A stretch of 64,000 nucleotides of DNA from a virus. Its lineage: Duplodnaviria > Caudoviricetes. Shown here one piece after another: positions 1 through 64,000 of this stretch (positions within the stretch are counted from its first letter, which is position 1; each line of letters opens with the position of its first letter). The notes beneath the pieces were generated by a model. That model saw nothing but the letters and a program-made list of their open reading frames with translations. It did not search any database and was not told where the DNA came from. The position numbers and the translations under genes are program-made. The stretch is taken from positions 32,001 through 96,000 of the IMG/VR virus record IMGVR_UViG_3300014000_000001; one strand, given 5' to 3'.

Positions 1-53
1 AGATCGAAAATGCGAGCGATAAGATCGCTGCAAACGATGAACCATCACAGTGG

Positions 54-83
54 AAAGAAGCGGGGTAACCCGCTTCTTTTTTT
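54..83 (+). terminator. Intrinsic terminator-like hairpin
   Basis: AAAGAAGCGGG-GTAA-CCCGCTTCTTT followed by a T run and TATG. Confidence 0.75.
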
Positions 84-113
84 ATGACTGATAGATAATT
101 TGGAGAAAAAAGC

Positions 114-1520
114 ATGGCTGATAAAAATTTTATCTCCACACAAAGTGCTTGGAATGGTTCAATCACTTCAACGGAAACAACGAATAAAGCAAAACAGAGC
201 ACCTTAGATAAGGTAGCAAAGGCTCAAGTAAATGTAGTGGAAAACTCTAGCGCTGCTCAAGATCTTGAAAATCTAGCTCGTGGTAATTTCAGTCTATTTA
301 ATGGATTGGTTGGGGGTAAGAGTTCCTCTGGAGCTGTGGTTGATTCAAGTAAACTTTCCGAAGTGGGTTCGAATCTAACGGGCACAACTACTGGAACATT
401 AGGTGCGAATAATGGATTAGGTAGTTATGCAGATGCAGCAGGTAAAGTGAAACTCGCTCGACCTGTATTCACTGCGGGAACATCTGATGTTGGCGCTACT
501 GTTGATATTTATGGAGATACATTAAACTCCCCACAAAACAAAATCAAATCAGTGATTGGGGATGTGCTCGGGATTGTTAATACTGGTATTAGTGGTATCT
601 TGCAAGGCGAGTTAGCCAAAGCTAGAAACAAGATGAATCTAATCAGTGCTGTCACCGATAGCAATGTGGCTAAAGGTATTTTAGATCAGTACAAATCCAA
701 CCTACTCAACGGTGTTCCCTTAACCAATGACAGCATGAAGAGCATTCTGTATAAAGCGGTGGGCTATTCAGGCAATGATACCAGTTTTGCTAGTGCTCTT
801 GAAAATGCTAAGAAGACCATGCTCGGTGATATTGTTAAGAATGTAGATGGGTCAACAGGTTTAATTACATTATACAAGAATGCTGAGTTAGTCATCAAAG
901 GGGATTACAGTACCGCTGACGGTATCCTAAAGATGGTAGGTAACATTACCAGTAACACTTCGCTGGGTTCTTTTTTGGATTTAACTAACCAAATGAAACT
1001 CATTAGTGGAGTTACTAAAACCTTATATAACCTAGGCATTCCTGATATCTTTGAAGACATCTACAATAAACTCACCCATAATGATAAAGAACGTTATGTA
1101 CGGGAAAATATTGCGAGTGCTGCAAGTGAAGGTGATATAGACTTTGTTGAGTTTGCTTTGAAGTATTACAATGGCAGTTGGTTACTATCAAACTATCCAA
1201 ATATCATACGTTCAATCGTATCCTCGTATAAGCCCAAAACTGATTTAGATGGCAGTGTGTCTAAAGTTGAGTATGAAAGATTAGTTTCGATTTTAGCTCG
1301 AATTGATCCTGATTGGTGGGTAGCTAAAACAGTGAACGGAGTTAAGGTCGGGAACCTAAATGTATTTGCTAGTTTTAATAACCACGCGCGTCTTGCATTC
1401 TTAGCTACAGAGGATAGAAACATGATTCGTAACATGCTAATAGGTGAGAAGTACGGAACAGTATATAACACCATAGATGAATTACAAAAAAGACATCCTT
1501 ACTTTCCAATTAAACAATAG
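114..1520 (+). CDS. Hypothetical protein, probable virion structural protein (468 aa)
   Basis: Long ORF with GGAG SD; S/T/G/N-rich N-terminus; sits beside the tail module. Confidence 0.55.
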   Translation: MADKNFISTQSAWNGSITSTETTNKAKQSTLDKVAKAQVNVVENSSAAQDLENLARGNFSLFNGLVGGKSSSGAVVDSSKLSEVGSNLTGTTTGTLGANNGLGSYADAAGKVKLARPVFTAGTSDVGATVDIYGDTLNSPQNKIKSVIGDVLGIVNTGISGILQGELAKARNKMNLISAVTDSNVAKGILDQYKSNLLNGVPLTNDSMKSILYKAVGYSGNDTSFASALENAKKTMLGDIVKNVDGSTGLITLYKNAELVIKGDYSTADGILKMVGNITSNTSLGSFLDLTNQMKLISGVTKTLYNLGIPDIFEDIYNKLTHNDKERYVRENIASAASEGDIDFVEFALKYYNGSWLLSNYPNIIRSIVSSYKPKTDLDGSVSKVEYERLVSILARIDPDWWVAKTVNGVKVGNLNVFASFNNHARLAFLATEDRNMIRNMLIGEKYGTVYNTIDELQKRHPYFPIKQ

Positions 1521-1523
1521 CAT

Positions 1524-1555
1524 AATTAGAGTGCTCCATTTGGAGCACTCTAATT
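1524..1555. terminator. Bidirectional terminator between convergent genes
   Basis: 15-bp inverted repeat AATTAGAGTGCTCCA/TGGAGCACTCTAATT. Confidence 0.8.
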
Positions 1556-1563
1556 CGTTTATG

Positions 1564-3768
1564 CTAATTTGCAAGTGAACGGTTCAACTGTGGAACAGAT
1601 AATCCTGGAATACCTGCTAAAGCTCCGATGGTTACCATATTCTTCACACCACGACCTAAACTCGTATCATAAGCCCCCATCGTCCAGTTGCCAATTGACC
1701 AAAAACTATCCCAGTTACTTAATTTAAGTGCAATATTTCGTGAAAAACGTCTGGTTGGAATAATTTGATCTGCCATAGATAGGGCAGAGATAGTGTTAAG
1801 ATAATCATTGAAAGCATTATCATCATCAAAGATAGAACGTAATGGATTAAGTAAAGATGCGCCTGTATCAATTGGTGCGTGTAAAGTCTTATTCATGTCT
1901 TTTACACTAAAGGATACGTCAATGGCTAAAGGTTGATTACGTTGGTTAAACCCAACATTCCCCACACCCAACTCAACACTAAGTTGCTCAATGATACCGA
2001 GCTTACAATTCATTCGTCCCGGAGAAATAACTTGACAAAGGAATGGTGAAGTGTATTGTTGACGTCCTGTAGAGATTGGTAATGCTCCAGCTAAGATCAT
2101 GGCTAAAGGAACATAAAGTCCAATGAAACGAGATAACTTATTGGCATATGGAGTACGTAACTCCATTTTAAAAGATTCAGATGGGAAGGTTGCTGATGAA
2201 GATTCCCAATGTTCAGGAATATCTACATAAGCTGAACCAGCTAAATTAATTACCCCAGCTACATCTAAACCACTTAAAAAACCCATTGCACTATTTTTAA
2301 TCATCTTAATTGGTTCATCAATAAACCCAATCCCCGTATTACCGTTAGAGAATGTGAATCTATTGCTTGCTAAAGAAGATGAGAAACCATTGATTGTAGA
2401 TGAGATATCCGCTTCTTTGGTTGAGTTTGAAAAAGAACTAGAAATTGATCCAGTTGGCTCAACCCTAAAAGACACCCATTCATAAGCCCCATTGAAGTTA
2501 GCAATAATACTCTCTGCCATTTTAACACCCCAACCAATCCGCGCTTTAATACTGGTTGAATCATTTGGGTCACGTTTATAACTACTAAAGAAGTCAGCGT
2601 TACTATCTGATTCTGAAACAGCCTCAACTTGCTCTGCTGTCATTGGAGTGACAGTACCATCGCTGTTGGTTGTTGATTGAGTTGGATTGGTTTCTTGAAC
2701 CACATTACTTGCTTGAGCAGTTTCAATTGGTGTGCCTTCATCAGTAGAACTGGAGCGGTAAGCATTGGTCGTTGCAGTACCCCAAGTATCTTCTGGGAAT
2801 GTGGTATTACCATAATCTGTTTCATGGATTTTAAGTAAATCTCTTAATGAAGATTTACTTTCTCCACTATCCACGAGTTTAGATTTATACTCGTATTGAA
2901 GCATCATGTTATATAGATCAGTTTCATTTTGAATTTTACCATCTGTATAACTTTCTAATACCTTTCTGCGCGCATTAGCTAAGCGCTGAGTGCGTGTTGC
3001 GAGCTGGTAGATATCTATCCCGCCATTTTTCTTAAACAGCTCTGGAGCAGCTTTAAATGCAATATCGACGAGATTACGATAAGTTGCCGCATCAGTTGCA
3101 TTATCATCACTCATCTGCCCTTCGAATTCACGTTTACCCCAATCGATATTGTCTGGTTTTTGGTAGAGTCCTATATTGACTGCGATTGAGTTACAAATAA
3201 AATCTACCCGTTTCCAATACGCGTGCATAGTTGGGCGCATGGAATAATATTTAGATGAACCTCGATTAAGTAAAAACTTAGCAGCGGTACCAACAAGCAA
3301 TAAAGGTAGGAAACGTAAAGAGGTATAAATTCCTGCGACTTCACCAATTAAGAAAGTTAAAGGCACACGACCTAACCGCGCATAAAGCGCAGCTTCAATT
3401 GATCCCATCCCAACTAAGAACGAAACCATACCTCGGAAGGTTTGAACTCCAAAACACATATGGATTAAATGGGCATTGTCGTCGATTTGTTCTGAGTAAA
3501 ATTGTCCCATCCCGCGAGGTTGATCACCTTTTACCGAATCAGCTGCTAGACTAGATTGCCTTGGATCAGCAAAGCGAGTGTAGGCTGGCGGCATGTTAAT
3601 CGCCCAGTTACCACCGATACGAGTATCTGTAAATTTATTGTGTGCTGTAGTTGAATGTGCTGCGAATTGATATTGTTTTTTGATTTGTTCAACTGAAACC
3701 ATAAACATCTTTGCAGCCCAATCACTGTCACGTACGGGTCTTCCCCCGTTTTGTAAATATGCAGCCAT
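1564..3768 (-). CDS. Virion tail/baseplate protein, phiKZ gp182-like (734 aa)
   Basis: Directly downstream of the giant tail lysin as in phiKZ-like phages; motifs KFTDTRIGGN-x-AIN and YTSPFLCQ. Confidence 0.65.
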   Translation of the reverse strand: MAAYLQNGGRPVRDSDWAAKMFMVSVEQIKKQYQFAAHSTTAHNKFTDTRIGGNWAINMPPAYTRFADPRQSSLAADSVKGDQPRGMGQFYSEQIDDNAHLIHMCFGVQTFRGMVSFLVGMGSIEAALYARLGRVPLTFLIGEVAGIYTSLRFLPLLLVGTAAKFLLNRGSSKYYSMRPTMHAYWKRVDFICNSIAVNIGLYQKPDNIDWGKREFEGQMSDDNATDAATYRNLVDIAFKAAPELFKKNGGIDIYQLATRTQRLANARRKVLESYTDGKIQNETDLYNMMLQYEYKSKLVDSGESKSSLRDLLKIHETDYGNTTFPEDTWGTATTNAYRSSSTDEGTPIETAQASNVVQETNPTQSTTNSDGTVTPMTAEQVEAVSESDSNADFFSSYKRDPNDSTSIKARIGWGVKMAESIIANFNGAYEWVSFRVEPTGSISSSFSNSTKEADISSTINGFSSSLASNRFTFSNGNTGIGFIDEPIKMIKNSAMGFLSGLDVAGVINLAGSAYVDIPEHWESSSATFPSESFKMELRTPYANKLSRFIGLYVPLAMILAGALPISTGRQQYTSPFLCQVISPGRMNCKLGIIEQLSVELGVGNVGFNQRNQPLAIDVSFSVKDMNKTLHAPIDTGASLLNPLRSIFDDDNAFNDYLNTISALSMADQIIPTRRFSRNIALKLSNWDSFWSIGNWTMGAYDTSLGRGVKNMVTIGALAGIPGLSVPQLNRSLAN

Positions 3769-3796
3769 GATGGTATCCTAATTCATTATCATAAAA

Positions 3797-3828
3797 AATC
3801 AATGGGGAGCCTAGGCTCCCCATTGATT
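3797..3828. terminator. 32-bp perfect palindrome/terminator after the tail lysin
   Basis: AATCAATGGGGAGCCTAGGCTCCCCATTGATT; T run on the minus strand. Confidence 0.8.
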
Positions 3829-6800
3829 AAGCTGGTTTTTTCACAGAGATTGGATTAGTAACATCGGCAAACGGAGAAACTGGTGCAGGTTTACTCAGCA
3901 CATCTTTCTTTACTTCAAGTTGCGGGATAGTTAATCCTTGTTTGGTAATTGCAGAGTTTTCCTGAGAATTACTATTGGGATTAATCGATCTATTCGTACT
4001 TGAAGTGTTGCCGACCAATTGTTCAAGTAACGATAGTATCTTCTCCTGAACAACCAACTGTTTACCCAAAATCACATTAGTCTCACCCGACGGTGCTACA
4101 GTTTGTGGAGGTGGAGTATAAGTTTGACTGCTTGTTGTGGAAGCACTGCCATTACTGATTGAGTTCATTGTTTGGCTTACTTTAGCTGAACTATTCGATT
4201 TTGCAATTGGGGTATTGGCAATCGCTTGTGTACCCGCAGAAGCCTTAGCTGTTTCAGGAGCAACCATGTTCGTCGGCACTGCCCCAGTTTTACATAACTG
4301 AGATTGAGCACGAAGAATATAATGTTTAGCGCCTGAGGCTTTAGAGCTTGGGTACATTTGGTTCTGAGTAAAATCAGAGATCCAAGCCGTGCCATTGAAA
4401 ATACAGATATGTCCATATGGGGTTGGTTTACCTGTTTTATCAGTATATGAGCCTCTATCGAAACAAGCGATATCCCCTTTTTGAGGTTTAACCGTATTGA
4501 TCGTTCCAACATTGACCCATCCTAAGGATTGTAAAGCTTGCATGAGCTGATATGCGTGACCGAAACCACCTTTAATCTGACCCTTTAAATCTCCAGACTG
4601 TAAAGCAGCTCGAACATATTCAGCACACTTCCCTACATTCAAACCTTGACGCCACGGACCTTTACTTCTAGCTGTTACTGTTTGTGCGATTTTATCAATA
4701 TCCCAATCTGGAGCATTGGTAACTTTAGCAGTAGTAACCGCTTGAGCCTTTTGCGCAGTTGGACTAGATAAAGGAGTTGGTGTGGACTTATTCCCATACT
4801 TCGCATCCAGTGAAGCCATGGCGTTACCTATAATTCCACCCGCTTGCTTATTGGTTGCAGTCGGGGCAGCAATGGTTGGAGGTAAAGTAGTCGTAGCTTT
4901 TTGCGATTGTGGTTGAACTGGAGCGTTACGTTGAGTAAATGCATTACTGGTTTGAGATGAACCTTCTTTAGAAGCAGATGCATTTCTTGCAGTGAAAGCA
5001 TTATTAGTTGTCGTAGAAGATTCAAATCCTTTAGGATCTTTAGCCATTTGGGAATATTTCGCCCAATACTTCTTACGGTCTTCTAATCCGTTTAATCCCC
5101 CGTTCACTGCTTTTGTTGCACCGATAATATCGCCGCGTTGAGCAGCAGCTCTTCCACGTTTAGTCATGTTCGGATGCTGTGTCCAAAACCACACAGTGGC
5201 TAAACTTGCCCACGGTTCTTTTTCAACTAACTCAGGTTTACTTACAAAGTCCTGCCCTGCCCATTTAGAGAAAGCTGCATAGTTTGCTTTTCCTGTTAAC
5301 TGTATATAACCGCGACCTTTATATTTAGCTCCATCATTTGGACCATTGCCTAAATCTCTACGATTATTGTATTTGGCAAAATCAGCATCTTTACCGTATT
5401 CCCTCGTGGTTTTAAACCCGTTAGATTCATGAGCAGCTTGAGATAAAAGCATCGCTAGTTCAGTTGGATTGGTTATTCCAGCTTTCTTGGCGGTAGTTAT
5501 CAAGTTTTGTTCAGCTGCCTTGGCGTTACCGCCTCCGATTGAACTTACCTGATCACCCAACCATTGTCCAGCACTGTAAACACCACCTAACCCAACAGCG
5601 TTAGCGGCTAACCCAGCTGCATCACCAATGCCATCCATTGTTTCGCCAAAGTTACCACTTGTTATTTTATTCCAAGCAGTTGCTGCAGCGCTCTGGAAGT
5701 TTTTGATTTTGCTAGTGAGTCCGTCGATCATTTTATCGAATAAACTATCGGTCTGCTTATTGGCTTCTTGAGTCGTTTTTACGATTGCTTCTCGGTTTTG
5801 TTTCACTACAGCTTGAGCAGCTAATGACTGATATTTGACTGCCTTATTCGCCTCATCTACCGCTGTCTTGGTGGAAGGTGTTTTGGGCTTGTCTTTACCA
5901 TCTTTATTCATTTGCTTTTCAACTGCTTTGTCAGCTTCCGATTTACCTTTCTTATTCGCATCTAAAGGTGCATCTTCTGTTGCTGTTAAAGCTTTAGCTT
6001 TCTCAGGAGGTTTTGGAAGTTGAGAAATCTTATCTCTTAATTTACGAGAGATCTTCTCAACATCATTCATTCCCATTTCACATCGATCTGGATCTTCAAA
6101 CGGTGATTGTTTAATCATGTAAGGATTATGTTCAGTCGCTGTGAAATGGACTCCTTTTAAAAGTTGGGTTTGTTGACCGCGATCAAGCTTTTGTAAATCC
6201 ACAATATCAGGTTTACCAAGGATTTGTTTTAAGGTTTGGGCGTAAGAAGCAAACACTCTTAGGAAACGTTCTTTAAACCAAATCGAGAATGCAGGTAAGC
6301 GTTCTTGTTGTTCGGCAATATCTTGACCGTTTTCATCTTTAAACCCACAGATCTTCAAGATTTCATCAACGGCTTTTTGATCTTCCTTAAACGAAACACT
6401 TTTCACACCTACTTGGATTAGGCTTTGCGCGATGGTTTCCATCTTGGCAATCTTATCAGTAATTCCTGAGTCATTATGGTCGAAACCATATTGAGCCATT
6501 CTGAATCGATTCCAAGGGTTCTTACCATCTTTCCACATATTGTAAAGTGCTTTACCACCATACCATGCGATGGTTGCAGCAATACCCCACGGAGTAAGTA
6601 AACGGGCTCCTTTGAGTAACCAACTCGCAGTAGTAATACCACCACGAATCATAGCTCCAGTACCTGCCCAAGTTCCGGCACCTACTCGTGCAGCACCTGA
6701 AGCAACCTTACCAAGTGTTCCTGCCATTCCTGGAAGTTTAGTCGCAAGTTTAGTCGCGCCCCAAGCCGCGGCTTGACCAGCGCCTTTAACCCCAGCAACT

Positions 6801-9800
6801 GCACCTTTACCTAGAAGTTTACCACCTCCACCAACAATACCTTTAGCAAGCTTCCATGTTGCTCCTGGGAACATCATTGCGGCGTAAGGACCGTATGTCT
6901 TGACAAGATCCCAAGCTTTACTACCCATTCCTTTTTCAGGTTCTTGCTTATAAGGATCTTCTTTGGTATTTGGATCACCAGCTTCTGCATCGCCAGTCCA
7001 ATGTTGATAACCTTTGTAACCAGCATATGCAAGTCCAGCAGTGGCTAAACGTCCAGTCGTACTCCCTAACATCCATTTAGCTGCACCAAGTAAACCCTTA
7101 CCCTTACCGCCTTTACCTTCACCTACACCTGGAAGCAAGGCACCTAACAAACTACCGATAGGACCACCGCCGAGTTTAAGCGATAAAGCGCTACCTAACC
7201 AACCAATAGAACCTTTAAGTAAAGTACCAAATCCACCCAGTAAAGATGAACCCAGCCCACCTAATATCATACCGAAAGGAGACATCAACCCTTTAATTAA
7301 TTTCGAGATCCAAGATTCTTTCTTCTCTTTCTTCTCTTTCGGGTCTTTATCTTTACCTTTCTTGTTCTTGGCATTATCACGCTGGTCAGCCCAAGAACCT
7401 TTACGGAAGAAGTTCGTGAGTCCACGCATACCACCTTTAAACTTAGCAAGGGTTTGAATGTTTTTACCTGAAACCGTTTCAAGTCCAGTTTTAAGATCAG
7501 CTTCTGAGACAATAGTATTGCCTTTTTCGTCTTTGACTCCAGCCAATAAATCAGCATAGTCTTTGACAGGTTTACCATTGTCTGCACGGAAGTATTTACC
7601 TGACTTAATATCCATTGCCTTAATGAGAATGTCTTTTTGACCTTTGATACGAACATCTTCGATCTTAGTGATCATCTCATCGGCTTTATTCGCTCCAATG
7701 CGTTTCATGATTTGAGCATGGCGATGTAAACCACCAAACAGTCCTTCAAACTCACCTGCATTGATGTGGATAGCTTTACCATCAACGGTCATTAACCCTT
7801 TCTTTAAATCCTCTTCAGTGATGAGAAGTTGTTTACCTGTATCCATGACTGGGCCATCAATAAACTCAGGAATGGTAATCACCTTACCTGTCTTTTGACT
7901 TAAGTAGTGATTACTTTCAAATCCTTTCTTAGTTAAGACTGGAGTACTTGGGTTACCTTTGATATACACGTCGTAAGCAATTTTACGTTTCTTAATTTCA
8001 TCTTCAAAGAGTTCTTGGCGTTTATCCCCAGACATCTTTAAGAAGTTCATGAAGGCTTTACCTTTCGCTCCAGGAAGAGCAGCTTCTTTAAGGTAAGAAC
8101 CGAAACGTTCGGTCGCCGACATCATCAGTGGAAGTTTAAGTTTTTCACCCATTGCATCAACGAGTTGCGGGAGTTCTTCAACCGTGATCTTAATGTAGAA
8201 CCCATGCTCATTTTGCATCATGACCGCACCACTGATCCCGCTGTGGCTTTTGATCGGCTTGTCTTTACAGAATACTTTCTCTGCTTTAAACTGAGCAGCA
8301 GTAATACGTGGTTCGGTCTCACCTGCAATATAGATATCAATTGGGTTATTGTCGTAGTTTAGCCCGACTCGTTTTTCACCCATTGCAGACATCCAATTCA
8401 ATGCCTTACCACCATACTTGTTCACATACTTAGATGCATACTTTTGATATACTTCATTGGTACGTTTAAATGCCATGTTACGATATTGTTTAAGCTTAGA
8501 GATTTTCACATGTTCTTTTTCATTGTTAAAAAGTCCATCTGTTAATTGCTCTTCGGTTAAAACAACATTACCTTTATTTTGGACATCAATAACAGGACCC
8601 GTAATATCATGGTGGCTCCACAGAATGTTTCCTGTGTTCTTATCCATATAGCGACGTTCTTTAAAGCCCTCGGCAGTAAGGAGGAGCTTACCATTACGAT
8701 CGTAGATATCGATTGGTTTATCAAGAATAAACTTATCACGAGCATTCTTGGCTTTTTCCAAAGTGTCTCTAAAGCGTTCGGACTGTGCAAGGATAGCATA
8801 ACGTTTGCCTGCATATTCAGTTGCTGACATATAACGACGATTGGCTTCTTGCAAACCTAGCATTCGATATGGCTTACCTGCACGGGTTACAATCTCATTG
8901 TTGGCCAAATCGACAAATGAAACAATCACCGCACCTTCTTTATCAACAACAGTACCCGTCACCTCAGATGGGTTCTTAATCACACTGCCTGATTTTTGAT
9001 CAATGTATTCATGATTTCTAAACCCTTGTTTGGTTAAGAACGGAGTTCCTTTTCCTTTAAAGTAAAGATCAATTGGAAGATTAAACATCTTCGGATTTTC
9101 AGCTTCTTTTAAAGTTTGCGAAACCGCAGTCATGGTACGATCACGATCAAGTAAATGACTCTTAGTACTCATCCCTAGATTCTTAGCTGATTTCCAACCG
9201 GCTTGACCTAAAGACTTGCCTGTACTCCATGCGTCAGAACCAATCTTTTTACCAATGCCTGCTAGAGAGTTGACAATCTCAACATTAGTTCCCTCACCTT
9301 TAGGATCAATAAAACGATTAAACTTATCGTGAAGTTTATTGATTCCCATCTTACCTAAGCGAGAAGCATAAGCTTTAGGATCAGCCTTGGCTTTAGCTTG
9401 TTGTTGCTTCGTCCAGAGTTTCATCCCGTTCGCAAGACGACGTTTAGCAGGAAGCTTCTTATTAAGAACTGAAGCCATTTCTTCTTTGGTGAAGTTACCT
9501 ACACTAATATCTAAAGCTTGCCAGATTTTCTCAACTGCCATTTCTTCTTGCTCGTTAGCAAACTCTTTAGCTTTTGAGGTTAATCCTTTTAGACGCGCAC
9601 CTTCTTTAAATTCTTTCTCTGACTTAAACCCAAACAAGCGGTAATAAACACTGTTGATGGTATTGTCAGAGTTGATTAAAGGAGCCCCTAGCTTGTTGAT
9701 GGATTCGAGTAATGTTTTGTTGAAATCAGTAGCATCTTTAGAAACTACATATTCACCACCATGGGTTTTCACCAAATGCTCTTGATCGGGTTGCCCCTTA

Positions 9801-12586
9801 GTTGAACCTGTTTTCAAACGGGCTGTGTTTTCCAGATGAGATAAATTACCACCAGATGCAAAAGAAGGAATCCAACCACCAGAAGCATAACCTCGTTTAG
9901 CGTAAAGATCTTGGCGTTTCTTCCATTCTTTCTTAGATAGTAAACTTTGGAGTACGGCTTTGTATCGTTCACTGTCAGGTAAATTACGTGCAATAATACG
10001 ATCTAATATTCTGATCCTCGCGGCTTTGGCTAGGCGTTTCTTACCTGAATTTAGATCTTCGATATCTTTACGTTGTTGTTCCTGAAGCTCTTGCTGTTTG
10101 CGATCTAGAGTTGATTGAAGAGTTGCATTCTTTGCAGTGTAACCCATGCTCCAAGGACTGCCTAAGCGATTTGCAATCAGTTGGTTTTGATCAAATCCAA
10201 ACGCTGCGAAGCTATTAAACTTCTTGGTACCTTCTTGCTTGCGTTTAATCGCATCGAAACGAGAATCACTGCTATGGATGTATTCACCTGTGGTAGGGTG
10301 AATGAGGTAATCATCCCCTAAAGTCATTCCAGAGAATGCTAACCCGCCTTGATGTAAATCAGCAATATTTCTTAACCGAGTATTAGCTCTTTGAGCATCG
10401 CTTTGATGGGATGTACCTACGTTAGGCTGATAACGAAGCTTTTGCTTTTGACCCATATAGTCATAATCTTCATCGATTGCATGAATTTCATAACCATCTT
10501 CATCTCGCGATAAACGTCCATTTTGTTTATAATCCCTTGTGTATTGCCCGTAAAGGATTTCTTCAAAGTTTGGATTGATGGAATATACCCCATCGCTGGT
10601 TTCTATTATCGCTCCGCGTTTGATTAAGAATCTTAATCCCTCGGATGAGGTCTTCGCCATACGTTCAATTCCTTTCTCATCCATTACTGGCATTTTTCGA
10701 ATATTGACGTTTAGGTTAGAGAGCTCACGTTGCTTGCTATTATACTCTTTAAAACCCATCATGGAGATTTTTGCAATATCCATCACGGATTCACTATTCA
10801 TGAGCTGTTCCTGTAATTTTTCAGGAAGATTCATGAGTTTAGGGACTTTGAATAATAATTCACCTTTTACATCTGGCGGGGCTTTAAAGTTAGGCGTTAG
10901 TAATTCAAGAGGGTTCATGGTCCCTGAAGAAGCACGTTCTTTAATTAACCACTTTTTAATATAACCTACAGCTTTAGCACTGAGTAAGTGATTCTTATCA
11001 AATGCATTTAACCACTCATCTAGTGCATTGCTGGCTTGTTGGACTTGATCTTTTTTAACAACCTCATCCATCATGTTATCTTCAAGTTTCTTCGTATCTA
11101 CAAAGTCACCTGATTTAAAATCCCAAGACACGTCTTTAGCATCTTTCCCATGAGCTGCCCGGTAGGTGTTCATGTGGATCTTTTTAAGCCATCCTGGAAT
11201 AATATCAATTACCGTTAAACGGAAACGATTATCCATAAAGGCTGCTTTCTCTAAGTCTAAATCCTTAGCATTGTAAGCAGTTCGATCTCCAGAAATTGCT
11301 GCGTCTCTTAGATCGAAGAAGTCAACTAAACCATCAATGAGGTTATTACCAAAGCCGTTCTTTAATCCTTTATTAATGAGTGCTGGAGCTTGAGCAGTCA
11401 ATGCAGAAAGATTAGAACCATATACATCCCAACCACGCTTTTCCATCTGGGCACGGATTTTAGGAGATAGCCAGTCAGCGCCTTTACCGACTAATTTATC
11501 AATCCCCATCCCTAGACCCATTTGGCGTGCTAAGGCACCATAGTGTCCTGCAGCGGTACTACCATCTTCAACAGAGTCACGGGTGTTATCGTTGAACATG
11601 GAAAGGTTGGAACCAATCTCTTGCCAGAAGTTACTCATCTTACCGCGGATTTTACCAACCACTCGTTTGGTAAGTTGTGATCCTACTCCATCGAATGGAG
11701 CCATGATCCCGCCCATAACTTTCTGGGCAAGTGCTTGTTGGGCGATTTCCGAAGCATTGATCTTAAGATAATCTGGTAAGCCTGTATTTTTGTGGATAGC
11801 TTGCAGCTCTTCCATGCTCTCTTTACGATAAGCACTTAAGAGTTGTAATTGTCGTTGTTGGGTAACAAAGGTACGTGCTTGTAACTCAATACTCTTACGT
11901 TGGAAAGTATAAGTGATTTGCTCATTAAAACTTCTTTGAGCAATGATTCCTTTGTTAATACCCTCTAATAATTTATTGCCTTGGTTTTGACGTTCAGCGG
12001 ATTGTTCTTTATCCACCATATCGGCTTCAAAGCGTTCATCATCAACTTTCTGACGTTGCTCATTGGAAGCATTTTGCGCCTGCATATGCGCGCCGAAGGT
12101 TTCATCTAAAATAGATTGAATCTTCAGTTCATCGAGTTGATCTTCAGAAGGAGCGCCAGAAGAAGAACGTTCTTCTTCATTTGCCCAAGCACTAAGTCTT
12201 TTTAGTCCTAATTTATCTGTAACCGAACTAAACGATCTTACAACACCCTTAACATCCTTACGGACTTTTTCCCATTCTTTTTGTTGGTCTCGCCAAAGTG
12301 ATGCCACTTCATTTGAGACAGTATCATAACTTTCAAGGACAGGAGTATAATCTGACGGCAAAGCTTTTTTCATGAGCTCACGTCTAAGCTTGGCATCATT
12401 TTTTAAAAAGCTTAGATGGTCAGCCACATCCTCTTTTAATTTCGATGTGAGGGTTGCTTTACGACCAGAGTCTTCAGCATCTGCTCCATCAAAGTTAAAA
12501 TCCATATCATCGAATTCTGAGAAATCGATATCATCACTAGAGCTGGTATTCCTAGCTCCTAGTTTACTTTTTCCAAATCCGAACAT
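3827..12586 (-). CDS. Tail tape-measure/lysin, phiKZ gp181-like, with GH19 and CHAP/NlpC-P60-like domains (2919 aa)
   Basis: Size and position divergent from the vRNAP genes. GH19 motifs AHES..F...RE, YKGRGYIQLTG..NY, VNGG.NGLEDR. Cys/His motifs GKCAEYVR...PYGHICIF. Confidence 0.85.
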   Translation of the reverse strand: MFGFGKSKLGARNTSSSDDIDFSEFDDMDFNFDGADAEDSGRKATLTSKLKEDVADHLSFLKNDAKLRRELMKKALPSDYTPVLESYDTVSNEVASLWRDQQKEWEKVRKDVKGVVRSFSSVTDKLGLKRLSAWANEEERSSSGAPSEDQLDELKIQSILDETFGAHMQAQNASNEQRQKVDDERFEADMVDKEQSAERQNQGNKLLEGINKGIIAQRSFNEQITYTFQRKSIELQARTFVTQQRQLQLLSAYRKESMEELQAIHKNTGLPDYLKINASEIAQQALAQKVMGGIMAPFDGVGSQLTKRVVGKIRGKMSNFWQEIGSNLSMFNDNTRDSVEDGSTAAGHYGALARQMGLGMGIDKLVGKGADWLSPKIRAQMEKRGWDVYGSNLSALTAQAPALINKGLKNGFGNNLIDGLVDFFDLRDAAISGDRTAYNAKDLDLEKAAFMDNRFRLTVIDIIPGWLKKIHMNTYRAAHGKDAKDVSWDFKSGDFVDTKKLEDNMMDEVVKKDQVQQASNALDEWLNAFDKNHLLSAKAVGYIKKWLIKERASSGTMNPLELLTPNFKAPPDVKGELLFKVPKLMNLPEKLQEQLMNSESVMDIAKISMMGFKEYNSKQRELSNLNVNIRKMPVMDEKGIERMAKTSSEGLRFLIKRGAIIETSDGVYSINPNFEEILYGQYTRDYKQNGRLSRDEDGYEIHAIDEDYDYMGQKQKLRYQPNVGTSHQSDAQRANTRLRNIADLHQGGLAFSGMTLGDDYLIHPTTGEYIHSSDSRFDAIKRKQEGTKKFNSFAAFGFDQNQLIANRLGSPWSMGYTAKNATLQSTLDRKQQELQEQQRKDIEDLNSGKKRLAKAARIRILDRIIARNLPDSERYKAVLQSLLSKKEWKKRQDLYAKRGYASGGWIPSFASGGNLSHLENTARLKTGSTKGQPDQEHLVKTHGGEYVVSKDATDFNKTLLESINKLGAPLINSDNTINSVYYRLFGFKSEKEFKEGARLKGLTSKAKEFANEQEEMAVEKIWQALDISVGNFTKEEMASVLNKKLPAKRRLANGMKLWTKQQQAKAKADPKAYASRLGKMGINKLHDKFNRFIDPKGEGTNVEIVNSLAGIGKKIGSDAWSTGKSLGQAGWKSAKNLGMSTKSHLLDRDRTMTAVSQTLKEAENPKMFNLPIDLYFKGKGTPFLTKQGFRNHEYIDQKSGSVIKNPSEVTGTVVDKEGAVIVSFVDLANNEIVTRAGKPYRMLGLQEANRRYMSATEYAGKRYAILAQSERFRDTLEKAKNARDKFILDKPIDIYDRNGKLLLTAEGFKERRYMDKNTGNILWSHHDITGPVIDVQNKGNVVLTEEQLTDGLFNNEKEHVKISKLKQYRNMAFKRTNEVYQKYASKYVNKYGGKALNWMSAMGEKRVGLNYDNNPIDIYIAGETEPRITAAQFKAEKVFCKDKPIKSHSGISGAVMMQNEHGFYIKITVEELPQLVDAMGEKLKLPLMMSATERFGSYLKEAALPGAKGKAFMNFLKMSGDKRQELFEDEIKKRKIAYDVYIKGNPSTPVLTKKGFESNHYLSQKTGKVITIPEFIDGPVMDTGKQLLITEEDLKKGLMTVDGKAIHINAGEFEGLFGGLHRHAQIMKRIGANKADEMITKIEDVRIKGQKDILIKAMDIKSGKYFRADNGKPVKDYADLLAGVKDEKGNTIVSEADLKTGLETVSGKNIQTLAKFKGGMRGLTNFFRKGSWADQRDNAKNKKGKDKDPKEKKEKKESWISKLIKGLMSPFGMILGGLGSSLLGGFGTLLKGSIGWLGSALSLKLGGGPIGSLLGALLPGVGEGKGGKGKGLLGAAKWMLGSTTGRLATAGLAYAGYKGYQHWTGDAEAGDPNTKEDPYKQEPEKGMGSKAWDLVKTYGPYAAMMFPGATWKLAKGIVGGGGKLLGKGAVAGVKGAGQAAAWGATKLATKLPGMAGTLGKVASGAARVGAGTWAGTGAMIRGGITTASWLLKGARLLTPWGIAATIAWYGGKALYNMWKDGKNPWNRFRMAQYGFDHNDSGITDKIAKMETIAQSLIQVGVKSVSFKEDQKAVDEILKICGFKDENGQDIAEQQERLPAFSIWFKERFLRVFASYAQTLKQILGKPDIVDLQKLDRGQQTQLLKGVHFTATEHNPYMIKQSPFEDPDRCEMGMNDVEKISRKLRDKISQLPKPPEKAKALTATEDAPLDANKKGKSEADKAVEKQMNKDGKDKPKTPSTKTAVDEANKAVKYQSLAAQAVVKQNREAIVKTTQEANKQTDSLFDKMIDGLTSKIKNFQSAAATAWNKITSGNFGETMDGIGDAAGLAANAVGLGGVYSAGQWLGDQVSSIGGGNAKAAEQNLITTAKKAGITNPTELAMLLSQAAHESNGFKTTREYGKDADFAKYNNRRDLGNGPNDGAKYKGRGYIQLTGKANYAAFSKWAGQDFVSKPELVEKEPWASLATVWFWTQHPNMTKRGRAAAQRGDIIGATKAVNGGLNGLEDRKKYWAKYSQMAKDPKGFESSTTTNNAFTARNASASKEGSSQTSNAFTQRNAPVQPQSQKATTTLPPTIAAPTATNKQAGGIIGNAMASLDAKYGNKSTPTPLSSPTAQKAQAVTTAKVTNAPDWDIDKIAQTVTARSKGPWRQGLNVGKCAEYVRAALQSGDLKGQIKGGFGHAYQLMQALQSLGWVNVGTINTVKPQKGDIACFDRGSYTDKTGKPTPYGHICIFNGTAWISDFTQNQMYPSSKASGAKHYILRAQSQLCKTGAVPTNMVAPETAKASAGTQAIANTPIAKSNSSAKVSQTMNSISNGSASTTSSQTYTPPPQTVAPSGETNVILGKQLVVQEKILSLLEQLVGNTSSTNRSINPNSNSQENSAITKQGLTIPQLEVKKDVLSKPAPVSPFADVTNPISVKKPA

Positions 12587-12660
12587 AGTAGTCTACTCTG
12601 TAAGGTAAATTCTAATTTAATCAAATGATTTCCGCTATTTTTATTTAGAGGTTTAATAAA

Positions 12661-14109
12661 ATGCTTAAACCCATGAATCCAGCCAGTATTGCGATCTTTA
12701 AAGCTGAAGCTTCAAAGTTTCGACATGTGGGTCGTGTGAAGGTATTAGATGTCTTCCAAAACAATACTCGTGACTTCCATAGTGAAGGTTTATTCTCCAC
12801 TGAAATCTTTGGACGGGTTGGTTCTAATGAACGTTTGACTCGTTTCGGTTATATTGATATTCATGTTCCGATTCTCCATCCACGTGTCTTTACCAAGCTT
12901 TGTAATTTGAAACAGCTCTACAAAGAAATCATGGCAGGTAAAGAGTATGCCATTTGGGATGCTAAAGAGGGAGATTTCGTTAAATCCGATCAGATGGACG
13001 GTGAGACAGGTTATCAGTTCTTTATCTCTCACCTACCTGAACTTAAACTTAAACGCACCCAATCTAATCTACGTGATAATAAAATCAAAGTAGTGAAGAA
13101 CAATTTAGATCGAGCATTAACTGAATACATTTTGGTAATGCCTGCGGGTTACCGCGATCTAGAAGTAGATGAACATGGTGGTACTGACCAAGCTGAAATT
13201 AATGATTTCTATCGAACGCTGATTAAAATCTCCAATACTTTATCTACGATTAATGATCTAAACTCTCCAATCATTGATAAAGCCCGCTTTTCATTACAAA
13301 TGGCTTTTAATGAGTTACATGACTATTTAATGAGTAACTCAACCAAAGGTAAGGGTTCATTCTTTAACTCTAAATTTGGTCGACGTAAAATTAAATATGG
13401 TACGCGTAATGTCTGGGCGGTTGCATCGGTATCAGTTAAACACTTAGATGACCCAACCAATTTTATGCCTGATCATACTCAGGTAGGTTTATTTCAAGCA
13501 GTGAAAGCAACTGAACCTTTATTCATTCATCATTTGCGTACAGGTTATGTTGATCAGGTATTCAATGGCGAAAACTCAGCTTGGCTCATCGATCCTAAAA
13601 CGTTGAACCGAGTTGAGGTTCCCTTAAAACCTAGAACCATAGATCGTTGGAAAACTGTTGCAGGTTTAACTAAGATCATTAACCAGTTTGAAAATGTACA
13701 AAAACGTAATGATTACATTATGGTGGATGGACATTATCTAGGTTTAATCTATCGTCGTGAAGGACGAGTTCGTCTGGTTTATAGTTTAGATGATGTTCCT
13801 GTAGATCGTGCGGAGGATAAAGATTATATTTATCCAATTACCTATGGCGAGTTATTCTTCTTGATTTGTAACCGTTATCAAGGTGAATGTCCTGCTGATA
13901 TTACTCGTTACCCGATTGCTGGAGCTGAATCAATCTACCCATCTTATAACTATCTAATGTCAACTGCCGAACCTTATCGCGTGATTGAATTAGATGAAGA
14001 ATGGAAAGACACTACAAACGTAACTTCACAATTTCCAAACACGGAGGTATCGATTTGGTTTGATACCATGGGACCACACCCGATTAAAGTACCTGAAGCC
14101 GGTGGCGAT
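12661..14109 (+). CDS. Virion RNA polymerase beta'-like subunit (phiKZ gp180-like), exon 1
   Basis: Motifs GLFSTEIFG, FGYIDI, PAGYRD, TRYP; ends at GGD, the first Asp of the catalytic DxDGD motif. Confidence 0.9.
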
Positions 14110-14594
14110 AAAATGTATGTAAATTAACTACATGTTAATTGAAATGTCCTCTTGTAGGGAAACCTGCTTGAGTTTTCTCTCGAAATTGTCTGGAACTCCA
14201 TTGAAATATGGACACCATAAGAGCCAACACTACCTGGTAGTAACTATAGGTGCGAAAGCAGAAACAAGTGTGTTGGATGACCTAAGGTTAAATCCTAAGG
14301 GTTAGTAGAATTGGGAACCAGCAGCGAAGGTATTGTTGAGATAACAAAACCGCGTTCAACGACTATCCCTTTGCCAGGGAGTAGGGGGTAGCACCTCCGA
14401 AGTGAGAGACCGATAACAGTAGAGTTATCCGGAATGCAGTTAACCGAGCATTCTGCCAAACGTGATACTCGTGGGATAAGAGATAGTCTACTCTGTTCTG
14501 GAATTGACCAGAATATACAAAGGGTGAAAGCCCCAGCGGGTACTTAAATGCGTACCGCCTTTGGAAGTTAAAGCGATCCGAAGGGGATAATAGG
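14110..14594 (+). mobile_element. Group I intron (IA-like), 485 nt, no homing endonuclease ORF
   Basis: 5' exon ends in U and the intron ends in G. P AAATTGTCTGGAA (14183), Q AACCAGCAGC (14316), R GTTCAACGACTA (14354), S AAGAGATAGTCTA (14478). P7 GACTA/TAGTC, P3 TCTCTC/GTGAGAGA. Removal restores GGD-YDGDT in frame. Confidence 0.93.
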
Positions 14595-14765
14595 TATGAT
14601 GGAGACACGGGCAACGATAATGTAAATATGTCAGAAGAAGCAAAAGAAGATACTAGAAAATATCTGAATTCATTAAATGCACATATTGATGTGGATGGTA
14701 ACATGATTGGTTCTCCTTTGATTGATCCAATCAAACGTATCATCTTTAACATGACTGGAGCTTAA
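14595..14765 (+). CDS. Virion RNA polymerase beta'-like subunit, exon 2 (56 aa; spliced protein 539 aa)
   Basis: Reads YDGDTGNDNVNMSEEAKEDTRKYL...FNMTGA*; stop is 2 nt before the next ATG. Confidence 0.9.
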   Translation, partial: YDGDTGNDNVNMSEEAKEDTRKYLNSLNAHIDVDGNMIGSPLIDPIKRIIFNMTGA

Positions 14766-14767
14766 TC

Positions 14768-17700
14768 ATGCAAATCATGATTGATAAGTTTGTACGTAGC
14801 TATTGTGTCCGTAAAAAAGATCAAGTTCAAAATCCCCCAATTCACAAATTAAAAGAGTTGGTATTTCCTCGTAATTCTCAAATTCATTTTCTCTCTAAAG
14901 ACGGCAATGAAATTGGGATTACTTCAACAAATCCAATCTTAAACAACATGGATAAAGGTAAAGTCATTTCAGAATTTGTGACCTCTTATTCTGTTGAGAA
15001 AGCAGGTGGGTTTAAACGTGTCACCATGGATATGAAAGAACCTATCCGTGATTACATGCGTCGCAATAAAGGGATTGCAGATGCACGCTTTTCTAAATCT
15101 GATATGCTCCTAGATAAGAACATCATTGTGAGTAACTACGGGTTAATGGAAGAGAATGTTAAATACTTTAACAATCCTCGTCAATGGTGGATACGTTTTC
15201 AAAACTACTGGGGTTCGGTATTTAAAGATGTAGAAGATAAGGTACGAAGTAATCGTCGAAACCACTTCATCATTATGAATATCCCAGATGTGATGCCGTC
15301 TGTTTCTCAATTTCGTAAATTTGCAGAAGTTGAAAACAATCAAAGTATTGATAAAATTGCCAACTCAGAACGGATGCTCATTGCTCAATTCTGGTTATGG
15401 TTTATGGATAGCCCACGCTGTATCCTACCTAAAGATCCAAATGTCACCAATCGCATGTATGTGATCTTTACATGGCATGATCAATGGTTATGTTTTAATC
15501 TTGCCAGTATCCGTACTTACATGAAAACATCAAGTAATCCTAAAGGTAGTTGGGATACTTTTCGAATGCAGCGTAATTTTGTCATTATGCTTCTCACTAT
15601 GCAATTTGGTTTGATTGACCATATGGCGTTTGCTGATGAAGAGGGTGAGGAAGCACATGATGCGCCACTCACTGAAGAAGAGAAGTATGAGCTTCAACAA
15701 GACCTTAAAGATGACACCTTAGGGGTGCTGTCTCAAGACCCTGTTGATTCGGTTAAGGAAAAGATTACCCAAGCGTTCGATACATTGGAAGTAGATATTG
15801 CTGAAAAAGAATCTATCGAAAATGTAGAAGCTAAACGTAATAAGAAAGCTGATAGTTTACTTGATGAATTAGAAGTGGTGAATGCCAATACTGTTGATAA
15901 TATTCAAGAAGCTTCCCCAAATACCGAACAGCAGATCTTAAAAGATGATGATGGGGAAGCGGTAAAAACTATTTCTCGAGAGCAGGTGTTAATCGATTAC
16001 CAAGTTTATCAACCCAAAGAGCTTAACATCGAAGAGAAGTTCGATGAACATCTTAAAGATCAAGTAGTGAAAGGTTCAGTTACCCCACAGCAGATGAAGC
16101 GTTTAGAGAAGCTTGCTCGTCGTTATAAAGAGATCCCTGATCCTAAAACTGGAGTGAGTTCTTTAGAAGTTGCTGCTAAGATCGAAGCTAAAGATTTGGT
16201 AATCTCTAAAGATGAGAAGATCACTGATAAAATCAATATGGTGAATGATGAATCCATGTTGAAATCTACTTTAGTGTCTTACAATAAAAAGTACATCAGT
16301 ACTGTAATGCATAAGGATGTGTATAACTCCGTTTTAGCTTTACAACGTCGTGGGATTGCTGTACAGAACTATTCGATTAAACGAGTAACTCAGCTTGGCG
16401 ATGATTACGAAGTCCATTCGGTGAAATTAGTTCCGATTGATGGTGAGCCTTCTACTGTGAACTTTAAAGTTCCAGTGATTGACGATCACGGAGTATTCCA
16501 ATCTCGTGGAATTCGCCTTCGTATGGCAGCCCAACGAGTTGATATTCCAATTCGTAAGATCGGTCCCGATGAAGTTTCTTTGACTTCTAGCATGTCTAAG
16601 ATGTTTGTGGAACGCTGTCAGTTTGTTGCTTATTCTCGCGATCAATGGTTAAAGTCTAAACTCTTAGAGTTGGTCGGTGATCAATCTGGAGTAAAGGTGA
16701 GCTTTGGCAAAGTCTTTAAAAATGATGAGGATGTGCCGTTGGCTTATTCTCGGTTTGCCCGTTCAGTTAAACGCATTCGTTTTCAAGATTATGATTTAAA
16801 CTTTGATGTGAGTAAATTAGATTCATTCTTTGGAGATGAAGTTGTAAAAGCCTTTGATCCCACTCGTGGTACTCAAATTCTACTTGGTAAAGGTAAGGAC
16901 ACATTACTGATCTTAACCAAAGCAGGAATCGTACATGAGTGCGGTATTGACAACAAAGATCACAAAGAGCTTGGCCCCTTAGAAGAGTTCATTGGATTAG
17001 ATACCTCATCTGCACCTAAAGATTGTGCTGATTTAATTGTGGTCTCTAAGAATATTCCGTTAGGTTTTGTCTTAGGTTATTATGTTGGTTTAGGGAACCT
17101 ACTTAAAACCTTAGATGTTAAATATCAATTCATTCCGAAGAATACTCGAACCGCTCGTTTAGGTAAAGATTCCATAGAGATTAAGTTCTCAGATGGAACG
17201 CTTGAAATCTACGATTATGATTACAAAGCACAATTAGTTTTACAAGGATTCAACCGCTATCATCGTTTTGTTAAACGTTATCCAATGGTAGAGTTTGATA
17301 AAAAGAGTGTCTATGGGTTAATTCTTAATGAGGTGGGATTACCTGCACGATACGAGCGTGAGCTTCGCATCTTAAGAGATATGTGGGTTGATCCAATCAC
17401 TGAAGAAGAATTAAAACGTATGGGTGAACCTACGGATTTTGTTCTTCTACTTTTACGTGCTGCTGAATTACTTGAAAAGGATATGCATCCTGAAGCAATG
17501 GATCGTGCATATCAACGCGATCGCGGTTATGAACGTATTAGTTCCATGATCTATGATGAATTGGTGAAATCTATCCGTGCTTATGAATCAACGCCTGTAC
17601 GAGCTAAAGCAAAAGTTACCATGAACCCTGAAGCGGTTTGGATGAAGTTAATTGGAGATGAAACCACAGCCCCAATTGAAGAATCTAACCCAATCCACGC

Positions 17701-19099
17701 ATTAAAAGATATTGAGCGTGTGGTGTATCGTGGTTCAGGCGGTCGTAGTTCACGTACCATGAATGCTGAAAACCGTAAGTTTAGTAAAAATGCGATTGGT
17801 GTTGATTCAATGGTAACTGTGGATAATGGTGATGCGGGTACTGTGCGTTATTTATCTGCTAATCCAAACTATAATTCCATTCGTGGAACAATCAATGTTT
17901 TAGATAAATTCGACCAATCTGTGAATAGTAGTTGTCTGGGGACTTCTCAATTATTAGCCCCTGCTTTGGATCTAGATGATCCAAAACGAATCAGCTTCAA
18001 TTCTATTCAAAATAGTCGTACAACGAACTCAGAAGGTTCACATTTATCCCCAACGCGTACAGGTTATGAGTATGTTCTTCCTTGGCGTTCATCTGACCTT
18101 TATGCAACAATGGCGACAGAAGAAGGCACTGTTACACGTGTAACTGATGTAGCTATTGTAGTGAAATATAAATCAGGGAAAGAAGTAACTGTGGAATTAG
18201 GTAAACGCGATGGTAAGTGGGCAGGTAAGATTATTCCGCACAATGTCATTACTGAACTTAAAGAAGGTCAGAAGGTTAAAGTAGGTGACACCATAGCTTA
18301 TAATCCAATGTTCTTTACCGTGGATAAGTTAGGTGGTGCTTTAGCTTATAAAACTGGGGTACTGGCACGCGTTGGATTAATTGAAGATGAATTCACTAAT
18401 GAAGACTCGTCTGAAATTTATCAGGGTTATGCAGATAAGCTCGGTACGAAAAACTCTGAGGTTCGAACCATTGAAGTGAGTTTCGATAAAGATGTATTTG
18501 AGTTACTTAAAGTAGGCACTCAAGTAGATTACGATTCAGTACTTTGTGTATTGCGTAATAACATCTCAGGGGTAGAGGATAAGTACATGCAAAGTTCTTT
18601 GGACTCTTTACGTGATATTTCTTCAACTTCTCCTCGTGCGAAACATAGTGGTGTGATCACTAACATCTCAGCAGTTTATGTTGGTGACGTAGAAAACATG
18701 AGTCCAACATTACAAGCTATCGTAGCAGCATCAGATCGTAACCTTTACAAGAAGGCACGTGATTTGAACAAAGAACGTGTAACTGGTCAGATGAAGGCAG
18801 GTACTCGACGTGAAGGTAAAATCTTAGAACCAAATACTGTATTGATCGAAGTAACGATTGATATCACTCAAGATATGGGTGTGGGTTCAAAAGTTGTATT
18901 TGGCCATCAGATGAAATCTGTGGTTTCTCGTGTATTCAGGGAAGAGTTTACGACTCAAGATGGTGTGGGGTATGATGCTAAATTTAGTTATACTTCTAAC
19001 ATTAAACGTATTGTGGAATCGATGATTTTAACTGGAATCTGTAACACATTCTCAGTGAATATCGGTCAGGCAGCGTGTGAATTATACGAGAAAGATTAG
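14768..19099 (+). CDS. Virion RNA polymerase beta-like subunit (phiKZ gp178-like, 1443 aa)
   Basis: Motifs GSGGRS, DDPKRISFNSIQ, TNEDS, and GSKVVFGHQMKSV (the two beta-subunit catalytic-region lysines). Confidence 0.9.
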   Translation: MQIMIDKFVRSYCVRKKDQVQNPPIHKLKELVFPRNSQIHFLSKDGNEIGITSTNPILNNMDKGKVISEFVTSYSVEKAGGFKRVTMDMKEPIRDYMRRNKGIADARFSKSDMLLDKNIIVSNYGLMEENVKYFNNPRQWWIRFQNYWGSVFKDVEDKVRSNRRNHFIIMNIPDVMPSVSQFRKFAEVENNQSIDKIANSERMLIAQFWLWFMDSPRCILPKDPNVTNRMYVIFTWHDQWLCFNLASIRTYMKTSSNPKGSWDTFRMQRNFVIMLLTMQFGLIDHMAFADEEGEEAHDAPLTEEEKYELQQDLKDDTLGVLSQDPVDSVKEKITQAFDTLEVDIAEKESIENVEAKRNKKADSLLDELEVVNANTVDNIQEASPNTEQQILKDDDGEAVKTISREQVLIDYQVYQPKELNIEEKFDEHLKDQVVKGSVTPQQMKRLEKLARRYKEIPDPKTGVSSLEVAAKIEAKDLVISKDEKITDKINMVNDESMLKSTLVSYNKKYISTVMHKDVYNSVLALQRRGIAVQNYSIKRVTQLGDDYEVHSVKLVPIDGEPSTVNFKVPVIDDHGVFQSRGIRLRMAAQRVDIPIRKIGPDEVSLTSSMSKMFVERCQFVAYSRDQWLKSKLLELVGDQSGVKVSFGKVFKNDEDVPLAYSRFARSVKRIRFQDYDLNFDVSKLDSFFGDEVVKAFDPTRGTQILLGKGKDTLLILTKAGIVHECGIDNKDHKELGPLEEFIGLDTSSAPKDCADLIVVSKNIPLGFVLGYYVGLGNLLKTLDVKYQFIPKNTRTARLGKDSIEIKFSDGTLEIYDYDYKAQLVLQGFNRYHRFVKRYPMVEFDKKSVYGLILNEVGLPARYERELRILRDMWVDPITEEELKRMGEPTDFVLLLLRAAELLEKDMHPEAMDRAYQRDRGYERISSMIYDELVKSIRAYESTPVRAKAKVTMNPEAVWMKLIGDETTAPIEESNPIHALKDIERVVYRGSGGRSSRTMNAENRKFSKNAIGVDSMVTVDNGDAGTVRYLSANPNYNSIRGTINVLDKFDQSVNSSCLGTSQLLAPALDLDDPKRISFNSIQNSRTTNSEGSHLSPTRTGYEYVLPWRSSDLYATMATEEGTVTRVTDVAIVVKYKSGKEVTVELGKRDGKWAGKIIPHNVITELKEGQKVKVGDTIAYNPMFFTVDKLGGALAYKTGVLARVGLIEDEFTNEDSSEIYQGYADKLGTKNSEVRTIEVSFDKDVFELLKVGTQVDYDSVLCVLRNNISGVEDKYMQSSLDSLRDISSTSPRAKHSGVITNISAVYVGDVENMSPTLQAIVAASDRNLYKKARDLNKERVTGQMKAGTRREGKILEPNTVLIEVTIDITQDMGVGSKVVFGHQMKSVVSRVFREEFTTQDGVGYDAKFSYTSNIKRIVESMILTGICNTFSVNIGQAACELYEKD

Positions 19100-19128
19100 C
19101 GCTAATCTTATTTATTGGAGAGACAAAT

Positions 19129-19323
19129 ATGTCTAATAAAGCAGGCGATTTTGCCGAGAACTTAGCTACGGTATCAAACATCGTAGCGCTTACTGTAAAA
19201 ACCTTAGGGAAGATCTCCGATCAACAATCCACTGAGGTCAGTGTTACAGCACGTGAAATCTTAGTCACGCGTACTCTGCAACGCATTGGCTCTCAATTAC
19301 GTGAAAAACCAATCGAAGGTTAA
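19129..19323 (+). CDS. Small hypothetical protein (64 aa)
   Basis: GGAG SD; fills the gap in the operon. Confidence 0.7.
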   Translation: MSNKAGDFAENLATVSNIVALTVKTLGKISDQQSTEVSVTAREILVTRTLQRIGSQLREKPIEG

Positions 19324-19334
19324 GGGGATAAATC

Positions 19335-20870
19335 ATGTTGTTATTGTCTGATATCGAAGCATCGGTTGGGTTAGTACAAGAACTATGCGAACAAGGTAAA
19401 AAGTTAGAAGCCAAGCCAGGTCCACTTGCTTTATTGGTGGCTGAGCTTTCTGTTCCGGTTGCGATTAGTAATTCTGTTAATGCTGATTCTGAAGATGCGT
19501 TAAAAGGTTATATCCCTGATTTAGCTTCAATGATCCATAACGCATCTGCATCTGTAACTCGTGTGGAAGATACTTCATTACTTGATACGTCTAACCACGA
19601 TGTTAAACTTGAAGAAATGTGTGATCTTATCGCTCAAGGTGTGATGGCATCGATGCATCAAGCTCGTGCGGTGATTATTCCGTCTATCGTTCGTTTGGAA
19701 GATGCGATTAGTGCTGCATTCACCACTTATGAAGATCGTAACTTAGCAAATGTCAGTATTGATGAAGTTGGAATCAATCAGGTTCTGGATAATGATCAGG
19801 TGTATGATTATTTTGCTGAGTACAAATCTCGCAATAAGATCACGCTTCGTAATACTAACTTCTTCCCAAATTTAGAACTAAAAGACATTGCTAAATTGGT
19901 GGAAGCGGGTGATCCTGAAATCAATACCTATCTTCAAAATACTTTACTAACCAGTAATTCATCAGGTGAACTTGGTCAAATGGTGTATAACTATTTGTAC
20001 CGTGGTGATCGCGTAGATGAAAGCACTGTTGAACCATTTGAATTACGTAATCTTGTTCGTGACATCTATGGGGAAGATTTAGGTATCGAAGGTTTGATGA
20101 TTGGCTATTATCTTGGTAAAGGGTTAATCGAAAATATCCCTGAAGGTACAGTCGCGGGTCTTCGCGATGTCGAACATCGTTTGAAATTACTAACTTCAAC
20201 GCTTGGACTTATGATTTTCTCTGAGCTTGAGAAATATCGTAAGAGTGTTAAAGCACGCGAATTGCTTCCAGTTGGCTTACCTTATGTGGATCGTAGTACT
20301 GGTGCAGTAAACGCTAAATATAATATCCGTGTGAACAAAGAAGTTTATGCGCAATTCTTAGCAGATGGTGGTTCACCAGAAGCAATCTACGGATCAATGG
20401 TTTCCATCCATGTAACTGATCCTGCAGTTTTGATTGAACGTAAAGGGTATCTTGAAGATGAATATGCGAAGTTTGTTAGTCTTAATCGTTCTTACACGAC
20501 CAGTAGTAAGCTTGAACTTTACACCTCGGCAATCCGAGATGAGTTTTATCGAATGGTTGCAGACACCGAAGAGTTAAAAGGTTTCGATGCCTCCAACGGT
20601 ATGTTCTTACGTTTACGCGATGGATTGCGTCGTATGGGTGGAGCACATATTGCAACTCCTGATGCGACTTACGACTTCTTACGTTCGTTAGTTTGTCACG
20701 TATTCTATCCAGATCGTCCTGAGCTTGAAAAACTGATTTCTGATATTGATAACTTTAAAGCTCAATATGGGGAAGAAGGTTTAACCACTGCAGAAATCGC
20801 TAACGTAGTATTGGTTGATTTAATTGTAGATTGGTTATGCGAACAGGTGAGTGTGCGTAAAGCATGCTAA
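19335..20870 (+). CDS. Conserved protein, positional equivalent of phiKZ gp177 (511 aa)
   Basis: Size and position between vRNAP beta and the protease. Confidence 0.6.
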   Translation: MLLLSDIEASVGLVQELCEQGKKLEAKPGPLALLVAELSVPVAISNSVNADSEDALKGYIPDLASMIHNASASVTRVEDTSLLDTSNHDVKLEEMCDLIAQGVMASMHQARAVIIPSIVRLEDAISAAFTTYEDRNLANVSIDEVGINQVLDNDQVYDYFAEYKSRNKITLRNTNFFPNLELKDIAKLVEAGDPEINTYLQNTLLTSNSSGELGQMVYNYLYRGDRVDESTVEPFELRNLVRDIYGEDLGIEGLMIGYYLGKGLIENIPEGTVAGLRDVEHRLKLLTSTLGLMIFSELEKYRKSVKARELLPVGLPYVDRSTGAVNAKYNIRVNKEVYAQFLADGGSPEAIYGSMVSIHVTDPAVLIERKGYLEDEYAKFVSLNRSYTTSSKLELYTSAIRDEFYRMVADTEELKGFDASNGMFLRLRDGLRRMGGAHIATPDATYDFLRSLVCHVFYPDRPELEKLISDIDNFKAQYGEEGLTTAEIANVVLVDLIVDWLCEQVSVRKAC

Positions 20871-21616
20871 TCTTTAATCTCTTTCTTCAAGAGAGATTCG
20901 GTCAAGCGGTTAAGCGTAATGCTGCATCAGTAACAGCAGCATTACGCACAGTTGATGATGGAGATCGCAAACAACTCCTCACAACAAAAGATCTTTACAT
21001 TTACGTCCCTAGACGTTTTGAAGAGATTGGAATGGCGCACATCGAAGACAATTTCTCTACTATGGCGTATTACGCTATGGTCGTTGGAGATAGTTATGGT
21101 GTGGTTGCTACTCCTACTTTTAACAACTTGACCCCTTCATCTATCCAAACAATTAAGATTGGAGAGGATGAATACTTCGAACTTCTCTTTGAAGCGAATT
21201 CTCTCGTTATGGAATCAACACGATGCTTTAAAGATTCAGCATCAGCTTATTTGATCTATAACGAATTTATCGCCAAACCAAACATGTGTGCTTTTTTTGA
21301 TTATGATGATGCGTTACTTTGCATGTCAACATTAGGCGCATATGCAGGTGTATCCTTAGAAAAAACTAACGTTGCAACAGAGATTATTATTGCGACCATT
21401 ACACGCAATAACAAGAATCTCGACGAAAGCTATCGCCATGCAATTGCTAAAGATAAGACAGCTGAACCTGAATATATTGGACTTAGAAATATCCAATATG
21501 GGGTAACCAACTTACCTACAGCAATTATGGGTTCGTATAGTGACATCGGTATTGATTCTCTATTGGTCAAACCGGCTACCAAAGTTGAAAAATATGAAAG
21601 ACTGTTAAGGATATAA
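20864..21616 (+). CDS. Conserved protein, positional equivalent of phiKZ gp176 (250 aa)
   Basis: Size and position immediately before the protease. Confidence 0.6.
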   Translation: MLIFNLFLQERFGQAVKRNAASVTAALRTVDDGDRKQLLTTKDLYIYVPRRFEEIGMAHIEDNFSTMAYYAMVVGDSYGVVATPTFNNLTPSSIQTIKIGEDEYFELLFEANSLVMESTRCFKDSASAYLIYNEFIAKPNMCAFFDYDDALLCMSTLGAYAGVSLEKTNVATEIIIATITRNNKNLDESYRHAIAKDKTAEPEYIGLRNIQYGVTNLPTAIMGSYSDIGIDSLLVKPATKVEKYERLLRI

Positions 21617-21618
21617 TT

Positions 21619-22395
21619 ATGGGTGGGGTAAGTTTTGTATCTACCGCATTACTAGGAACCAATAAAGTAGGTGACTTAAAACCAGACAGTGAAGGTTATT
21701 ACGAAGTTGTTTTAGGTGGCTTCGAGACTGAGAATGCACATGGTCATTTCTACTCATTTGAAGATCAAACCAAACGCTTGTTTGAATCGTCTTCCCAGTT
21801 TATGCGTCAAATCAAAGAAGGTAACTTATGGGGGGAATTCGGACACCCTAAACGTGCTCCAGGTGAATCTCTAGGTAACTTCTTACGCCGCTGTATTGTT
21901 GTTACTGAAAAGAACTATGCGATGCATATTCGTAAGGTTTCAATCAATGAACGTGATGTGAAAGATAAGTCTGGAAAAGCGATTGTTGCGGTTCTAGGTG
22001 AAATCAAACCAATGGGTCCTTATGGTGCTAACCTTAAAGAGATTCTAAACACTCGTTCAGCCAATGCTTGTTTCTCAGTTCGTGCTCAAACGGACGATGA
22101 AGACATGCCAAATGGTAAAGAGAAACGTTCAGTTAAACAAATCATTACTTGGGATTATGTTGGCGATCCAGGTGTTCAAACATCAACGAAATACCATTCT
22201 CCAAAGCTTGAATCGTTTTATGATCAGTTTGTAGATTTTTCCGTTCTTGAGAAACTTCAAAAGGAGGTGAACTCTAATATTAACCTCAAGATGGAATCTG
22301 CGTCAGTCAATCGTGCACTTGATGTACTTCTACAAGATTATAAATCTGATATCTTCGGTGGTTCTCGTCAAGCACCTCGATCTCGTAGCTGGTAA
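21619..22395 (+). CDS. Prohead (head maturation) serine protease, phiKZ gp175 / T4 gp21-like
   Basis: GEFGHP (His), FSVR (Ser), TWDYVGDPG (Asp). Confidence 0.9.
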   Translation: MGGVSFVSTALLGTNKVGDLKPDSEGYYEVVLGGFETENAHGHFYSFEDQTKRLFESSSQFMRQIKEGNLWGEFGHPKRAPGESLGNFLRRCIVVTEKNYAMHIRKVSINERDVKDKSGKAIVAVLGEIKPMGPYGANLKEILNTRSANACFSVRAQTDDEDMPNGKEKRSVKQIITWDYVGDPGVQTSTKYHSPKLESFYDQFVDFSVLEKLQKEVNSNINLKMESASVNRALDVLLQDYKSDIFGGSRQAPRSRSW

Positions 22396-22409
22396 GCTGC
22401 ATAGAAAAG

Positions 22410-22433
22410 CTGGATAGGGATTACCCTATCCAG
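22410..22433. terminator. Terminator-like hairpin after the protease
   Basis: CTGGATAGGG-ATTA-CCCTATCCAG flanked by GCATA and TATGC. Confidence 0.7.
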
Positions 22434-22595
22434 TGGATCTTATGCTCAATTTTAATAATAGAATACCCTTTCATCAGTCATAGTTCCTTATCCTGTTTTA
22501 ATATCCTTGAAAGGGGTATTCAAATAATAGTTAGAAATATGTGATAAAATACATGATGAGTAAATTACATGAATTGAATTATAGAGTAAAAGATC

Positions 22596-22751
22596 ATGTT
22601 TATTATTTATAAACCCTTTGCTGCTCATGATCACTATGGGTATGATTGGGACTTTATTGACTTACTACTTGATATGCGTAGAGCGTATGAGGAACGTGAA
22701 AGAAGATTACAGGATTTCCAAGCTGTATTAAAGCGTTTAAAATCTGAATAA
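22596..22751 (+). CDS. Small hypothetical protein (51 aa), not in the ORF track
   Basis: MFIIYKPFAAHDHYGYDWDFIDLLLDMRRAYEERERRLQDFQAVLKRLKSE; weak AGAG SD. Confidence 0.5.
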   Translation: MFIIYKPFAAHDHYGYDWDFIDLLLDMRRAYEERERRLQDFQAVLKRLKSE

Positions 22752-22761
22752 GTGAAGAATA

Positions 22762-22787
22762 TTTCAGATACACATTATCTAAGTGAA
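22762..22787 (+). promoter_or_regulatory. Putative early (vRNAP) promoter
   Basis: TTTCAGATACACATTATCTAAGTGAA matches the repeated motif; AGAGGT SD follows. Confidence 0.7.
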
Positions 22788-22809
22788 TTATTCGATTAGA
22801 GGTTTGAAC

Positions 22810-23607
22810 ATGAAAACTGCACTTAATAACCAACCCCAGTTATTTAAGAACCATAGCCGTTATAAACGTCAGGTACGGGTTAATGAAGATTTCACTATTT
22901 GTGATGTCTTTAGTATTCGTCGTGCAAGTAAAGACGATGATCCACATTACCAAACAACTTACCAAGATCCAAACGTAGGACGTTACATTGTCATTAAACA
23001 TAACAATAATGATCCTATTCAGATCTTTGATTTAACTCGTTCATTTCATCAAATTGGCGGGCGTTCTCTACCAAGTCGTGAAATCGAAGAGATTATTGCG
23101 AAGCTTCCACCCATCATCATAGAGTGGTTGTACGATGTTGATACACAGATGCATTCTAATTTCATTCCACCTGGTTTCGGTTGGGATGGTAAGTTCACGC
23201 AGAGTGAATATAACAAACGCCAAACCGCAGCCTTGTTATTTACACCTCGTCATGCTAAACCTTGCAACATTGAACGTAAGTGGTTGGACGAAGTATTAGA
23301 TGAGATTTGTCGTACCCCAAAATCTTATCTGAATCTGAAATGGACTTACGCATCTGCTTTTCCTGAAAACCGTTTGTTGAAATACACCAATTCAATTCAA
23401 GCTAAAGACTATGTTTTCATTCATGATGATGGTTCGGTGGTCATTCAGCCTCGCAAACGTATTATTGGAGATGTGGGATCTTATCCTGGAATGTTAATAC
23501 CTAAAGATGTCGATCGGGTAATCGTATTGACTCACGGTGTAATCTGTAAGGATGATGGTCGTCCTGCAGGAATTCAGGTTGAACTTTTTCAAGACTTCGG
23601 GGTGTGA
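22810..23607 (+). CDS. Hypothetical protein (start moved to MKTAL)
   Basis: AGAGGT SD before ATG 22810; the longer start overlaps the promoter. Confidence 0.75.
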   Translation: MKTALNNQPQLFKNHSRYKRQVRVNEDFTICDVFSIRRASKDDDPHYQTTYQDPNVGRYIVIKHNNNDPIQIFDLTRSFHQIGGRSLPSREIEEIIAKLPPIIIEWLYDVDTQMHSNFIPPGFGWDGKFTQSEYNKRQTAALLFTPRHAKPCNIERKWLDEVLDEICRTPKSYLNLKWTYASAFPENRLLKYTNSIQAKDYVFIHDDGSVVIQPRKRIIGDVGSYPGMLIPKDVDRVIVLTHGVICKDDGRPAGIQVELFQDFGV

Positions 23608-24445
23608 TATGGTTTCTAAGTTATTGTCTGATGTAATGGAAGACCTAGGTAAAAAACAAGTCGTGTTGGTTGACCCTAACTGGGTAACTGGAATTGTAAC
23701 TAAGCGGTTAGTTATAAACGTCCACGGAGATAAAATCAAACCAATTAGTTATTTCTCTGCCGAGAAGATGACTCATGTACAAATGTTGGAGAGTGAAGAT
23801 ATTCTTTACACTTACAAATTTAACATGTTCACTGGTAAGGTGGTAGAAAATCTTGAACGTTACCTAATTCATTCTAAGTCTTATAACATGAACAATAGTT
23901 CAATTAGAAAAGCTATCGCGCAATACACCGATCATCTTAAAGACCCTAAACATCTATTGTTTTCCAATTATCCTAACTTCCTGGATTTAGAGCACATACA
24001 TATGCAAGATATTAAAAATCTTAACCCATATGTGAAACTGATCGCCAAGTTAGAAGAAGTTGATCCAGAAATGTTTCATTTTATTGTTGATCAGTTACAG
24101 TACTCTAAACGCAATGATTTGCCTTTGATTTGGAAAGCTGCTGGTCGCCTACCCCTATGGTTAAATAACCGAAGTCGTTTGGTTACTAATCAGAAAAATG
24201 AAACTGTTGGTCATACTTCTGAACATTGGTTATTGTTTCACAAAGATGGAAGCGTTACTTTCCCTGAATTAGAACCGACTAAAGGTGCTCATATTTCAGC
24301 GGAGACTGGACGTATAATCGAAGTCTACAACAACCCACCGCTACCAATGCCAGATACTGCTAAACGTGCAATTAAGATCGTTTTAGGCGACCATGCGTTT
24401 GAAGGTCGGATGGTGGGTGTTTCTTGGACACTATATACTCGCTAG
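23552..24445 (+). CDS. Hypothetical protein, probable distant paralog of the upstream gene (true start may be 23609)
   Basis: Shared C-terminal pattern (F/I)H.DGSV...(I/M)P....R.I...GR..G. Confidence 0.7.
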   Translation: MMVVLQEFRLNFFKTSGCDMVSKLLSDVMEDLGKKQVVLVDPNWVTGIVTKRLVINVHGDKIKPISYFSAEKMTHVQMLESEDILYTYKFNMFTGKVVENLERYLIHSKSYNMNNSSIRKAIAQYTDHLKDPKHLLFSNYPNFLDLEHIHMQDIKNLNPYVKLIAKLEEVDPEMFHFIVDQLQYSKRNDLPLIWKAAGRLPLWLNNRSRLVTNQKNETVGHTSEHWLLFHKDGSVTFPELEPTKGAHISAETGRIIEVYNNPPLPMPDTAKRAIKIVLGDHAFEGRMVGVSWTLYTR

Positions 24446-24449
24446 ATTA

Positions 24450-24475
24450 TTTAAGATATATATTATCTTGATGAT
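24450..24475 (+). promoter_or_regulatory. Putative early promoter
   Basis: TTTAAGATATATATTATCTTGATGAT. Confidence 0.7.
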
Positions 24476-24508
24476 CACTCTCATGTAATTTTAAACCGTT
24501 TAAACAAT

Positions 24509-25138
24509 ATGTTTGAACATACCCACGATAGTCATAACTACGGAGATTCGAAAATGACTACTGAAGCAACTAAAGCTGCAATTGAAGCAATCGATGAAGC
24601 AACAAAAGATTTAAATGACGCACAGACTAAATTAGAAGTCGCTGAAGAAGCCATTGCTGGCCGCAGTTATTCTCCTAAATATGCCAAATTAAATCTTGAC
24701 GAAGCTCAACAAAATATTGCTGCAGGTCTACTTGAATCGGCAAAGACCACCGATAAAGGTGTAAAGTGGAATCGTAAAGACTATTACGATAGTGCTGAAT
24801 CTCAAGGCATTACGAAATCAACTCTACAAACCGTTGAACGCTTTAACGAAAACTTTGCAACTTCTGTACACGCTGTTACTGCTGAACTTGCACTGGCTCG
24901 CTTTAAAGAAGACCCTGAAGCAGGTGAATATTCATCTACTGCGGATATGGGTGAAAACACACGTTATGAAGATACGGTTAAGCGTTTCGATTCACGTAGT
25001 GTTTCTACTGGTATTGGTGGTGAACGTCGCTTACAGGAAACTTATGCTTATCACAATCCAAGTATCAAAACAAAATACAAAGGTTTTGAAGAGCAGCGTA
25101 AACTCGTGAATAATCTTGCGAAAGATTTGTTCTCTTAA
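24509..25138 (+). CDS. Hypothetical protein (likely start 24554, MTTEAT)
   Basis: Has its own promoter and terminator; GGAG SD before the second ATG. Confidence 0.75.
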   Translation: MFEHTHDSHNYGDSKMTTEATKAAIEAIDEATKDLNDAQTKLEVAEEAIAGRSYSPKYAKLNLDEAQQNIAAGLLESAKTTDKGVKWNRKDYYDSAESQGITKSTLQTVERFNENFATSVHAVTAELALARFKEDPEAGEYSSTADMGENTRYEDTVKRFDSRSVSTGIGGERRLQETYAYHNPSIKTKYKGFEEQRKLVNNLAKDLFS

Positions 25139-25161
25139 TTTATAATTGCAGGTCAAAAGCT

Positions 25162-25196
25162 AAATAGATCGTCCCGTGAAGGACGATCTATTTTTA
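25162..25196 (+). terminator. Intrinsic terminator
   Basis: AAATAGATCGTCC-loop-GGACGATCTATTTTT then TATG. Confidence 0.75.
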
Positions 25197-25228
25197 TGAA
25201 CGACCATAATTTTATATAGTCCAACAAT

Positions 25229-25822
25229 ATGGGTGCTTTTGCCATGCATTATACAGATCCACATCGTGGTGTACAGCTCACTACGAATTTACAAACTGAA
25301 GTTGATTACCTTACCACTCAATTGGCACGTTTAATTGCACAAGTTGAGGGGCGTTTCAAAGGCCCTGATAGCATCACCATGAAAGTCGCAAAAGAATGGT
25401 ACGGTAAACAAATCTCACAAAACATCAATGGTTTTGATTATACTTACGGGTTTATTCATTTCACCGTTTCTCAGAAAACACTTTACGATAAGAAAATAGA
25501 TTCAACTGCGGTGGGTGTAGATGCAGAAGAGATTATGTATTCTTTCCATCTTAAGCAAAATGAATCACCTGTGCTTGCAAATAACTTTGTATCGGCATCT
25601 ATTTTCTTTAGTACCAAACGTGGTGAACTAGAACCGCGTAAAGTAGACTTTCAATTATATGGTGGTGCGGATGTTGAATCTGTGATTATCTTTAAAGGTT
25701 TCTTAAAAGGGATCAAATCTCAAATTGAAGCTTTTAATGCAGATGACACAACTCGCGTTGCACAAAACCAGATGGATTTAATTCCATTAATCACACATGG
25801 GATTAACCATGCCACACATTAA
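25229..25822 (+). CDS. Hypothetical protein (197 aa)
   Basis: ORF only. Confidence 0.7.
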   Translation: MGAFAMHYTDPHRGVQLTTNLQTEVDYLTTQLARLIAQVEGRFKGPDSITMKVAKEWYGKQISQNINGFDYTYGFIHFTVSQKTLYDKKIDSTAVGVDAEEIMYSFHLKQNESPVLANNFVSASIFFSTKRGELEPRKVDFQLYGGADVESVIIFKGFLKGIKSQIEAFNADDTTRVAQNQMDLIPLITHGINHATH

Positions 25823-25840
25823 ACATAGAGGTTTTAAAAT

Positions 25841-26329
25841 ATGGAAACAGTTACAGAAAGTCCTGATTTAGAAAGTTCTCTTTTTGGTTTATTCGCTAAT
25901 GACCTTATCAATAAAACATTTAAGCAAATCGGCCCACTTAATCCAGTTGATGAATTTGACGGTAAGGTATTAGCTATCTTAAATGGGGATAATGGACGTC
26001 CTAATTTATTGGTGCGATCTAGCCCTCATTTTGCACGCTACATCCCTATCATTGAGGAGAATGTTAGTACCAAGAAACACGAGTACCGACTTAAAACTCA
26101 TGTGGTGTTCTGGTTGGCAGATAACAACGCTTATATTTTCACCCCGCCTCCAAGTGTGAAGTATGTGCGCGTTGGTCGTAGTTTGAAAGAACATAAGTTG
26201 GGTTCTGATCTAATGATCCCTCATAACTGTAATCGTTATTCAGTAATTGCTTTACGTCAAGGATGTAAGCATGTTGACGATAAGAAAGTACAGTTCACAG
26301 ATATTGTTGTCACCAATTATAAGGTATAA
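25841..26329 (+). CDS. Hypothetical protein (162 aa)
   Basis: AGAGGT SD. Confidence 0.75.
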   Translation: METVTESPDLESSLFGLFANDLINKTFKQIGPLNPVDEFDGKVLAILNGDNGRPNLLVRSSPHFARYIPIIEENVSTKKHEYRLKTHVVFWLADNNAYIFTPPPSVKYVRVGRSLKEHKLGSDLMIPHNCNRYSVIALRQGCKHVDDKKVQFTDIVVTNYKV

Positions 26330-26335
26330 CCTTTC

Positions 26336-26851
26336 ATGCAAAAATTAACAATCGAATATATCGAGTCTTTAATCGATCACGAATCATTCCAACATGAACC
26401 TAAAGTCATGATTTGCAAACTTCATGTAGGTGAATCTGTTTTTGTTGGGGAAGCTCATTGTTTTGATCAAGCTCAACAAAATATCTCACGTGCGAAAGGA
26501 TCAGCGCGTCGTAACGCCATTGATAAAATCTTTGCTGCTGAAGCTTATCACCTTAAACGTGAACGCGATGCACTTAATATCCAATATGGTATTAAACATC
26601 TCCAAATCTATAAGGGATTGATGCGTCAGGGTGTTGTACTGCGTCTTACATCTGTTAACCCTATGGAATTGAACCCAGGTAAACATATCTTTACATTTGA
26701 GATCATTTCACACCACGGAACTAAATCCTCACTTGACACCGTTGTAGATTGCAATTTTGATATCAGCGTAGCGGAGCAACTACAGGCGCTCATTCAAGAG
26801 CATTACAAAAATATAAGAGATAGTGAAGGTGGTGAACAGGCATCAGCATAA
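26336..26851 (+). CDS. N4 Gp49/Sf6 Gp66-family domain fused to an unknown C-terminal domain
   Basis: KLT.EYIESLI...ICKL...FVGEAHC.D...G.ARRNAIDKIF..EAY.LK in the first ~78 aa. Confidence 0.7.
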   Translation: MQKLTIEYIESLIDHESFQHEPKVMICKLHVGESVFVGEAHCFDQAQQNISRAKGSARRNAIDKIFAAEAYHLKRERDALNIQYGIKHLQIYKGLMRQGVVLRLTSVNPMELNPGKHIFTFEIISHHGTKSSLDTVVDCNFDISVAEQLQALIQEHYKNIRDSEGGEQASA

Positions 26852-26855
26852 ATGA

Positions 26856-26883
26856 AATGTTCTCTCCCTAGGGAGAGAACATT
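26856..26883. terminator. Bidirectional terminator, 28-bp perfect palindrome
   Basis: AATGTTCTCTCCCTAGGGAGAGAACATT between convergent genes. Confidence 0.85.
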
Positions 26884-26894
26884 CTTTTTTTGAC

Positions 26895-27767
26895 TTAAAG
26901 TGTAATTGCTTGATTGCCTAAGCGATGTACTTGATCCACATAACCAGCTTCTTGAGCTTGGATGTTGGCATCGATGAAATCCACAGCAGCAGGTTGGTAC
27001 TGAGGGTTTGCACCTGTATGATCGATTGCATCAAGGAACTTTTGACCTAATGCAATCACACCATAACCACGCTGAGTTAATGCAGTGAATTCAATAGTGA
27101 TATCACGACCTTGTTTAGCTGAAACCAATTCACGAAGTGATTCACGATCTCCAGCGCTCATTGCAAACATGTTTGCACAAAGGTAAGCATCCACACATCG
27201 TGTACCAGTACGATCTGGTTCAACAAACAATGTCACGAAACGTGTCATGTCCGCAAGCAATGTGGTGATATCAAAACCTTCGGCAATAATGTTTGGATAC
27301 TTAGAGTTTGCATCCATACCAAGGTTTTCAATATTCCATTCCCAGAAACGACCAATCGGACATCCTTCAAGCTCATGCCATGTATAAGATGGCGCTGAAC
27401 GTTCACGAGTGACGTTAGTCAATTCTTGTTGAATCTCACCAGCACCACCAACTTCTACAGACAACCATTCTGTTGCGATAGTTGAACGTAAACCGTTAAT
27501 AGTTTTCGCGTTGACTTCAATCAAGGATTTCAACATACGCACCAATACATCACGTGTTTCGCGATCGTACAAGTCATATGCTTTTGGATATTGCATCAAG
27601 AATGGGATCAGGTCATGACCAACATAAGGGGTGTTGTTAATGTAATTCCCAATGTCAATCATGAAACCAAACTGACCACCTTTCGAACCATCCACTGCGT
27701 ATGCTTGGGTGCCCCGAAGATAAGCTTGGTTATGCAAGAGATTTTTTGCAAAGTTAGCCATAATCAT
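26895..27767 (-). CDS. Tail tube protein (phiKZ gp30-like)
   Basis: ~290 aa after the sheath; motifs VGGAGE.QQ..TNVTRERS.P and FVEPD. Confidence 0.8.
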   Translation of the reverse strand: MIMANFAKNLLHNQAYLRGTQAYAVDGSKGGQFGFMIDIGNYINNTPYVGHDLIPFLMQYPKAYDLYDRETRDVLVRMLKSLIEVNAKTINGLRSTIATEWLSVEVGGAGEIQQELTNVTRERSAPSYTWHELEGCPIGRFWEWNIENLGMDANSKYPNIIAEGFDITTLLADMTRFVTLFVEPDRTGTRCVDAYLCANMFAMSAGDRESLRELVSAKQGRDITIEFTALTQRGYGVIALGQKFLDAIDHTGANPQYQPAAVDFIDANIQAQEAGYVDQVHRLGNQAITL

Positions 27768-27794
27768 TTATCCTATGGAGTTTTAATCTTTAAA

Positions 27795-27824
27795 AAAAGA
27801 AGGAGGATTAATCCTCCTTCTTTT
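27795..27824. terminator. 30-bp perfect palindrome between sheath and tube
   Basis: AAAAGAAGGAGGATTAATCCTCCTTCTTTT. Confidence 0.75.
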
Positions 27825-27826
27825 CA

Positions 27827-30190
27827 TTATGCTGCTGGAGCTAAAAGACCTTGCATCGCAGTCAATTGATCAAGCGTGTAACCATGGACAGAATACGTAA
27901 GTTTAGTACGCATTGAACCAATTCCGATATGGAATTTAAGGTTACCAGAGTAATGACGTGCTTTGTCAGCTTCTGATAGATCAGCCACAGGAATGATACG
28001 AATGTCAGATGGGAACACACCAGTGATCAAACGCAATGCCTCAGTTTCTAGATCTTGTTTAAACTGAAGATCAGTTTTGTTTTCACCCGAAATAGAACGC
28101 CATACTTCCATACCGAAGTAGTGACACTTAGATGCCACCATCATGAAACGAGCACTCGCAAGTACTGAGTCTTTGTACGGATAAATGGTTTGCATTGCAG
28201 GCCAGAAATCATCAGAGGTGTCATGCGAACGAAGGAAGTTCATCCCAGCATCCCATGCCTGATCATAGCCTTCATCTTCACGCCAATGATAAACCATGTT
28301 CTTCAAGAACTGAGGTTTACGGTTATCGTTTTCAGTGAAGTCATTTGCTGGTTCCCAAGCCGTAACTTGAGTATAGCTGTTCATGGCAAGACCACGATCA
28401 TAAGAGCCAGGAAGCGGATGATTGTATTCTTCATCCACATCATCCCCACTACTACCACAAACAACCACACGCATTACTGGTGTGCCGAAGAAAGTAGATT
28501 CAGGGAACAAGCTGTAATGGGTTTTGATTTTGGTAGCAAGCGCAAGATCTTGATCGGCAGTAAGTTCATCTTGCCAATTCCAGTTATCAAGTAAGGTACT
28601 TGACATCTCTTTATTAGCATCAGTAACTTTACCACGATAAACAGGACCAATATCAACTGGCAACACACCCTTTTCAGCAACAGATTTCGTACCGATAACA
28701 AGCCATACATCTGGACGAGCTGTTAAAATAGCACTTGCTGCTAATTTGGTTTCCATTGACCAGCCAGAATCAATGAAGTTGGTGATTGGGTAACGTAAGA
28801 TGTCTTTTAAGGTATCTTCACCTTTACCGAAGTTAGTAAGGTTAGCACGCACCGCATCATCAAACACTTTAGCATTTAATAGTTCAGCAGGTGAACCATC
28901 AGCTAAATACCAAAGACCATCATCACCACCAGAAGCGTAATGTGTTGCAGTTTCATCAATGATGATACCACCGAACAACAATGAATCAGCAACACTTAAA
29001 GTGTAATATGGAACATTGTTAATGTCTTTAGCGGTTAAGAAGTTCAAGTAACCGTAGTTGTTTGAATTTCCGAAAGCAAAGTCAGCAGTACGACCATAAT
29101 CCATGGCATCTGCATCGTAGTCACGTTCACCTTTAATCGCGATATCGTTACCATCGCTATCAGTGTAAATATAACCTTCAGATAAAATTTGTTGAATTTC
29201 ATTCACATTCTTTTCATAAACGTGAACGTCCCCGAAAGGACCCCAAATCGGTGTAAGTTCTTTGGTTTCTTTACGAGAATAACTTTCAACAAAACGACGA
29301 GCTAAACTGATGTTCTTGCCCGTAATCACATCTGATGCACGTGACTTAAAGTATAAATCCTGAGTGTAGTCAGAATCTATTTTAGCCACAGGTGATGGAG
29401 TTGAATTTGCATCATCGCGTTCCATTACGGTAACACGTAATGGGAATGCGCGGTTCTTCACTACATTAGATGCATCCGCTGGATTGGCTTGCATCAGTGT
29501 AGGCACAGATAAACGTAACCCTAGGTTATCCCCATAGTTACCTTCTGAATCAACCAAGAAATCTGCAATCGGGAATAAACGTGATTTAGGATGTTCTTTA
29601 GATCCATCGGCGCGAGTGATTTCGCCAAGGAATTTATTACCAACGGTTACCGAACCATCACGGTAGTCATCAACAATATTACCCTGTTTGAATGTTTGAG
29701 CATCACCCAAATAACCACCAACACCAACATGCAATACTGCGCGTGTAGATTGGATTGTACCCAACACTACTGGAGTGCTAATCCCTGTACCCGAATCAGT
29801 CGTCATTTTAATTGTACCGTCTGAGTTTCGATCATACAACGGATTGTCCGATGCGATGAGCTCAACACTCAAACGTAGAAGTGCCTTTTTAGCATCTTCT
29901 GGAATAATACGCTTAACCAAAGACGGAACACCCAAAGAGGTATTCTTGGCGAGCAGTTTATTCGCGTGTGTGAAATAAGGAGAATCTTTTTGGAAACTTT
30001 CCGCACCATAAAGGACACTAGCACCAGTGGTACTAATGGTAGCTTTGCTACGCCCTTTTTTAGCGAGGATCGGAATGTACGATAACGTCATTGAAGAACG
30101 TTTCGGTTCCGCAGTTACAACGGTACGGCTGTTGTCCTGAGTTCCTTGAGAATATCCTCCTGGAGTAGAAGTTGTTGAAAAACTACTCAT
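27827..30190 (-). CDS. Tail sheath protein (phiKZ gp29-like, 787 aa)
   Basis: Motifs SGGDDG, YP....DSGWS..TK, PES.FFGTPV.R, FWPA.QTIY. Confidence 0.85.
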   Translation of the reverse strand: MSSFSTTSTPGGYSQGTQDNSRTVVTAEPKRSSMTLSYIPILAKKGRSKATISTTGASVLYGAESFQKDSPYFTHANKLLAKNTSLGVPSLVKRIIPEDAKKALLRLSVELIASDNPLYDRNSDGTIKMTTDSGTGISTPVVLGTIQSTRAVLHVGVGGYLGDAQTFKQGNIVDDYRDGSVTVGNKFLGEITRADGSKEHPKSRLFPIADFLVDSEGNYGDNLGLRLSVPTLMQANPADASNVVKNRAFPLRVTVMERDDANSTPSPVAKIDSDYTQDLYFKSRASDVITGKNISLARRFVESYSRKETKELTPIWGPFGDVHVYEKNVNEIQQILSEGYIYTDSDGNDIAIKGERDYDADAMDYGRTADFAFGNSNNYGYLNFLTAKDINNVPYYTLSVADSLLFGGIIIDETATHYASGGDDGLWYLADGSPAELLNAKVFDDAVRANLTNFGKGEDTLKDILRYPITNFIDSGWSMETKLAASAILTARPDVWLVIGTKSVAEKGVLPVDIGPVYRGKVTDANKEMSSTLLDNWNWQDELTADQDLALATKIKTHYSLFPESTFFGTPVMRVVVCGSSGDDVDEEYNHPLPGSYDRGLAMNSYTQVTAWEPANDFTENDNRKPQFLKNMVYHWREDEGYDQAWDAGMNFLRSHDTSDDFWPAMQTIYPYKDSVLASARFMMVASKCHYFGMEVWRSISGENKTDLQFKQDLETEALRLITGVFPSDIRIIPVADLSEADKARHYSGNLKFHIGIGSMRTKLTYSVHGYTLDQLTAMQGLLAPAA

Positions 30191-30301
30191 GTTTTCCTCC
30201 CGAAGTATTTTTTTGCAAAAAAATGCTGAATCGTATGTAATCTGTAATATATTACATATGTTACATCATATTATTATTAAGCTTATACTGGAGTTTTTGA
30301 G

Positions 30302-31195
30302 ATGCTAAATCAACCTCAAGAAGCCACTTCTTGCCGTTTTAATAAGATCGAATCTATTATTCGAGAGTTGGAACAATATAAACTTAGCTCAGACTCTAGC
30401 CAACTCGTTGGTTATAATAATGCGTTAGGGCATCCTTTATATGTTCTTGTGGCTGGAACTGGTTGTCGTGCAAAACCTTTTGGGTATCCCATTAAGGTTA
30501 ATTTCGGTGGAACTGATGCCTATGTAGTTGATGCTCGTACGGTAACTTCAGTATCAGGGATGTTTGGATTTAAAATCACTAATCCGTCTGATTATGAGTT
30601 GTTAGTTTTAATCGGATTGATGAGTGCTATCTGGGATTCTAGTGATCGCCGCTTAGTGGCTAACCTAGCTACCCAACTTTCACCAATATATGCAACATGG
30701 TTATCGTCTACTATTTCAGCGGCATTCAATTTACAAATTGATCAACGTACTGAAGTTTCAATTTTATCTGCTTATTATTTCTGGACTCAGTTAGATATCG
30801 AAGATAATGTAGATCGAATCGCATCACGGATTGCGGTGGATCTAAAACTCGAATTTGATCGAGTGATTGAAGTGGTTGAAAACGCTGGGGAAATTAAAGA
30901 CCTTGAAGGTTTCGTGAATGCGTTAAAAGCCTCGGCTGCTGGATTAAGGCTTGATAAAGTTGATGTTGCAACTATTTATCAGGTTAGTACGGGTGTGTGG
31001 ACTGGTGCGTTGGGTCGTTCAACAATGGAGATTGCAATTGAATTTCCTCCGTATATTGTTGCGCTAACGACACTTTCTTTAGCTGATAAGAGCTATCGTC
31101 GCACACGTTTTCATGAATACGTAACGTTGTTTGATCGTCGTCCTGAAATTAAACAACTTCCTGAATCAATTGCTCATTTAAGCAAGAAGTGGTAA
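30302..31195 (+). CDS. Virion protein, phiKZ gp28-like
   Basis: Divergent from the sheath; IAIEFPP motif; gene order. Confidence 0.65.
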   Translation: MLNQPQEATSCRFNKIESIIRELEQYKLSSDSSQLVGYNNALGHPLYVLVAGTGCRAKPFGYPIKVNFGGTDAYVVDARTVTSVSGMFGFKITNPSDYELLVLIGLMSAIWDSSDRRLVANLATQLSPIYATWLSSTISAAFNLQIDQRTEVSILSAYYFWTQLDIEDNVDRIASRIAVDLKLEFDRVIEVVENAGEIKDLEGFVNALKASAAGLRLDKVDVATIYQVSTGVWTGALGRSTMEIAIEFPPYIVALTTLSLADKSYRRTRFHEYVTLFDRRPEIKQLPESIAHLSKKW

Positions 31196-31209
31196 TGAGG
31201 AGATAACTC

Positions 31210-33939
31210 ATGGACTTCGTTGTTCAACATGCATTAGATAATGTTTGGGCCGAAGATATCCAAGATAAAGATTACTACATCAGACCAACGCGAATCACCC
31301 CTAACGGTGGTTCGCTCAAATATGCAGAAGTTGGAATGGTGAGTGTGGGTTTACCAAACGTCAACGTTATTGGTTCCAAAGTCTTTTATCATGTTTATCA
31401 TATCGGTCAGTTACCTCCTCAACTTTTAGGCATTGATATTGTTGAGAATCGTTGGATTACAATTGATGAAATAGCGGATAAACTTGAATGTTACGTTAAT
31501 GTCTTTTTAGATAATGGTTATGTTGTGCCTAGAAGTAAGTGTCATTTACTTAGAATGTGGCCTGGAAAAAACGTAATCATGGCAATCGAATATGTACCTC
31601 AATTCGATTTTGGTTATCAGCTTACAGTCGATGCTGGCACTAATGCTTCTAGACGAATACCTAACACCTTAAACAATCAAGATATCAACATTAGGTTCTA
31701 TACCAATGCTCGTTTCTTTGCCTCAGATCGAAGAGATAATGCAATCAATGCTGACAATCAGATGTACTTCCAAACAGAACCCTATACCAATGCAGTTCTA
31801 ACTAGAATTAAAAACAACAAAAACAATAAACAAGTTCCGCAAGGTTGGTTTGTTGCTGCTGGAAAGGTTTATAATTATGCAGCGATTGTAGATCAGTTTT
31901 TCAATCTGCAAAATCAGGAAATCTCAGTATATCGAGATGAGACAATTTTGGATATTGAATATTTTAAACTACAAGATATGGTTACCTTTATTTCTGATCG
32001 AAATAGAAATGTTAAGAAGTATCTTGTCAATTTAAACACCCCTGCGGGACAGTTGGTTTACCATAATGATGTTGAGTATTATTTAGGCACATACAAAGGT
32101 GGACAATTTAAAGGTCTATGTATCCCTGTCTTGCGCATTGATCCAATCACAACGATCACCAACAAAACCCATGCTATCCGTGCAGATGTAATCACTGATT
32201 TGATTAATAAGAATGATTGGTTACAAAATGACGATGTACATATTATGGCGGTCATTCGTCAAGGTGGGATGTTGCGTGGATTAATTCATCAGAACACTCG
32301 TATTGAGGAGTTATTTAAACTCCCTAACACTGTCGTGAATTCGGCCTTAACTGGGGTGAACGCATTGATGGATGAGTGGAAAGCAGCCAATCTTGAAAAA
32401 GATGATTATGCTCAAATAGTGGAAGCAAAACGAGCAGCTGTGGTTGATGATCTGGTTTTTAATGCTTACGGTTATAACGCTATAGCTCGCTACCATCACC
32501 CTAATCCGCTAACTGTTAGTAATTATACCACAGATGCAAATGGACAGAAATGGTATTCGGTTCAGTTATCTAATGTTGCATCAGAGAGAAACTCTTTGGT
32601 ATCAAGTTCGGATAATGTCATTGAAGTGATCGAATACGATGATAAAGGTTTGTTCATTGGACGTAAGCGTGTTCCTTACATGAATGCTGGGTTACTTGTT
32701 TCAGGTTATAGTGCAGCCCGACCTGTTAAGCTTATTGAACACTACATCAATAGTGTAAACGATACCACATTGAATTTAGGTGAAAACTTTGATAATGTGA
32801 TCACCGACAATGATCTTGGGTTATTTGGTTTTGCAGCTTACATCACAACCAGCAACACCTCCACTATCGCTCCTAAGTGGGTAGACGTTAGTCATCTAAA
32901 TACCTACTTTTATATTGATGATTATAAGCGAGCTGATGGTTCAGTGGTTAAACGCCTTACTTGGAATCTTGCCAACTTGCAAAACTTAGGTGCCCGTGGG
33001 ATGGTTCGAATAAACAACCGTAGCTGTTTTAAAACTTTCGATATTAAAAGCTTGATTAAGGGTGGTCGTAGTTTCCCAATATTGACTATCCCGAATAATA
33101 GCAATGGTAAAGTTCAAGTTGAACCAGGAACTATTGAGTTATGGATGGAGAATCGATTACTCATTGAAGACATTGATTATGTTGTTGCGTGGCCAAATAT
33201 TTATATTGGGCGACGTATTGAAAACATCAATACCGCAAAACTCAATGTTCGATTAAGTGGGCTTGCTAAACCTGAAACGTCCAAACATGATAAAGCTCGG
33301 GAAGTCGGATTTGTTCAGGGTGGTGTGTTATCGGTAAACAAACATTACGATATTCGAAATGACCGTAACATTCAGATCACAGTGGGTGGGGTGTTGAAGA
33401 CTCGCGATGAGGTAAGCTTCGAGGAAAAACCAACCACACCTTCCATTGTGGATGGGCAACCCTATCAGATTAAAGACTATATCACTCCTGTTGAGTTATT
33501 CACTAATCGGCGCACGATTATCGAGAAGGCTAAATCTGAAGATATTGATCAGCGAGTGATGGATTATCTTAATCAATATCTAACGGTTGCTGATGTTAAA
33601 AAACCAGTCATTACCAATACACGTTGGTTAATAGTATCTGTTTTTTTAGATGAAGTGATTGCCAGGCTTAAAGCAGGTTGGTTAGCGAATGAATTGAAAA
33701 CCATCTGGAACGTAAGTCAGATCGAATCTTGGATGAGTGATTTACGTTATCTACTTAATGTGGATGTTAGTTATTTTGATTCAACTGATTATAACTATAT
33801 TCGTTTAATTCCTCATGGGTTCGTAGGTTCGATTTCATTAACTGAAAGACAATACATGTTTTTAGAACAAGTGTGTGACCACTACCTTAAAGGTAAGGTA
33901 CAACTTAATCACTTGATCACTATTCAATTAGGAGTTTAG
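31210..33939 (+). CDS. Virion/baseplate protein, phiKZ gp27-like (909 aa)
   Basis: HAL.NVW start; W.A.NLE and AYGYNA motifs; gene order. Confidence 0.7.
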   Translation: MDFVVQHALDNVWAEDIQDKDYYIRPTRITPNGGSLKYAEVGMVSVGLPNVNVIGSKVFYHVYHIGQLPPQLLGIDIVENRWITIDEIADKLECYVNVFLDNGYVVPRSKCHLLRMWPGKNVIMAIEYVPQFDFGYQLTVDAGTNASRRIPNTLNNQDINIRFYTNARFFASDRRDNAINADNQMYFQTEPYTNAVLTRIKNNKNNKQVPQGWFVAAGKVYNYAAIVDQFFNLQNQEISVYRDETILDIEYFKLQDMVTFISDRNRNVKKYLVNLNTPAGQLVYHNDVEYYLGTYKGGQFKGLCIPVLRIDPITTITNKTHAIRADVITDLINKNDWLQNDDVHIMAVIRQGGMLRGLIHQNTRIEELFKLPNTVVNSALTGVNALMDEWKAANLEKDDYAQIVEAKRAAVVDDLVFNAYGYNAIARYHHPNPLTVSNYTTDANGQKWYSVQLSNVASERNSLVSSSDNVIEVIEYDDKGLFIGRKRVPYMNAGLLVSGYSAARPVKLIEHYINSVNDTTLNLGENFDNVITDNDLGLFGFAAYITTSNTSTIAPKWVDVSHLNTYFYIDDYKRADGSVVKRLTWNLANLQNLGARGMVRINNRSCFKTFDIKSLIKGGRSFPILTIPNNSNGKVQVEPGTIELWMENRLLIEDIDYVVAWPNIYIGRRIENINTAKLNVRLSGLAKPETSKHDKAREVGFVQGGVLSVNKHYDIRNDRNIQITVGGVLKTRDEVSFEEKPTTPSIVDGQPYQIKDYITPVELFTNRRTIIEKAKSEDIDQRVMDYLNQYLTVADVKKPVITNTRWLIVSVFLDEVIARLKAGWLANELKTIWNVSQIESWMSDLRYLLNVDVSYFDSTDYNYIRLIPHGFVGSISLTERQYMFLEQVCDHYLKGKVQLNHLITIQLGV

Positions 33940-33942
33940 TCA

Positions 33943-35628
33943 ATGGCAGCGACTACCGTCATTCCGATTCTCATTAGCGATTATGATCGCGAGGTTGGAA
34001 ATAAGCTTTGGCATTGGGAACAAATTTATCGTGGTTCCAATCTAGAGATTTATGATAATAAAAGTATTCTAAAGCGTTATGTTCCAGAAGTGGGTGATAT
34101 TGTCATGCATCCTACCAATGGGGATTGGATTGTTCAATCGGTTTCTGAAAACTATATTCCGACGATGACTCCAAGAACGATTGTGGATAATGATAGTGAT
34201 GTGAACGATAATATTGTTGTTCCTTCATCTAGTTACTCTCGACGTGCAGATGCAATTCATGTCGATAATACCAGTACTCCAATTCGTTTTTATATCAATA
34301 GCCGAATTTGGTTTAACGGTTCTCAAGCTTCTCATTACAAGATCTTTTTAGGTACACGTATTGGAGATGGAGGCAATTCAATTGGTGCCGTCTACAACGC
34401 TAACCACCAAATTGTTTCTGATAACATTGAACTTGAGTTAGCTGCATTTGATCGCGATGTAACCAACCTCACTGTTAAATCACCTAAGTCGGGATATCTA
34501 CGTGAACTCCCACCTGAGGGCGAGTTGGTCACTGTTGTAGCTTACGCAAATGATGGTCGTCAGCTAGATGCGCAGGTATTGGTCGTCACTTACGAAAATA
34601 TTATTGCGTCTAATAAGGCAGTTAAGTTCATTGCAGACATCAGCTTAGATACTCCATATTTAAGCGAAGATGATTCAAGTGTCGTTGAGATTCCAAGAAA
34701 CATGAATCTAGAATCTCTAGCTTTCTTTGGTATTGCAACTTACAATGACGGTTCCCCATCTCAACGTTATCCTGTTAATGGTACTAAGTTTTCACTATTC
34801 GGTGCTGAAGCTTACACTGCGTCGGTAGATATGAGTAGCGTTGGTGTGGTACTCTCGTATGCCCTTGGTGATGATGAATCTGCTGTAGATACTACAGGTT
34901 TAGTTACACGGAGTAAGACCAAGAGTTACCGAATCAAAACCTTACCTTCAGATGCGGCGTATTCTGTTAAGTTATTTGTACTTCCTTATTGGAATGCCCA
35001 GATTGCAAAATGGCAACTACGTTATGTACTTTACGATATGCGTCGCTCAATTAATATTGATGTGACTGATTTGGTTGAGGTTAACCAAGCCTATAAGTTT
35101 AATCCTGACTTGTATAATCAGAAACAAACCATTAAGGTTGCAATCAATCTACAGAACGTTGGTGCTGAATACACATTCTATCGTCCAGTACAAAGTTTCT
35201 ACATCACATTACTTAAGCCTGGAGAAACGCCGAATCAAGCCGCGTACTATCTCCTTAGTTATTCCAGTGATGTAACGATTGGTAGTACTCTGATCGCTCA
35301 ACGTCGCCAAAGCAGTGGTACTATGTCTTTGGATCTAAGCTGTGGTGCAACTTCAGTAGAGGATTACCTTGCTAAGATCTACAAGAACATCGAAGTACTT
35401 TATACTCCAGATGTAGCTGCTCCACCTAATCCAACCAAATTCCGTTTGAAACTTTACGGTACAAACGTTGTCAATGTTTACCCAATTGATAAAATTGTAA
35501 CTGGGGTTTCTGGGCTTGTGGGTTCTTGGGCTCAAGGACAAACGGCAGTAGTCGAATTCTTTGCTGAATCAGCAGGTCAGGCATTAGAGTTAGGAATGCT
35601 TGCTTATCCGATTAACGTTATCAACTAA
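33943..35628 (+). CDS. Virion/baseplate protein, phiKZ gp26-like (561 aa)
   Basis: YVP.VGD and AYSVKLFV.P.W motifs; precedes the terminase. Confidence 0.7.
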   Translation: MAATTVIPILISDYDREVGNKLWHWEQIYRGSNLEIYDNKSILKRYVPEVGDIVMHPTNGDWIVQSVSENYIPTMTPRTIVDNDSDVNDNIVVPSSSYSRRADAIHVDNTSTPIRFYINSRIWFNGSQASHYKIFLGTRIGDGGNSIGAVYNANHQIVSDNIELELAAFDRDVTNLTVKSPKSGYLRELPPEGELVTVVAYANDGRQLDAQVLVVTYENIIASNKAVKFIADISLDTPYLSEDDSSVVEIPRNMNLESLAFFGIATYNDGSPSQRYPVNGTKFSLFGAEAYTASVDMSSVGVVLSYALGDDESAVDTTGLVTRSKTKSYRIKTLPSDAAYSVKLFVLPYWNAQIAKWQLRYVLYDMRRSINIDVTDLVEVNQAYKFNPDLYNQKQTIKVAINLQNVGAEYTFYRPVQSFYITLLKPGETPNQAAYYLLSYSSDVTIGSTLIAQRRQSSGTMSLDLSCGATSVEDYLAKIYKNIEVLYTPDVAAPPNPTKFRLKLYGTNVVNVYPIDKIVTGVSGLVGSWAQGQTAVVEFFAESAGQALELGMLAYPINVIN

Positions 35629-35633
35629 TAACC

Positions 35634-35667
35634 TTCATCAGAGTTAGGATATCCTAACTCTGATGAA
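35634..35667. repeat. 34-bp perfect palindrome at the start of the terminase gene
   Basis: TTCATCAGAGTTAGGATATCCTAACTCTGATGAA. Confidence 0.9.
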
Positions 35668-37846
35668 CCCAATAGGTATTACCATGATTCTATTTATGGA
35701 TGATTGGAAAAAATATCCAGATGCAATTGTAGATACCAAAACCAATAATCGATCCTATCTACGTCTTGCAAAAATGCTTCAACACATGAAGGTGAAGAAC
35801 TGCGTATTTCATCTTGCGCTATTACAACCTGAGCTGCAAGGGGTTGATCCATTTGACCCTAATCTCACCATTGATCAAGTGGTGATGATCAAAGAAGAAA
35901 GCATAAAAAATCCTTGGTATTTTTTCCGTGAAGTTATTCGTCTCCCACCAGCATCTGGTGAGGATTCGGTTTATTTCGATATTAACCGCGGTGCTTTAGC
36001 GGCGTGGTGGTGTTATTTATCTCATCAAGATTATAACTTAACGATGCCTCGACAAACAGGTAAATCAACCTCAACGAACGTCTTATTGGTATGGTTGTTA
36101 TTTGTGGTTTATCGCAAGACTCGTGTCTTCTTGTTAACTAAAGATAATACCCTACGTACAGAGAACGTTGAACAAATTAAGAAGATTCAAGATCTTCTAC
36201 CATCGTACATGAATCCAAAGACTCGCGAGGATTTAAGTAACACCCAAACCATCACTTGTGCGAAATATGGTAATCGCTTATTCACAGGGGTACCACAAAA
36301 CTCTGAAGCCGATGCCAACAAGATGGGTCGTGGTTTAACTTGTGCGACTTACGTGACAGACGAAGGACCCTTTATTAAGTACCTTGAGAAGTCTTTACGT
36401 TCAATGCTTGCAGGTGGTACCAAAGCCATGCCAATGGCTGCTAAGAATGGATTACCTTATGGTGCGATCTATACCACTACTGCGGGTTCTAAAGCAGATG
36501 TGGATGGCGCGTACTATTATCGCATGATCATGGGTGGAGTCCCTTGGGATGAATCTTATTTCGATCTTAAAGATGATGTAAGTCTTCGTGATACGATTAA
36601 GAAGAACAAACGCGGCGTTCAATCAATTGTTAATATCACCATGAGTCACTTGCAGTTAGGTTATGATGATGAATGGTTAAAGGCTGCAATTGAACGTACG
36701 GGTGTAACTGGAGACGATGCAAACAAGGACTTCTTTAATGTGTGGTCTGACGGTTCAATGGAATCTCCTTTAGCCAAAGTATTGACCAACTTGATTCGTG
36801 CTTCTGAGCAGGAACCTGATTACATTGAATTCACCAAAGACAACTACGCAATCAATTGGTATATTCCAAGAGACAGTATAGAACGTCGTATGGCGGATGG
36901 GAAATACATTATCGGACTCGATCCATCACCTGTGATTGGTAAGGATGGTATTGGTATGTTCATGATTGATTCTAAAACCATGGAAACCATCGCTACCGTT
37001 GCGGTGAATGAAACCAACATCTTGAAGTTTGTGGATTGGTTATGCTCGTTCATGCTTAAATACGAGAACACGATCATCATTCCAGAACGTCGTGGAGGTG
37101 GTGAACATATCATTGCTGGTTTATTGATTGCCTTTACTGCTAAGCGTATCGATCCATTTAAACGGATTTATAACGTAGTTGTGAATAAAGGAGAACATAC
37201 TGATCCAGAAGGTAAGCGTTTAATCAATGATGTTCGTAATCGTCCAGATGCTGCAGATAAAGCAGTTAAGTATTTTGGATTTGCAACATCAGGTTCAGGT
37301 ACACACTCGCGTGAAGGATTGTACGATATGTTGACACGTGCTGCGAGTTACTCTGGACCAATATTGAAAGATAAACAAACCATTACTGAAGTATTAAGTT
37401 TAAGTAAGCGTAAAGGTCGCATTGATCACAGCATACTTGGACATGATGACTGCGTAATTGCGTGGTTACTCACTGTATGGTTCTTAACGAATGCACGTAA
37501 TTTAGATTACTACGGTGTTCACTATCCGATGTTTGAAGCTATTGATCATGTAGCTAGAATGCGTGTAACCAATCAAACTGCCGATAATGTCCTTGCACAG
37601 GATGTATTTAAAAAGGCTGCTGAACAAAAACGTATCCGCGATAAGATCAATGAGTATTTAGACTTAATTAAATCCACCTCTGATGAAATTCTCATCTTAC
37701 GTTATGAAGCTATGTTGAATCGTTTAGATGGTCAATATGAACGTGAAGACAATGAAGTACGTTCTATGGCTGAACTTATTATTCAAGCGAAAGAAGAGAA
37801 GAGAAACAAAAACAATAAATATGGGGGTTTGAAGAAGGCGGGGTAA
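35663..37846 (+). CDS. terL: Terminase large subunit (start may be 35684, MILF)
   Basis: NPWYFFRE, Walker A PRQTGKS, Walker B VTDEG, motif III TTTAG, nuclease GLDP and HDD. Confidence 0.95.
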   Translation: MNPIGITMILFMDDWKKYPDAIVDTKTNNRSYLRLAKMLQHMKVKNCVFHLALLQPELQGVDPFDPNLTIDQVVMIKEESIKNPWYFFREVIRLPPASGEDSVYFDINRGALAAWWCYLSHQDYNLTMPRQTGKSTSTNVLLVWLLFVVYRKTRVFLLTKDNTLRTENVEQIKKIQDLLPSYMNPKTREDLSNTQTITCAKYGNRLFTGVPQNSEADANKMGRGLTCATYVTDEGPFIKYLEKSLRSMLAGGTKAMPMAAKNGLPYGAIYTTTAGSKADVDGAYYYRMIMGGVPWDESYFDLKDDVSLRDTIKKNKRGVQSIVNITMSHLQLGYDDEWLKAAIERTGVTGDDANKDFFNVWSDGSMESPLAKVLTNLIRASEQEPDYIEFTKDNYAINWYIPRDSIERRMADGKYIIGLDPSPVIGKDGIGMFMIDSKTMETIATVAVNETNILKFVDWLCSFMLKYENTIIIPERRGGGEHIIAGLLIAFTAKRIDPFKRIYNVVVNKGEHTDPEGKRLINDVRNRPDAADKAVKYFGFATSGSGTHSREGLYDMLTRAASYSGPILKDKQTITEVLSLSKRKGRIDHSILGHDDCVIAWLLTVWFLTNARNLDYYGVHYPMFEAIDHVARMRVTNQTADNVLAQDVFKKAAEQKRIRDKINEYLDLIKSTSDEILILRYEAMLNRLDGQYEREDNEVRSMAELIIQAKEEKRNKNNKYGGLKKAG

Positions 37847-37852
37847 AAGCCA

Positions 37853-38242
37853 ATGGGCAGTTTAATCTTGCGGGTGATGATGCACTTTTGGAACATCATC
37901 AATATTTACCAAAGACCAGTTGTTTATCAACAAACTGTCACCAACAACAGATACATGAGCCATAAGCGTGAGCTTGATAATGTGACTCATGTATTTGATG
38001 TTAAGCAGCTAAAAATATCACGCACACCGCGTAAACCTTTCAGAGCTAAAGCGGTTTATAGTTATGAGGTTTCGCGCTATACATTCAGAGAAGGGGAATT
38101 CATTGATAAACACACAGTAAGAATGCCAGAACTATGTCTCTTCCTGTTTAGAAATACGAAAATCCCGCATGTATTAGCGATAAATGCTTTTTTAAATATT
38201 GAGCAAAATGATGCAGGGGGTTTAGATGAAGCAAAGAATTAG
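37853..38242 (+). CDS. Hypothetical protein (129 aa)
   Basis: ORF contiguous with terL. Confidence 0.6.
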   Translation: MGSLILRVMMHFWNIINIYQRPVVYQQTVTNNRYMSHKRELDNVTHVFDVKQLKISRTPRKPFRAKAVYSYEVSRYTFREGEFIDKHTVRMPELCLFLFRNTKIPHVLAINAFLNIEQNDAGGLDEAKN

Positions 38243-38885
38243 GATAGATGGGGAATATATTTATCTTGCTTTAACTGAAGCAGAGTTACGTAGTGTGCTT
38301 GAAGACATGGTTGAATGTGGAGATCTTCTTTCTCCACAAATTGAGATCGTGGATAATTGCGTACGTTTTAGGGATGCAGACATTAAGATGATGCAACCTG
38401 AATTGTTTTTTGGTAAAGCAGAACCACACATTAAAATGGATATGAAGTTATGGAAGACTGCTGCGATATTTAATGTGGTCATGTTATTTTTATTTATGTT
38501 GATCTATTATTTCTCCGCAGGTAATTTAGATATTGGTCACCGATGGTTGATCTTCTGTGGGGTAATGTGCGTTGCTAACAGTTGTGTGTATTTGTATTTA
38601 GATGGAGAGAATAAGGAACGTCATCGTAAAGCGTTGTATGCTAAAGCTAGGTTAGTAAGTTATTTTAACGCTACTGTGCAAATGGATATGACCACCTCTA
38701 ATAGCCGCTTAGATCGCTCTAGAGTGCGATTAGAAAAAGAGTATGAGATTGTCAAGCAAATGTTTCAAACCTTGTTAGAACAACAACCTAGTGAGGTTAA
38801 AGCACGATACAAAGATAACCTCTATCCAGATGGTGATCCTGTTTACGAAAAGACTGATGACATAAAACCAAAGAACCTCTCCTAG
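38226..38885 (+). CDS. Membrane protein with two predicted TM helices (219 aa)
   Basis: Hydrophobic segments AAIFNVVMLFLFMLIYYF and WLIFCGVMCVANSCVYLYL. Confidence 0.7.
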   Translation: MKQRIRIDGEYIYLALTEAELRSVLEDMVECGDLLSPQIEIVDNCVRFRDADIKMMQPELFFGKAEPHIKMDMKLWKTAAIFNVVMLFLFMLIYYFSAGNLDIGHRWLIFCGVMCVANSCVYLYLDGENKERHRKALYAKARLVSYFNATVQMDMTTSNSRLDRSRVRLEKEYEIVKQMFQTLLEQQPSEVKARYKDNLYPDGDPVYEKTDDIKPKNLS

Positions 38886-38897
38886 GAGAGGTTCTTT
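38870..38897. terminator. 28-bp palindromic terminator
   Basis: AAAGAACCTCTCCTAGGAGAGGTTCTTT then TATGC. Confidence 0.8.
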
Positions 38898-38928
38898 CCT
38901 TATGCAGCTTTTCATTAATCTCAATTTA

Positions 38929-38954
38929 TTTCAGATATATATTATCTAGGTGAA
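38929..38954 (+). promoter_or_regulatory. Putative early promoter (consensus-like copy)
   Basis: TTTCAGATATATATTATCTAGGTGAA. Confidence 0.75.
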
Positions 38955-39006
38955 TCAAGTAGATCTATCTTCTACTTAAAACTTATATATTACAGAGGTA
39001 ATTATC

Positions 39007-39312
39007 ATGAAATTTTCAAACGACTCCATCGCCGCAATAAATGCGTTGTTAACCAACGCAGGTGAATCAGCCGTTGATGTCAACGCTGATCCAGTTACAG
39101 TATTAGAACAGATCTTAGCTGATAAGCTAAGTAAAAAGCATTTCGCACCGCAAACGCGAAGAATTACAAACCACGCAATAAATAACGGGGAAATCCCCGC
39201 TACCGAGTTATTGGAATGCGTTCACTTTGAATTGGGTAACTGTTACCAGGAGGAGTATGTCTACACCTTCTGGCGAATAGACGGTGATACCATCTATGTT
39301 ACTCAGAAATAA
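39007..39312 (+). CDS. Hypothetical protein (101 aa)
   Basis: Promoter, ACAGAGGT SD and terminator form a monocistronic unit. Confidence 0.8.
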   Translation: MKFSNDSIAAINALLTNAGESAVDVNADPVTVLEQILADKLSKKHFAPQTRRITNHAINNGEIPATELLECVHFELGNCYQEEYVYTFWRIDGDTIYVTQK

Positions 39313-39341
39313 ATAAAGGAGCTTTAAGCTCCTTTATTTTT
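39311..39341. terminator. Bidirectional terminator
   Basis: AAATAAAGGAGCT-TTA-AGCTCCTTTATTT. Confidence 0.8.
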
Positions 39342-39344
39342 TGG

Positions 39345-40583
39345 TTAATTTTTATCTTTTAAGAATGTACGTGCTAAGATATAAAGAACTAATCCAGTAC
39401 GAGCGGATGCAATGATGGTGGAGTTATTTGATTTCACAAACTTCTTCACAAACTTACCTCCAATGTCACGGATCTTTTCAATATCTCCTTTAGCACGAGG
39501 TGCTCCATAAAGAGAATGCATATACACCAAGAACTCAGCGATATTATCTGCTTTCTTTTGAATATCCTTGTCTTGTTGGATTTGTTGGAATGCGTGAAGT
39601 AAGATTAAATCTAAAAGCTCAGTACAAAGTTTATTCCCTTTGTTATATTGCTCATAAAACTTCACCACAGCATCAGAGAGCACAGGTGGCGGTAATCCTG
39701 GTCCTACTAACCCTAAAACTACATTGGCTACCTCAGATCGAATAAACGAGCTTCTATCACGTAAGGTAGTTTCAATGTAGTTCTTGTAGTTATCATACTG
39801 TCCAGCAACATCACGTACGGTTGTACCCTCTTCCATTTCCACCATCATGGATGAACGAAGATGTTTAGTCTCTTGTTGCTTTACATCAATCATTTCATCA
39901 TAGAGGTTCTTTACAATAGACTTCACACGCGTAATAGTATCTGAGATCATGTAAAGCACTTTAGGATCAGGTTCAAAGTTCTTCACCACATTATAATGAA
40001 TTGATTTTGGAGAGATCATATCTTCTGAACGCTCAAGAAGTAGATTATACCAATTACCTGTTTTCTTTAATGAGTATTTGTAAGAAAGATTGTTATATAC
40101 TTTCTCCGATGTTTCTTCGGTAGTTAAGAATTGGAAAGATTGGTTCATAAACGATGTGAGTGCTTTAATATTAAGCACCATGGCACAGGAAACCATAGCA
40201 TCGTGTTTAAGTTCAGGCATGAGCGAGGATTTATAAAAACGATAAATCATGTACACGCATGACATATTTACTACATCGGTATATTTCTTCCAGTCTTTTT
40301 TGATACTTGGTAATTCAACTAAGTCATTACGAACTTCAAGTTCATCAATGTCAAGGACATCGGTGAGCCAATCTAATCGATCTAAAGTTGAATAAACGAC
40401 TTTATAAACCCCAAAGCTATTGGAACCAAAGAAATGAATGTGATCTTCATTCTTGGTTCGAAACGCATCAATATACTGTTCAATACGTTTTAAAAGTTTG
40501 GCATCGAATTTTACATGGCTTAAATGTTTGTCCATGACAGCTTTAATATTCTTCATTTTTAAAACCCTAAATATATAATACAC
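39345..40583 (-). CDS. Helical hypothetical protein, probably a conserved phiKZ-like core protein (likely start MKNIK)
   Basis: Long isolated minus-strand ORF near the terminase block; no function recognised. Confidence 0.6.
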   Translation of the reverse strand: MYYIFRVLKMKNIKAVMDKHLSHVKFDAKLLKRIEQYIDAFRTKNEDHIHFFGSNSFGVYKVVYSTLDRLDWLTDVLDIDELEVRNDLVELPSIKKDWKKYTDVVNMSCVYMIYRFYKSSLMPELKHDAMVSCAMVLNIKALTSFMNQSFQFLTTEETSEKVYNNLSYKYSLKKTGNWYNLLLERSEDMISPKSIHYNVVKNFEPDPKVLYMISDTITRVKSIVKNLYDEMIDVKQQETKHLRSSMMVEMEEGTTVRDVAGQYDNYKNYIETTLRDRSSFIRSEVANVVLGLVGPGLPPPVLSDAVVKFYEQYNKGNKLCTELLDLILLHAFQQIQQDKDIQKKADNIAEFLVYMHSLYGAPRAKGDIEKIRDIGGKFVKKFVKSNNSTIIASARTGLVLYILARTFLKDKN

Positions 40584-40634
40584 TGTCTGTGTTGATCCAA
40601 ATGATTTGGCATAAATTAATATGAGTGTTTAGTT

Positions 40635-41030
40635 GTGCTAAAGAATTTGGAGTTTAGGAACATGTCAGTTCATCAGAGTTTCATGGGGTCATTTCAACAA
40701 AATAAACCGCAAGATAATTTCTTTAATTTACGTCGTAAAGAAGATATTAGTACCATCTACCACCAAGAGTATCTAGGTGATAGTGAGGGTTTAAGTGATT
40801 ATTGGTGTGAGCCTCCAGTTGGGTTTAAACATCGCTGCGATTATATCATTGGTATTTTTCGAGATAAGATTGGATTAGCAATTGGGGTATCACAAAGTGG
40901 GGGCAATAAGTTCTTCACGGTGTTGGTTAAAAATCCGACTGATGTTCCAAGATACTTGATTGATTATGGGATTAAGCATTTGTTTCCATATAGTGAAAAT
41001 GAAATTAACGATATTATTAATTCTTTATAA
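40635..41030 (+). CDS. Hypothetical protein (likely start 40662)
   Basis: ORF with AGGA SD before MSVHQ; followed by a terminator. Confidence 0.65.
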   Translation: MLKNLEFRNMSVHQSFMGSFQQNKPQDNFFNLRRKEDISTIYHQEYLGDSEGLSDYWCEPPVGFKHRCDYIIGIFRDKIGLAIGVSQSGGNKFFTVLVKNPTDVPRYLIDYGIKHLFPYSENEINDIINSL

Positions 41031-41034
41031 TTTT

Positions 41035-41067
41035 AGATAGGAGGCTTTAAGCCTCCTATCTTTTTTT
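41035..41067 (+). terminator. Intrinsic terminator
   Basis: AGATAGGAGGCT-TTA-AGCCTCCTATCT, T run, TATG. Confidence 0.8.
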
Positions 41068-41082
41068 ATGTCTTTTAGTAAA

Positions 41083-41108
41083 ATACAGATATACATAATC
41101 TATGTGAA
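41083..41108 (+). promoter_or_regulatory. Putative early promoter
   Basis: ATACAGATATACATAATCTATGTGAA; nearly identical to the copy at 46598. Confidence 0.75.
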
Positions 41109-41131
41109 CATCCACATAGAGGTAACAAATC

Positions 41132-42277
41132 ATGATTTTAAATCCAATGTTTTCGGGACAACCCGCCCGAATTAAAGTAGGGACTTATCTTGAACCAGCT
41201 GATTATCAGTATTATATTCCTAAACATAAAAACAATAATAACTGCATTGAGGTGAACGTTAATCGTAGAATTAAACAATCTGAAGAAATGATCCATGTGA
41301 TTAATAATGCCGAAGGTTTAATTCGACGACTAAACGCCAACGTTGATACATCGGGGGGATATACCAGTATTCCAGGGGAAGAAACCATTCATGTTCTTGA
41401 ACGTTCTTTGCTCGAAAATATACATCACCGCACACCATGGACACCGTTAGTAGGCTATGCCTGGGTGGAAAAGAAAGCAAAGCATATCAACTTCCCTGAT
41501 TATGCTCCTGTATTTGAACAACCAATTACAAATAACCTACACGATCTCCTAGTCAACAATTTAGCCTTTGTTGATCAACTACCGATATATTTCAACAACC
41601 GACCGACCACCACGATCAGTTACCATAGTTTTTCTAAATTCTTAGATTTAGCCCAATGTAATTCTGACTTCTTAGACTCTGATTATTTCACAGATGATGG
41701 TGATGTCTGGACCGATCTTAATGGAGAAGATACTGAAAAAGCAAATTGGCAAAGGGAAGAATATAATTCGATTATTGCTGATGCTAGTATTGACCTAATG
41801 AATGGGTTATTTGTTGATGCTTATAATCGTATTGAGTACTTTGTAATCTATACTGATGGTGAGATGAAAACTGTTGATCAGGGAAGAATGTTAGAGTTGG
41901 GCGCTCGTTATTACGAAGCGGCTAGCTTCTACTACATCCCACCTGATATTAAATTATTAGCCACTATCAATACGATAGGTAACATGCATGTTACGATCGC
42001 TCTTAACATACAAGGTAAAGAAGATCTAGTTCTTCTATTCCCTAAAGCCATCATTGCATCTGGGGATACGATGGATGTCGCTAAAGTAAAGGAGATGGCA
42101 CCTAACCATGAAGGGTTAGTGTTTTGGTACTACCCTGAAGAAGGCACTTGTACTTACTTTAATGTCAATCCATTTGGTTGCAGCTACGATGATATTGAAA
42201 AGATTTGGAATGAATCTTTAGATTATGGTAATTGGGTTCAGGAACAAATTAAACAATCAGCTGAAGATAAAGCATAA
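41132..42277 (+). CDS. Hypothetical protein (381 aa)
   Basis: AGAGGT SD. Confidence 0.8.
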   Translation: MILNPMFSGQPARIKVGTYLEPADYQYYIPKHKNNNNCIEVNVNRRIKQSEEMIHVINNAEGLIRRLNANVDTSGGYTSIPGEETIHVLERSLLENIHHRTPWTPLVGYAWVEKKAKHINFPDYAPVFEQPITNNLHDLLVNNLAFVDQLPIYFNNRPTTTISYHSFSKFLDLAQCNSDFLDSDYFTDDGDVWTDLNGEDTEKANWQREEYNSIIADASIDLMNGLFVDAYNRIEYFVIYTDGEMKTVDQGRMLELGARYYEAASFYYIPPDIKLLATINTIGNMHVTIALNIQGKEDLVLLFPKAIIASGDTMDVAKVKEMAPNHEGLVFWYYPEEGTCTYFNVNPFGCSYDDIEKIWNESLDYGNWVQEQIKQSAEDKA

Positions 42278-42329
42278 CATGCAAACATCAAAACCTAACT
42301 ACAAAGAAACAACCGCTAAGGAATAATGT

Positions 42330-43529
42330 ATGTTTGAGTTTACCACAATGAACCATAGACCTGAGTTACTTAATTTATATTTTGATTATAAACTCAATAT
42401 AAACGTTTATCAACATTCGTCAAATCCAAAGGTTAATCCATTACGGATAAAATTACCAAATAGTCCAAAACGGCCTTCCACTTCGGTGTGGTATGTTCCT
42501 AAAGAACTTATGACTCCAGATAACATGACTGTGGGGGTGTACGGGGATCATCTGATATATACCTTCTATAACTTCGAAGGTATTTTCAATATTCAGGTGC
42601 CTGAAATAAACCAAATGACGACGTATAACTATTTGAATCCAAATCAGGAGATTCAAGTCGTTCAACCTCTTGAACGTGGACACACGTTCAAGAAATGTAC
42701 GTTAGGTGAGGTCAGCAATGGAGATATGTCTAATATTAGCATTGAATACATTCAATTAGATACAAACCCCCCTAAAAGTTTCTATCAATTTAATTTATCG
42801 CAATTGATGGATAAACTTAAAGAGGTTGAATTTTTCCACACCTTATATTCTGATCCATTACATACTTTTCAACTCCAACAATGGTTGAAATTTGTAAAAC
42901 ATCAGACTTTCGCTATTTCTGTTCATGTTATTGATGAAGCTAGAAAAGGGGTGAGTTTTTCTAACACTAGCCTCATCACTTACGAAACCTTAGACGGTAA
43001 CTGCCAGACAGCTCCTTACACTGCTTTAAAATCAGACTCATCTTTATTCCCTGATGATAGTCCTGAGTATCCAGAGTATTCTTTCTTCGGATACCGTGAA
43101 ATCAACTTCGATGCTTTTAAGGATAAAATCAAATGGTTAGCCATAACAGATTCTTCCGAATCAAATATCGTTATTAATTTATATGTTTCTCAAAGTTTCT
43201 TTAACCAAGGTAATCTCATTCCTTTTCTTGGATTTAAAGATTTGACCAAGGTCGAATTAGACGTTGCGGCAAAAGTACTTGAAAAGTTTGACGGTACTCA
43301 AGTAAATATTAATACAGTTTGTAACTGGGTGTGTGAAATCATCACTCCTTACAATGGTGGTAATACTTGGGTGAAAACACCTAATCTTGACTTTTTAATA
43401 CTAGGTGGTGATGTAACTTATTTTGATCTTTATAAGTTACCACGCCTATTCTCTAAAGATGATTTAATTCAACTCATTGGTGAGAAAAGTTTTGAAGAAT
43501 TAATCGAATATGGTGGTTGTCCTTATTAA
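42330..43529 (+). CDS. Hypothetical protein (399 aa)
   Basis: AAGGA SD. Confidence 0.8.
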   Translation: MFEFTTMNHRPELLNLYFDYKLNINVYQHSSNPKVNPLRIKLPNSPKRPSTSVWYVPKELMTPDNMTVGVYGDHLIYTFYNFEGIFNIQVPEINQMTTYNYLNPNQEIQVVQPLERGHTFKKCTLGEVSNGDMSNISIEYIQLDTNPPKSFYQFNLSQLMDKLKEVEFFHTLYSDPLHTFQLQQWLKFVKHQTFAISVHVIDEARKGVSFSNTSLITYETLDGNCQTAPYTALKSDSSLFPDDSPEYPEYSFFGYREINFDAFKDKIKWLAITDSSESNIVINLYVSQSFFNQGNLIPFLGFKDLTKVELDVAAKVLEKFDGTQVNINTVCNWVCEIITPYNGGNTWVKTPNLDFLILGGDVTYFDLYKLPRLFSKDDLIQLIGEKSFEELIEYGGCPY

Positions 43530-43536
43530 TCATAAA

Positions 43537-43568
43537 TTGAATCCTCATCCTACGGGATGAGGATTCAA
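43537..43568. terminator. Terminator-like hairpin
   Basis: TTGAATCCTCATCC-TACG-GGATGAGGATTCAA. Confidence 0.7.
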
Positions 43569-43672
43569 GTACGCTGTCTATTAATTTTAACAGATTTAGA
43601 CATTATCTTTGTAGAGGTAAAGGATTGTATGAATCCAGAACCTATCTTAAAATCTAGAGGTTAGCTTTAATC

Positions 43673-44149
43673 ATGGAAAAGTATTCCACACTTGCACTTA
43701 TGTTACTCCCATTCGTTCCATCTTCTTATTCAAATCGTTGGTGGAGTTTAGCGTTACAACGTTCGTTTCAGGTGCATGGTGATCATAACTTACGCGTCCT
43801 AAACGAAGAACAATTGCAAATCGATGTTATGAAGAACGGATCTCAATGGTTTGATTATCCTGTTTTCGTTGATGGGTTTAAACCTGAAGCTGGTTTTTAT
43901 CATTTGAACGTCCAAACATCACACAAGATGTTTATCGGCTTTATGGAAATTCAAAGTGATGAATCCATCATATGGTGGGCAAGTAACGGTGGTGATTCTA
44001 TTCAGGTGGGTCGTGCTGGGGATAGTGATCGTTATTTAAATGATTATCGTTTCGAAGCTTATGAAGAGCAACTAGAGTGGATAAATGCTCAGCATTGTTT
44101 TAATAACTTCCCTGAAGGAACTACTATTTACGATATCTTAAAGTATTAA
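43673..44149 (+). CDS. Hypothetical protein (158 aa)
   Basis: AGAGGT SD; degenerate promoter motif at ~43591. Confidence 0.75.
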   Translation: MEKYSTLALMLLPFVPSSYSNRWWSLALQRSFQVHGDHNLRVLNEEQLQIDVMKNGSQWFDYPVFVDGFKPEAGFYHLNVQTSHKMFIGFMEIQSDESIIWWASNGGDSIQVGRAGDSDRYLNDYRFEAYEEQLEWINAQHCFNNFPEGTTIYDILKY

Positions 44150-44159
44150 TCTCATTTTA

Positions 44160-44185
44160 TTTCAGTTATACATCATCTAGCTGAA
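44160..44185 (+). promoter_or_regulatory. Putative early promoter (variant)
   Basis: TTTCAGTTATACATCATCTAGCTGAA. Confidence 0.65.
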
Positions 44186-44214
44186 TAAGCAATTATCATT
44201 ATTGGAGTGGCGGC

Positions 44215-44592
44215 ATGAATACAGATATTCTTGCTCTTGACCTATCTCTAGAAAGCGCAGCAAAAAACGGAATCAGTTGGACTAAACGTGCTCAACTGGT
44301 TGCCGATAGCGTAGCTAAGCTTGTTGACTTAGGTCGGGAACTTAACGAAGAACCAGTAGTGATCAATAACCCGTTGGTTACTATCGTTGTAACAAAAACT
44401 GAGAATTCAATTGAAGTTTCAGTTACTGGAAACATTACGCAAGAACACCATAATGTTGGGTTACGACTTGACACTGGTACCCTCACATTGGATACACATC
44501 CTTGTGATTTAAATGCAATCAACCAAAAGATTGCACAAATCCTACTTAGCAATAAACCCCAAGAACAAGTAACTGCTTTGGTTTATTGTTAA
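44215..44592 (+). CDS. Hypothetical protein (125 aa)
   Basis: GGAG SD. Confidence 0.75.
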   Translation: MNTDILALDLSLESAAKNGISWTKRAQLVADSVAKLVDLGRELNEEPVVINNPLVTIVVTKTENSIEVSVTGNITQEHHNVGLRLDTGTLTLDTHPCDLNAINQKIAQILLSNKPQEQVTALVYC

Positions 44593-44629
44593 TATATCTT
44601 AATCCGTAACAACACAGAGGTAATATAAC

Positions 44630-45145
44630 ATGTCTATTCAAGATATCAACACATACGTAGACGGCATCTTCAATCAGAAACTAAATGGGTCAGGTGACCT
44701 ATCTGAAATTGCATTACACTTCGATCTCATGAAAGATCGTATGGATCAATTGATGGCGTATATACACCATTATACGAACCTAGAAGAGCTTCAAGAACAA
44801 CCATGGATGCTTGGTAACGAACGTTTGTTTAAATTCGTCCAAGCAGTTGTGATTGAGCTTTTGTTTAACTCGGACAACATCAATCGTGATGTTATGTTCT
44901 TATTAGCTCATCCGTTCGATAAACAAACAGATGCAGCGAAGTTCAACGTCTATGCTATGAATCTAATGGCGTTCGCAGATGAACGCTTAACCGAGCGTTT
45001 AAATGGCGCGGGTTGGATCAAGCGCTTATTTAAAGGTTCTAAGCATTATTACGTGAATCAGTACTATAACTTGATTACTGAGAAAATCAAAATGCCTGAA
45101 GAAATCGAAGGTGATGTTGCTCCGTTTAGCCCTAAGTTGGGATAG
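44630..45145 (+). CDS. Hypothetical protein (171 aa)
   Basis: ACAGAGGT SD. Confidence 0.8.
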   Translation: MSIQDINTYVDGIFNQKLNGSGDLSEIALHFDLMKDRMDQLMAYIHHYTNLEELQEQPWMLGNERLFKFVQAVVIELLFNSDNINRDVMFLLAHPFDKQTDAAKFNVYAMNLMAFADERLTERLNGAGWIKRLFKGSKHYYVNQYYNLITEKIKMPEEIEGDVAPFSPKLG

Positions 45146-45157
45146 ATAAAAATACTG

Positions 45158-45187
45158 CTGCTGGTTATCCTATAGGATAACCAGCAG
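45158..45187. terminator. 30-bp palindromic terminator
   Basis: CTGCTGGTTATCCTATAGGATAACCAGCAG then a T run. Confidence 0.8.
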
Positions 45188-45228
45188 TTATTTCTTTTTT
45201 TTTGTCTAAGAACGCAAGGATAAACGTC

Positions 45229-45903
45229 ATGCAAACAACGGTGAAAACTAAATCGTCAATCAAACCAAAATGGGGTAATAATCAAAAGCAATCAGTGTTT
45301 ACAGAAGCTGAAGTTGCTGAGATTTCACAGTACATGAATGAGCTTCGTTTAAGTGCTTTGAAGCTTAACTTCTTACAATGTGCGCTTATAAACACTGATC
45401 CATCTCTTGCTCGTTGGCTTCATGCTAAAGGTTTTAATACTTGGGTAAAAACAGGAAATCAACGTAATGGGAAAACACTATTAACTACTGCTCAGTTGAA
45501 AAATTTAGAAGTGGGTGAACAAGTCGTTCTAAACTTATTCAATAGCGATGAGAAGTTAAATGGCAAACTGTTCATTGAAGCGTTGGGGGATCGTCGCTAC
45601 TTGATTAGTGATGTTATTGCTGAACATCGTTATAACAACTTATATCAACGTGGTTTCTACCCTGACAAGATGTGTAATACAATTTACAATGTATGCATAA
45701 AAGGTAAAAAGGATATTACTTCTTCTCGTAATCCTGATTTCGTACATGCCTTTGAATACGTCCGAAACGTAGCTCGACAAAAACAAAAAGAATTCAATAC
45801 TCAATTTGAAGAATGGAAACAAACTATATCTGAACCAACCATTGAATTACTTCGTGAAATCAACCAAGCAGATTTCGAGTTGAAAAAATTAAATGCAGCA
45901 TAA
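45229..45903 (+). CDS. Hypothetical protein (start MQTTVK)
   Basis: AAGGA SD before ATG 45229. Confidence 0.75.
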   Translation: MQTTVKTKSSIKPKWGNNQKQSVFTEAEVAEISQYMNELRLSALKLNFLQCALINTDPSLARWLHAKGFNTWVKTGNQRNGKTLLTTAQLKNLEVGEQVVLNLFNSDEKLNGKLFIEALGDRRYLISDVIAEHRYNNLYQRGFYPDKMCNTIYNVCIKGKKDITSSRNPDFVHAFEYVRNVARQKQKEFNTQFEEWKQTISEPTIELLREINQADFELKKLNAA

Positions 45904-45908
45904 ATGAT

Positions 45909-45934
45909 AATAAGGTACCCTAGGGTACCTTATT
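45909..45934. terminator. 26-bp palindromic terminator
   Basis: AATAAGGTACCCTAGGGTACCTTATT flanked by GCATAAA and TATGC. Confidence 0.8.
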
Positions 45935-46264
45935 CTATGCTCATGCTTCAGCTAACTTATGTGTAATTAAAAGAACTTCCCCACAAAAATTAAAGCCCAT
46001 CTTAAGGACTTGCTTGTGTTCTTTCTTGGGTATTACTCGCTTGGTGGATCGTTGATCTTGTTCAACATGATTAAACTTCTTAGGTGTTGCAGTTTCAATC
46101 AATACAGAGTTCACGACATATCCTTTTTTGTGTGCTTCTTGCCTAAAGAAGCTAGAGCAGGCCCCCACTCTAGCTTTGGTCTTAACTGGATTATCTCAAC
46201 CTTCCAGGCGGCTGGGTACATTAAAACTACTAATATACTCCGATCATATAAATATAGCAACAGC

Positions 46265-46582
46265 ATAAAAAAAAACACTGACTACCCACGGCAAGAGGGC
46301 AGTCAGGGCTGATTGATCGAACAATTGATCAAAGGAGAAAGAGGCCTCCCGCATCAATGCAAAACTCTATATCGCTCATTCGGCTGTGAGTTCTGGTGAA
46401 TTGGGAGGTTGGGGCTTGATTAGAGGTTTCCCTCTTTTCAATATCGAAAGGTTCCAACCGATCGACAAAGGGCTCACATTTAAGAGCACACTAAGTACCC
46501 ACCCCAGAGAAGGTCTTATAGTAAGCATTGTTATGTACTTATTGCCTTGGACGCCTACTGGGATGGGAAACTGTTTTATTCC
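46265..46582 (-). ncRNA. Candidate structured non-coding RNA (~320 nt)
   Basis: GC-richer intergenic tract with several helices whose G-U pairs work only on the minus strand; ends in a hairpin plus U10; TATG at the 5' end. Confidence 0.6.
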
Positions 46583-46597
46583 ATATAATACATGTTT

Positions 46598-46623
46598 TTA
46601 CAGATATACATAATCTATGTGAA
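46598..46623 (+). promoter_or_regulatory. Putative early promoter
   Basis: TTACAGATATACATAATCTATGTGAA. Confidence 0.75.
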
Positions 46624-46651
46624 TTATTGTTTTGTTATTACAGAGGTCGAT

Positions 46652-47413
46652 ATGAAAATTGCAACAGCGCAGAACTCTAAACCTATTCGTAAAGAATTGC
46701 AAGCTCACTTTAAAAAGTTGCTTGAAGATGGTGAACAACCCATCTCTACGAAGAATATCTTTGGTAATACATTAGCTGAAAAACCTGAATTAAGAGAACT
46801 ATTCTTCAATGAGCATGATCTTAAGAATCAAATGTATATTCATCTACATTCTCCTCACATCACCACCCGGGAAGAATTCGATGATTTATTGAAAGATCTT
46901 AAAGAGCATACGGAATATGAGGCATTAGATGTCTTGATTGGAAATATTGATTGCTTAGTTTATTCTAAGTGTAATGTGTTAAATGAAAACACCATTATAC
47001 AAATGAAAGCGTTACATTTAGGTAACAATGTAGATAACCATTGCGTGGAACATAATATCTTCATGGGTGCTGAAATTCGCACTTACCATATGTTTGATAC
47101 CGATACTGGGCGCAAACGCTTCTTGGGCTTTAGCACAGCTTATGGTGGGGTAGACGACACTACACTATGTTTATACTTAGATGAAAAGATCTTTCGTTTA
47201 ATTCAGCTGGTAATTCCAGGCGTGCGAGTATATAAAACCTTTCGAGAGGAGATTAGCAATATACACCCTATCAAATTACTAAGTCCAATGCGGGTGGTAC
47301 ATTATCCTATCGCTAGTAAAGGATATCGTGAACTATTTAAGTTTGTGAAACACCATTATGGTAACGAGCTACCAGCTCGCTGTATCAAATACATGAATTT
47401 AAAATCTATTTAA
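46652..47413 (+). CDS. Hypothetical protein (start moved to MKIAT)
   Basis: ACAGAGGT SD before ATG 46652. Confidence 0.8.
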   Translation: MKIATAQNSKPIRKELQAHFKKLLEDGEQPISTKNIFGNTLAEKPELRELFFNEHDLKNQMYIHLHSPHITTREEFDDLLKDLKEHTEYEALDVLIGNIDCLVYSKCNVLNENTIIQMKALHLGNNVDNHCVEHNIFMGAEIRTYHMFDTDTGRKRFLGFSTAYGGVDDTTLCLYLDEKIFRLIQLVIPGVRVYKTFREEISNIHPIKLLSPMRVVHYPIASKGYRELFKFVKHHYGNELPARCIKYMNLKSI

Positions 47414-47430
47414 TACAGAGGTAATAAACA

Positions 47431-47703
47431 ATGACAGATCGTAAAACTGTGAGTTCAGATGAACTTGCTGAATTTGCTAAACAAAACAATTTCAAAGTAC
47501 ACAATGATGTACATGGGATACTTACTCGTTTTGAAAATTATCCTGAGTGTTTAGACACTTGGGTGAAAGATGGATCACTCGATAGCTTAAAATTGATTGA
47601 TCAAAATAATGTAGGGGTAAAGCTTTATTCCTTAAACAACTGTGGTGTTGTCATGTGGTATAACCCAGAAGACAAACCGCTTGCTTTATTCAGAGGTAAA
47701 TAA
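47431..47703 (+). CDS. Hypothetical protein (90 aa)
   Basis: ACAGAGGT SD. Confidence 0.8.
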   Translation: MTDRKTVSSDELAEFAKQNNFKVHNDVHGILTRFENYPECLDTWVKDGSLDSLKLIDQNNVGVKLYSLNNCGVVMWYNPEDKPLALFRGK

Positions 47704-47756
47704 GATGAATATAATTGTAATTGGTGTTACGGTCGATACGCGGTGAGGCCAAACTA

Positions 47757-48176
47757 ATGAATCCATTATTTTTAAATCGTGATATTTGTCCAATGCGTGA
47801 AACGCCGAACATCGAGGAAATTAATCCCAATCGAGGGACTCACAATCATGGTGACCGTTTCGATGAATGGGATGATGAAAAGGTAATTACTTACCTTACT
47901 CTAAATGGTTTCACTAACCTTAAGAAACTCGAAGATGGAAGTTGGTGTGGTTTATACCGTCTAGCTTTCACTTGGAGTGTCTGTACCGATATCACATATC
48001 TCACACCTTACGCTTATCGATGGTGTTTTAAAGATAAAGCTGAAGCAGATTACTTCTTAGAGAATTTGAAGGAATTTGATGAAGTTCCCGTTAAACGTAC
48101 GTCATTAGTTGGGCATCGCTTTAGTGGTGAAGCTCGATTAATGGCTTTTGATAATTTAGGATTAAAGAAATGGTAG
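47757..48176 (+). CDS. Hypothetical phage protein (start MNPLF)
   Basis: GAGG SD before ATG 47757. Confidence 0.7.
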   Translation: MNPLFLNRDICPMRETPNIEEINPNRGTHNHGDRFDEWDDEKVITYLTLNGFTNLKKLEDGSWCGLYRLAFTWSVCTDITYLTPYAYRWCFKDKAEADYFLENLKEFDEVPVKRTSLVGHRFSGEARLMAFDNLGLKKW

Positions 48177-48628
48177 ATGTTATTGGTGTTGATTTATCTG
48201 TAGTCAAAATGTTGGCGATTAAATACAACAAGGCAACGAGCATTACTCCAACCATAATAAATAAATTTTGTGGATTTGAGGTAATGCTTATAAAATCATA
48301 CATCCATAAAAACCATGTTGATTCATTCATGGAAAGTGTTATAAATGATCCAGTGGCAAAAGCATATATTGTGGGAAGTGCATGGCCTAATAACGATGGA
48401 TGGGAAGTCGTTTTTAGACCTGAAACTATTTTTGCTGCTCTCAACGGTTCTGTAGGTGCTTTTAAGTTATTTAAAATCAGCCCTGACTTTACTTTGGTTC
48501 AATTAGATATGGATAATCCACTAGAGTTAATTAAAGATGATGAATATATAGAACTAAATGTAACTTACTCCGACCTTTCATGTCTAGACATTATGTCTAC
48601 GATGAATAACGAAACTAAATTCAATTAA
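48170..48628 (+). CDS. Hypothetical protein (152 aa)
   Basis: Overlaps the upstream stop; AGGA SD. Confidence 0.7.
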   Translation: MVDVIGVDLSVVKMLAIKYNKATSITPTIINKFCGFEVMLIKSYIHKNHVDSFMESVINDPVAKAYIVGSAWPNNDGWEVVFRPETIFAALNGSVGAFKLFKISPDFTLVQLDMDNPLELIKDDEYIELNVTYSDLSCLDIMSTMNNETKFN

Positions 48629-48656
48629 AATAAAGGAGCCTAGGCTCCTTTATTTT
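48627..48656. terminator. 30-bp palindromic terminator
   Basis: AAAATAAAGGAGCCTAGGCTCCTTTATTTT then TTTATGC. Confidence 0.85.
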
Positions 48657-48720
48657 TTTATGCTCTCATCTAATTCTTTGAAACGCTTATTATGGATAAT
48701 CATTACAATAGGGGAACATC

Positions 48721-49326
48721 ATGCTTTTAACAATAGCAACAAACCGTTATGCTTGCGGTCGTTTAGATCATGTGGATATTTGTTATCCAAGTTTCGTTGA
48801 TCCTACGGAAGTCAACGCCTCAGTGATTGCATTTGACGGTAGAACATTAACGCTTGATATTGAACCTTATAGTTTCGTTCGATTGAATCGAGATAATCAT
48901 TTATTTTTTGGTGTTCAAGATAAAGAACTAAAACTAATAGACCACACCACACGTAAAGTTGGGGTTTGTGATACAATCTCTCAATCGGTTTATAACGAAT
49001 ATAGTAGAATCATCCTAGGGCGTTTGTTTAAAAATAATCCTTTTGAAAATCCCATATTAGTAGATGCTCGATACGATTTTGGTAAATTCTATACAGGGTA
49101 TGTGAATCCTCAAGTTCTATTCTTAAAACGCTCAGATATGGCTGAAGAAGCTGGCCATTATTTGCATGGGGGCGATTATACTTATTTAATCGGACATAAT
49201 ATTGTTTATGTCGAAGATGATAAAATCCCCTATGTTAAAGAACTCCATAACAAGCTCTGCAAAGAGCTTAACTTCGGTATTCCTCTAGAGTTTAAATTCC
49301 TAGATACAATTTTGGATAATCTATAA
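48721..49326 (+). CDS. Hypothetical protein (201 aa)
   Basis: AGGGG SD; coupled to the kinase gene by TAATG. Confidence 0.75.
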   Translation: MLLTIATNRYACGRLDHVDICYPSFVDPTEVNASVIAFDGRTLTLDIEPYSFVRLNRDNHLFFGVQDKELKLIDHTTRKVGVCDTISQSVYNEYSRIILGRLFKNNPFENPILVDARYDFGKFYTGYVNPQVLFLKRSDMAEEAGHYLHGGDYTYLIGHNIVYVEDDKIPYVKELHNKLCKELNFGIPLEFKFLDTILDNL

Positions 49327-49925
49327 TGAAAATGATTATTTTAAATGGTCCACCTGGTGGTGGAAAAGATACATTCATGGATCTTCTTAAAGCAGAAGAT
49401 GGGCTTGACACCAAGGGGAAGATTCTAGTTCCTTACTGTTATAAATGGACACTATGTGAAGCAGTGGGTAAACGTTATGGATTACCGACGATGGCTGTTT
49501 GGGATATTAATGCAACACGTGCATTGAAGGAACTTCCTAATGAGAAGTTTGGTGGGAAATCCGTACGTCAAGCGTTGATTTACGAATCTGAAGAAGTGAT
49601 CAAAAAACAATACGGTGAAACAGGGGTCGCCATTCAAACCTTTGAAAATATTAAACGTGATTATCATGATTTTGATTTTGATGAGTTAATTCTTCTTACT
49701 GCTTCTGGCGGCTTTAACTCTGAAACCACAGCTGCTTTTGAATTCTTTAACACCACACGAAAAGATTTATTCATTGTGCGTATCGATCGTGAAGGTTGTA
49801 GCTACGAAGCTGTGAATGATTCACGTGAATATTTAAAAGACCCTGATCTTGCTTTTCGTAACGATTACACCATTGATGACATGAAAGTCTACATTCCAGC
49901 AGTACAACAATTCATAGATCGCTAA
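49326..49925 (+). CDS. P-loop kinase, deoxynucleoside monophosphate kinase-like
   Basis: N-terminal IILNGPPGGGKDT Walker A; G.S.RQ.LI..SE..IK..YG and DSRE motifs. Confidence 0.8.
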   Translation: MKMIILNGPPGGGKDTFMDLLKAEDGLDTKGKILVPYCYKWTLCEAVGKRYGLPTMAVWDINATRALKELPNEKFGGKSVRQALIYESEEVIKKQYGETGVAIQTFENIKRDYHDFDFDELILLTASGGFNSETTAAFEFFNTTRKDLFIVRIDREGCSYEAVNDSREYLKDPDLAFRNDYTIDDMKVYIPAVQQFIDR

Positions 49926-50426
49926 ATGCGATCTATGAATCCTTATGAGAACTTACTTTTTAGAGATTATACCATGACTGAATTCGTAACTGGGATTAAT
50001 ATCCTGCTTTCTATTATTATCATTGCAGTAACCTTAGGATTACACCATTACTGTGTTAAACAAATTAGTAATGGGTTTAAAGTCCCATTCTTTGAAGAAA
50101 CTACAGTAGTTAAATTTCTTAATTACTGGAAAATCTTCAACCGAGTACTTATTGGTTTAATCATCCTATCTTATTTTGTCTGGGCTATAAATGGGTATTA
50201 CCAGAGTGTGAAGAACCAAACTACAGTCTCTAACAAACCAGTGACTCCTGTAATACAAAAAGTGTATATTGAAAAAGCAACTCCTGTTAAAACTACACTG
50301 GATCAAGAAGTATTCTTTTATTGTTTAGATAAAGCTTCTAGTCGTAAAGATGGAGTGAGTGCAGAGCAAATTAAAGCCTGTAAAGAAGCTGCGCTTAATA
50401 CTGTTAACCGTTTAACTGAAAAATAG
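49926..50426 (+). CDS. Membrane protein with two TM segments
   Basis: GINILLSIIIIAVTLGL and VLIGLIILSYFVWAI. Confidence 0.7.
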   Translation: MRSMNPYENLLFRDYTMTEFVTGINILLSIIIIAVTLGLHHYCVKQISNGFKVPFFEETTVVKFLNYWKIFNRVLIGLIILSYFVWAINGYYQSVKNQTTVSNKPVTPVIQKVYIEKATPVKTTLDQEVFFYCLDKASSRKDGVSAEQIKACKEAALNTVNRLTEK

Positions 50427-50523
50427 ATAGACATATACTATCTAACTGATGAAGTTCATCATTAAAAAATTAACCTATCTTAGCATCATTATGAATGCTA
50501 GATTTTAAATAGGCAGATTAGCT

Positions 50524-51357
50524 ATGTTTGTACCATATCGTAAACTCATTGACACATTAACCCGTACGAATAAAAAATACAATCAGGTGCGTTTAACCGC
50601 AACACTGAATCCACCTTTATTGTATTCTAAACATTCTGATAGTACGGCCATCCAATTATTAGAAAACGAATATCTTTACCTCATGCAAGATGGAGATATT
50701 TTAGTTAGTCCTCCAGTATGTCCAGATCAACGTACTTGGATTGCTAATGATATGCGTCACCTTGTGGGTGGGGAAAAAGATAAAACCATTTTACAATACA
50801 AAAAGGGTGCTGGACTTATTAGTTTAGCCGAACTACCCGATGATATGTTCAAAGTTTGTGAAATGAATGTTAAGCTTATTAATTTGTTTAAAGATGCGTT
50901 GAACAAAACCACGCAAGTAAAATTACCTTATGCTTTTTTAACTGGACTCACAGAACATCCTAGATTAAATTGCTTTACAGTAGATAAAACTAAATCTAAC
51001 TACAAAGCGTATTTAGAAAGAATGTTGAGTCAGCCTAACATTGCTGAATCTATCTTAGTCTCAGGTATGTTGAATAACTACCCGTTACCACTAAACTTTA
51101 TAGTTGGTGGTAAGTATGATTTTGTCAATATGACTTGGTTATTATTTTATCACCCGAAATACGGTGTGTCATTCATTGGATCAATTACAGATATTATTAA
51201 TCTCCAAGATGGGGATGTGATAGATTTAAAACTAAGCGATGAGTTAGAGGTTCGAATCAATACATGTAAAGACAAACAAACCTTTAAAGGTGAACTGTGT
51301 GTCGATGTAACAGCCCTTGAACTACCTGAAGCAATTATAGATATGGTGAAAGTCTAA
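50524..51357 (+). CDS. Hypothetical protein (277 aa)
   Basis: ORF; degenerate promoter motif at ~50427-50450. Confidence 0.75.
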   Translation: MFVPYRKLIDTLTRTNKKYNQVRLTATLNPPLLYSKHSDSTAIQLLENEYLYLMQDGDILVSPPVCPDQRTWIANDMRHLVGGEKDKTILQYKKGAGLISLAELPDDMFKVCEMNVKLINLFKDALNKTTQVKLPYAFLTGLTEHPRLNCFTVDKTKSNYKAYLERMLSQPNIAESILVSGMLNNYPLPLNFIVGGKYDFVNMTWLLFYHPKYGVSFIGSITDIINLQDGDVIDLKLSDELEVRINTCKDKQTFKGELCVDVTALELPEAIIDMVKV

Positions 51358-52271
51358 TGCAAAAGTCTAATGATGCAATTCATCAAGTAGTTTGCAATCC
51401 TAATTTCAGTGATTCCATATGGTCATTAATTGAAGTGTTTAAAAAGTACTATCAGACCTTCACTGAAATGACATTTGAAATAGGTGATACTAACCAAGCC
51501 TTACAGTTATTTAAGCTATTCAACTACTTTAATGATGCTCCATTACCTAAAGTAATTGATGGTCAAATTCTAGGTGGTGGTTTTGGTTGGTTCTATGGTG
51601 GGGAAAATGGCAATCCTACTCACTTTATTATTCCTAAAGGCAATGTGGATTCGAGTTTAATTAACTCAGCTGTGATCTTGGGAGAAGATTGTGTAATATT
51701 GGGAGTTGATTGGTCAATGATCATTATTGATTTAAGGCACAACAAACCAAGTGGGATCACCTACACCACGATTGATTTTACTCGAAAGTATTTAATTGAA
51801 GGTAAAATTCTTCCTTTAATTCACGCGGATTTCAAACCTGTCAAAGTGAAGAAAAAGACATATCATAAACTTAATGAAATTATGATGAAGATCCACCAAT
51901 GGAAAACCATTCCCCAAGAAAAACGGATCTTAATGCAGGAGTTGTTTACTCAAACGAATGAGTATATTCAATATACTCAAGGATTAATTCATAATCTCAC
52001 TATGGGTGGATTTATTAATATATCTGCTAAAGACAATCTGGACTTCGATCTTAAGCAATGTATTTTAGATATCATAGAAGGTGGGTTAGTTGATAATCCT
52101 GATTTGGGTAAATTTATCTTATTATTACACTCGATCACACTGGAGTTAGTTGAGTTACAAGAGATGACCTTCTTTCATACACCACTTAACTTTAGTAATT
52201 TTAATTATTCCTCATCTAATGAAGGTGAATCAAATCCATATATGGAGATAACTCCCAACACATTCTGTTAA
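51357..52271 (+). CDS. Hypothetical protein (304 aa)
   Basis: TAATG coupling to the upstream gene. Confidence 0.75.
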   Translation: MQKSNDAIHQVVCNPNFSDSIWSLIEVFKKYYQTFTEMTFEIGDTNQALQLFKLFNYFNDAPLPKVIDGQILGGGFGWFYGGENGNPTHFIIPKGNVDSSLINSAVILGEDCVILGVDWSMIIIDLRHNKPSGITYTTIDFTRKYLIEGKILPLIHADFKPVKVKKKTYHKLNEIMMKIHQWKTIPQEKRILMQELFTQTNEYIQYTQGLIHNLTMGGFINISAKDNLDFDLKQCILDIIEGGLVDNPDLGKFILLLHSITLELVELQEMTFFHTPLNFSNFNYSSSNEGESNPYMEITPNTFC

Positions 52272-52275
52272 TAAT

Positions 52276-52310
52276 AGGTTAAGGTTCCGTTTGGAACCTT
52301 AACCTTTCTT
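52276..52310 (+). terminator. Intrinsic terminator
   Basis: AGGTTAAGGTTCC-GTTT-GGAACCTTAACCT then a T-rich tail. Confidence 0.75.
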
Positions 52311-52326
52311 TATAAGGATTCATTTC

Positions 52327-52866
52327 ATGAAAGTTAAAACTCTTTATTTATACGCTTTATTCATCTGGGGAGCTGTCGCAATTGCATTTATCTGTTTGCT
52401 TACAGAAACAGGGTATGCTAAGACGGTAGATACAGGTTGGACACAACAAGGGGTGGGAAGTTATTACGCACATAAATTTAATGGGCGTAAGACCGCATCT
52501 GGGGAACGTTATCGTCATCAAGCATTAACTGCCGCACATCGTACTTTACCTTTTGGTACTAAGATTCAAGTCATGGACAAAAATACGGGCAAAGCTGTAG
52601 TAGTGACTGTTAATGATCGAGGACCTTTTCATAAAGGAAGGATTTTAGATTTATCAGGAAAGGCTGCACGAGAATTAGGGATTACCAAGAAGGGTGTATG
52701 TGATGTAGAGCTTACGGTATTATCCATCCCCATAAAGGGTAACAATAAACTTGATTCATTGCCACCATCATTAAATGATCTTCCTAAAACCAAATCCGTC
52801 TTTAAAGACCGTTCAGATTCCATTGCTAATCTGATCGCGGTAAACTTTGATATTAGTAAACTTTAG
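52327..52866 (+). CDS. rlpA: RlpA-family lytic transglycosylase (double-psi beta barrel) with N-terminal hydrophobic anchor
   Basis: G..SYY...F.GRKTASGE.Y...LTAAHRTLPFGT...VNDRGPF..GRILDLS..AA.ELG. Confidence 0.92.
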   Translation: MKVKTLYLYALFIWGAVAIAFICLLTETGYAKTVDTGWTQQGVGSYYAHKFNGRKTASGERYRHQALTAAHRTLPFGTKIQVMDKNTGKAVVVTVNDRGPFHKGRILDLSGKAARELGITKKGVCDVELTVLSIPIKGNNKLDSLPPSLNDLPKTKSVFKDRSDSIANLIAVNFDISKL

Positions 52867-52888
52867 TAACAATACAGAGGTTAGAAAT

Positions 52889-53776
52889 ATGTTTCGTGTT
52901 AAATTAGTGGATTCACGTTTTCATGATAATGTAATCATTCAAGAAATTGATGAATTCATTTCAAGCATCCCTAAAGAACAAATTGCTTACGATTTACGTG
53001 CAGAGCAAACTCAATCCATGTTACAGGTGTTTCGTCTACTACATAAACTCTTTAAAGATCGTTTTAAAGAAGAACAAGTTGTGAATGAGATTTACCAGTT
53101 TAAAGCAGGTATAGGTATTGATCCACACTATCATGTGTTTCATTTAAGTGCAGGTAAGAAACTAACCCAACATAATGTAGCGTATTTAAAACCAAGTAAA
53201 GCAACCTCCTTTAACTATCTATTTAAAGATAAGAGCATTACTTTGTTCTTTAGCCCTAAACTCTACCCTTCTGATAATCGCACCTATATCTTTACCCCAC
53301 CTTCGATGTCAATCCGTAACATTGTGCACGGTAATGTGTTATTCAAGCAGATTTGGGCAAAGCGTAAAGTGAACGATACTAAAGCCATTTGGTTGATGCG
53401 ACCAGATGACATTAAATTTACTATCAAGACCTTAGTTGATCAACTATATGTAGATGTTTGTACTTTTCGTGGAACTCCAGCTAGAGAACTAAAAGCTCAC
53501 CAATATGCATACATCACCGAGAACATCCTTAAACGCGCGTTACAGCTATTCTCTTATATTCATGTCTATAACAACGTAGAAGCCAAAGATATTAAGCTAG
53601 TGCGTTTAGATTCGCATCTGCGCGCAGAATACTTCGATGTCACCTACAATGCTTTTAACCGTGATGGCGGAGCACTTGCCTTTGCCGAATGTTTATTACA
53701 GTATATTGGAATTTGGCTTGAATACATGTTCGTTGAGAACTACGGTCATTTGGCCACAACATTAAGAAAGGTATAA
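52889..53776 (+). CDS. Hypothetical protein (start moved to MFRVK)
   Basis: ACAGAGGT SD before ATG 52889. Confidence 0.8.
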   Translation: MFRVKLVDSRFHDNVIIQEIDEFISSIPKEQIAYDLRAEQTQSMLQVFRLLHKLFKDRFKEEQVVNEIYQFKAGIGIDPHYHVFHLSAGKKLTQHNVAYLKPSKATSFNYLFKDKSITLFFSPKLYPSDNRTYIFTPPSMSIRNIVHGNVLFKQIWAKRKVNDTKAIWLMRPDDIKFTIKTLVDQLYVDVCTFRGTPARELKAHQYAYITENILKRALQLFSYIHVYNNVEAKDIKLVRLDSHLRAEYFDVTYNAFNRDGGALAFAECLLQYIGIWLEYMFVENYGHLATTLRKV

Positions 53777-53780
53777 GGTT

Positions 53781-54323
53781 ATGACTAAGGTTGCTATATT
53801 GGGCGCTCCAACTGAAATCGGTAGAAGTAGTGCCATGCTTCATGCATTACAGCATGAACAAGCAGTACGTGCTACAGAGATGAAGAAACGTCGTGAGCAG
53901 ATTGGTGCTTTGCTAGAACCTCATTTAAGTTATGAGATTTTAGCTGGGTATGAGAATCTCTCACGTAAAGAGCTTAAGAAGAAAAGCAAAGAGTTTTGCT
54001 TTATTCACATGCAGATTAAAGATCTAGGCTTATCTAGATATGCAAGAACTCATAAAGGGATTAGTAATACCAACGTTGCTAAGATCTCAACTATAATGAG
54101 TTATATTTCGCATTCTAAGCAGTTTTGCGATATGGATATGGAAAAGTGTGATCAAGACTACTTTGACCTTGTACTCTCGATCTACGCAGCATTAAAGGGT
54201 ATTGGTGAGGTAATGACTAAATTCAATATCTCCTTAGCTGTTAAACAAAAGTATGTCTTCATCTCATCAGAGATTGGATTACGACTTTATTCACTTTATA
54301 TTGATCATCGCATGGATATGTGA
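53781..54323 (+). CDS. Hypothetical protein (180 aa)
   Basis: ORF contiguous with the upstream gene. Confidence 0.7.
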   Translation: MTKVAILGAPTEIGRSSAMLHALQHEQAVRATEMKKRREQIGALLEPHLSYEILAGYENLSRKELKKKSKEFCFIHMQIKDLGLSRYARTHKGISNTNVAKISTIMSYISHSKQFCDMDMEKCDQDYFDLVLSIYAALKGIGEVMTKFNISLAVKQKYVFISSEIGLRLYSLYIDHRMDM

Positions 54324-54332
54324 TTATAAATG

Positions 54333-54360
54333 AAAAGAAGAACCCTAGGGTTCTTCTTTT
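54333..54360. terminator. 28-bp palindromic terminator
   Basis: AAAAGAAGAACCCTAGGGTTCTTCTTTT then TTATGC. Confidence 0.85.
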
Positions 54361-54398
54361 TTATGCTTTTTATGATTTTAATCTAAGGGGAATCTATT

Positions 54399-54914
54399 AT
54401 GTCTGTTTTATTATCAGAATTAGAATTGAATCGTTCTATCAGTAAAAACTTTAAATATAGTGAAATGTGCTTATCAGGTAAAGCACGTAGTTTAGGAATT
54501 AAGAATATTCCTACCCAGATAGAAGCTAACCATATTAAAGAATTAGTTGAGAATATCTTACAACCATTACGTGATGAGTTAGGCTTAGTGATTAAGGTTA
54601 ATTCAGGTTTTCGTAATCAGAAGGTTAATGCTTTAGTAGGTGGGGTTAAGAACTCAGCTCATCTATCAGGTTATGCAGCTGATATTCATTGTCCTGGTTA
54701 TAAGGGTGGTTCTATTAAGGAGTTATGTCTTTATATTGAACAGTTCTTAAAGAGTAAGGGTATTAAGTTTGATCAATTGATCTATGAGTATGGAGATAAG
54801 AATATCCCTACTAAAGGATGGGTTCATATTGGGATACGTGATCTAGGTGGTTATCAACGTAATGAAGTGATTACCATTAATAAGAAAGGTAAATTTAATG
54901 GTATTGTTGATTAA
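54399..54914 (+). CDS. Peptidase M15-family Zn peptidase, probable endolysin
   Basis: SGFR...N..VGG..NSAHLSGYAADI and WVHIG Zn-binding motifs. Confidence 0.9.
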   Translation: MSVLLSELELNRSISKNFKYSEMCLSGKARSLGIKNIPTQIEANHIKELVENILQPLRDELGLVIKVNSGFRNQKVNALVGGVKNSAHLSGYAADIHCPGYKGGSIKELCLYIEQFLKSKGIKFDQLIYEYGDKNIPTKGWVHIGIRDLGGYQRNEVITINKKGKFNGIVD

Positions 54915-54923
54915 GGAGTAGTT

Positions 54924-55055
54924 ATGAGTACATGGATGTTAGTGTTGCTAGTTATCGTTGGTTTAGTGTTGTTATGGTTAGGTATATTGTTTAGTTGTAT
55001 AGGATGGTATATCTATCGTAATGGTATTATTGTTTCTCCTAATTGTATTAAGTGA
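54924..55055 (+). CDS. Small membrane protein (43 aa), not in the ORF track
   Basis: TAAGGAG SD; MSTWMLVLLVIVGLVLLWLGILFSCIGWYIYRNGIIVSPNCIK. Confidence 0.7.
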   Translation: MSTWMLVLLVIVGLVLLWLGILFSCIGWYIYRNGIIVSPNCIK

Positions 55056-55062
55056 GTAAATG

Positions 55063-55090
55063 AATAGAGATAGCTTAAGCTATCTCTATT
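55063..55090. terminator. 28-bp palindromic terminator
   Basis: AATAGAGATAGCTTAAGCTATCTCTATT. Confidence 0.75.
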
Positions 55091-55186
55091 TTGTTATTAT
55101 GGTAATTTAATATTGAAGTTGACTATATTATATGTTGGGAATATTAGTTGGTTATTTAGTATTTCCAATGGGGAACATATCTCTCT

Positions 55187-55605
55187 ATATATAACGAATG
55201 AAATGAGTTATATATGCCTACAGTGGTTAGAGAAGAGCATAGCTATGAACGATAGTGAATAGGTAAATGCGATGAACTAACATGTAGAATGAGCTTACGT
55301 TACTACGTAATGAAATGGAGTAGGAATTAGTAAGCGATAGAGCATGAGCGGAGCGAATACCTTAGTCTGTAATAGATACTAACATAAGAGAATTATAACA
55401 TAAGAGCGCAGCTCTTATATATATTATATTTCATACAATAGGCAAATAATTAAAATAATAATTAAAGAGAATAAAGATTAAGAGAATGAGTACGTAAGTA
55501 AACTCATTCTTAAGTTAAGATATAGGGATAATGAATGATCCCTTTAGGAAGATCATTCTAGATAGATTAAATAACTTAGGAGAAGGGGAAACCTTTCTCC
55601 TAAGA
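55187..55605 (+). other. Non-coding array of imperfect hairpins with purine-rich loops (structured ssDNA/RNA; origin candidate)
   Basis: About nine consecutive stem-loops; caps of the type GA-AT-GAA-AT-GA, GA-AC-GATA-GT-GA, GA-GC-GGA-GC-GA; no ORF. Confidence 0.6.
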
Positions 55606-55635
55606 ATATATGCTGTTTTATGAAATTAATTTTAT

Positions 55636-55660
55636 TTTAGATATATATTATCTAAGAGAA
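55636..55660 (+). promoter_or_regulatory. Putative early promoter
   Basis: TTTAGATATATATTATCTAAGAGAA. Confidence 0.7.
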
Positions 55661-55697
55661 GATAGTTGTTAAACTTAATGTTAGATTACAGAGGTAA

Positions 55698-57917
55698 ATG
55701 AAAATGATTACACATTTTAACCATACACTTGAAAAAGCAGAAATATGGAGTGTATTAGTGGGTAAGAACTATGCTGGACTAAAAGCATTGTTTCTTAAAA
55801 ACACTGATTTGATTACTGATATTCATCGTAACTTTAATGAAAGCTTTAAGCGAATGAAGATCAGTCAATTACAATATGATCGATTGACGTTAAACTTAGA
55901 AGATCCTATAGATGCTGATCGTTTATGTAACTTCTTTAAACGTTTTACTGAAGGACCAAATAAGTTTAACCCTAAGCTGAAATGGATTAGGAAAACCAAT
56001 CAAATTAAGATTAGTGTAGATATTGAGGAAGACTACTATGAGCGTCAGCGGGTGAATTGGTGGGCGATCCTCTTTTATATCCGCTATATTGAATATCATC
56101 AAACATTCATTGATGAACTTGGACGATCTTCATCAGAAGCTTCAAAGTCGTTATTGATTGACATTCGAGCTGCAAGTAAGGGTGGTCGCTTTTTAATAAG
56201 TTATGAGGGTCAGGTGTCAGAACAAGAGTTTGATTGGATCATGGGTTATGTGAAAACTTATGGGATGGACTCTCAAATATATGCAAGCCAGATAGGGGCT
56301 AAGATTAAGAAGGAAGAGGGCCCTGAATTCATACTATGGAGTAGTGGGCGTCGATGTCGTACGCGTGTTACATGTGATGAACCTGATGTTTACGCATATT
56401 ACCAAGATATGCGTGAAGTACTTAGTATCATCTGTCGAGGGGAGTATTATAGTATCCATGGATTGGTGAACTCCCCAGCCAGGATATTATTACAAGGATT
56501 TTGTTTATTGGAGAAAAGCATTAATTCGATTTCTTATTCTCCAGATGAAGATATGGTATATCTTCGAATGAAGGAAGAGAAGCTTGCTGAAGGGATAGAG
56601 TTGATCACTACTTTTAGAGATGCGTTAGGGTTACCTTCCTTAAAGTTCGACAATGAAGAAGGGATCTTGAGTATTTCGATATCGAAAGGATCTAGTTTTA
56701 ATTACAACCATCAAATATTTAACTTAACCGTATTGCATTTATTTGCATGGTGGTTATCAATTAAAAGATCTTCAGTACCGGAAGCTTTATTCCCTATAGA
56801 GCACCCTAAACCAAGAGTATCTCGCCCAGATCTAGCTCTTGGACAACACCACACATCAAACACAGAGGTAAGTAAAATGAATTGTAATGACAAAAAACCA
56901 TTGAATGAAATTGTGATAGCATGTTTAAATGGATTGTTCTCACTAAGAGTACCACGTCGAGGGTCTCCCCTTTTAGGTGATTTAAAATCAGATTTCGATG
57001 AATTAAGACAAATGATGACATTTATCCCACCAACACCAGGGTATAGCAACATCATTGATTTGTGTAATAAGATTGAAATCGGTGAGGGTTCTGGTAAGAA
57101 TCTAATGATTGATTTTTACCCGATAGGTTTTACTAAAGATCTATTAGATAAAATTTACAAATTAATATTCGTGGAATCTGGGAAGATCGACCAAAGAGAG
57201 TTAGAGGGGGTTTTTAACTTAAGTCAATCTGTTCGACATGGGTTAGATGTAGTTAGCTTGAAAATTAATATGGGTTATATCAACTTTAAGCAAACTATCA
57301 TTGAAACAAACTTAATGATCATGTTTATTGTCATGGTTTATGATTCATATTCGAGTCGTGATCAACAACGCTCAACAAGTAGACCATTTTGGGCAGATCA
57401 ACCTAGTACTGATTCACGATACTATGATCGAGCGAGACCTTCTCGTGTTGAACGTTCTGGAGTGCGTACCGACATGGCACCTATTCGTGAGTTTGATCAA
57501 GATGCAATAGAGCTAATCACGCACCGTGCTCGCAAAATTGATATCGCGATCAAAGCCCTAATTCAGGTACTGCATGTTGAATCATTCAATAGCAATTCAG
57601 TTTCAGATGATGTTAACGATATCGTTTATGGAATTGATAACTTGTTTGAATATTTCCAACCCTATGTTGGATTCAGACGTTCATCTGAATATCCAAATGT
57701 TAAACATCGAACCTCTTTGACCGATTATATCTCGTATTGGTCACGGGTGGCAGCTAAAATCACCCAGATCATTGATCCAACGTCTAATAATCAACCAGAT
57801 GTATTTAATCTTGTCGAAATTGAGAAATGGATATTCCTCAAAGAGTTAGATATGTATGTTCACGTTATTTCATGTTTTAATGAAATTGAATCCAATGAGG
57901 AACCAAAAGATGCATGA
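55698..57917 (+). CDS. Hypothetical protein (739 aa) with a likely internal start at 56877
   Basis: ACAGAGGT SD at the 5' end and again at 56862-56869 before an in-frame ATG. Confidence 0.75.
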   Translation: MKMITHFNHTLEKAEIWSVLVGKNYAGLKALFLKNTDLITDIHRNFNESFKRMKISQLQYDRLTLNLEDPIDADRLCNFFKRFTEGPNKFNPKLKWIRKTNQIKISVDIEEDYYERQRVNWWAILFYIRYIEYHQTFIDELGRSSSEASKSLLIDIRAASKGGRFLISYEGQVSEQEFDWIMGYVKTYGMDSQIYASQIGAKIKKEEGPEFILWSSGRRCRTRVTCDEPDVYAYYQDMREVLSIICRGEYYSIHGLVNSPARILLQGFCLLEKSINSISYSPDEDMVYLRMKEEKLAEGIELITTFRDALGLPSLKFDNEEGILSISISKGSSFNYNHQIFNLTVLHLFAWWLSIKRSSVPEALFPIEHPKPRVSRPDLALGQHHTSNTEVSKMNCNDKKPLNEIVIACLNGLFSLRVPRRGSPLLGDLKSDFDELRQMMTFIPPTPGYSNIIDLCNKIEIGEGSGKNLMIDFYPIGFTKDLLDKIYKLIFVESGKIDQRELEGVFNLSQSVRHGLDVVSLKINMGYINFKQTIIETNLMIMFIVMVYDSYSSRDQQRSTSRPFWADQPSTDSRYYDRARPSRVERSGVRTDMAPIREFDQDAIELITHRARKIDIAIKALIQVLHVESFNSNSVSDDVNDIVYGIDNLFEYFQPYVGFRRSSEYPNVKHRTSLTDYISYWSRVAAKITQIIDPTSNNQPDVFNLVEIEKWIFLKELDMYVHVISCFNEIESNEEPKDA

Positions 57918-58146
57918 TTACTTTGTGTGGTTATTCAGTGTTGTAATAACCTTTGGATTGGGTGCGTTCATAGCGTACCATTTCACCTCTAAAGCTTTAA
58001 ACTCGCAACTTAAAGCGTTGCAAGATAAACATGATATATTGGCGGTGAATCATGAGCGTCTCGCTGATCGAGCTCGAATGCAATTTGAGCAAGATCAAAA
58101 AACCATTAACTTACTTAAATCAACTGAACGTAAGCGTGTTGAATAA
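57910..58146 (+). CDS. Small membrane-anchored coiled-coil protein (78 aa)
   Basis: Start overlaps the upstream gene end; YFVWLFSVVITFGLGAFIAY TM segment then a heptad-like tail. Confidence 0.65.
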   Translation: MHDYFVWLFSVVITFGLGAFIAYHFTSKALNSQLKALQDKHDILAVNHERLADRARMQFEQDQKTINLLKSTERKRVE

Positions 58147-58156
58147 GCAGCATAAA

Positions 58157-58186
58157 TAAGGGAGGAGTCCTAGGACTCCTCCCTTA
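58157..58186. terminator. 30-bp palindromic terminator
   Basis: TAAGGGAGGAGTCCTAGGACTCCTCCCTTA preceded by GCATAAA. Confidence 0.8.
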
Positions 58187-58287
58187 AGTTATTTGTGTCA
58201 ATGTAGGTGACACAAATAAAGATGAATGAGCAGTAACTCATTCATCTTCGATGAGATCTCTCTCCTACACTCGATCTGGAGAAGAGC

Positions 58288-58395
58288 ATGAAGGCAAACA
58301 AAGATATTCTTTGGCAAATCAGTATCGTCACGGCAATTGCTAAACTGATCTATTTGTCCATTAAAATCCTTATTTTAATTCATTCATTACTCTAA
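58288..58395 (+). CDS. Small hydrophobic peptide (35 aa), not in the ORF track
   Basis: GGAG SD; MKANKDILWQISIVTAIAKLIYLSIKILILIHSLL. Confidence 0.55.
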   Translation: MKANKDILWQISIVTAIAKLIYLSIKILILIHSLL

Positions 58396-58513
58396 TCGAT
58401 TTGTAGATTTGTTAAGCTTTATATGCTCTAAAAATATAAACCGACATTTATCAACAATGGAGAGATCTCATATTATATCCCTTATTTATAATTTATCATA
58501 GAGGTGTGAAAAT

Positions 58514-58636
58514 ATGTTAAATTTAATTATCTTCTTTGCAATACTCTATGCAGTTTATCGCTTAGGTTATCGTAGTGGACTTAAAGCTGGAATGAATCGA
58601 GTGGGTCCCTCTGATTATCGTAAACGAATTGATTGA
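58514..58636 (+). CDS. Small membrane protein (40 aa), not in the ORF track
   Basis: AGAGGT SD; MLNLIIFFAILYAVYRLGYRSGLKAGMNRVGPSDYRKRID. Confidence 0.65.
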   Translation: MLNLIIFFAILYAVYRLGYRSGLKAGMNRVGPSDYRKRID

Positions 58637-58919
58637 TGGATGTAAATAAACATATCAATTAATATTTATATAGCGTTTAGTGAATTGTGTAAGCAAAACG
58701 CCCATTAACCAAAACTCATTTAGGAGAAAGACCATGATTACAATGACTTAATATTTTAGTAAGTGTTTTTAAATTAATTGATGTTTCCCATTAACCCATT
58801 TTAATGAATGCAAAGATTAGCTTACTAACGCTGAACTAGAAGTAAAAAACATAGAAGATGGATAGGCCTCGCAACCTATCCATCTTAATTTATGTTGGTT
58901 TCTTTTTTGGAGAGATGAT

Positions 58920-59204
58920 GTGGATATTGATAATGATTGGGGCAAATTGGAAACAGCTCTAGAGTCATCTAATGATGAACATAACAAACTCATAAGTCAA
59001 TTAGACCGTTTAACCCCTGAACAAATCAAAACAGTTATTCTAAAACAACACCAGTTACTTGAACATTTTCAAAAATTATGTTTGTTAAACAGTACACGTA
59101 TCGTTCTTTCAGATGGAACTGACGTTAATGCTACAAAATACACATCTCTTTGGAAAGAGTTGGAGCAAACATTAAAAGAAATCGTATCAAGTAACAAAAT
59201 ATAG
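58920..59204 (+). CDS. Hypothetical protein (94 aa)
   Basis: GGAG SD, GTG start. Confidence 0.65.
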   Translation: MDIDNDWGKLETALESSNDEHNKLISQLDRLTPEQIKTVILKQHQLLEHFQKLCLLNSTRIVLSDGTDVNATKYTSLWKELEQTLKEIVSSNKI

Positions 59205-59234
59205 CATTTGCTTATTTATTAGGAGGAAATGCTC

Positions 59235-59387
59235 ATGCAAGGTAATACCCGCAAACCCAACCCAAAGTTGTTTAAAGATAGCAAAGAAGATAAAGCCTTC
59301 AAACGACGCTATGGTTTAAACAATATCTTTCAAACGGTAGGTTATTTTGACCACCGTGATATTCAGAAGTTAGTTGCGCAAGGATAG
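59235..59387 (+). CDS. Small basic protein (50 aa), not in the ORF track
   Basis: AGGAGG SD; MQGNTRKPNPKLFKDSKEDKAFKRRYGLNNIFQTVGYFDHRDIQKLVAQG; stop lies in a terminator hairpin. Confidence 0.65.
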   Translation: MQGNTRKPNPKLFKDSKEDKAFKRRYGLNNIFQTVGYFDHRDIQKLVAQG

Positions 59388-59423
59388 GGTTAAACCCTAT
59401 CCTTGTTCTTTGCATGTAAATAT

Positions 59424-59449
59424 TTTCAAATATATATTATCTAACCGAA
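59424..59449 (+). promoter_or_regulatory. Putative early promoter
   Basis: TTTCAAATATATATTATCTAACCGAA. Confidence 0.7.
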
Positions 59450-59484
59450 TTAACTTAATCATTTCACAACACAGAGGTTTTAAA

Positions 59485-60258
59485 ATGGACATCAGCGTAT
59501 TAATCCCATACTTATCAGCAATCGTTAATGAAGATGAACAATACTTCGAAGATCCTGACAATCTAAAAGATGTTCAATATCTTTTAAGACAACCCTTGGA
59601 TGAATGGGATGTTCTGGCAGTCGATCCAGTAGTAATCACAGAGTTGTTTGAACTATCAGCATTGATTCAAAACATCAGTGAAATCCTAACGGATACCATC
59701 ACCACCAATAAGTTTATTAGTGAGTTTTATACGCCTTATTTTAGTTTCACCTTCTTTGATGCTGATCCAATGGCATCACTTTCTGTTGCAGGTTGGATCA
59801 ATTACAATTTTGCTCGTCAAATGGATGAGCAAGATGGTCATCAGCCATCTCAATCTTTTCATGGTATTCATGATTTCATTCATGAACTTGTTGAAGCATC
59901 TCCTACTCGAGATGAATCATTACCTGAAAACATTGAAAGTCGTATTGCTGAGATGACTGAGCAAAGTGATGATGAGGCTTTAGAAGAATACTTCTTCACC
60001 GAATTGAATGATCAATGTTATACTTTATCTAAACTACTTAACATCCATGGAACTCTACTCATTCAAACTGTAGAGTTTGGAACAACAGGCGCGATTACTG
60101 AAGATGTTGTGGTTGATATTGTTGATCGTTTAAATGATTTAGTGAACAATATTCGCTCATCTTTCAAAGACGGTGAACAAGATTACCATGCGGTTACAAT
60201 CTTAGATAATAGCGTTGCTCGTCTACGTGATTATATTAATGATCTATTGGAATCTTAA
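59485..60258 (+). CDS. Acidic hypothetical protein (start moved to MDISV)
   Basis: ACAGAGGT SD before ATG 59485; the longer start crosses a terminator and a promoter. Confidence 0.8.
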   Translation: MDISVLIPYLSAIVNEDEQYFEDPDNLKDVQYLLRQPLDEWDVLAVDPVVITELFELSALIQNISEILTDTITTNKFISEFYTPYFSFTFFDADPMASLSVAGWINYNFARQMDEQDGHQPSQSFHGIHDFIHELVEASPTRDESLPENIESRIAEMTEQSDDEALEEYFFTELNDQCYTLSKLLNIHGTLLIQTVEFGTTGAITEDVVVDIVDRLNDLVNNIRSSFKDGEQDYHAVTILDNSVARLRDYINDLLES

Positions 60259-60323
60259 AAGGTAAATTATTTGACCGAGGTGCTACAGCACCTCTTCTTT
60301 TTGCATTCTTAGGATGAAGTAAA

Positions 60324-61364
60324 ATGGCCGATAAAACTTTTAATGAACAACCAATGATTACCGTGATTTCTGATTCTTTAGATCCGCGTGTAAAACGTCA
60401 ATTAAGTGCGCAATTGCAATCAACCATGTTATCTGTATCTGAATTAAACGCAGAGCTAGATAACCAAAAAGCAATGGAAGATATTAAAGCGCAAAAAGAT
60501 GCCGTGAAAGACCAGACGGAGTTCGATGATGACAACACCGAAGACAAATCTAACCCAACCGCAATCGAAAACAACCCAGATGCAGGCACAGCAAATTCGG
60601 AGCAAACTGGATCGAATGACAATGCAGGACAAAATCCTTCTAACGAAGAGTCTGAAGATGTTTTTTCAGACAATTCAAACGATGGGTTCGACAATTCAAG
60701 CAATGGCAATTCAGATGCGGGAGCAGTTCAGCAACCTCAAGATCAACAAAATAACCAACAGCAATCTCCTCCCGCTACTGATAATGGTCAAGACCAAGGA
60801 CAGCAGAATTCCCAAGGTGATGCTAACAATCAACAAAATGCTGGACAACAGCCCAACGGACAAGCGCAAACTCCACCGCCTCAAAACCAAAATAACCAAA
60901 CTCCAGCAGCTCAGCCAACAGCCCAAACTAACCAGCAAAATGGACAACAGGCTCAAGAAGCTGATGGAAACGGAGATAATGGCGATGGAGGAGAAGATCC
61001 ATTTAATGATGACAATGTAAACTTTGAAGCGTTTGCAGGAATTCTTGGATTTAGTTACAAATCTGAATCAGCGGCTCAAACTGAAGATTCCGATCTTCCT
61101 CCGATTAAAACCGTGGTTTATGTTAAAGCTGGGGATCAGGGGGTGGATAACCGCACCTCAGCAATTGTTGCTACGATTGAAGATCCTGAAAATACAGTGG
61201 TGATTTTAGACCAATCTGAAGTTGCTGAAGTAGAAGCAAAACTACAATTCAAAGCATTGACTAAACAATTGCAATCACGTGGCATTATGGTATGTGAATC
61301 AATCGATCAAGCGGTTGAATATCTAAACCAAGTCTATGATGAAGTATCGGGTAAAGCTGAGTAA
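60324..61364 (+). CDS. Acidic protein with a long Q/N/D-rich disordered centre (346 aa)
   Basis: Low-complexity residues ~60-235; folded-looking alpha/beta C-terminus. Confidence 0.75.
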   Translation: MADKTFNEQPMITVISDSLDPRVKRQLSAQLQSTMLSVSELNAELDNQKAMEDIKAQKDAVKDQTEFDDDNTEDKSNPTAIENNPDAGTANSEQTGSNDNAGQNPSNEESEDVFSDNSNDGFDNSSNGNSDAGAVQQPQDQQNNQQQSPPATDNGQDQGQQNSQGDANNQQNAGQQPNGQAQTPPPQNQNNQTPAAQPTAQTNQQNGQQAQEADGNGDNGDGGEDPFNDDNVNFEAFAGILGFSYKSESAAQTEDSDLPPIKTVVYVKAGDQGVDNRTSAIVATIEDPENTVVILDQSEVAEVEAKLQFKALTKQLQSRGIMVCESIDQAVEYLNQVYDEVSGKAE

Positions 61365-61429
61365 TTTTTACAGCATTGGGGATTAGATGAAACTAATCCC
61401 CTTTTAACAACATTCCGATAGGAAGAAAC

Positions 61430-62737
61430 ATGAAACAAATCAAAGATCATATTCAATATATCTTAGAAAATGGAATTTTAAAACCAGGACGCAATGGTAA
61501 GACCGACAGTGGTGATGCATCTTATTCTGTTTTCTCACGTCAACTTCGTTTTAATTTAAGCGAGGGGTTACCTTTTGTTACATCTAAGAAACTCCATGTA
61601 ATTCCGATGTTAAAAGAAATTACATGGATGCTTCGCGGTGAAACCAATGTTAATACTTTAGGTTGTGGTATTTGGGATAAATGGTCAGCATCTAAAGACC
61701 TAGGTGTTCGTCGCCCACGCTCTGAAAAAGAAGTGGTAGAAGATTTAATCAAAGCTGTACCCGAACTTACCAACTATCAAACCACATCCTTGTATTTGTT
61801 CAATTTGATGAAAACTCATTTTAAACAAGACCCAGAAAAAGCGATTGTGGATTTAGATGCTATTACAGATGCCACTATGATCACTGATGAAATCAACAGT
61901 ATGATTGATTGGAATGCAGTAGATCTAGCTATTAATGCTCTTGGGGTAGAAACCACTGAACTTATCGTTTACGTTAAGAAAGGTGAGTGTGGTCCTATAT
62001 ATGGTTCACAATGGCGTAACTTTCAAACTGTTGCACTATCGCAAGGTGTTAAAGGGCTTTATGGTATTGATCAGTTAATGATGTGTTATGACTTATTAAA
62101 CACCTCCCCTGATTCACGACGTATTATCTTCGGTGCATGGAATCCAGGTCTGGTGCCTAAATCAGGACAGAGTATAGACACCAATATTGCGATGGGTAAT
62201 ATGGGTTTACCACCTTGCCATATCATGGCACAGTTTTGGGTAGGCGCAGCTGTTAAAGGTCGTCGTTCCTTACATCTGAATTTACGTATGCGTTCTTCCG
62301 ATACAGGTTTGGGGCTACCATTCAATGTAGGCTCTTACGCTTTAATTGATCACATCTACGCGTTAGAATTCGATATGGATGTTGGTGAATTAGTGGTTGA
62401 CCTAATCGACGCACACATTTACAAAGATCACGTTATTGGTCTACGAGAATACCTAGACCGTCCAGAACACCCGCTTCCTAAATTTGTTTTAACTAAAGAG
62501 CAGTATGAACAACGTAAAACCGATCTCATCAACGCTTACATTGAACGTCAAGTTCCAGATGATGAGGATCGTGAATTCGCTATTCAGCGTCACCGTGAGC
62601 ACTTATTTGCAGACACCGATTCAGCTCGACGTACGCGATTTGAAATCTTACTTAACAACATTGACCACACCTTCTTTGAAGATGCGATTCAAAATTATGT
62701 TCACGAAGACGAAATCAAATTAAATCTTCATGACTGA
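61430..62737 (+). CDS. thyA: Thymidylate synthase with two large insertions
   Basis: GPIYGSQWR, DQL, SRRI, LPPCH, RSSD..LGLPFN, DAHIY. Confidence 0.93.
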   Translation: MKQIKDHIQYILENGILKPGRNGKTDSGDASYSVFSRQLRFNLSEGLPFVTSKKLHVIPMLKEITWMLRGETNVNTLGCGIWDKWSASKDLGVRRPRSEKEVVEDLIKAVPELTNYQTTSLYLFNLMKTHFKQDPEKAIVDLDAITDATMITDEINSMIDWNAVDLAINALGVETTELIVYVKKGECGPIYGSQWRNFQTVALSQGVKGLYGIDQLMMCYDLLNTSPDSRRIIFGAWNPGLVPKSGQSIDTNIAMGNMGLPPCHIMAQFWVGAAVKGRRSLHLNLRMRSSDTGLGLPFNVGSYALIDHIYALEFDMDVGELVVDLIDAHIYKDHVIGLREYLDRPEHPLPKFVLTKEQYEQRKTDLINAYIERQVPDDEDREFAIQRHREHLFADTDSARRTRFEILLNNIDHTFFEDAIQNYVHEDEIKLNLHD

Positions 62738-62816
62738 TTATAATGATGATCCCCTCGCCCTAGGGCGAGGGATGACTAATCCACTTTATTACCTACCTTA
62801 CGATGAGAGATGTAAC

Positions 62817-63632
62817 ATGTCAGAGATCGAAAACACTCAAGCCCCAGAGATTGATGAAGAAGCTTTGCAAGAAACCAAAGTGATGAAAGGTTTCAAAGCA
62901 TTCACGTATATCGCCGATATTATGCAACGATATCCGTTTAGTTTAAATGAAACCAAAGGTGGTCGTATCTTCGTTGATGATGTTTTGGGTACTAAGCTCC
63001 GTCGCAAAATTATTAAAGGTCAACCTCAGCAAAACTACCTGTTTGAAACGTATAAAACCATTGATAATAACGCAGTTCCAATTGCATCTGTAGAGATCTC
63101 ATCAAACGGCTTCTCTCCATCAATGTTAATTGCTGCAGTGGCTGCCAAAGTGTCCAAAGAAGGTAATCCAAAATATAACTCTTTGGCGGTGATGTTATTG
63201 CAGGCAGCATCAGCTTTATTGCAAGATGGTGAAAAAGCATTAGCAGGTGAAAAACAACTTAACCCAACAGGTGATGCGTTGCGTAAAGAGTATTTCGCTA
63301 ACTTACACGGATTAACAGCACGAGCGAATACCTTCAGTATTTTAACAGATATGTTACAATGGCTTATTCGTGATGACGATGATTTCAATTCTGGGTTTGC
63401 CGATGAGATGGCGTCCCTACAAAAGTTTCGCAGTGTTGAGATGTTAGAATCTGGACAGTTCAATGAAGACGATGTTCAGGAAATCCACAACACCACAAAC
63501 CTATTGTTCACATCAATTGCTAACTTCGCATTTCATCCATCTATGCTTGATATCCAAGCCATGGCTGATGAAATCAAATCAAATATCGGCGATGCCGCAT
63601 TAACGGAACTTTCTGATAATGAACAACAGTAA
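62817..63632 (+). CDS. Hypothetical protein (likely start MSEIE)
   Basis: The longer start runs through a palindrome at 62752-62771. Confidence 0.7.
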   Translation: MSEIENTQAPEIDEEALQETKVMKGFKAFTYIADIMQRYPFSLNETKGGRIFVDDVLGTKLRRKIIKGQPQQNYLFETYKTIDNNAVPIASVEISSNGFSPSMLIAAVAAKVSKEGNPKYNSLAVMLLQAASALLQDGEKALAGEKQLNPTGDALRKEYFANLHGLTARANTFSILTDMLQWLIRDDDDFNSGFADEMASLQKFRSVEMLESGQFNEDDVQEIHNTTNLLFTSIANFAFHPSMLDIQAMADEIKSNIGDAALTELSDNEQQ

Positions 63633-64000
63633 AGAGATCTTGACACCTTATAAGGCATTAAAGGCTTTATCGGATTGTTTAGATAAAGCCTTAACAGAAC
63701 TTGATGCAGGTTGTGAGTTCTTTGAAATTGCGATGCTTCCAATGGATGAAGTTCAGGAAGAAACCAATGAAGAGAAAATGGATGAAATTCTAAAAGAAAT
63801 GAAAGGTTATACGCTTATGGCTAACTTTCTTTTAGAACATCCATTAATCAATGTTATTAAGCAGATCCGTGAGGAATCAAAGCTAACTGAAGAAGATACC
63901 ACGCTTTTAGCTCTGAAACACGAAATTGAAGTAGGGCAATTATATCGCCATTATAAAGGTGATGTTTACTTAGTGCGTCAATTAAGTAAAGATGCAGACT
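63619..64000 (+). CDS. Partial ORF running off the window, with the start of a DUF1653-like domain
   Basis: Open frame from ATG 63619; ends ...IEVGQLYRHYKGDVYLVRQLSKDAD. Confidence 0.7.
   Translation, partial: MNNSKEILTPYKALKALSDCLDKALTELDAGCEFFEIAMLPMDEVQEETNEEKMDEILKEMKGYTLMANFLLEHPLINVIKQIREESKLTEEDTTLLALKHEIEVGQLYRHYKGDVYLVRQLSKDAD

Follow-up and report, generated by a model that had tools for sequence, protein, structure and literature searches.

A group I intron within the Mg-binding-loop codons of the vRNAP β′-N gene of a phiKZ-like phage

An open reading frame that stops inside a catalytic motif

The β′-N gene of the virion RNA polymerase (vRNAP) in the 64,000-nucleotide stretch of phage DNA analysed here (the window) is interrupted within the codons of its Mg-binding loop, and its frame runs into a stop codon in the insert. 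As read from the sequence, the gene occupies positions 12661-14767 on the + strand, to which all coordinates below refer unless stated otherwise, and is interrupted by 485 nt at 14110-14594. Exon 1 (12661-14109, 483 codons) ends with GGT GGC GAT, the last two codons encoding G-D with the first Asp of DYDGD, after which the frame continues as AAA ATG TAT GTA AAT TAA; the in-frame TAA at 14125-14127, five codons into the insert, closes an ORF of 488 aa (12661-14127) that lacks YDGD. The insert ends in ATAGG at 14594, and exon 2 (14595-14767, 56 codons and a stop) begins with TAT GAT GGA GAC, encoding YDGD. Joining 12661-14109 to 14595-14767 yields a protein of 539 aa with the C-terminus NMTGA, which ends just ahead of the vRNAP β gene (14768-19099, ATG at 14768; PHROG 3148, 1247 bits). 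The predicted exon junction is GGTGGCGAT joined to TATGATGGAGAC, i.e. GGCGAT/TATGAT.

In profile searches, the two exons divide a single family between them: exon 1 matches positions 3-484 of PHROG 2986 (E 5e-155) and exon 2 positions 485-538 (E 2e-08) of its 539 positions, with no gap at the join. Exon 1 also has a weak match to Pfam RNA_pol_Rpb1_1, and the locus is syntenic with the vRNAP β′/β genes of phages OBP and Eowyn, whose motifs GGDFDGDALS and GADFDGDTGS compare with GGDYDGDTGN in the joined product. There, D483-Y-D-G-D487 constitutes the three-Asp Mg site of the β′ double-psi beta-barrel; in P0004, a protein of relatives that is discussed below, D479, D481, G482 and D483 are invariant across 20 homologues. 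Searching with the family profile places the motif opposite SGDYDGD in the β′ subunit of AR9 (7S00) and opposite NADFDGD in bacterial β′, with weak local stretches and a whole-protein E-value of 6e-12; a phmmer search of the intron-less protein against the PDB gave no match, while the profile search did.

Could the two parts be translated separately? phiKZ-like polymerases consist of split β and β′ pieces, and RefSeq lists the pieces as separate CDSs, so a truly split gene, whose 488-aa protein would assemble with a short peptide from exon 2 as separate subunits, is conceivable. There is, however, no ATG, GTG, TTG, CTG or ATH codon in frame between a stop at 14505 and the start of exon 2 at 14595, and the first ATG within exon 2 lies at 14628, 11 codons beyond the motif. 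The two remaining catalytic Asp residues can therefore not be supplied by a separately translated exon 2, and the full enzyme needs splicing. As, in addition, the spacer is a recognisable ribozyme and an intron-less allele exists as a single ORF, we consider a split gene without splicing hardly credible. The original prediction, which had placed the boundaries at 14110-14594, restored GGD-YDGD in a 539-aa product, assigned 488 aa to the unspliced one and made the active enzyme dependent on splicing, is reproduced in each of these points.

A group I ribozyme between the exons

The presence of a group I intron within the Mg-binding-loop codons of the vRNAP β′-N gene is confirmed; the analysis shows where the gene is interrupted and where the insert begins and ends, that the insert has a ribozyme core, that an allele without it exists and that related introns occur elsewhere. 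The intron (14110-14594, 485 nt) is of IA type and has no endonuclease ORF; it follows U14109 and has G14594 as its final base. It gives the sole RNA family match in the 64 kb, to RF00028 at 14109-14510, with an E-value of 7.6e-10 on 901 nt and 5.4e-08 on the whole window and a score of 44.2 bits, which lies under the gathering score of 50 bits, so that a default Rfam scan of the window comes back blank. The covariance-model match sought for the original prediction was thus obtained, albeit below the family cut-off. The low score fits the insertion of about 230 nt of peripheral helices rather than an absent core. The alignment spans model positions 1-253, with P3, P4, P6, P7 and P7.1/P7.2 aligned; P7 and the conserved sequences of J3/4, J6/7 and J8/7 agree with the family consensus; and the core helices P3-P8, including the P3/P7 pseudoknot, are present, all their pairs being standard both in the window and in the closest related intron, that of locus L009. 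A second, weak RF00028 match elsewhere in the genome (G000:C1 221789-221918, 18 bits) did not recur in a joint scan, and we treated it as noise. An intein was ruled out, as the insert is an RNA structure and the exon frame meets stop codons within it.

The 5' splice site is defined by P1, in which the exon sequence GAU (14107-14109) pairs with G14146-U-C14148 and the splice-site base U14109 stands opposite G14146 as a U.G wobble; a shift of either boundary position by a single base would violate the U/G rule or destroy the Asp codon. Exon 1 ends in GAU in 7/7 related loci, and GUC is found at the guide position in 6/6 of those reaching it. The internal guide sequence is GUCCUC (14146-14151), with GUC(C) directly 5' of P2 in the window and in L009, L010, L028, L092 and L094. 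Exon positions -5/-6 appear to covary with guide positions +5/+6, as judged by eye and unscored. On the exon side, P1 has few pairs (3 bp, a C.C mismatch and 2 bp); GUCC (14146-14149) may instead pair with GGAU at 14585-14588 near the 3' end of the intron, and a search for a P10 pairing gave no convincing candidate. P1 is extended by a hairpin at 14122-14140 (AAUUAAC-UACAU-GUUAAUU; 7 bp, 5-nt loop), which is part of the centroid fold. A hairpin AUGUA...UACAU at 14113-14133, an alternative candidate for P1, was rejected because AAUUAAC/GUUAAUU is homologous to the helix that encloses the ORF in L009.

Downstream of the guide, P2 (14150-14171, GAAA loop; helix 2, one compensatory pair) is followed by the 5' strand of P3 (14176-14182; helix 3), which forms seven pairs with 14403-14409. 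The P4-P5 domain (14187-14323, helices 4-10) comprises P4 (14187-93 with 14318-23) and a long P5 extension with three hairpins at 14208-14304; in blastn, the domain is 70-85% identical to unannotated stretches of Staphylococcus, Enterococcus and Enterocloster phages, and its P5 extension resembles the introns of Staphylococcus and Enterococcus phages. One of the matched stretches adjoins an 'intron-associated endonuclease'. P6 (14324-14355, helix 11) leads into P7, the guanosine-binding helix, whose 5' strand GACUA (14361-14365, helix 12) pairs with UAGUC at 14484-14488. Between P7 and P3' lie the P7.1 and P7.2 hairpins (14366-14398, helices 13 and 14), the hallmark of IA introns, one at 14366-14380 and the other at 14384-14398, with three compensatory pairs relative to L009; the earlier assignment to IA type on account of extra hairpins at this place is thereby borne out. 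The P8 region (14410-14475) consists of three hairpins, and P9 with its peripheral P9.x hairpins (14492-14584, helices 17-20) contributes ten compensatory pairs relative to L009.

Taken as a whole, the intron folds with an MFE z-score of -3.19, and in comparison with L009 117/117 pairs are kept, 17 of them compensatory (both sides changed) and none broken, these counts referring to the two sequences and to a structure derived from that same alignment; controls in which the partner was slid by 1-3 columns gave 0 or 1, and the observed value was reached in 0/500 shuffles. These figures bear on whether the intron could be a decayed, non-splicing relic and the vRNAP gene dead, be it in a defective variant or in a non-viable assembly. 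The Rfam score under the gathering threshold, the short exon part of P1, the missing endonuclease ORF and the metagenome assembly as source all point that way. On the other hand, every modelled pair is intact with the compensatory changes just described, P7 and the three joining segments agree with the consensus, both exons are open-framed and match the family profile, and ORF-less introns recur at the same site in L028 and L094, all of which makes a relic very unlikely.

Our preferred reading, to which we assign a probability of roughly 90%, is a self-splicing IA group I intron at 14110-14594 that separates the first Asp codon of DYDGD, GAU, from its Tyr codon; both its activity in splicing and the order of events we infer from the sequence. 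In the pre-mRNA, the exon-end GAU would pair with the guide GUC (14146-14148) and place the U.G wobble at the cleavage site, where a guanosine bound in P7 would attack after U14109. The freed exon 1 would then attack after the terminal G14594, and ligation of the exons would yield the 539-aa subunit, its catalytic loop complete. On unspliced RNA, translation would stop at the TAA at 14125 and produce the 488-aa protein with one of the three Asp residues.

Related introns, an intron-less allele and mobility

The insertion site is shared with many relatives. At the same D/YDGD or D/FDGD position, introns are found in L009, L010, L028, L092 and L094, with RF00028 scores of 44.9-71.3 bits (L009 53.7, L010 71.3, L028 60.5, L092 65.7); all five follow U, and the four complete ones (L009, L010, L028, L094) end in G. 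About 1 in 5 of the nearest 120 protein clusters are cut at the same codon, which gives roughly 25 truncated clusters and includes those of cultured Vibrio and Photobacterium phages. Vibrio phage 2 TSL-2019 (L100), Photobacterium phage PDCC-1 and the metagenomic L009 and L010 have the insertion in the same gene and at the same point as the window, although that of PDCC-1 may lie one base further on, since GAC U closes its exon 1; a search for its exon 2 was negative. L083 is truncated at the same Asp, and no intron core or second exon turned up within 4 kb. L009 is closest to the window intron, its core being about 85-90% identical by eye, and L010 is more distant; both share the guide GUC(C). 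No match came from GenBank phages when the locus was compared with them by megablast, nor from IMG/VR in a search for close relatives with the single protein or in a search with two exact intron-core patterns of 26-28 nt. Across phiKZ-like phages, there are at least three insertion points at the β′ Mg-loop codons: after D, after DxD and after DxDGD. They are spread over vRNAP genes and their non-virion polymerase (nvRNAP) paralogues.

The window intron differs from several of these in size. The introns of L009, L010, TSL-2019 and PDCC-1 span 1.7-2.2 kb and carry an ORF of 416-576 aa in their 5' part, compared with 485 nt in the window. In L009 and L010 the ORFs (507/576 aa) encode HNH_3 and NUMOD1, an HNH/NUMOD architecture like that of I-HmuI, and are enclosed, in the P1 loop, by a helix homologous to the 7-bp hairpin of the window; the large 5' ORF of the L100 intron is annotated as hypothetical. 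The window intron encodes no homing endonuclease: the one + strand ORF of at least 40 aa wholly inside the insert has 57 aa and no Pfam or PHROG match, in agreement with the original prediction, and a 129-aa minus-strand ORF overlapping the intron has no PHROG match. Since relatives hold an ORF in the P1 loop where only the 7-bp hairpin is present here, the HNH/NUMOD1 ORF has most likely been lost. In many phiKZ-like phages this site is occupied by the lineage to which the intron belongs, usually with an HNH/NUMOD1 homing endonuclease in the P1 loop, and the window copy, its ORF most likely deleted, is probably now passed on passively or spread by ordinary recombination only.

The intron-less allele is represented by P0004 (L006-L008), a 96% identical protein encoded by a single ORF with an uninterrupted motif. 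L008 is without the intron, and its DNA is ~100% identical to the window outside ~13361-14745; inside this tract the two diverge, with an identity minimum of 60-70% at the join. Intron-plus and intron-minus alleles with a tract resembling exon co-conversion are the pattern expected of a homing intron, and a pair of near-identical genomes of this kind would be a neat case, from nature, of gene conversion linked to an intron; plain homologous recombination during mixed infection is as good an explanation for the tract. Comparison of outgroup identities favoured neither intron gain here nor loss in the relative.

Loss of the endonuclease was one of two options raised originally, the other being mobilisation in trans. 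In the genome, a metagenome assembly that is 86% complete, a single HNH gene is present, an HNH_3 gene at G000:C1 110884-112017 inside an intron of the nvRNAP gene, and searches of the genome for GIY-YIG, HNH (PF01844) and LAGLIDADG_3 were blank; a free-standing HNH or GIY-YIG nuclease, envisaged as a source of mobility, did not turn up. The nvRNAP paralogue is split one base further on than vRNAP β′-N at the equivalent motif, and this proximity, together with the presence of the HNH_3 gene itself and the conversion-like tract flanking the vRNAP intron, is what speaks for an intron that is still mobile, by means of the nvRNAP-intron HNH or the enzyme of a co-infecting phage. However, the HNH is only 27% identical to the L009 endonuclease over 185 aligned residues, the two target sites share about 12/21 bases by manual count, blastn of the vRNAP intron against the nvRNAP intron region gave nothing significant, and the tract is accounted for equally well by recombination in a mixed infection. 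Mobility in trans is therefore rather improbable, and of the two options loss has the support of the 5' ORFs in relatives. A broader idea, which we also regard as unlikely, is that the β′ Mg-loop codons could be a landing pad for group I introns shared by the vRNAP and nvRNAP genes of phiKZ-like phages, with one genome holding both, where ORF-less copies would persist through an HNH of the paralogue intron or of a co-infecting phage that recognises a similar target. If true, the two polymerase genes would form a linked arena for intron-mediated competition, as for PhiPA3 versus PhiKZ.

Comparison with known phage introns and annotation of the locus

IA-type phage introns include those of T4 td, nrdB and sunY, of Staphylococcus phage Twort and of the DNA polymerase genes of Bacillus phages SPO1 and SP82 (I-HmuI). 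The window intron has in common with them, as they are generally described, a core with P7.1/P7.2, insertion into the catalytic-site codons of an essential enzyme that acts on nucleic acids and an early in-frame stop. Unlike in the T4, Twort and SPO1 cases, the host gene encodes a β′ piece of a multisubunit RNA polymerase in a phiKZ-like jumbo phage.

Polymerase subunit genes of jumbo phages are often disrupted by introns (bioRxiv 10.1101/2020.12.14.422802; PMC2919709; PMC10914365), with intron-split examples in AR9, in MarsHill-like Staphylococcus jumbo phages, in 201phi2-1 (gp273/274) and in phiKZ (gp56/72/179); for phiKZ, one transcriptome study did not observe the predicted introns being spliced (PMC10914365). 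In the nucleus-forming phiKZ-like phage PhiPA3, a putative group I intron with gp210 lies in the vRNAP β gene (gp211/209) (Birkholz et al. 2024, PMC11620839). Like the window intron, it sits in a vRNAP gene at an essential motif, immediately behind conserved Asp codons. Its endonuclease belongs to the HNH type, as do the endonuclease ORFs of the window intron's relatives. It differs in that it interrupts β (the gp178 homologue) at another motif instead of β′-N, and in carrying an endonuclease that was shown to nick a rival phage (PMC11620839), while the window intron is ORF-less and known from its sequence. The cited literature on intron-split polymerase genes does not name the vRNAP β′ DxDGD codons as an insertion site. 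Introns in jumbo-phage polymerase genes are nonetheless already known, the window intron adds one more ordinary member to a familiar type of phage intron, and the current understanding of phage introns is unchanged by these results.

For the phage itself, without a working ribozyme there would be no infectious virions with active early polymerase, which makes splicing a possible point of control or vulnerability; in a nucleus-forming phage, it can proceed apart from ribosomes. The expectation that automated annotation would miss exon 2 holds: gene callers give a truncated β′ of 484-488 aa here (484 aa in the gene call for the window), RefSeq relatives list two or three unrelated CDSs, and the records of TSL-2019 and PDCC-1 contain no intron feature. 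With genes cut at this codon, the catalytic subunit of vRNAP is mis-described in a considerable fraction of jumbo-phage genomes, the same roughly 1 in 5 of the nearest 120 protein clusters.

The interrupted polymerase gene

The source IMG/VR record comprises 232,790 bp (estimated 86% complete), of which bases 32001-96000 form the window. On the basis of three gene features, its sequence is that of a phiKZ-like, nucleus-forming jumbo phage: the minus strand of the window encodes a structural protein of 2919 aa, the beta'-N gene of the virion RNA polymerase (vRNAP) is followed by the beta gene in the order found in phages OBP and Eowyn, and a nuclear-shell protein gene adjoins the gene of the non-virion polymerase (nvRNAP) elsewhere in the genome.

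The beta'-N frame starts at 12661 (plus strand) and reads ...GGT GGC GAT up to 14109. Past this point, the unspliced frame continues with KMYVN into a stop at 14125-14127, five codons after GGD as originally predicted; coding resumes at 14595 with TAT GAT GGA GAC (YDGD) and ends with the stop at 14765-14767, immediately followed by the beta ATG. Joining of the exons (12661-14109 and 14595-14767) yields 539 aa with the motif GGDYDGDTGN, at the place of which Eowyn has GADFDGDTGS and OBP GGDFDGDALS. Exon 1 covers positions 3-484 and exon 2 positions 485-538 of PHROG 2986 (a 539-position profile); as coverage passes from 484 to 485, the join is residue-exact, and both the joined frame and the gapless coverage confirm the restored GGD-YDGD and the product length.

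The Asp residues of this motif hold the catalytic Mg in multisubunit polymerases. The family profile aligns the motif with SGDYDGD of AR9 beta' (7S00) and NADFDGD of bacterial beta', with its three Asp and the Gly invariant in 20 of 20 homologues. Between the stop at 14505 and YDGD at 14595, no in-frame ATG, GTG, TTG, CTG or ATH was found, and the first in-frame ATG (14628) lies 11 codons beyond the motif. With no start codon before YDGD, the two remaining Asp would be obtainable from spliced RNA alone; the full catalytic motif would thus require the predicted splicing, in agreement, at the level of sequence, with the proposed dependence of active vRNAP on it.

Group I core and predicted splice sites

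With a probability of about nine in ten, the 485-nt insert is predicted to be a genuine group I intron with boundaries at exactly 14110-14594. A default Rfam scan of the window reported nothing, the match being under the 50-bit cut-off. With reporting by E-value, RF00028 matched 14109-14510 over the full model with 44.2 bits (E-value 7.6e-10 for the local stretch and 5.4e-08 for the window as a whole), the only Rfam match across the 64 kb; large insertions located in P5 and downstream of P9 lower the score. The alignment includes conserved P4 strands, the J6/7-P7 element GUUCAACGACUA, the P7 3' element AGAUAGUCU and P3. Some 35 nt inserted between P7 and P3' fold into two hairpins (P7.1 and P7.2), the hallmark of the IA type, as anticipated. 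The original prediction is essentially right, with splicing itself predicted from sequence. Unannotated stretches of Enterocloster, Staphylococcus, Enterococcus and Listeria phages share 70-85% identity with the P5 extension; one of these stretches adjoins a gene annotated 'intron-associated endonuclease'.

For structure modeling, the window intron (guide sequence to 3' end) was aligned with that of L009, a related metagenomic locus. The model, from RNAalifold with P7 added by hand, contains 117 pairs in 20 helices, all standard in both introns. Relative to L009, 17 of the 117 pairs are changed on both sides, 5 more on one side (G-C to G-U, for example), and no pair is broken, these counts referring to two sequences alone, from which the structure was also derived. 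In controls with the 3' partners slid by 1-3 columns, pairing was 36-44% with no more than one double change, and the observed values were reached in 0 of 500 shuffles. The single-sequence fold had a z-score of -3.19.

Exon 1 ends with GAU in 7/7 related loci, and GUC(C) stands immediately 5' of P2 in all six whose sequence extends to the guide position, so that U14109 would make a U.G wobble with G14146. Two more exon bases covary with the guide by eye (GG-UC in the window, L009 and L028; GC-GC in L092 and L094), and G is the last base of all introns with complete ends. Shifting the boundary by one base loses the U or G rule, or converts the catalytic Asp to Glu, which leaves the predicted 14110-14594 as the sole consistent choice. 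No convincing P10 pairing was found in the window intron. GUCC (14146-14149) is also able to pair with GGAU (14585-14588), 7-10 bases upstream of the 3' end, the counterpart of which is GGAC in L009, L010 and L094; this pairing and P1 are in competition, with the exception of L094, where GUC occurs twice.

Related insertions and an intron-less relative

That group I introns interrupt essential phage genes at their active-site codons is well established. Of the best 120 homologous protein clusters, 24 terminate at the first Asp of the motif or shortly past it, the window's own product being one of them, and 2 more terminate after DFD. Inserts between D and YDGD in L009 (2069 nt) and L010 (2247 nt) carry HNH_3 + NUMOD1 ORFs of 507 and 576 aa, followed by ribozyme cores of 53.7 and 71.3 bits, respectively. 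ORF-less introns occupy the same point as in the window in L028 (384 nt, 60.5 bits) and L094 (~458 nt, 44.9 bits), and L092 reaches 65.7 bits before the contig ends. In L082 and L084 the intron follows the complete DYDGD motif (61.6 bits), and the P0100 and P0112 proteins end in DFDR, with the insertion after DxD. In L083 the homologue ends with ...RLGAD and a stop, with neither a group I core nor an exon 2 containing DGD detected over the next 4 kb.

For cultured phages, the gene is split as GGC GAT / TAT GAT in Vibrio phage 2 TSL-2019, with a 416-aa ORF between the halves, similarly in Photobacterium phage PDCC-1 (core 38.7 bits), and after DHD in Elvirus phage IR-QUMS-PaBa1 (annotated HNH homing endonuclease, core 45.5 bits). 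RefSeq lists the pieces as separate CDSs without an intron feature, for TSL-2019 and PDCC-1 as three, two of them named 'RNA polymerase beta subunit' (477 aa and 53-59 aa) and, between these, a hypothetical protein of 416 aa; the expectation that annotation would miss exon 2 thus holds for these split beta'-N genes. Several metagenome contigs with truncated alleles (L091, L092, L093, L095) stop inside or just past the intron, suggestive of assembly breaks at this element, which is polymorphic or repeated.

Many polymerase genes are intron-split in AR9 and MarsHill-like phages. In PhiPA3, the virion beta gene is split behind two conserved Asp codons by the gp210 intron, which encodes an HNH enzyme that nicks PhiKZ gp178 (PMC11620839); a mobile intron splits 201phi2-1 gp273/274 (PMC2919709); and phiKZ gp56, gp72 and gp179 are predicted intron endonucleases, with one transcriptome study finding no splicing (PMC10914365). 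The DxDGD codons of the virion-enzyme beta' are not named as an insertion site in the literature found, which covers the field in part. Introns of such type are already known in phages, and this ORF-less example is new; judged by its sequence, the element is a putative ORF-less derivative of an HNH-bearing IA-type lineage recurring at jumbo-phage beta' catalytic-loop codons.

An intron-less homologue (P0004; 535 aa, 96% identical in the protein search) is present on three contigs, one of 238,595 bp (L008), with an uninterrupted gene and the motif GADHDGD. The window genome and L008 are ~100% identical for kilobases on either side of a tract of ~1.4 kb (window 13361-14745), in which identity is 85-90% with a minimum of 60-70% exactly at the insertion point. 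Such a pattern would be expected for an intron entering or leaving together with flanking exon sequence, and the two genomes provide a clean natural intron-plus/intron-minus pair. Smaller mosaic patches relative to L008 were seen at ~11361-11760, 15946-16245 and 16446-16545.

Probable endonuclease loss and the second intron

In L009 and L010, a helix between the 5' splice site and the guide encloses the ORF (AAUAGCAU/AUGCUAUU in L009, 11 bp in L010). The homologous position in the window is taken by a 7-bp hairpin (14122-14140, AAUUAAC-UACAU-GUUAAUU) whose loop has 5 nt. L091 probably also carries a homologous ORF there. As the distant L010, the close L009 and probably L091 carry the ORF, deletion of the endonuclease ORF in the lineage of the window intron would be the simplest history.

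Of the two alternatives in the original prediction, ORF loss and mobilization in trans, the former is thus favored. The proposed genome scan for a free-standing nuclease returned a single HNH_3 gene, located within an intron of the nvRNAP gene (whole-genome contig G000:C1, 110884-112017), and no match to GIY-YIG, classical HNH or LAGLIDADG_3 profiles. That this enzyme mobilises the window intron in trans is possible but unsupported, as it shares just 27% identity with the L009 enzyme over 185 aligned residues.

The split nvRNAP beta'-N gene lies outside the window (G000:C1 ~108412-112130; 3413-7130 of its locus sequence, L098) and follows the nuclear-shell protein gene, like phiKZ gp54-gp56. 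Its halves are separated by a 257-aa ORF and then the HNH_3 gene (377 aa). Exon 1 ends with ...AAC GCA GAC U and exon 2 starts with UC GAC GGA GAU GAG, giving NADFDGDEM when joined, which places the second intron one base downstream of the vRNAP-equivalent position. With an intron at the motif in both polymerase paralogues of one genome, the pattern is that of a hotspot. The two introns have no nucleotide similarity, and the nvRNAP intron was not detected in an Rfam scan; by eye, it contains a P4-like UAAUUGCUGGAA and a P7-like GUUCGACGGUC / GAGAUGGUCU.

Follow-up and report, generated by a model that had tools for sequence, protein, structure and literature searches.

The DNA analysed here, a stretch of 64,000 nucleotides that we call the window, spans bases 32001-96000 of a 232,790-bp IMG/VR virus record. 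It encodes proteins of the phiKZ family, among them split subunits of multisubunit RNA polymerase and a tail sheath, and the virion RNA polymerase subunit is less than 40% identical to any GenBank phage counterpart, which points to a divergent, uncultured phiKZ-like jumbo phage of 233 kb, of the nucleus-forming type. Metagenomes from wastewater, surfaces and air contain the phage in near-identical form. A 750-nt gap separates two plus-strand genes, 45202-45903 and 46652-47413, and holds on the minus strand an RNA gene of about 315 nt (46267-46582), recognised by its fold, its homologues, covariation and the lack of a conserved open reading frame (ORF), and, downstream of it, a small protein-coding gene (45941-46111). 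The gene at 46652-47413, divergent from the RNA, encodes 253 aa and has no relative but itself among 5.8 billion proteins. On the other side, the product of 45202-45903 is a fast-evolving protein with just 32-37% identity to its group A counterparts (see below), compared with 82% for the core protein encoded 6 kb away. Judging from these comparisons, the RNA is a conserved element embedded in a very fast-evolving block of early genes. A palindromic, bidirectional terminator (45909-45934, both strands), kept in the relatives L002, L004 and L008, closes both the minus-strand module and the plus-strand gene 45202-45903.

Transcription signals and the linked small gene

The RNA gene begins at a box of the phiKZ TATG type, TATTATATG (46582-46590, minus strand), which is found at the same place in 12 relatives; the form TATTATAT(G/A) occupies this position in every RNA-bearing lineage. 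The non-virion polymerase of phiKZ recognises a late promoter that consists of TATG, the last G being +1 (PMC4666361). The source phage has such a TATG within 46590-46582, with the final G of TATTATATG at 46582 as the predicted start of the RNA. The preliminary description of the locus had reported a late-type TATG at the 5' end; it is present, but as part of the longer conserved box. The 9-mer occurs just twice in the 233-kb genome and, in the relatives' loci (~150 kb), is confined to the RNA module bar one extra copy in L008. We infer that TATTATATG drives the RNA as its promoter, and by analogy with the phiKZ TATG its transcription would fall to the phage's non-virion RNA polymerase, at the middle or late stage of infection.

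The second copy of TATTATATG in the source phage (55127-55135, plus strand) stands at the head of a second candidate ncRNA region, 55187-55560, by which a hairpin followed by AUAUGCUG lies at ~55572-55615 (+). The extended box may thus mark RNA genes in this phage. The extra copy in L008 (L008:3155, minus strand) is on the other strand, lies within a 234-nt gap and is followed by a C-rich tract, AACACCCCCCCUUUCACCC; this may be another small transcription unit.

A BLAST search of the region against its own genome revealed that a repeated element occupies the 50 nt upstream of the RNA. Its 25 copies in the genome read tTTCAGATATAyATTATCTAaGTGAA, all lie on the plus strand, and each precedes a plus-strand gene that has AGAGG as its ribosome-binding site. 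They include copies at 44163, 41086, 38932 and 22765 of the window (+) and the one at 46601-46623 (+), which lies back to back with TATTATATG, as had been described, and serves the gene 46652-47413, not the RNA. In genes behind the element, the 5'UTR usually ends in UAUUACAGAGGUAA. We take the element to be a sharply defined early-promoter class of this clade.

At its other end, the RNA runs into an intrinsic terminator (46267-46306, minus strand) in which a 10-bp stem with one G-U pair, CUGACUGCCC (46306-46297) with GGGUAGUCAG (46287-46278), carries a 9-nt loop and is followed by U9 (46275-46267), one residue shorter than the U10 first reported, and then by AUGCUG. Its form, UUUUUUUUUAUGCUG, is that of a hairpin, a T run and ATGC, as at many gene ends of the phage. 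The pattern hairpin + T run + ATGC(T/A)G recurs at gene ends, for example at window positions 82, 3794(-), 48658, 54361 and 45909-45945, and where convergent genes share a palindromic terminator, the T run + ATGC motif stands on either side of it, so that the motif is part of the terminator. In this clade it is probably the counterpart of the phiKZ terminator motif, and the TATG within it may also restart transcription. In the source phage and its nearer relatives, the RNA's own intrinsic terminator would end transcription, so that a discrete RNA would be released. Contigs assembled from three metatranscriptome runs and one DNA run over 44800-47800 are few, 150-300 nt long and of depth 2-7, too sparse to speak for or against a discrete transcript; one of them, from an RNA run, covers 46386-46557, within the RNA, and the others lie in the flanking genes.

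The small gene downstream (45941-46111, minus strand) encodes a basic protein of 56 aa, has a GTG start and an AAGGA Shine-Dalgarno (SD) sequence, and ends at the palindromic terminator. Its ORF is conserved in all 12 relatives examined, with 53-60 aa and a GTG start in each of them. The protein combines a variable basic N-terminus with a C-terminal motif, LKLGF..D.V.LL; in the AlphaFold2 model the N-terminus is disordered and the C-terminus forms a beta-hairpin (pLDDT 80-89), which is too small for a fold search, and no match was found in PHROG, Pfam, Atlas or GenBank phages. Between the RNA terminator and this gene stands a second promoter-like box, TATATTTATATG (46245-46256, minus strand), which is a near match to TATTATATG in the source phage and in L013 and an exact TATTATATG in L002-L005; no second box is apparent between terminator and ORF in L008. 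The terminators at the RNA end in group A and L013 occupy the same place and are non-homologous. The six distinct group B sequences have no terminator between the RNA and the small ORF, so that the RNA of these phages would be the 5' part of the small gene's mRNA, unless processed.

Some 95 nt downstream of TATATTTATATG in the window (46245-46150, minus strand) end in a hairpin, AAGCUAGAG..CUCUAGCUU, plus CUUUAGGC, and at the equivalent position L002, L004 and L008 have a terminator-like hairpin with a U-rich tract and (U)AUG. The sequence of this segment is not conserved between lineages. It may encode another short RNA or serve as a structured 5'UTR.

Fold and anatomy of the RNA

The minimum free energy of the RNA is -105.4 kcal/mol, compared with -83.6 +/- 5.5 kcal/mol for dinucleotide shuffles (z = -3.97), and none of 100 shuffles reached its stability, a comparison that had been named beforehand as a possible refutation. 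The opposite strand of the tract also folds (z = -3.1). The tract is richer in GC than its surroundings (0.42-0.46 versus 0.33-0.36), as had been noticed, and all the helices of the preliminary description proved to be in place and to be kept in relatives by compensatory changes.

From its 5' end, the RNA consists of a large domain, three hairpins, a second domain and a tail, all on the minus strand. The P1 domain (46498-46567) is closed by a 10-bp helix, CCCAUCCCAG (46567-46558) with CUGGGGUGGG (46507-46498), and encloses an insert that varies by lineage. In group A the insert is made of P2 (46548-46545 with 46513-46510) and P3 (46542-46536 with 46527-46520), both nearly invariant; group B has a different helix inside P1, in which all 6 pairs covary. 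The 3' end of P1 and the UAC that follows it form the motif GGGUAC (46495-46500), nearly invariant throughout the family in our alignments and read as AGGUAC in L013. Group B has an additional hairpin between P1 and H-A. Hairpin H-A (46472-46487) has a covarying stem, and its loop, UUAAAUGU (46483-46476), is conserved in groups A and B. Hairpin H-B (46443-46466) has 9 pairs and a loop region UUGGAA, and hairpin H-C (46422-46435) reads AGAGG-GAAA-CCUCU. We consider that this conserved 5' half, comprising the P1 domain, GGGUAC, H-A, H-B and H-C, would be the functional core.

The 3' domain (46345-46408) is closed by CCUCCC (46408-46403) with GGGAGG (46350-46345); a C-rich/G-rich closing helix is found in both groups, around a variable interior. 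It is followed by an unpaired pyrimidine tail, CCUCUUUCUCCUUU (46331-46344), an 'anti-SD-like' tract with a CCUCU complementary to AGAGG, and then, upstream of the terminator, by a predicted UUGAUC/GAUCAA hairpin (46313-46332). L002-L005 and L013 also have a hairpin at this last position, with sequences unrelated to one another and to that of the source phage, and none is evident at the equivalent position of L008. In the 3' half the architecture is kept and the sequence is not, with a domain that has a C-rich/G-rich closing helix and then a pyrimidine tail. Two tertiary contacts were considered and rejected as inconsistent across lineages: in L002 and L004 a GCCUU/AAGGC pseudoknot, and pairing between the 3' domain and the UUAAAUGU loop.

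Homologues, covariation and coding potential

The route to relatives was a conserved gene, 6 kb away (39345-40583, phrog_2921), for which the Logan, ENA and NCBI metagenome assemblies contain relatives with 83-44% identity. The contigs that bear it are syntenic: the same two genes enclose the same gap, and a small ORF lies there on the opposite strand. Many further relatives were reached with a profile of the fast-evolving flanking protein, and five more contigs added lineages. In total, 12 distinct homologues of the RNA from ~10 lineages were recovered from metagenomes, at the same spot, on the same strand and behind the same promoter box; they are 306-330 nt long. Group A comprises the source phage, L002/L003, L004/L005 and L008, and group B comprises L007, L014, L016, L017, L023 and L027, with L013 as an outlier to both. 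Other searches gave no further locus: neither the region nor its flanks found a homologue among GenBank phages by blastn or tblastn, an IMG/VR search with three single proteins and one protein alignment found no related locus, the same alignment against JGI metagenomes found one 1.4-kb fragment without the locus, and the genome of the source phage has no paralogue of the RNA. A loose DNA pattern, TTTCCC..GGGTAYYTW..TTAAAWG, matched 69 stretches in IMG/VR and, in prokaryotic genomes, at least 120; the 69 are chance matches, because none of them fits the covariance model, which was applied to the IMG/VR set.

One relative is informative by what it lacks. L009, with 71% identity in the core protein, has a gap of 400 nt in which the small ORF is kept and the RNA is absent. 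Since the ORF stands behind a single TATTATATG box, the only copy there, this arrangement (L009:3375-3800) points to a secondary loss of the RNA.

Between the source phage and L002, L004 and L008, the 5' half of the RNA has 66-74% nucleotide identity, close to the 73-76% of the core gene; the flanking genes have 54-58% and the 3' half of the RNA 46-54%, with a shuffled baseline of ~50%. The longest ORFs in the homologues differ in position and in length (15-62 aa), none is conserved across the family, and indels are not multiples of three, so that nothing in the tract is coding.

Pairing, on the other hand, is kept by compensatory changes in both groups. RNAalifold returned 80 pairs for group A, 22 of them with compensatory changes, and 59 for group B, 24 of them compensatory. 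For the 5' domain of group A, a structure of 44 pairs was checked by hand; it has 96.5% of its cells paired, and double changes occur at 13 pairs (23 cells), which none of 500 shuffles matched; when the structure was slid by 1-3 columns, pairing fell to 34-46%. The corresponding values for group B are 89.5% paired, 24 pairs and 40 cells compensatory, 0 of 500 shuffles and 38-46% when slid. Collecting homologues and examining their covariation had been suggested as a check on the RNA, and for the 5' domain of 11 sequences from the whole family we found 91.1% of cells paired and compensatory changes at 31 of 41 pairs, in an alignment that was fitted with a model and so leans towards structure; 0 of 500 shuffles were as good, and the slid controls gave 37-45%. 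The MAFFT-based counts for groups A and B are free of that bias. All these alignments span only ~10 independent lineages. By helix, compensatory pairs number 10 of 12 in P1 across the 11 sequences (6 of 10 within group A) and 6 of 6 in H-C family-wide (3 of 6 in group A), while H-B is 98% paired in group A, with 2 compensatory pairs, and 100% paired in its family-wide form, in which 5 of 6 pairs covary.

A covariance model built on group A finds group B at the syntenic place, weakly (E 0.0014-0.7). The group B model finds L008 (E 9e-6), the window at 46410-46584 (E 0.002) and L013 (E 0.003), and weakly L003 and L002 (E 0.085 and 0.39); every one of its matches begins at the predicted RNA start. 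The two models thus find each other's group at the same place and with the same start, and groups A and B are therefore one family. As to the strand, the pairs include 20 G-U cells in group A and 31 in group B, and pairing drops to 88.8% and 82.7%, respectively, when the opposite strand is read. Together with the promoter and the U-run terminator, these G-U cells fix the strand as minus, in agreement with the preliminary description, which had argued from the G-U pairs. We are highly confident that the locus encodes a real, conserved, structured, non-coding RNA. The earlier view of an independent multi-domain ncRNA holds as regards a multi-domain ncRNA, and its independence is shown for L013 and group A; the RNA of group B has no terminator to set it apart.

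Two further observations concern the group B phages. Their RNAs end in a conserved GUAAAAAAAUAC (e.g. L017:3815-3840(-)), and at the same place L014 has its exact reverse complement, GUAUUUUUUUAC (L014:5510-5525(+)), which resembles a small inverted element. Four of these phages have, in the intergenic gap that comes next, repeated sub-threshold Rfam 'sraA' matches on the minus strand (28-34 bits, for a gathering score of 56; L016:3856-3948, L017:5006-5096, L023:5010-5105 and L027:4995-5097), which are probably a conserved hairpin or terminator.

Known RNA families and possible function

The RNA matches no known family, as had been noted for tRNA, tmRNA and known ribozymes. ARAGORN found no tRNA or tmRNA gene in the window, and Rfam 15 (4227 models) had no match in the window at gathering score, none in 46265-46585 at E <=10, and nothing in the RNA of six relatives at E up to 5. 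A group I intron, which would have a conserved catalytic core (P3-P9) and interrupt a host gene, was rejected: there is no Intron_gpI match at E up to 10, and the element is intergenic, lies on the strand opposite to its neighbours and has a promoter and a terminator of its own. The lack of any Rfam signal ruled out T-box, SRP, 6S and RNase P RNAs, and a CsrB-like sponge by the presence of just one or two GGA loops.

ROOL (RF03087) and GOLLD (RF01998) are likewise phage-borne, highly structured, non-coding and backed by covariation, but they measure 500-800 nt, and the RNA described here is half that size, belongs to one jumbo-phage clade and has no Rfam match at E <=10. In autoregulatory ribosomal-protein leaders such as the L20 leader, a structured RNA is bound by the product of the downstream gene. 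Our RNA resembles it in being a structured RNA directly upstream of a gene for a small basic protein, by which it could be bound, and differs in that this protein belongs to no known family and that a terminator and a second promoter box intervene in the source phage. The pRNA of phi29 is a phage-encoded folded RNA that acts as part of a protein machine and not by base pairing; unlike it, the present RNA has no link to a packaging gene and comes from an unrelated phage family, and the two share no similarity of sequence or structure. With regulators of the Staphylococcus aureus RNAIII type it shares a multi-hairpin fold and an unpaired CCUCU complementary to the SD, but here the C/U tract is not conserved family-wide, and there is no Rfam match.

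The closest setting is that of the sRNAs of giant phages, sRNA001-011 of 201phi2-1 and the phiKZ sRNA upstream of gp182, which are intergenic or derived from 5'UTRs (PMC11512511). These were recognised by a start closely followed by a termination site and by enrichment in reads, and were filtered to <250 nt; 8 of the 11 in 201phi2-1 are 5'UTR-derived through premature termination, some are located in the 5'UTR of the gene that follows, and one is kept across genera (PMC11512511). The RNA described here comes from the same kind of phage and likewise has a promoter box of phage type and then a terminator. Whereas those sRNAs were mapped as transcripts, it is defined by covariation, has ~315 nt and several domains, shows no sequence relation to them (blastn, GenBank phages) and does not lie upstream of a gp182 homologue. 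We class it as a new RNA family among the structured ncRNAs of nucleus-forming jumbo phages.

Our preferred reading, in which we have moderate confidence, is that the ncRNA gene of about 315 nt (46582 to ~46267) founds a new family and specifies a folded late RNA that likely binds protein. The RNA would work as a fold that binds a protein, as scaffold, decoy or component of a ribonucleoprotein (RNP). Selection acts on its shape and on a few loop and junction nucleotides, with no long antisense stretch, and a protein-binding role is therefore favoured over regulation by base pairing; the conserved loops have no complementary sites in the translation-start regions of the phage. The best candidate partner would be the small basic protein that is always encoded just downstream.

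It is possible, if rather unlikely, that the RNA is instead a cis-acting 5' leader of that small gene, controlling read-through or translation, perhaps with the protein binding its own leader as in ribosomal-protein leaders, and with premature termination in group A yielding a '5'UTR-derived sRNA'. The RNA does lie directly upstream of the small ORF and on the same strand in 12 of 12 RNA-bearing lineages, the absence of a terminator between them in the six group B sequences fits a leader and makes it a serious rival, and agreement with a leader also comes from the origin of 8 of the 11 sRNAs of 201phi2-1 (PMC11512511). In group A and L013, however, strong terminators of unrelated sequence stand at the end of the RNA, so that the stop is itself under selection, and a second promoter box precedes the ORF (exact in L002-L005, a near match in the source phage and L013). 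Inspection of the source phage, L002, L004, L008 and L013 found no conserved antiterminator pairing or competing helix of the kind expected in a riboswitch or attenuator, and a leader of 300 nt that has at least five helices is large for a gene of 55 aa. L009, moreover, has the ORF behind the same promoter box without the RNA, and so the protein does not depend on the RNA, a point that tells against our preferred reading as well.

The pyrimidine tail suggests another role, that of a trans-acting translational regulator in which CCUCUUUCUCCUUU pairs with AGAGG SDs, for example in a late shut-off of early genes. AGAGG is the dominant SD of the phage, present in 50 of 202 start regions where 6.6 would be expected; in the source phage and L002-L005 the single-stranded tail contains CCUCU, and the tail is pyrimidine-rich in all lineages. 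Yet the CCUCU/CUCCU motif, kept in 3 of 4 group A lineages, is missing from the tails of L008 and most of group B and is a mere 5-6 nt long, and conservation is strongest in the 5' domain, whose loops find no matches in start regions; we hold this role to be very unlikely. That the tract has no function as RNA, and owes its conservation to a role as DNA (origin or protein-binding site) or to a gene for a small protein, its fold being incidental, has a negligible probability in our estimate. The folding of the opposite strand would agree with it, as would a plus-strand TATGC box at ~45938 that could transcribe through the region. Against it, compensatory changes keep pairs that include the 20 and 31 G-U cells, which are mismatched on the other strand, indels break every frame, and the promoter and terminator are conserved on the minus strand.

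The protein-binding reading may be extended to a more specific proposal, which we advance as improbable in its full form: the RNA and the small basic beta-hairpin protein would make up a late-acting, phage-specific RNP, the RNA would in addition be an autoregulatory operator where the two are co-transcribed, and TATTATATG would mark both RNA genes of the phage. Such an RNP might, for example, serve in the handling of RNA or ribosomes across the boundary of the phage nucleus late in infection.

Nucleus-forming jumbo phages keep transcription apart from translation and use their own polymerases. Almost nothing is known of their ncRNAs beyond the transcript maps of two model phages. The family described here comes with a defined anatomy, in which five conserved helices and invariant motifs in loops and junctions stand behind a promoter box and are linked to a small protein; this provides handles for experiments and a seed alignment for an Rfam-type model. 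Amid fast-evolving early genes, the RNA equals a core structural gene in conservation, an argument for its importance to the phage.

Follow-up and report, generated by a model that had tools for sequence, protein, structure and literature searches.

We report that a gene-free stretch behind the lysis genes of a jumbo phage holds an array of at least nine hairpins, and on balance we read this array, as a prediction, as an orphan structured noncoding RNA (ncRNA) of about 480-510 nt made from the plus strand. The non-virion RNA polymerase (RNAP) of the phage would initiate on the G of a TATG motif (G55134 in a short upstream element, or G55101 directly behind the lysis terminator), and the transcript would open with a 14-bp hairpin that contains G.U pairs (Ha). 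It would then fold co-transcriptionally into at least nine local hairpins with G..A-type apical loops (GNA, GNRA) and purine-rich internal loops, and it would end at a 13-bp hairpin with a GAAA loop, just ahead of the early promoter that serves the next gene. An internal hairpin could give rise to a shorter form of about 290 nt. Both the transcription of this unit and the role of its RNA are what we infer here from the evidence below.

The hairpin array fills a noncoding gap behind the endolysin gene

The window, that is the whole stretch of DNA analysed (64,000 nt), corresponds to bases 32001-96000 of a single source contig of 232,790 bp, and nearly all genes of this genome lie on the plus strand. 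The virion RNAP subunit is about 30-31% identical to those of phiKZ-like jumbo phages; judging from this match at about 30% identity, the phage is a distant member of the nucleus-forming (phiKZ-like) group. The array fills an ORF-free gap of about 640 bases (55056-55697), one of the seven ORF-free gaps of at least 300 nt in the whole genome. To its left, on the plus strand, lie an endolysin gene of the M15 peptidase type (54399-54914; PHROG 894, E 2.6e-33; Pfam PF08291), which served as the anchor for locating relatives, and the last ORF of the lysis cassette, which encodes a hydrophobic peptide of 43 aa (54924-55055, from the ORF list) and is polymorphic among lineage members. To its right, also on the plus strand, follows an orphan ORF of 739 aa (55698-57917) with no Pfam match, no PHROG match and no usable Atlas match, and with no detectable family or fold.

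A scan for tRNA and tmRNA genes found none, and Rfam 15 gave 0 matches at the gathering threshold over the whole window. When Rfam matches with E up to 10 were considered for positions 54900-55800, the best was RsaE, on the minus strand, with 28 bits against a threshold of 79. Neither blastn of the gap nor tblastn of the 739-aa ORF returned a match in the phage collection, and an exact search of viral contigs for the last hairpin of the array (H8) returned none. With the 739-aa ORF or the endolysin as the query, no close relative was found among viral contigs, and the same queries gave only matches of 32-37% identity in metagenome contigs. An alignment-based scan recovered only endolysins, at identities of 41% or less.

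The gap also appears to be free of genes at the level of small peptides, as no ORF of at least 20 aa within it has a ribosome-binding site, and tblastx of the gap against the cassettes of relatives and against the rest of the genome revealed no protein-level similarity and no decayed gene. Two ORFs might nevertheless represent a hidden small-peptide gene or its decayed remnant, one of 20 aa (55132-55194) and one of 49 aa (55113-55262). The shorter one is hydrophobic and starts at the ATG of a conserved TATATG, and the cassette of relatives does hold small membrane-peptide genes. However, neither ORF is preceded by a Shine-Dalgarno sequence of the AGAGGT type of this phage, the same ATG in relatives meets a stop after three codons, so that the frame is not conserved, the tblastx comparison speaks against a remnant, and the two ORFs span only the first 150 nt. 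We consider a peptide gene highly improbable. The 20-aa ORF overlaps hairpin Ha.

The hairpins fold better than chance

A preliminary description of this DNA had listed a series of hairpins with GNA caps and tandem G.A pairs between 55187 and 55605, and we found every one of them where it had been placed. The stretch also folds better than expected by chance, as none of 100 dinucleotide shuffles folds as well (0/100). Z-scores against dinucleotide shuffles were calculated for both strands with RNA and DNA parameter sets, and they amount to -5.85 (RNA, plus strand), -6.06 (RNA, minus strand), -7.29 (DNA, plus strand) and -6.37 (DNA, minus strand). For the genome-wide comparison a scan of perfect-stem density was combined with z-scores for each gap. 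The array stretch ranks sixth in the genome for perfect-stem density, and another gap (57918-58919), which contains small ORFs and adjoins the far end of the 739-aa ORF, reaches z-scores of -6.3 on the plus and -6.9 on the minus strand.

All hairpins of the array are given here for the plus strand. The first one in the predicted transcript, Ha (55134-55169), came out of the fold as a 14-bp 5' hairpin with four G.U pairs; its first base coincides with the predicted +1, the G in the TATG at 55131-55134, and it lies just outside the stretch of the preliminary description. H1 (55187-55215) has a 9-bp stem and the apex GA-AT-GAA-AT-GA, and a TATG (55213-55216) overlaps its 3' end. H2 (55218-55287), found by the fold and by the count of tandem G.A pairs, is an arm of four nested helices with the apex GA-AC-GATA-GT-GA, and its internal loops consist only of purines which can form tandem G.A pairs. 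H3 (55293-55335) is seen in the fold as a two-helix arm and has a 9-nt apical word in common with H1; the genome has four copies of this word on its plus strand, two of these in the array. H4 (55346-55356) is the mini-hairpin GA-GC-GGA-GC-GA. H5 (55400-55418), detected by the terminator scan, has a stem of 8 bp closed by a GCA triloop, and an A/T run comes after it; its fold energy of -7.4 kcal/mol is equal on both strands, and it may act as the internal terminator that yields the RNA of about 290 nt.

The second part of the array begins with an A/T-rich spacer (55419-55481) which lies within the 400 nt of highest AT content in the genome (55357-55757, GC 25.5%). H6 (55482-55511, direct repeat D1 and fold) and H7 (55533-55558, direct repeat) are paralogues with a common outline, made of an 8-bp stem, an AA bulge, a 2-bp helix and a tetraloop, which is GUAA in H6. 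They differ by four mutually compensated pairs, among them the inner pairs, which read GT/AC in one against TC/GA in the other, and AC/GT against CC/GG. The series is closed by H8 (55575-55604), the predicted terminator of the unit, whose 13-bp stem in the fold includes one G.U pair and carries a GAAA loop.

The exact word GA-NN-GNA-NN-GA occurs twice in the array (at 55196 and 55346), alongside a variant with a tetraloop and another that lacks the GA flanks; in the whole genome the exact word is found 10 times on the plus strand and 3 times on the minus strand (13 in total). The bare NN-GNA-NN hairpin is not enriched in the array, with 4 observed against 2.6 expected. Tandem G.A pairs between helices were counted in a structure-aware manner, as G.A pairs in tandem between a 3-bp and a 2-bp helix. 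There are four on the plus strand and none on the minus strand (shuffle mean 0.9, P = 0.012, for a motif that was defined post hoc), and the densest 642-nt window of the genome for this feature overlaps the gap. The word GAATGA, direct and inverted, was observed 4 times on the plus and 2 times on the minus strand, compared with 0.29 expected. The loops of the array comprise GNRA tetraloops (GUAA, GAAA) and four GNA triloops, two of which have C-G closure. Most unpaired bases had been described as purines, and this holds, the share being 72% (A 51%, G 21%, U 23%, C 5%).

The gap has the layout of a transcription unit

In phage phiKZ, the late promoter recognised by the non-virion RNAP is a TATG motif with the G as +1, which is necessary but not sufficient (PMC4666361), and the terminator motif is a stem-loop followed by a TTAT region (PMC10914365). 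The left edge of our gap carries a terminator and then TATG. The terminator scan identified H0 (55062-55091, plus strand) as the intrinsic terminator of the lysis operon; its 13-bp stem is followed by a T-run and TTATTATG, in agreement with the phiKZ-type form, and then by TATG at 55098-55101. The form of hairpin plus TTAT(G) recurs across this genome. Sequences of the phiKZ late-promoter type are thus present at two places, 55098-55101 and 55131-55134, and both are predicted promoters. Genome-wide, TATG peaks 20-50 nt 5' of start codons and sits directly behind terminators. Usually it comes directly after the terminator hairpin and the T-run, so that terminator and late promoter seem to be fused, as in phiKZ.

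The TATG at 55131-55134 ends an upstream element on the plus strand (55119-55135), a candidate promoter which is kept in relatives and for which G55134 is the predicted +1. As the element has a single occurrence in the 233-kb genome, it does not belong to any promoter class recognised here. It lacks the word TTACC, unlike the relatives, which carry TTACC about 20-24 nt upstream of the G of TATG.

At the right edge, a strong hairpin, TATG and an early promoter follow one another. The hairpin is H8, with TATG at 55609 and 55619 downstream of it. Compared with the phiKZ terminator its form is looser, with TATATG 3-4 nt and TTTTATG about 12 nt downstream. The 27-nt early-promoter motif of the next gene (55630-55656, plus strand) lies outside the array and was recognised as a repeated motif; the genome has 15 copies of it, every one on the plus strand and 0 on the minus strand. 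Since terminator and TATG on the left and hairpin, TATG and early promoter on the right all lie on the coding strand, the gap is, by these sequence landmarks, laid out as a transcription unit in which about 480-510 nt of hairpins take the place of a gene.

The same landmarks could belong to a passive cis element. The hairpins would then be stacked terminators, decay barriers and insulators that keep the late lysis operon apart from the early gene, and the RNA itself would be functionless. H0, H5 and H8 are indeed terminator-like, most other copies of the early-promoter motif carry a hairpin directly upstream, and hairpin-dense gaps such as 57918-58919 exist elsewhere. However, one hairpin is enough at the other early promoters, while the array has at least nine of them in 500 nt. 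Moreover, most of the inner hairpins have no T-rich or TTAT tail, and the gap itself contains the conserved upstream element with its terminal TATG. We therefore regard a purely passive element as unlikely.

Strand bias and loop types favour RNA over DNA

The fold had been described as specific to the plus strand, and this is correct in part. Over 55101-55630 the plus strand folds with -126.9 kcal/mol and the minus strand with -101.6 kcal/mol (25 better on plus), and when the hairpins were folded singly, seven of eight were at least as stable on the plus as on the minus strand. The tandem G.A pairs, too, are confined to the plus strand. However, Watson-Crick stems fold on both strands, and the z-scores of the fold are the same on both. 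The hairpins H2, H3 and H6 are more stable on the plus strand; for H2 the energies are -16.8 (plus) and -12.1 kcal/mol (minus) as RNA, and -6.5 (plus) and -2.5 kcal/mol (minus) as DNA, and for H8 they are -21.5 kcal/mol on the plus and -15.1 kcal/mol on the minus strand. Ha reaches -12.7 kcal/mol (z -5.5) as plus-strand RNA, compared with -1.9 kcal/mol as minus-strand RNA and -2.8 kcal/mol as plus-strand DNA.

Based on the dependence of Ha on G.U pairs, the strand bias, the GNRA loops, the compensated differences between H6 and H7 and the apical word common to H1 and H3, the folding models lead us to favour an array that would act as a single-stranded molecule of the plus strand, as RNA over DNA. 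Tandem G.A pairs and loops closed by G..A do not discriminate between the two, because they are stable in RNA as in DNA. The four GNA triloops are a better match for DNA than for RNA and count against the ncRNA reading; with C-G closure, such triloops are a very stable form in DNA.

The preliminary description had preferred a signal in single-stranded DNA, with an unusual ncRNA as its fallback. On this reading, or on that of a cruciform signal, plus-strand hairpins would mark an origin, a site of primosome or primase loading or a packaging site when the duplex opens. In our analysis it is the fallback that is favoured, and the DNA signal gains little support and appears distinctly unlikely. 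It can draw on the significant fold with DNA parameters on both strands, on the GNA triloops with their two C-G closures, on the repeated GAATGA word and on the position within the AT-richest 400 nt of the genome. On the other hand, Ha as DNA needs four G.T pairs and is correspondingly weak, interrupted stems of this kind would fail to extrude into cruciforms, a terminator/promoter frame on the coding strand encloses the array, and its loops include the GNRA tetraloops GUAA and GAAA. No initiator-like gene was found adjoining the array. The cumulative GC skew, which had been suggested as a check for an origin, rises almost steadily from 0 to 3793 with no inflection and does not turn at the site of the array, 87 kb into the genome. 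As a test it is weak, because transcription dominates the skew of a one-strand phage genome.

DNA replication could also be served by the transcript itself. Transcription-primed (R-loop) origins are represented by oriF/oriG of T4 and by RNA II of ColE1, and in the present case a purine-rich transcript from the TATG promoter would stay hybridised in the AT-rich stretch and prime DNA synthesis. Over 400 nt the plus strand is 63% purine, the second highest value of the genome, with 11% C, and a TATG promoter motif lies upstream of the AT-richest stretch. However, no primase, helicase or RNase H gene adjoins the array, and the GC skew is uninformative in this respect as well. We consider an origin of this type very improbable.

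Most of the array is invariant among lineage members

By exact-cluster look-ups we obtained six more assemblies of the same lineage, from independent samples. In about six sequences, the block 55056-55512 has no segregating site (0/457), whereas the three adjoining ORFs have 4-11% segregating sites, that is 21/543 in a gene of 180 aa, 26/516 in the endolysin gene and 14/132 in the 43-aa ORF, for which at least five recombinant haplotypes exist. Further right, positions 55513-55627 form two haplotypes (18/115), and the part from the promoter to the ribosome-binding site has 13/70. The invariance covers loops, spacers, promoter and hairpins alike. In haplotype B, H7 is untouched and H8 differs by two pairs that are compensated and by the deletion of one pair, likewise compensated, its stability being -21.0 versus -21.5 kcal/mol; the other changes are confined to spacers and to the H8 loop. 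Compensatory change is thus seen in H8, between haplotypes, and in H6/H7, between paralogues, with H1-H6 invariant among lineage members.

The invariance of 55056-55512 argues for a function, as far as the sequences sampled can tell, but it could also reflect a recombinational sweep. Total invariance of loops and spacers is unusual for structured RNAs, and a recent sweep or a constraint at the DNA level fits it equally well. The inclusion of loops and spacers is a point for a single-stranded DNA signal, just as the joint invariance of promoter, hairpins and spacer is a point for an R-loop origin. For a passive cis element, 457 nt without polymorphism are hard to explain by insulation alone.

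A comparable block of low polymorphism is found in coding sequence at 53200-53800, inside a gene of 309 aa, where eight sequences show 0-1 segregating sites per 100 nt; the sequence upstream of it is far more variable, and that downstream is moderately variable.

In one lineage member (L093), the same array and early promoter precede a gene of 254 aa and not the 739-aa ORF. Thus, the array is not the leader of the 739-aa ORF. We also rejected a guide-RNA or retron-like link between the two, as well as a leader link, since the ORF has its own early promoter, belongs to no detectable family or fold and is swapped in this lineage member. The exchange (L093:4304-5068) looks like a cassette swap at the promoter junction, in which the 254-aa gene replaces the 739-aa ORF and only the ribosome-binding region is altered.

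Two further differences concern another lineage member, L001. The early-promoter motif differs by about 10 substitutions in 35 nt (window 55628-55662 against L001:5397-5431) between flanks that are 100% identical. The L001 variant resembles other copies of the motif, which at the sequence level suggests gene conversion between promoter copies. In the 739-aa ORF the first approximately 1130 nt are identical to L001, followed by a drop to 42-74% nucleotide identity with indels; from this comparison, the C-terminal half of the ORF is apparently mosaic or variable.

More distant relatives carry another structured element at the locus

Through endolysin homologues we located the syntenic contigs L005, L006, L009 and L010, which are about 65-75% identical to our phage in shared genes, and the more distant syntenic contig L092, whose endolysin is 54% identical at the protein level. 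The cassette between the endolysin and a conserved pair of genes (50 aa/257 aa) is variable among these relatives, and their contigs hold no counterpart of the hairpin array. L005, L006 and L009 each carry the upstream element of 15-17 nt, ending in TATG, a single time in this cassette, and in L092 only its TATG is kept. After the TATG there is a conserved structured element of about 105 nt (L005:7647-7760, L006:7716-7828, L009:8160-8270, L092:7051-7152). It comprises a hairpin capped by cUUCGg, replaced in L092 by a GUAA-capped hairpin of other sequence, together with a long stem that includes G.U pairs. The stems of the element show changes from C-G to U-G. Downstream of it lie an early-promoter-like motif and small membrane-peptide genes. 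The element has no Rfam match, and its sequence looks clearly RNA-like.

The element of the relatives is similar to the array in its position in the cassette after the endolysin, in the early-promoter-like motif that follows and in the hairpin close to TATG. Unlike the array, it is 4-5 times shorter and GC-richer, and it is built of one capped hairpin and one long-range stem. The two do not match in sequence or structure. A covariance model of the element from L005, L006, L009 and L092 found its best match in the window on H0, with 16.3 bits and E 0.19, and nhmmer of the element against the window returned the upstream element only (E 42). It seems from these sequences that the locus carries interchangeable structured RNAs behind a shared start element.

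These relatives also bear on the two readings at the DNA level. Their locus holds an RNA-type element and not an AT-rich hairpin array, which speaks against a signal in single-stranded DNA, and the absence of the array from them would be odd for a primary origin. As for an R-loop origin, the unit of the relatives is short and has no comparable AT-rich tract after it.

Comparison with known systems and significance

Candidate ncRNAs of the nucleus-forming jumbo phages phiKZ and 201phi2-1 are already known (Gerovac 2021, PMC8545117; Putzeys 2024, PMC10914365; PMC11512511). Like the array, they are noncoding, highly structured and intergenic, and they are bounded by phage promoters and hairpin terminators. 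They differ in being about 90-250 nt long, mostly derived from 5' or 3' UTRs and backed by sequencing and Northern blots, whereas the RNA of the array is predicted to be about 480-510 nt long and to stand by itself, and it has no sequence in common with them. Taken as an ncRNA, the array is a new and unusually large example of this known class of jumbo-phage ncRNAs and not a new class.

As for what the RNA might do, our tentative best guess, based on the repeated, similar purine-rich apical modules, is that it may work in trans by binding a protein, with the RNA serving as platform, sponge or scaffold for this RNA-binding protein. A role in cis, in processive antitermination or in insulating the late lysis genes from the early gene, is about equally possible. 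CsrB/RsmZ and CrcZ are multi-hairpin RNAs that act as protein sponges and are defined by a GGA loop motif. With these the array has in common several hairpins of the same shape with differing stems and repeated purine-rich apical motifs. However, GGA is not enriched in the array (9 observed versus 8.1 expected, P = 0.41), and a sponge RNA of the Csr/Rsm type was rejected on this ground.

On the DNA side, the initiation signals of ssDNA phages and plasmids, hairpin origins and the hairpin promoters of the N4 virion RNAP act on DNA that is single-stranded or has been extruded from a supercoiled molecule. The short stems and three-base, purine-containing loops of the ssDNA-phage and plasmid signals and of the N4 promoters are also those of the array, and the function of these systems is strand-specific. 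The array differs from them in belonging to a dsDNA jumbo phage with multisubunit RNAPs and a linear early-promoter motif, and in having key hairpins that depend on G.U pairs. No defined origin of a chimallivirus is described in a jumbo-phage review of 2026 (PMC13282480) or in the literature we searched. If a reading at the DNA level were true, the array would mark a candidate origin, with none described in this literature for the phage family, and if it were an R-loop origin, no origin of a chimallivirus would have been defined before it.

The catalogue of jumbo-phage ncRNAs is only beginning, and its known members are short and mostly UTR-derived, none of them with an assigned function. If the reading as a plus-strand ncRNA is true, an RNA of about 480 nt that is kept letter for letter in the sampled lineage members would be unusually large and constrained. 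It would stay constant next to variable genes and in spite of an exchange of the gene downstream. Since related phages place different structured RNAs behind what seems to be the same promoter element, the locus behind the endolysin may be a site for variable RNA cargo.
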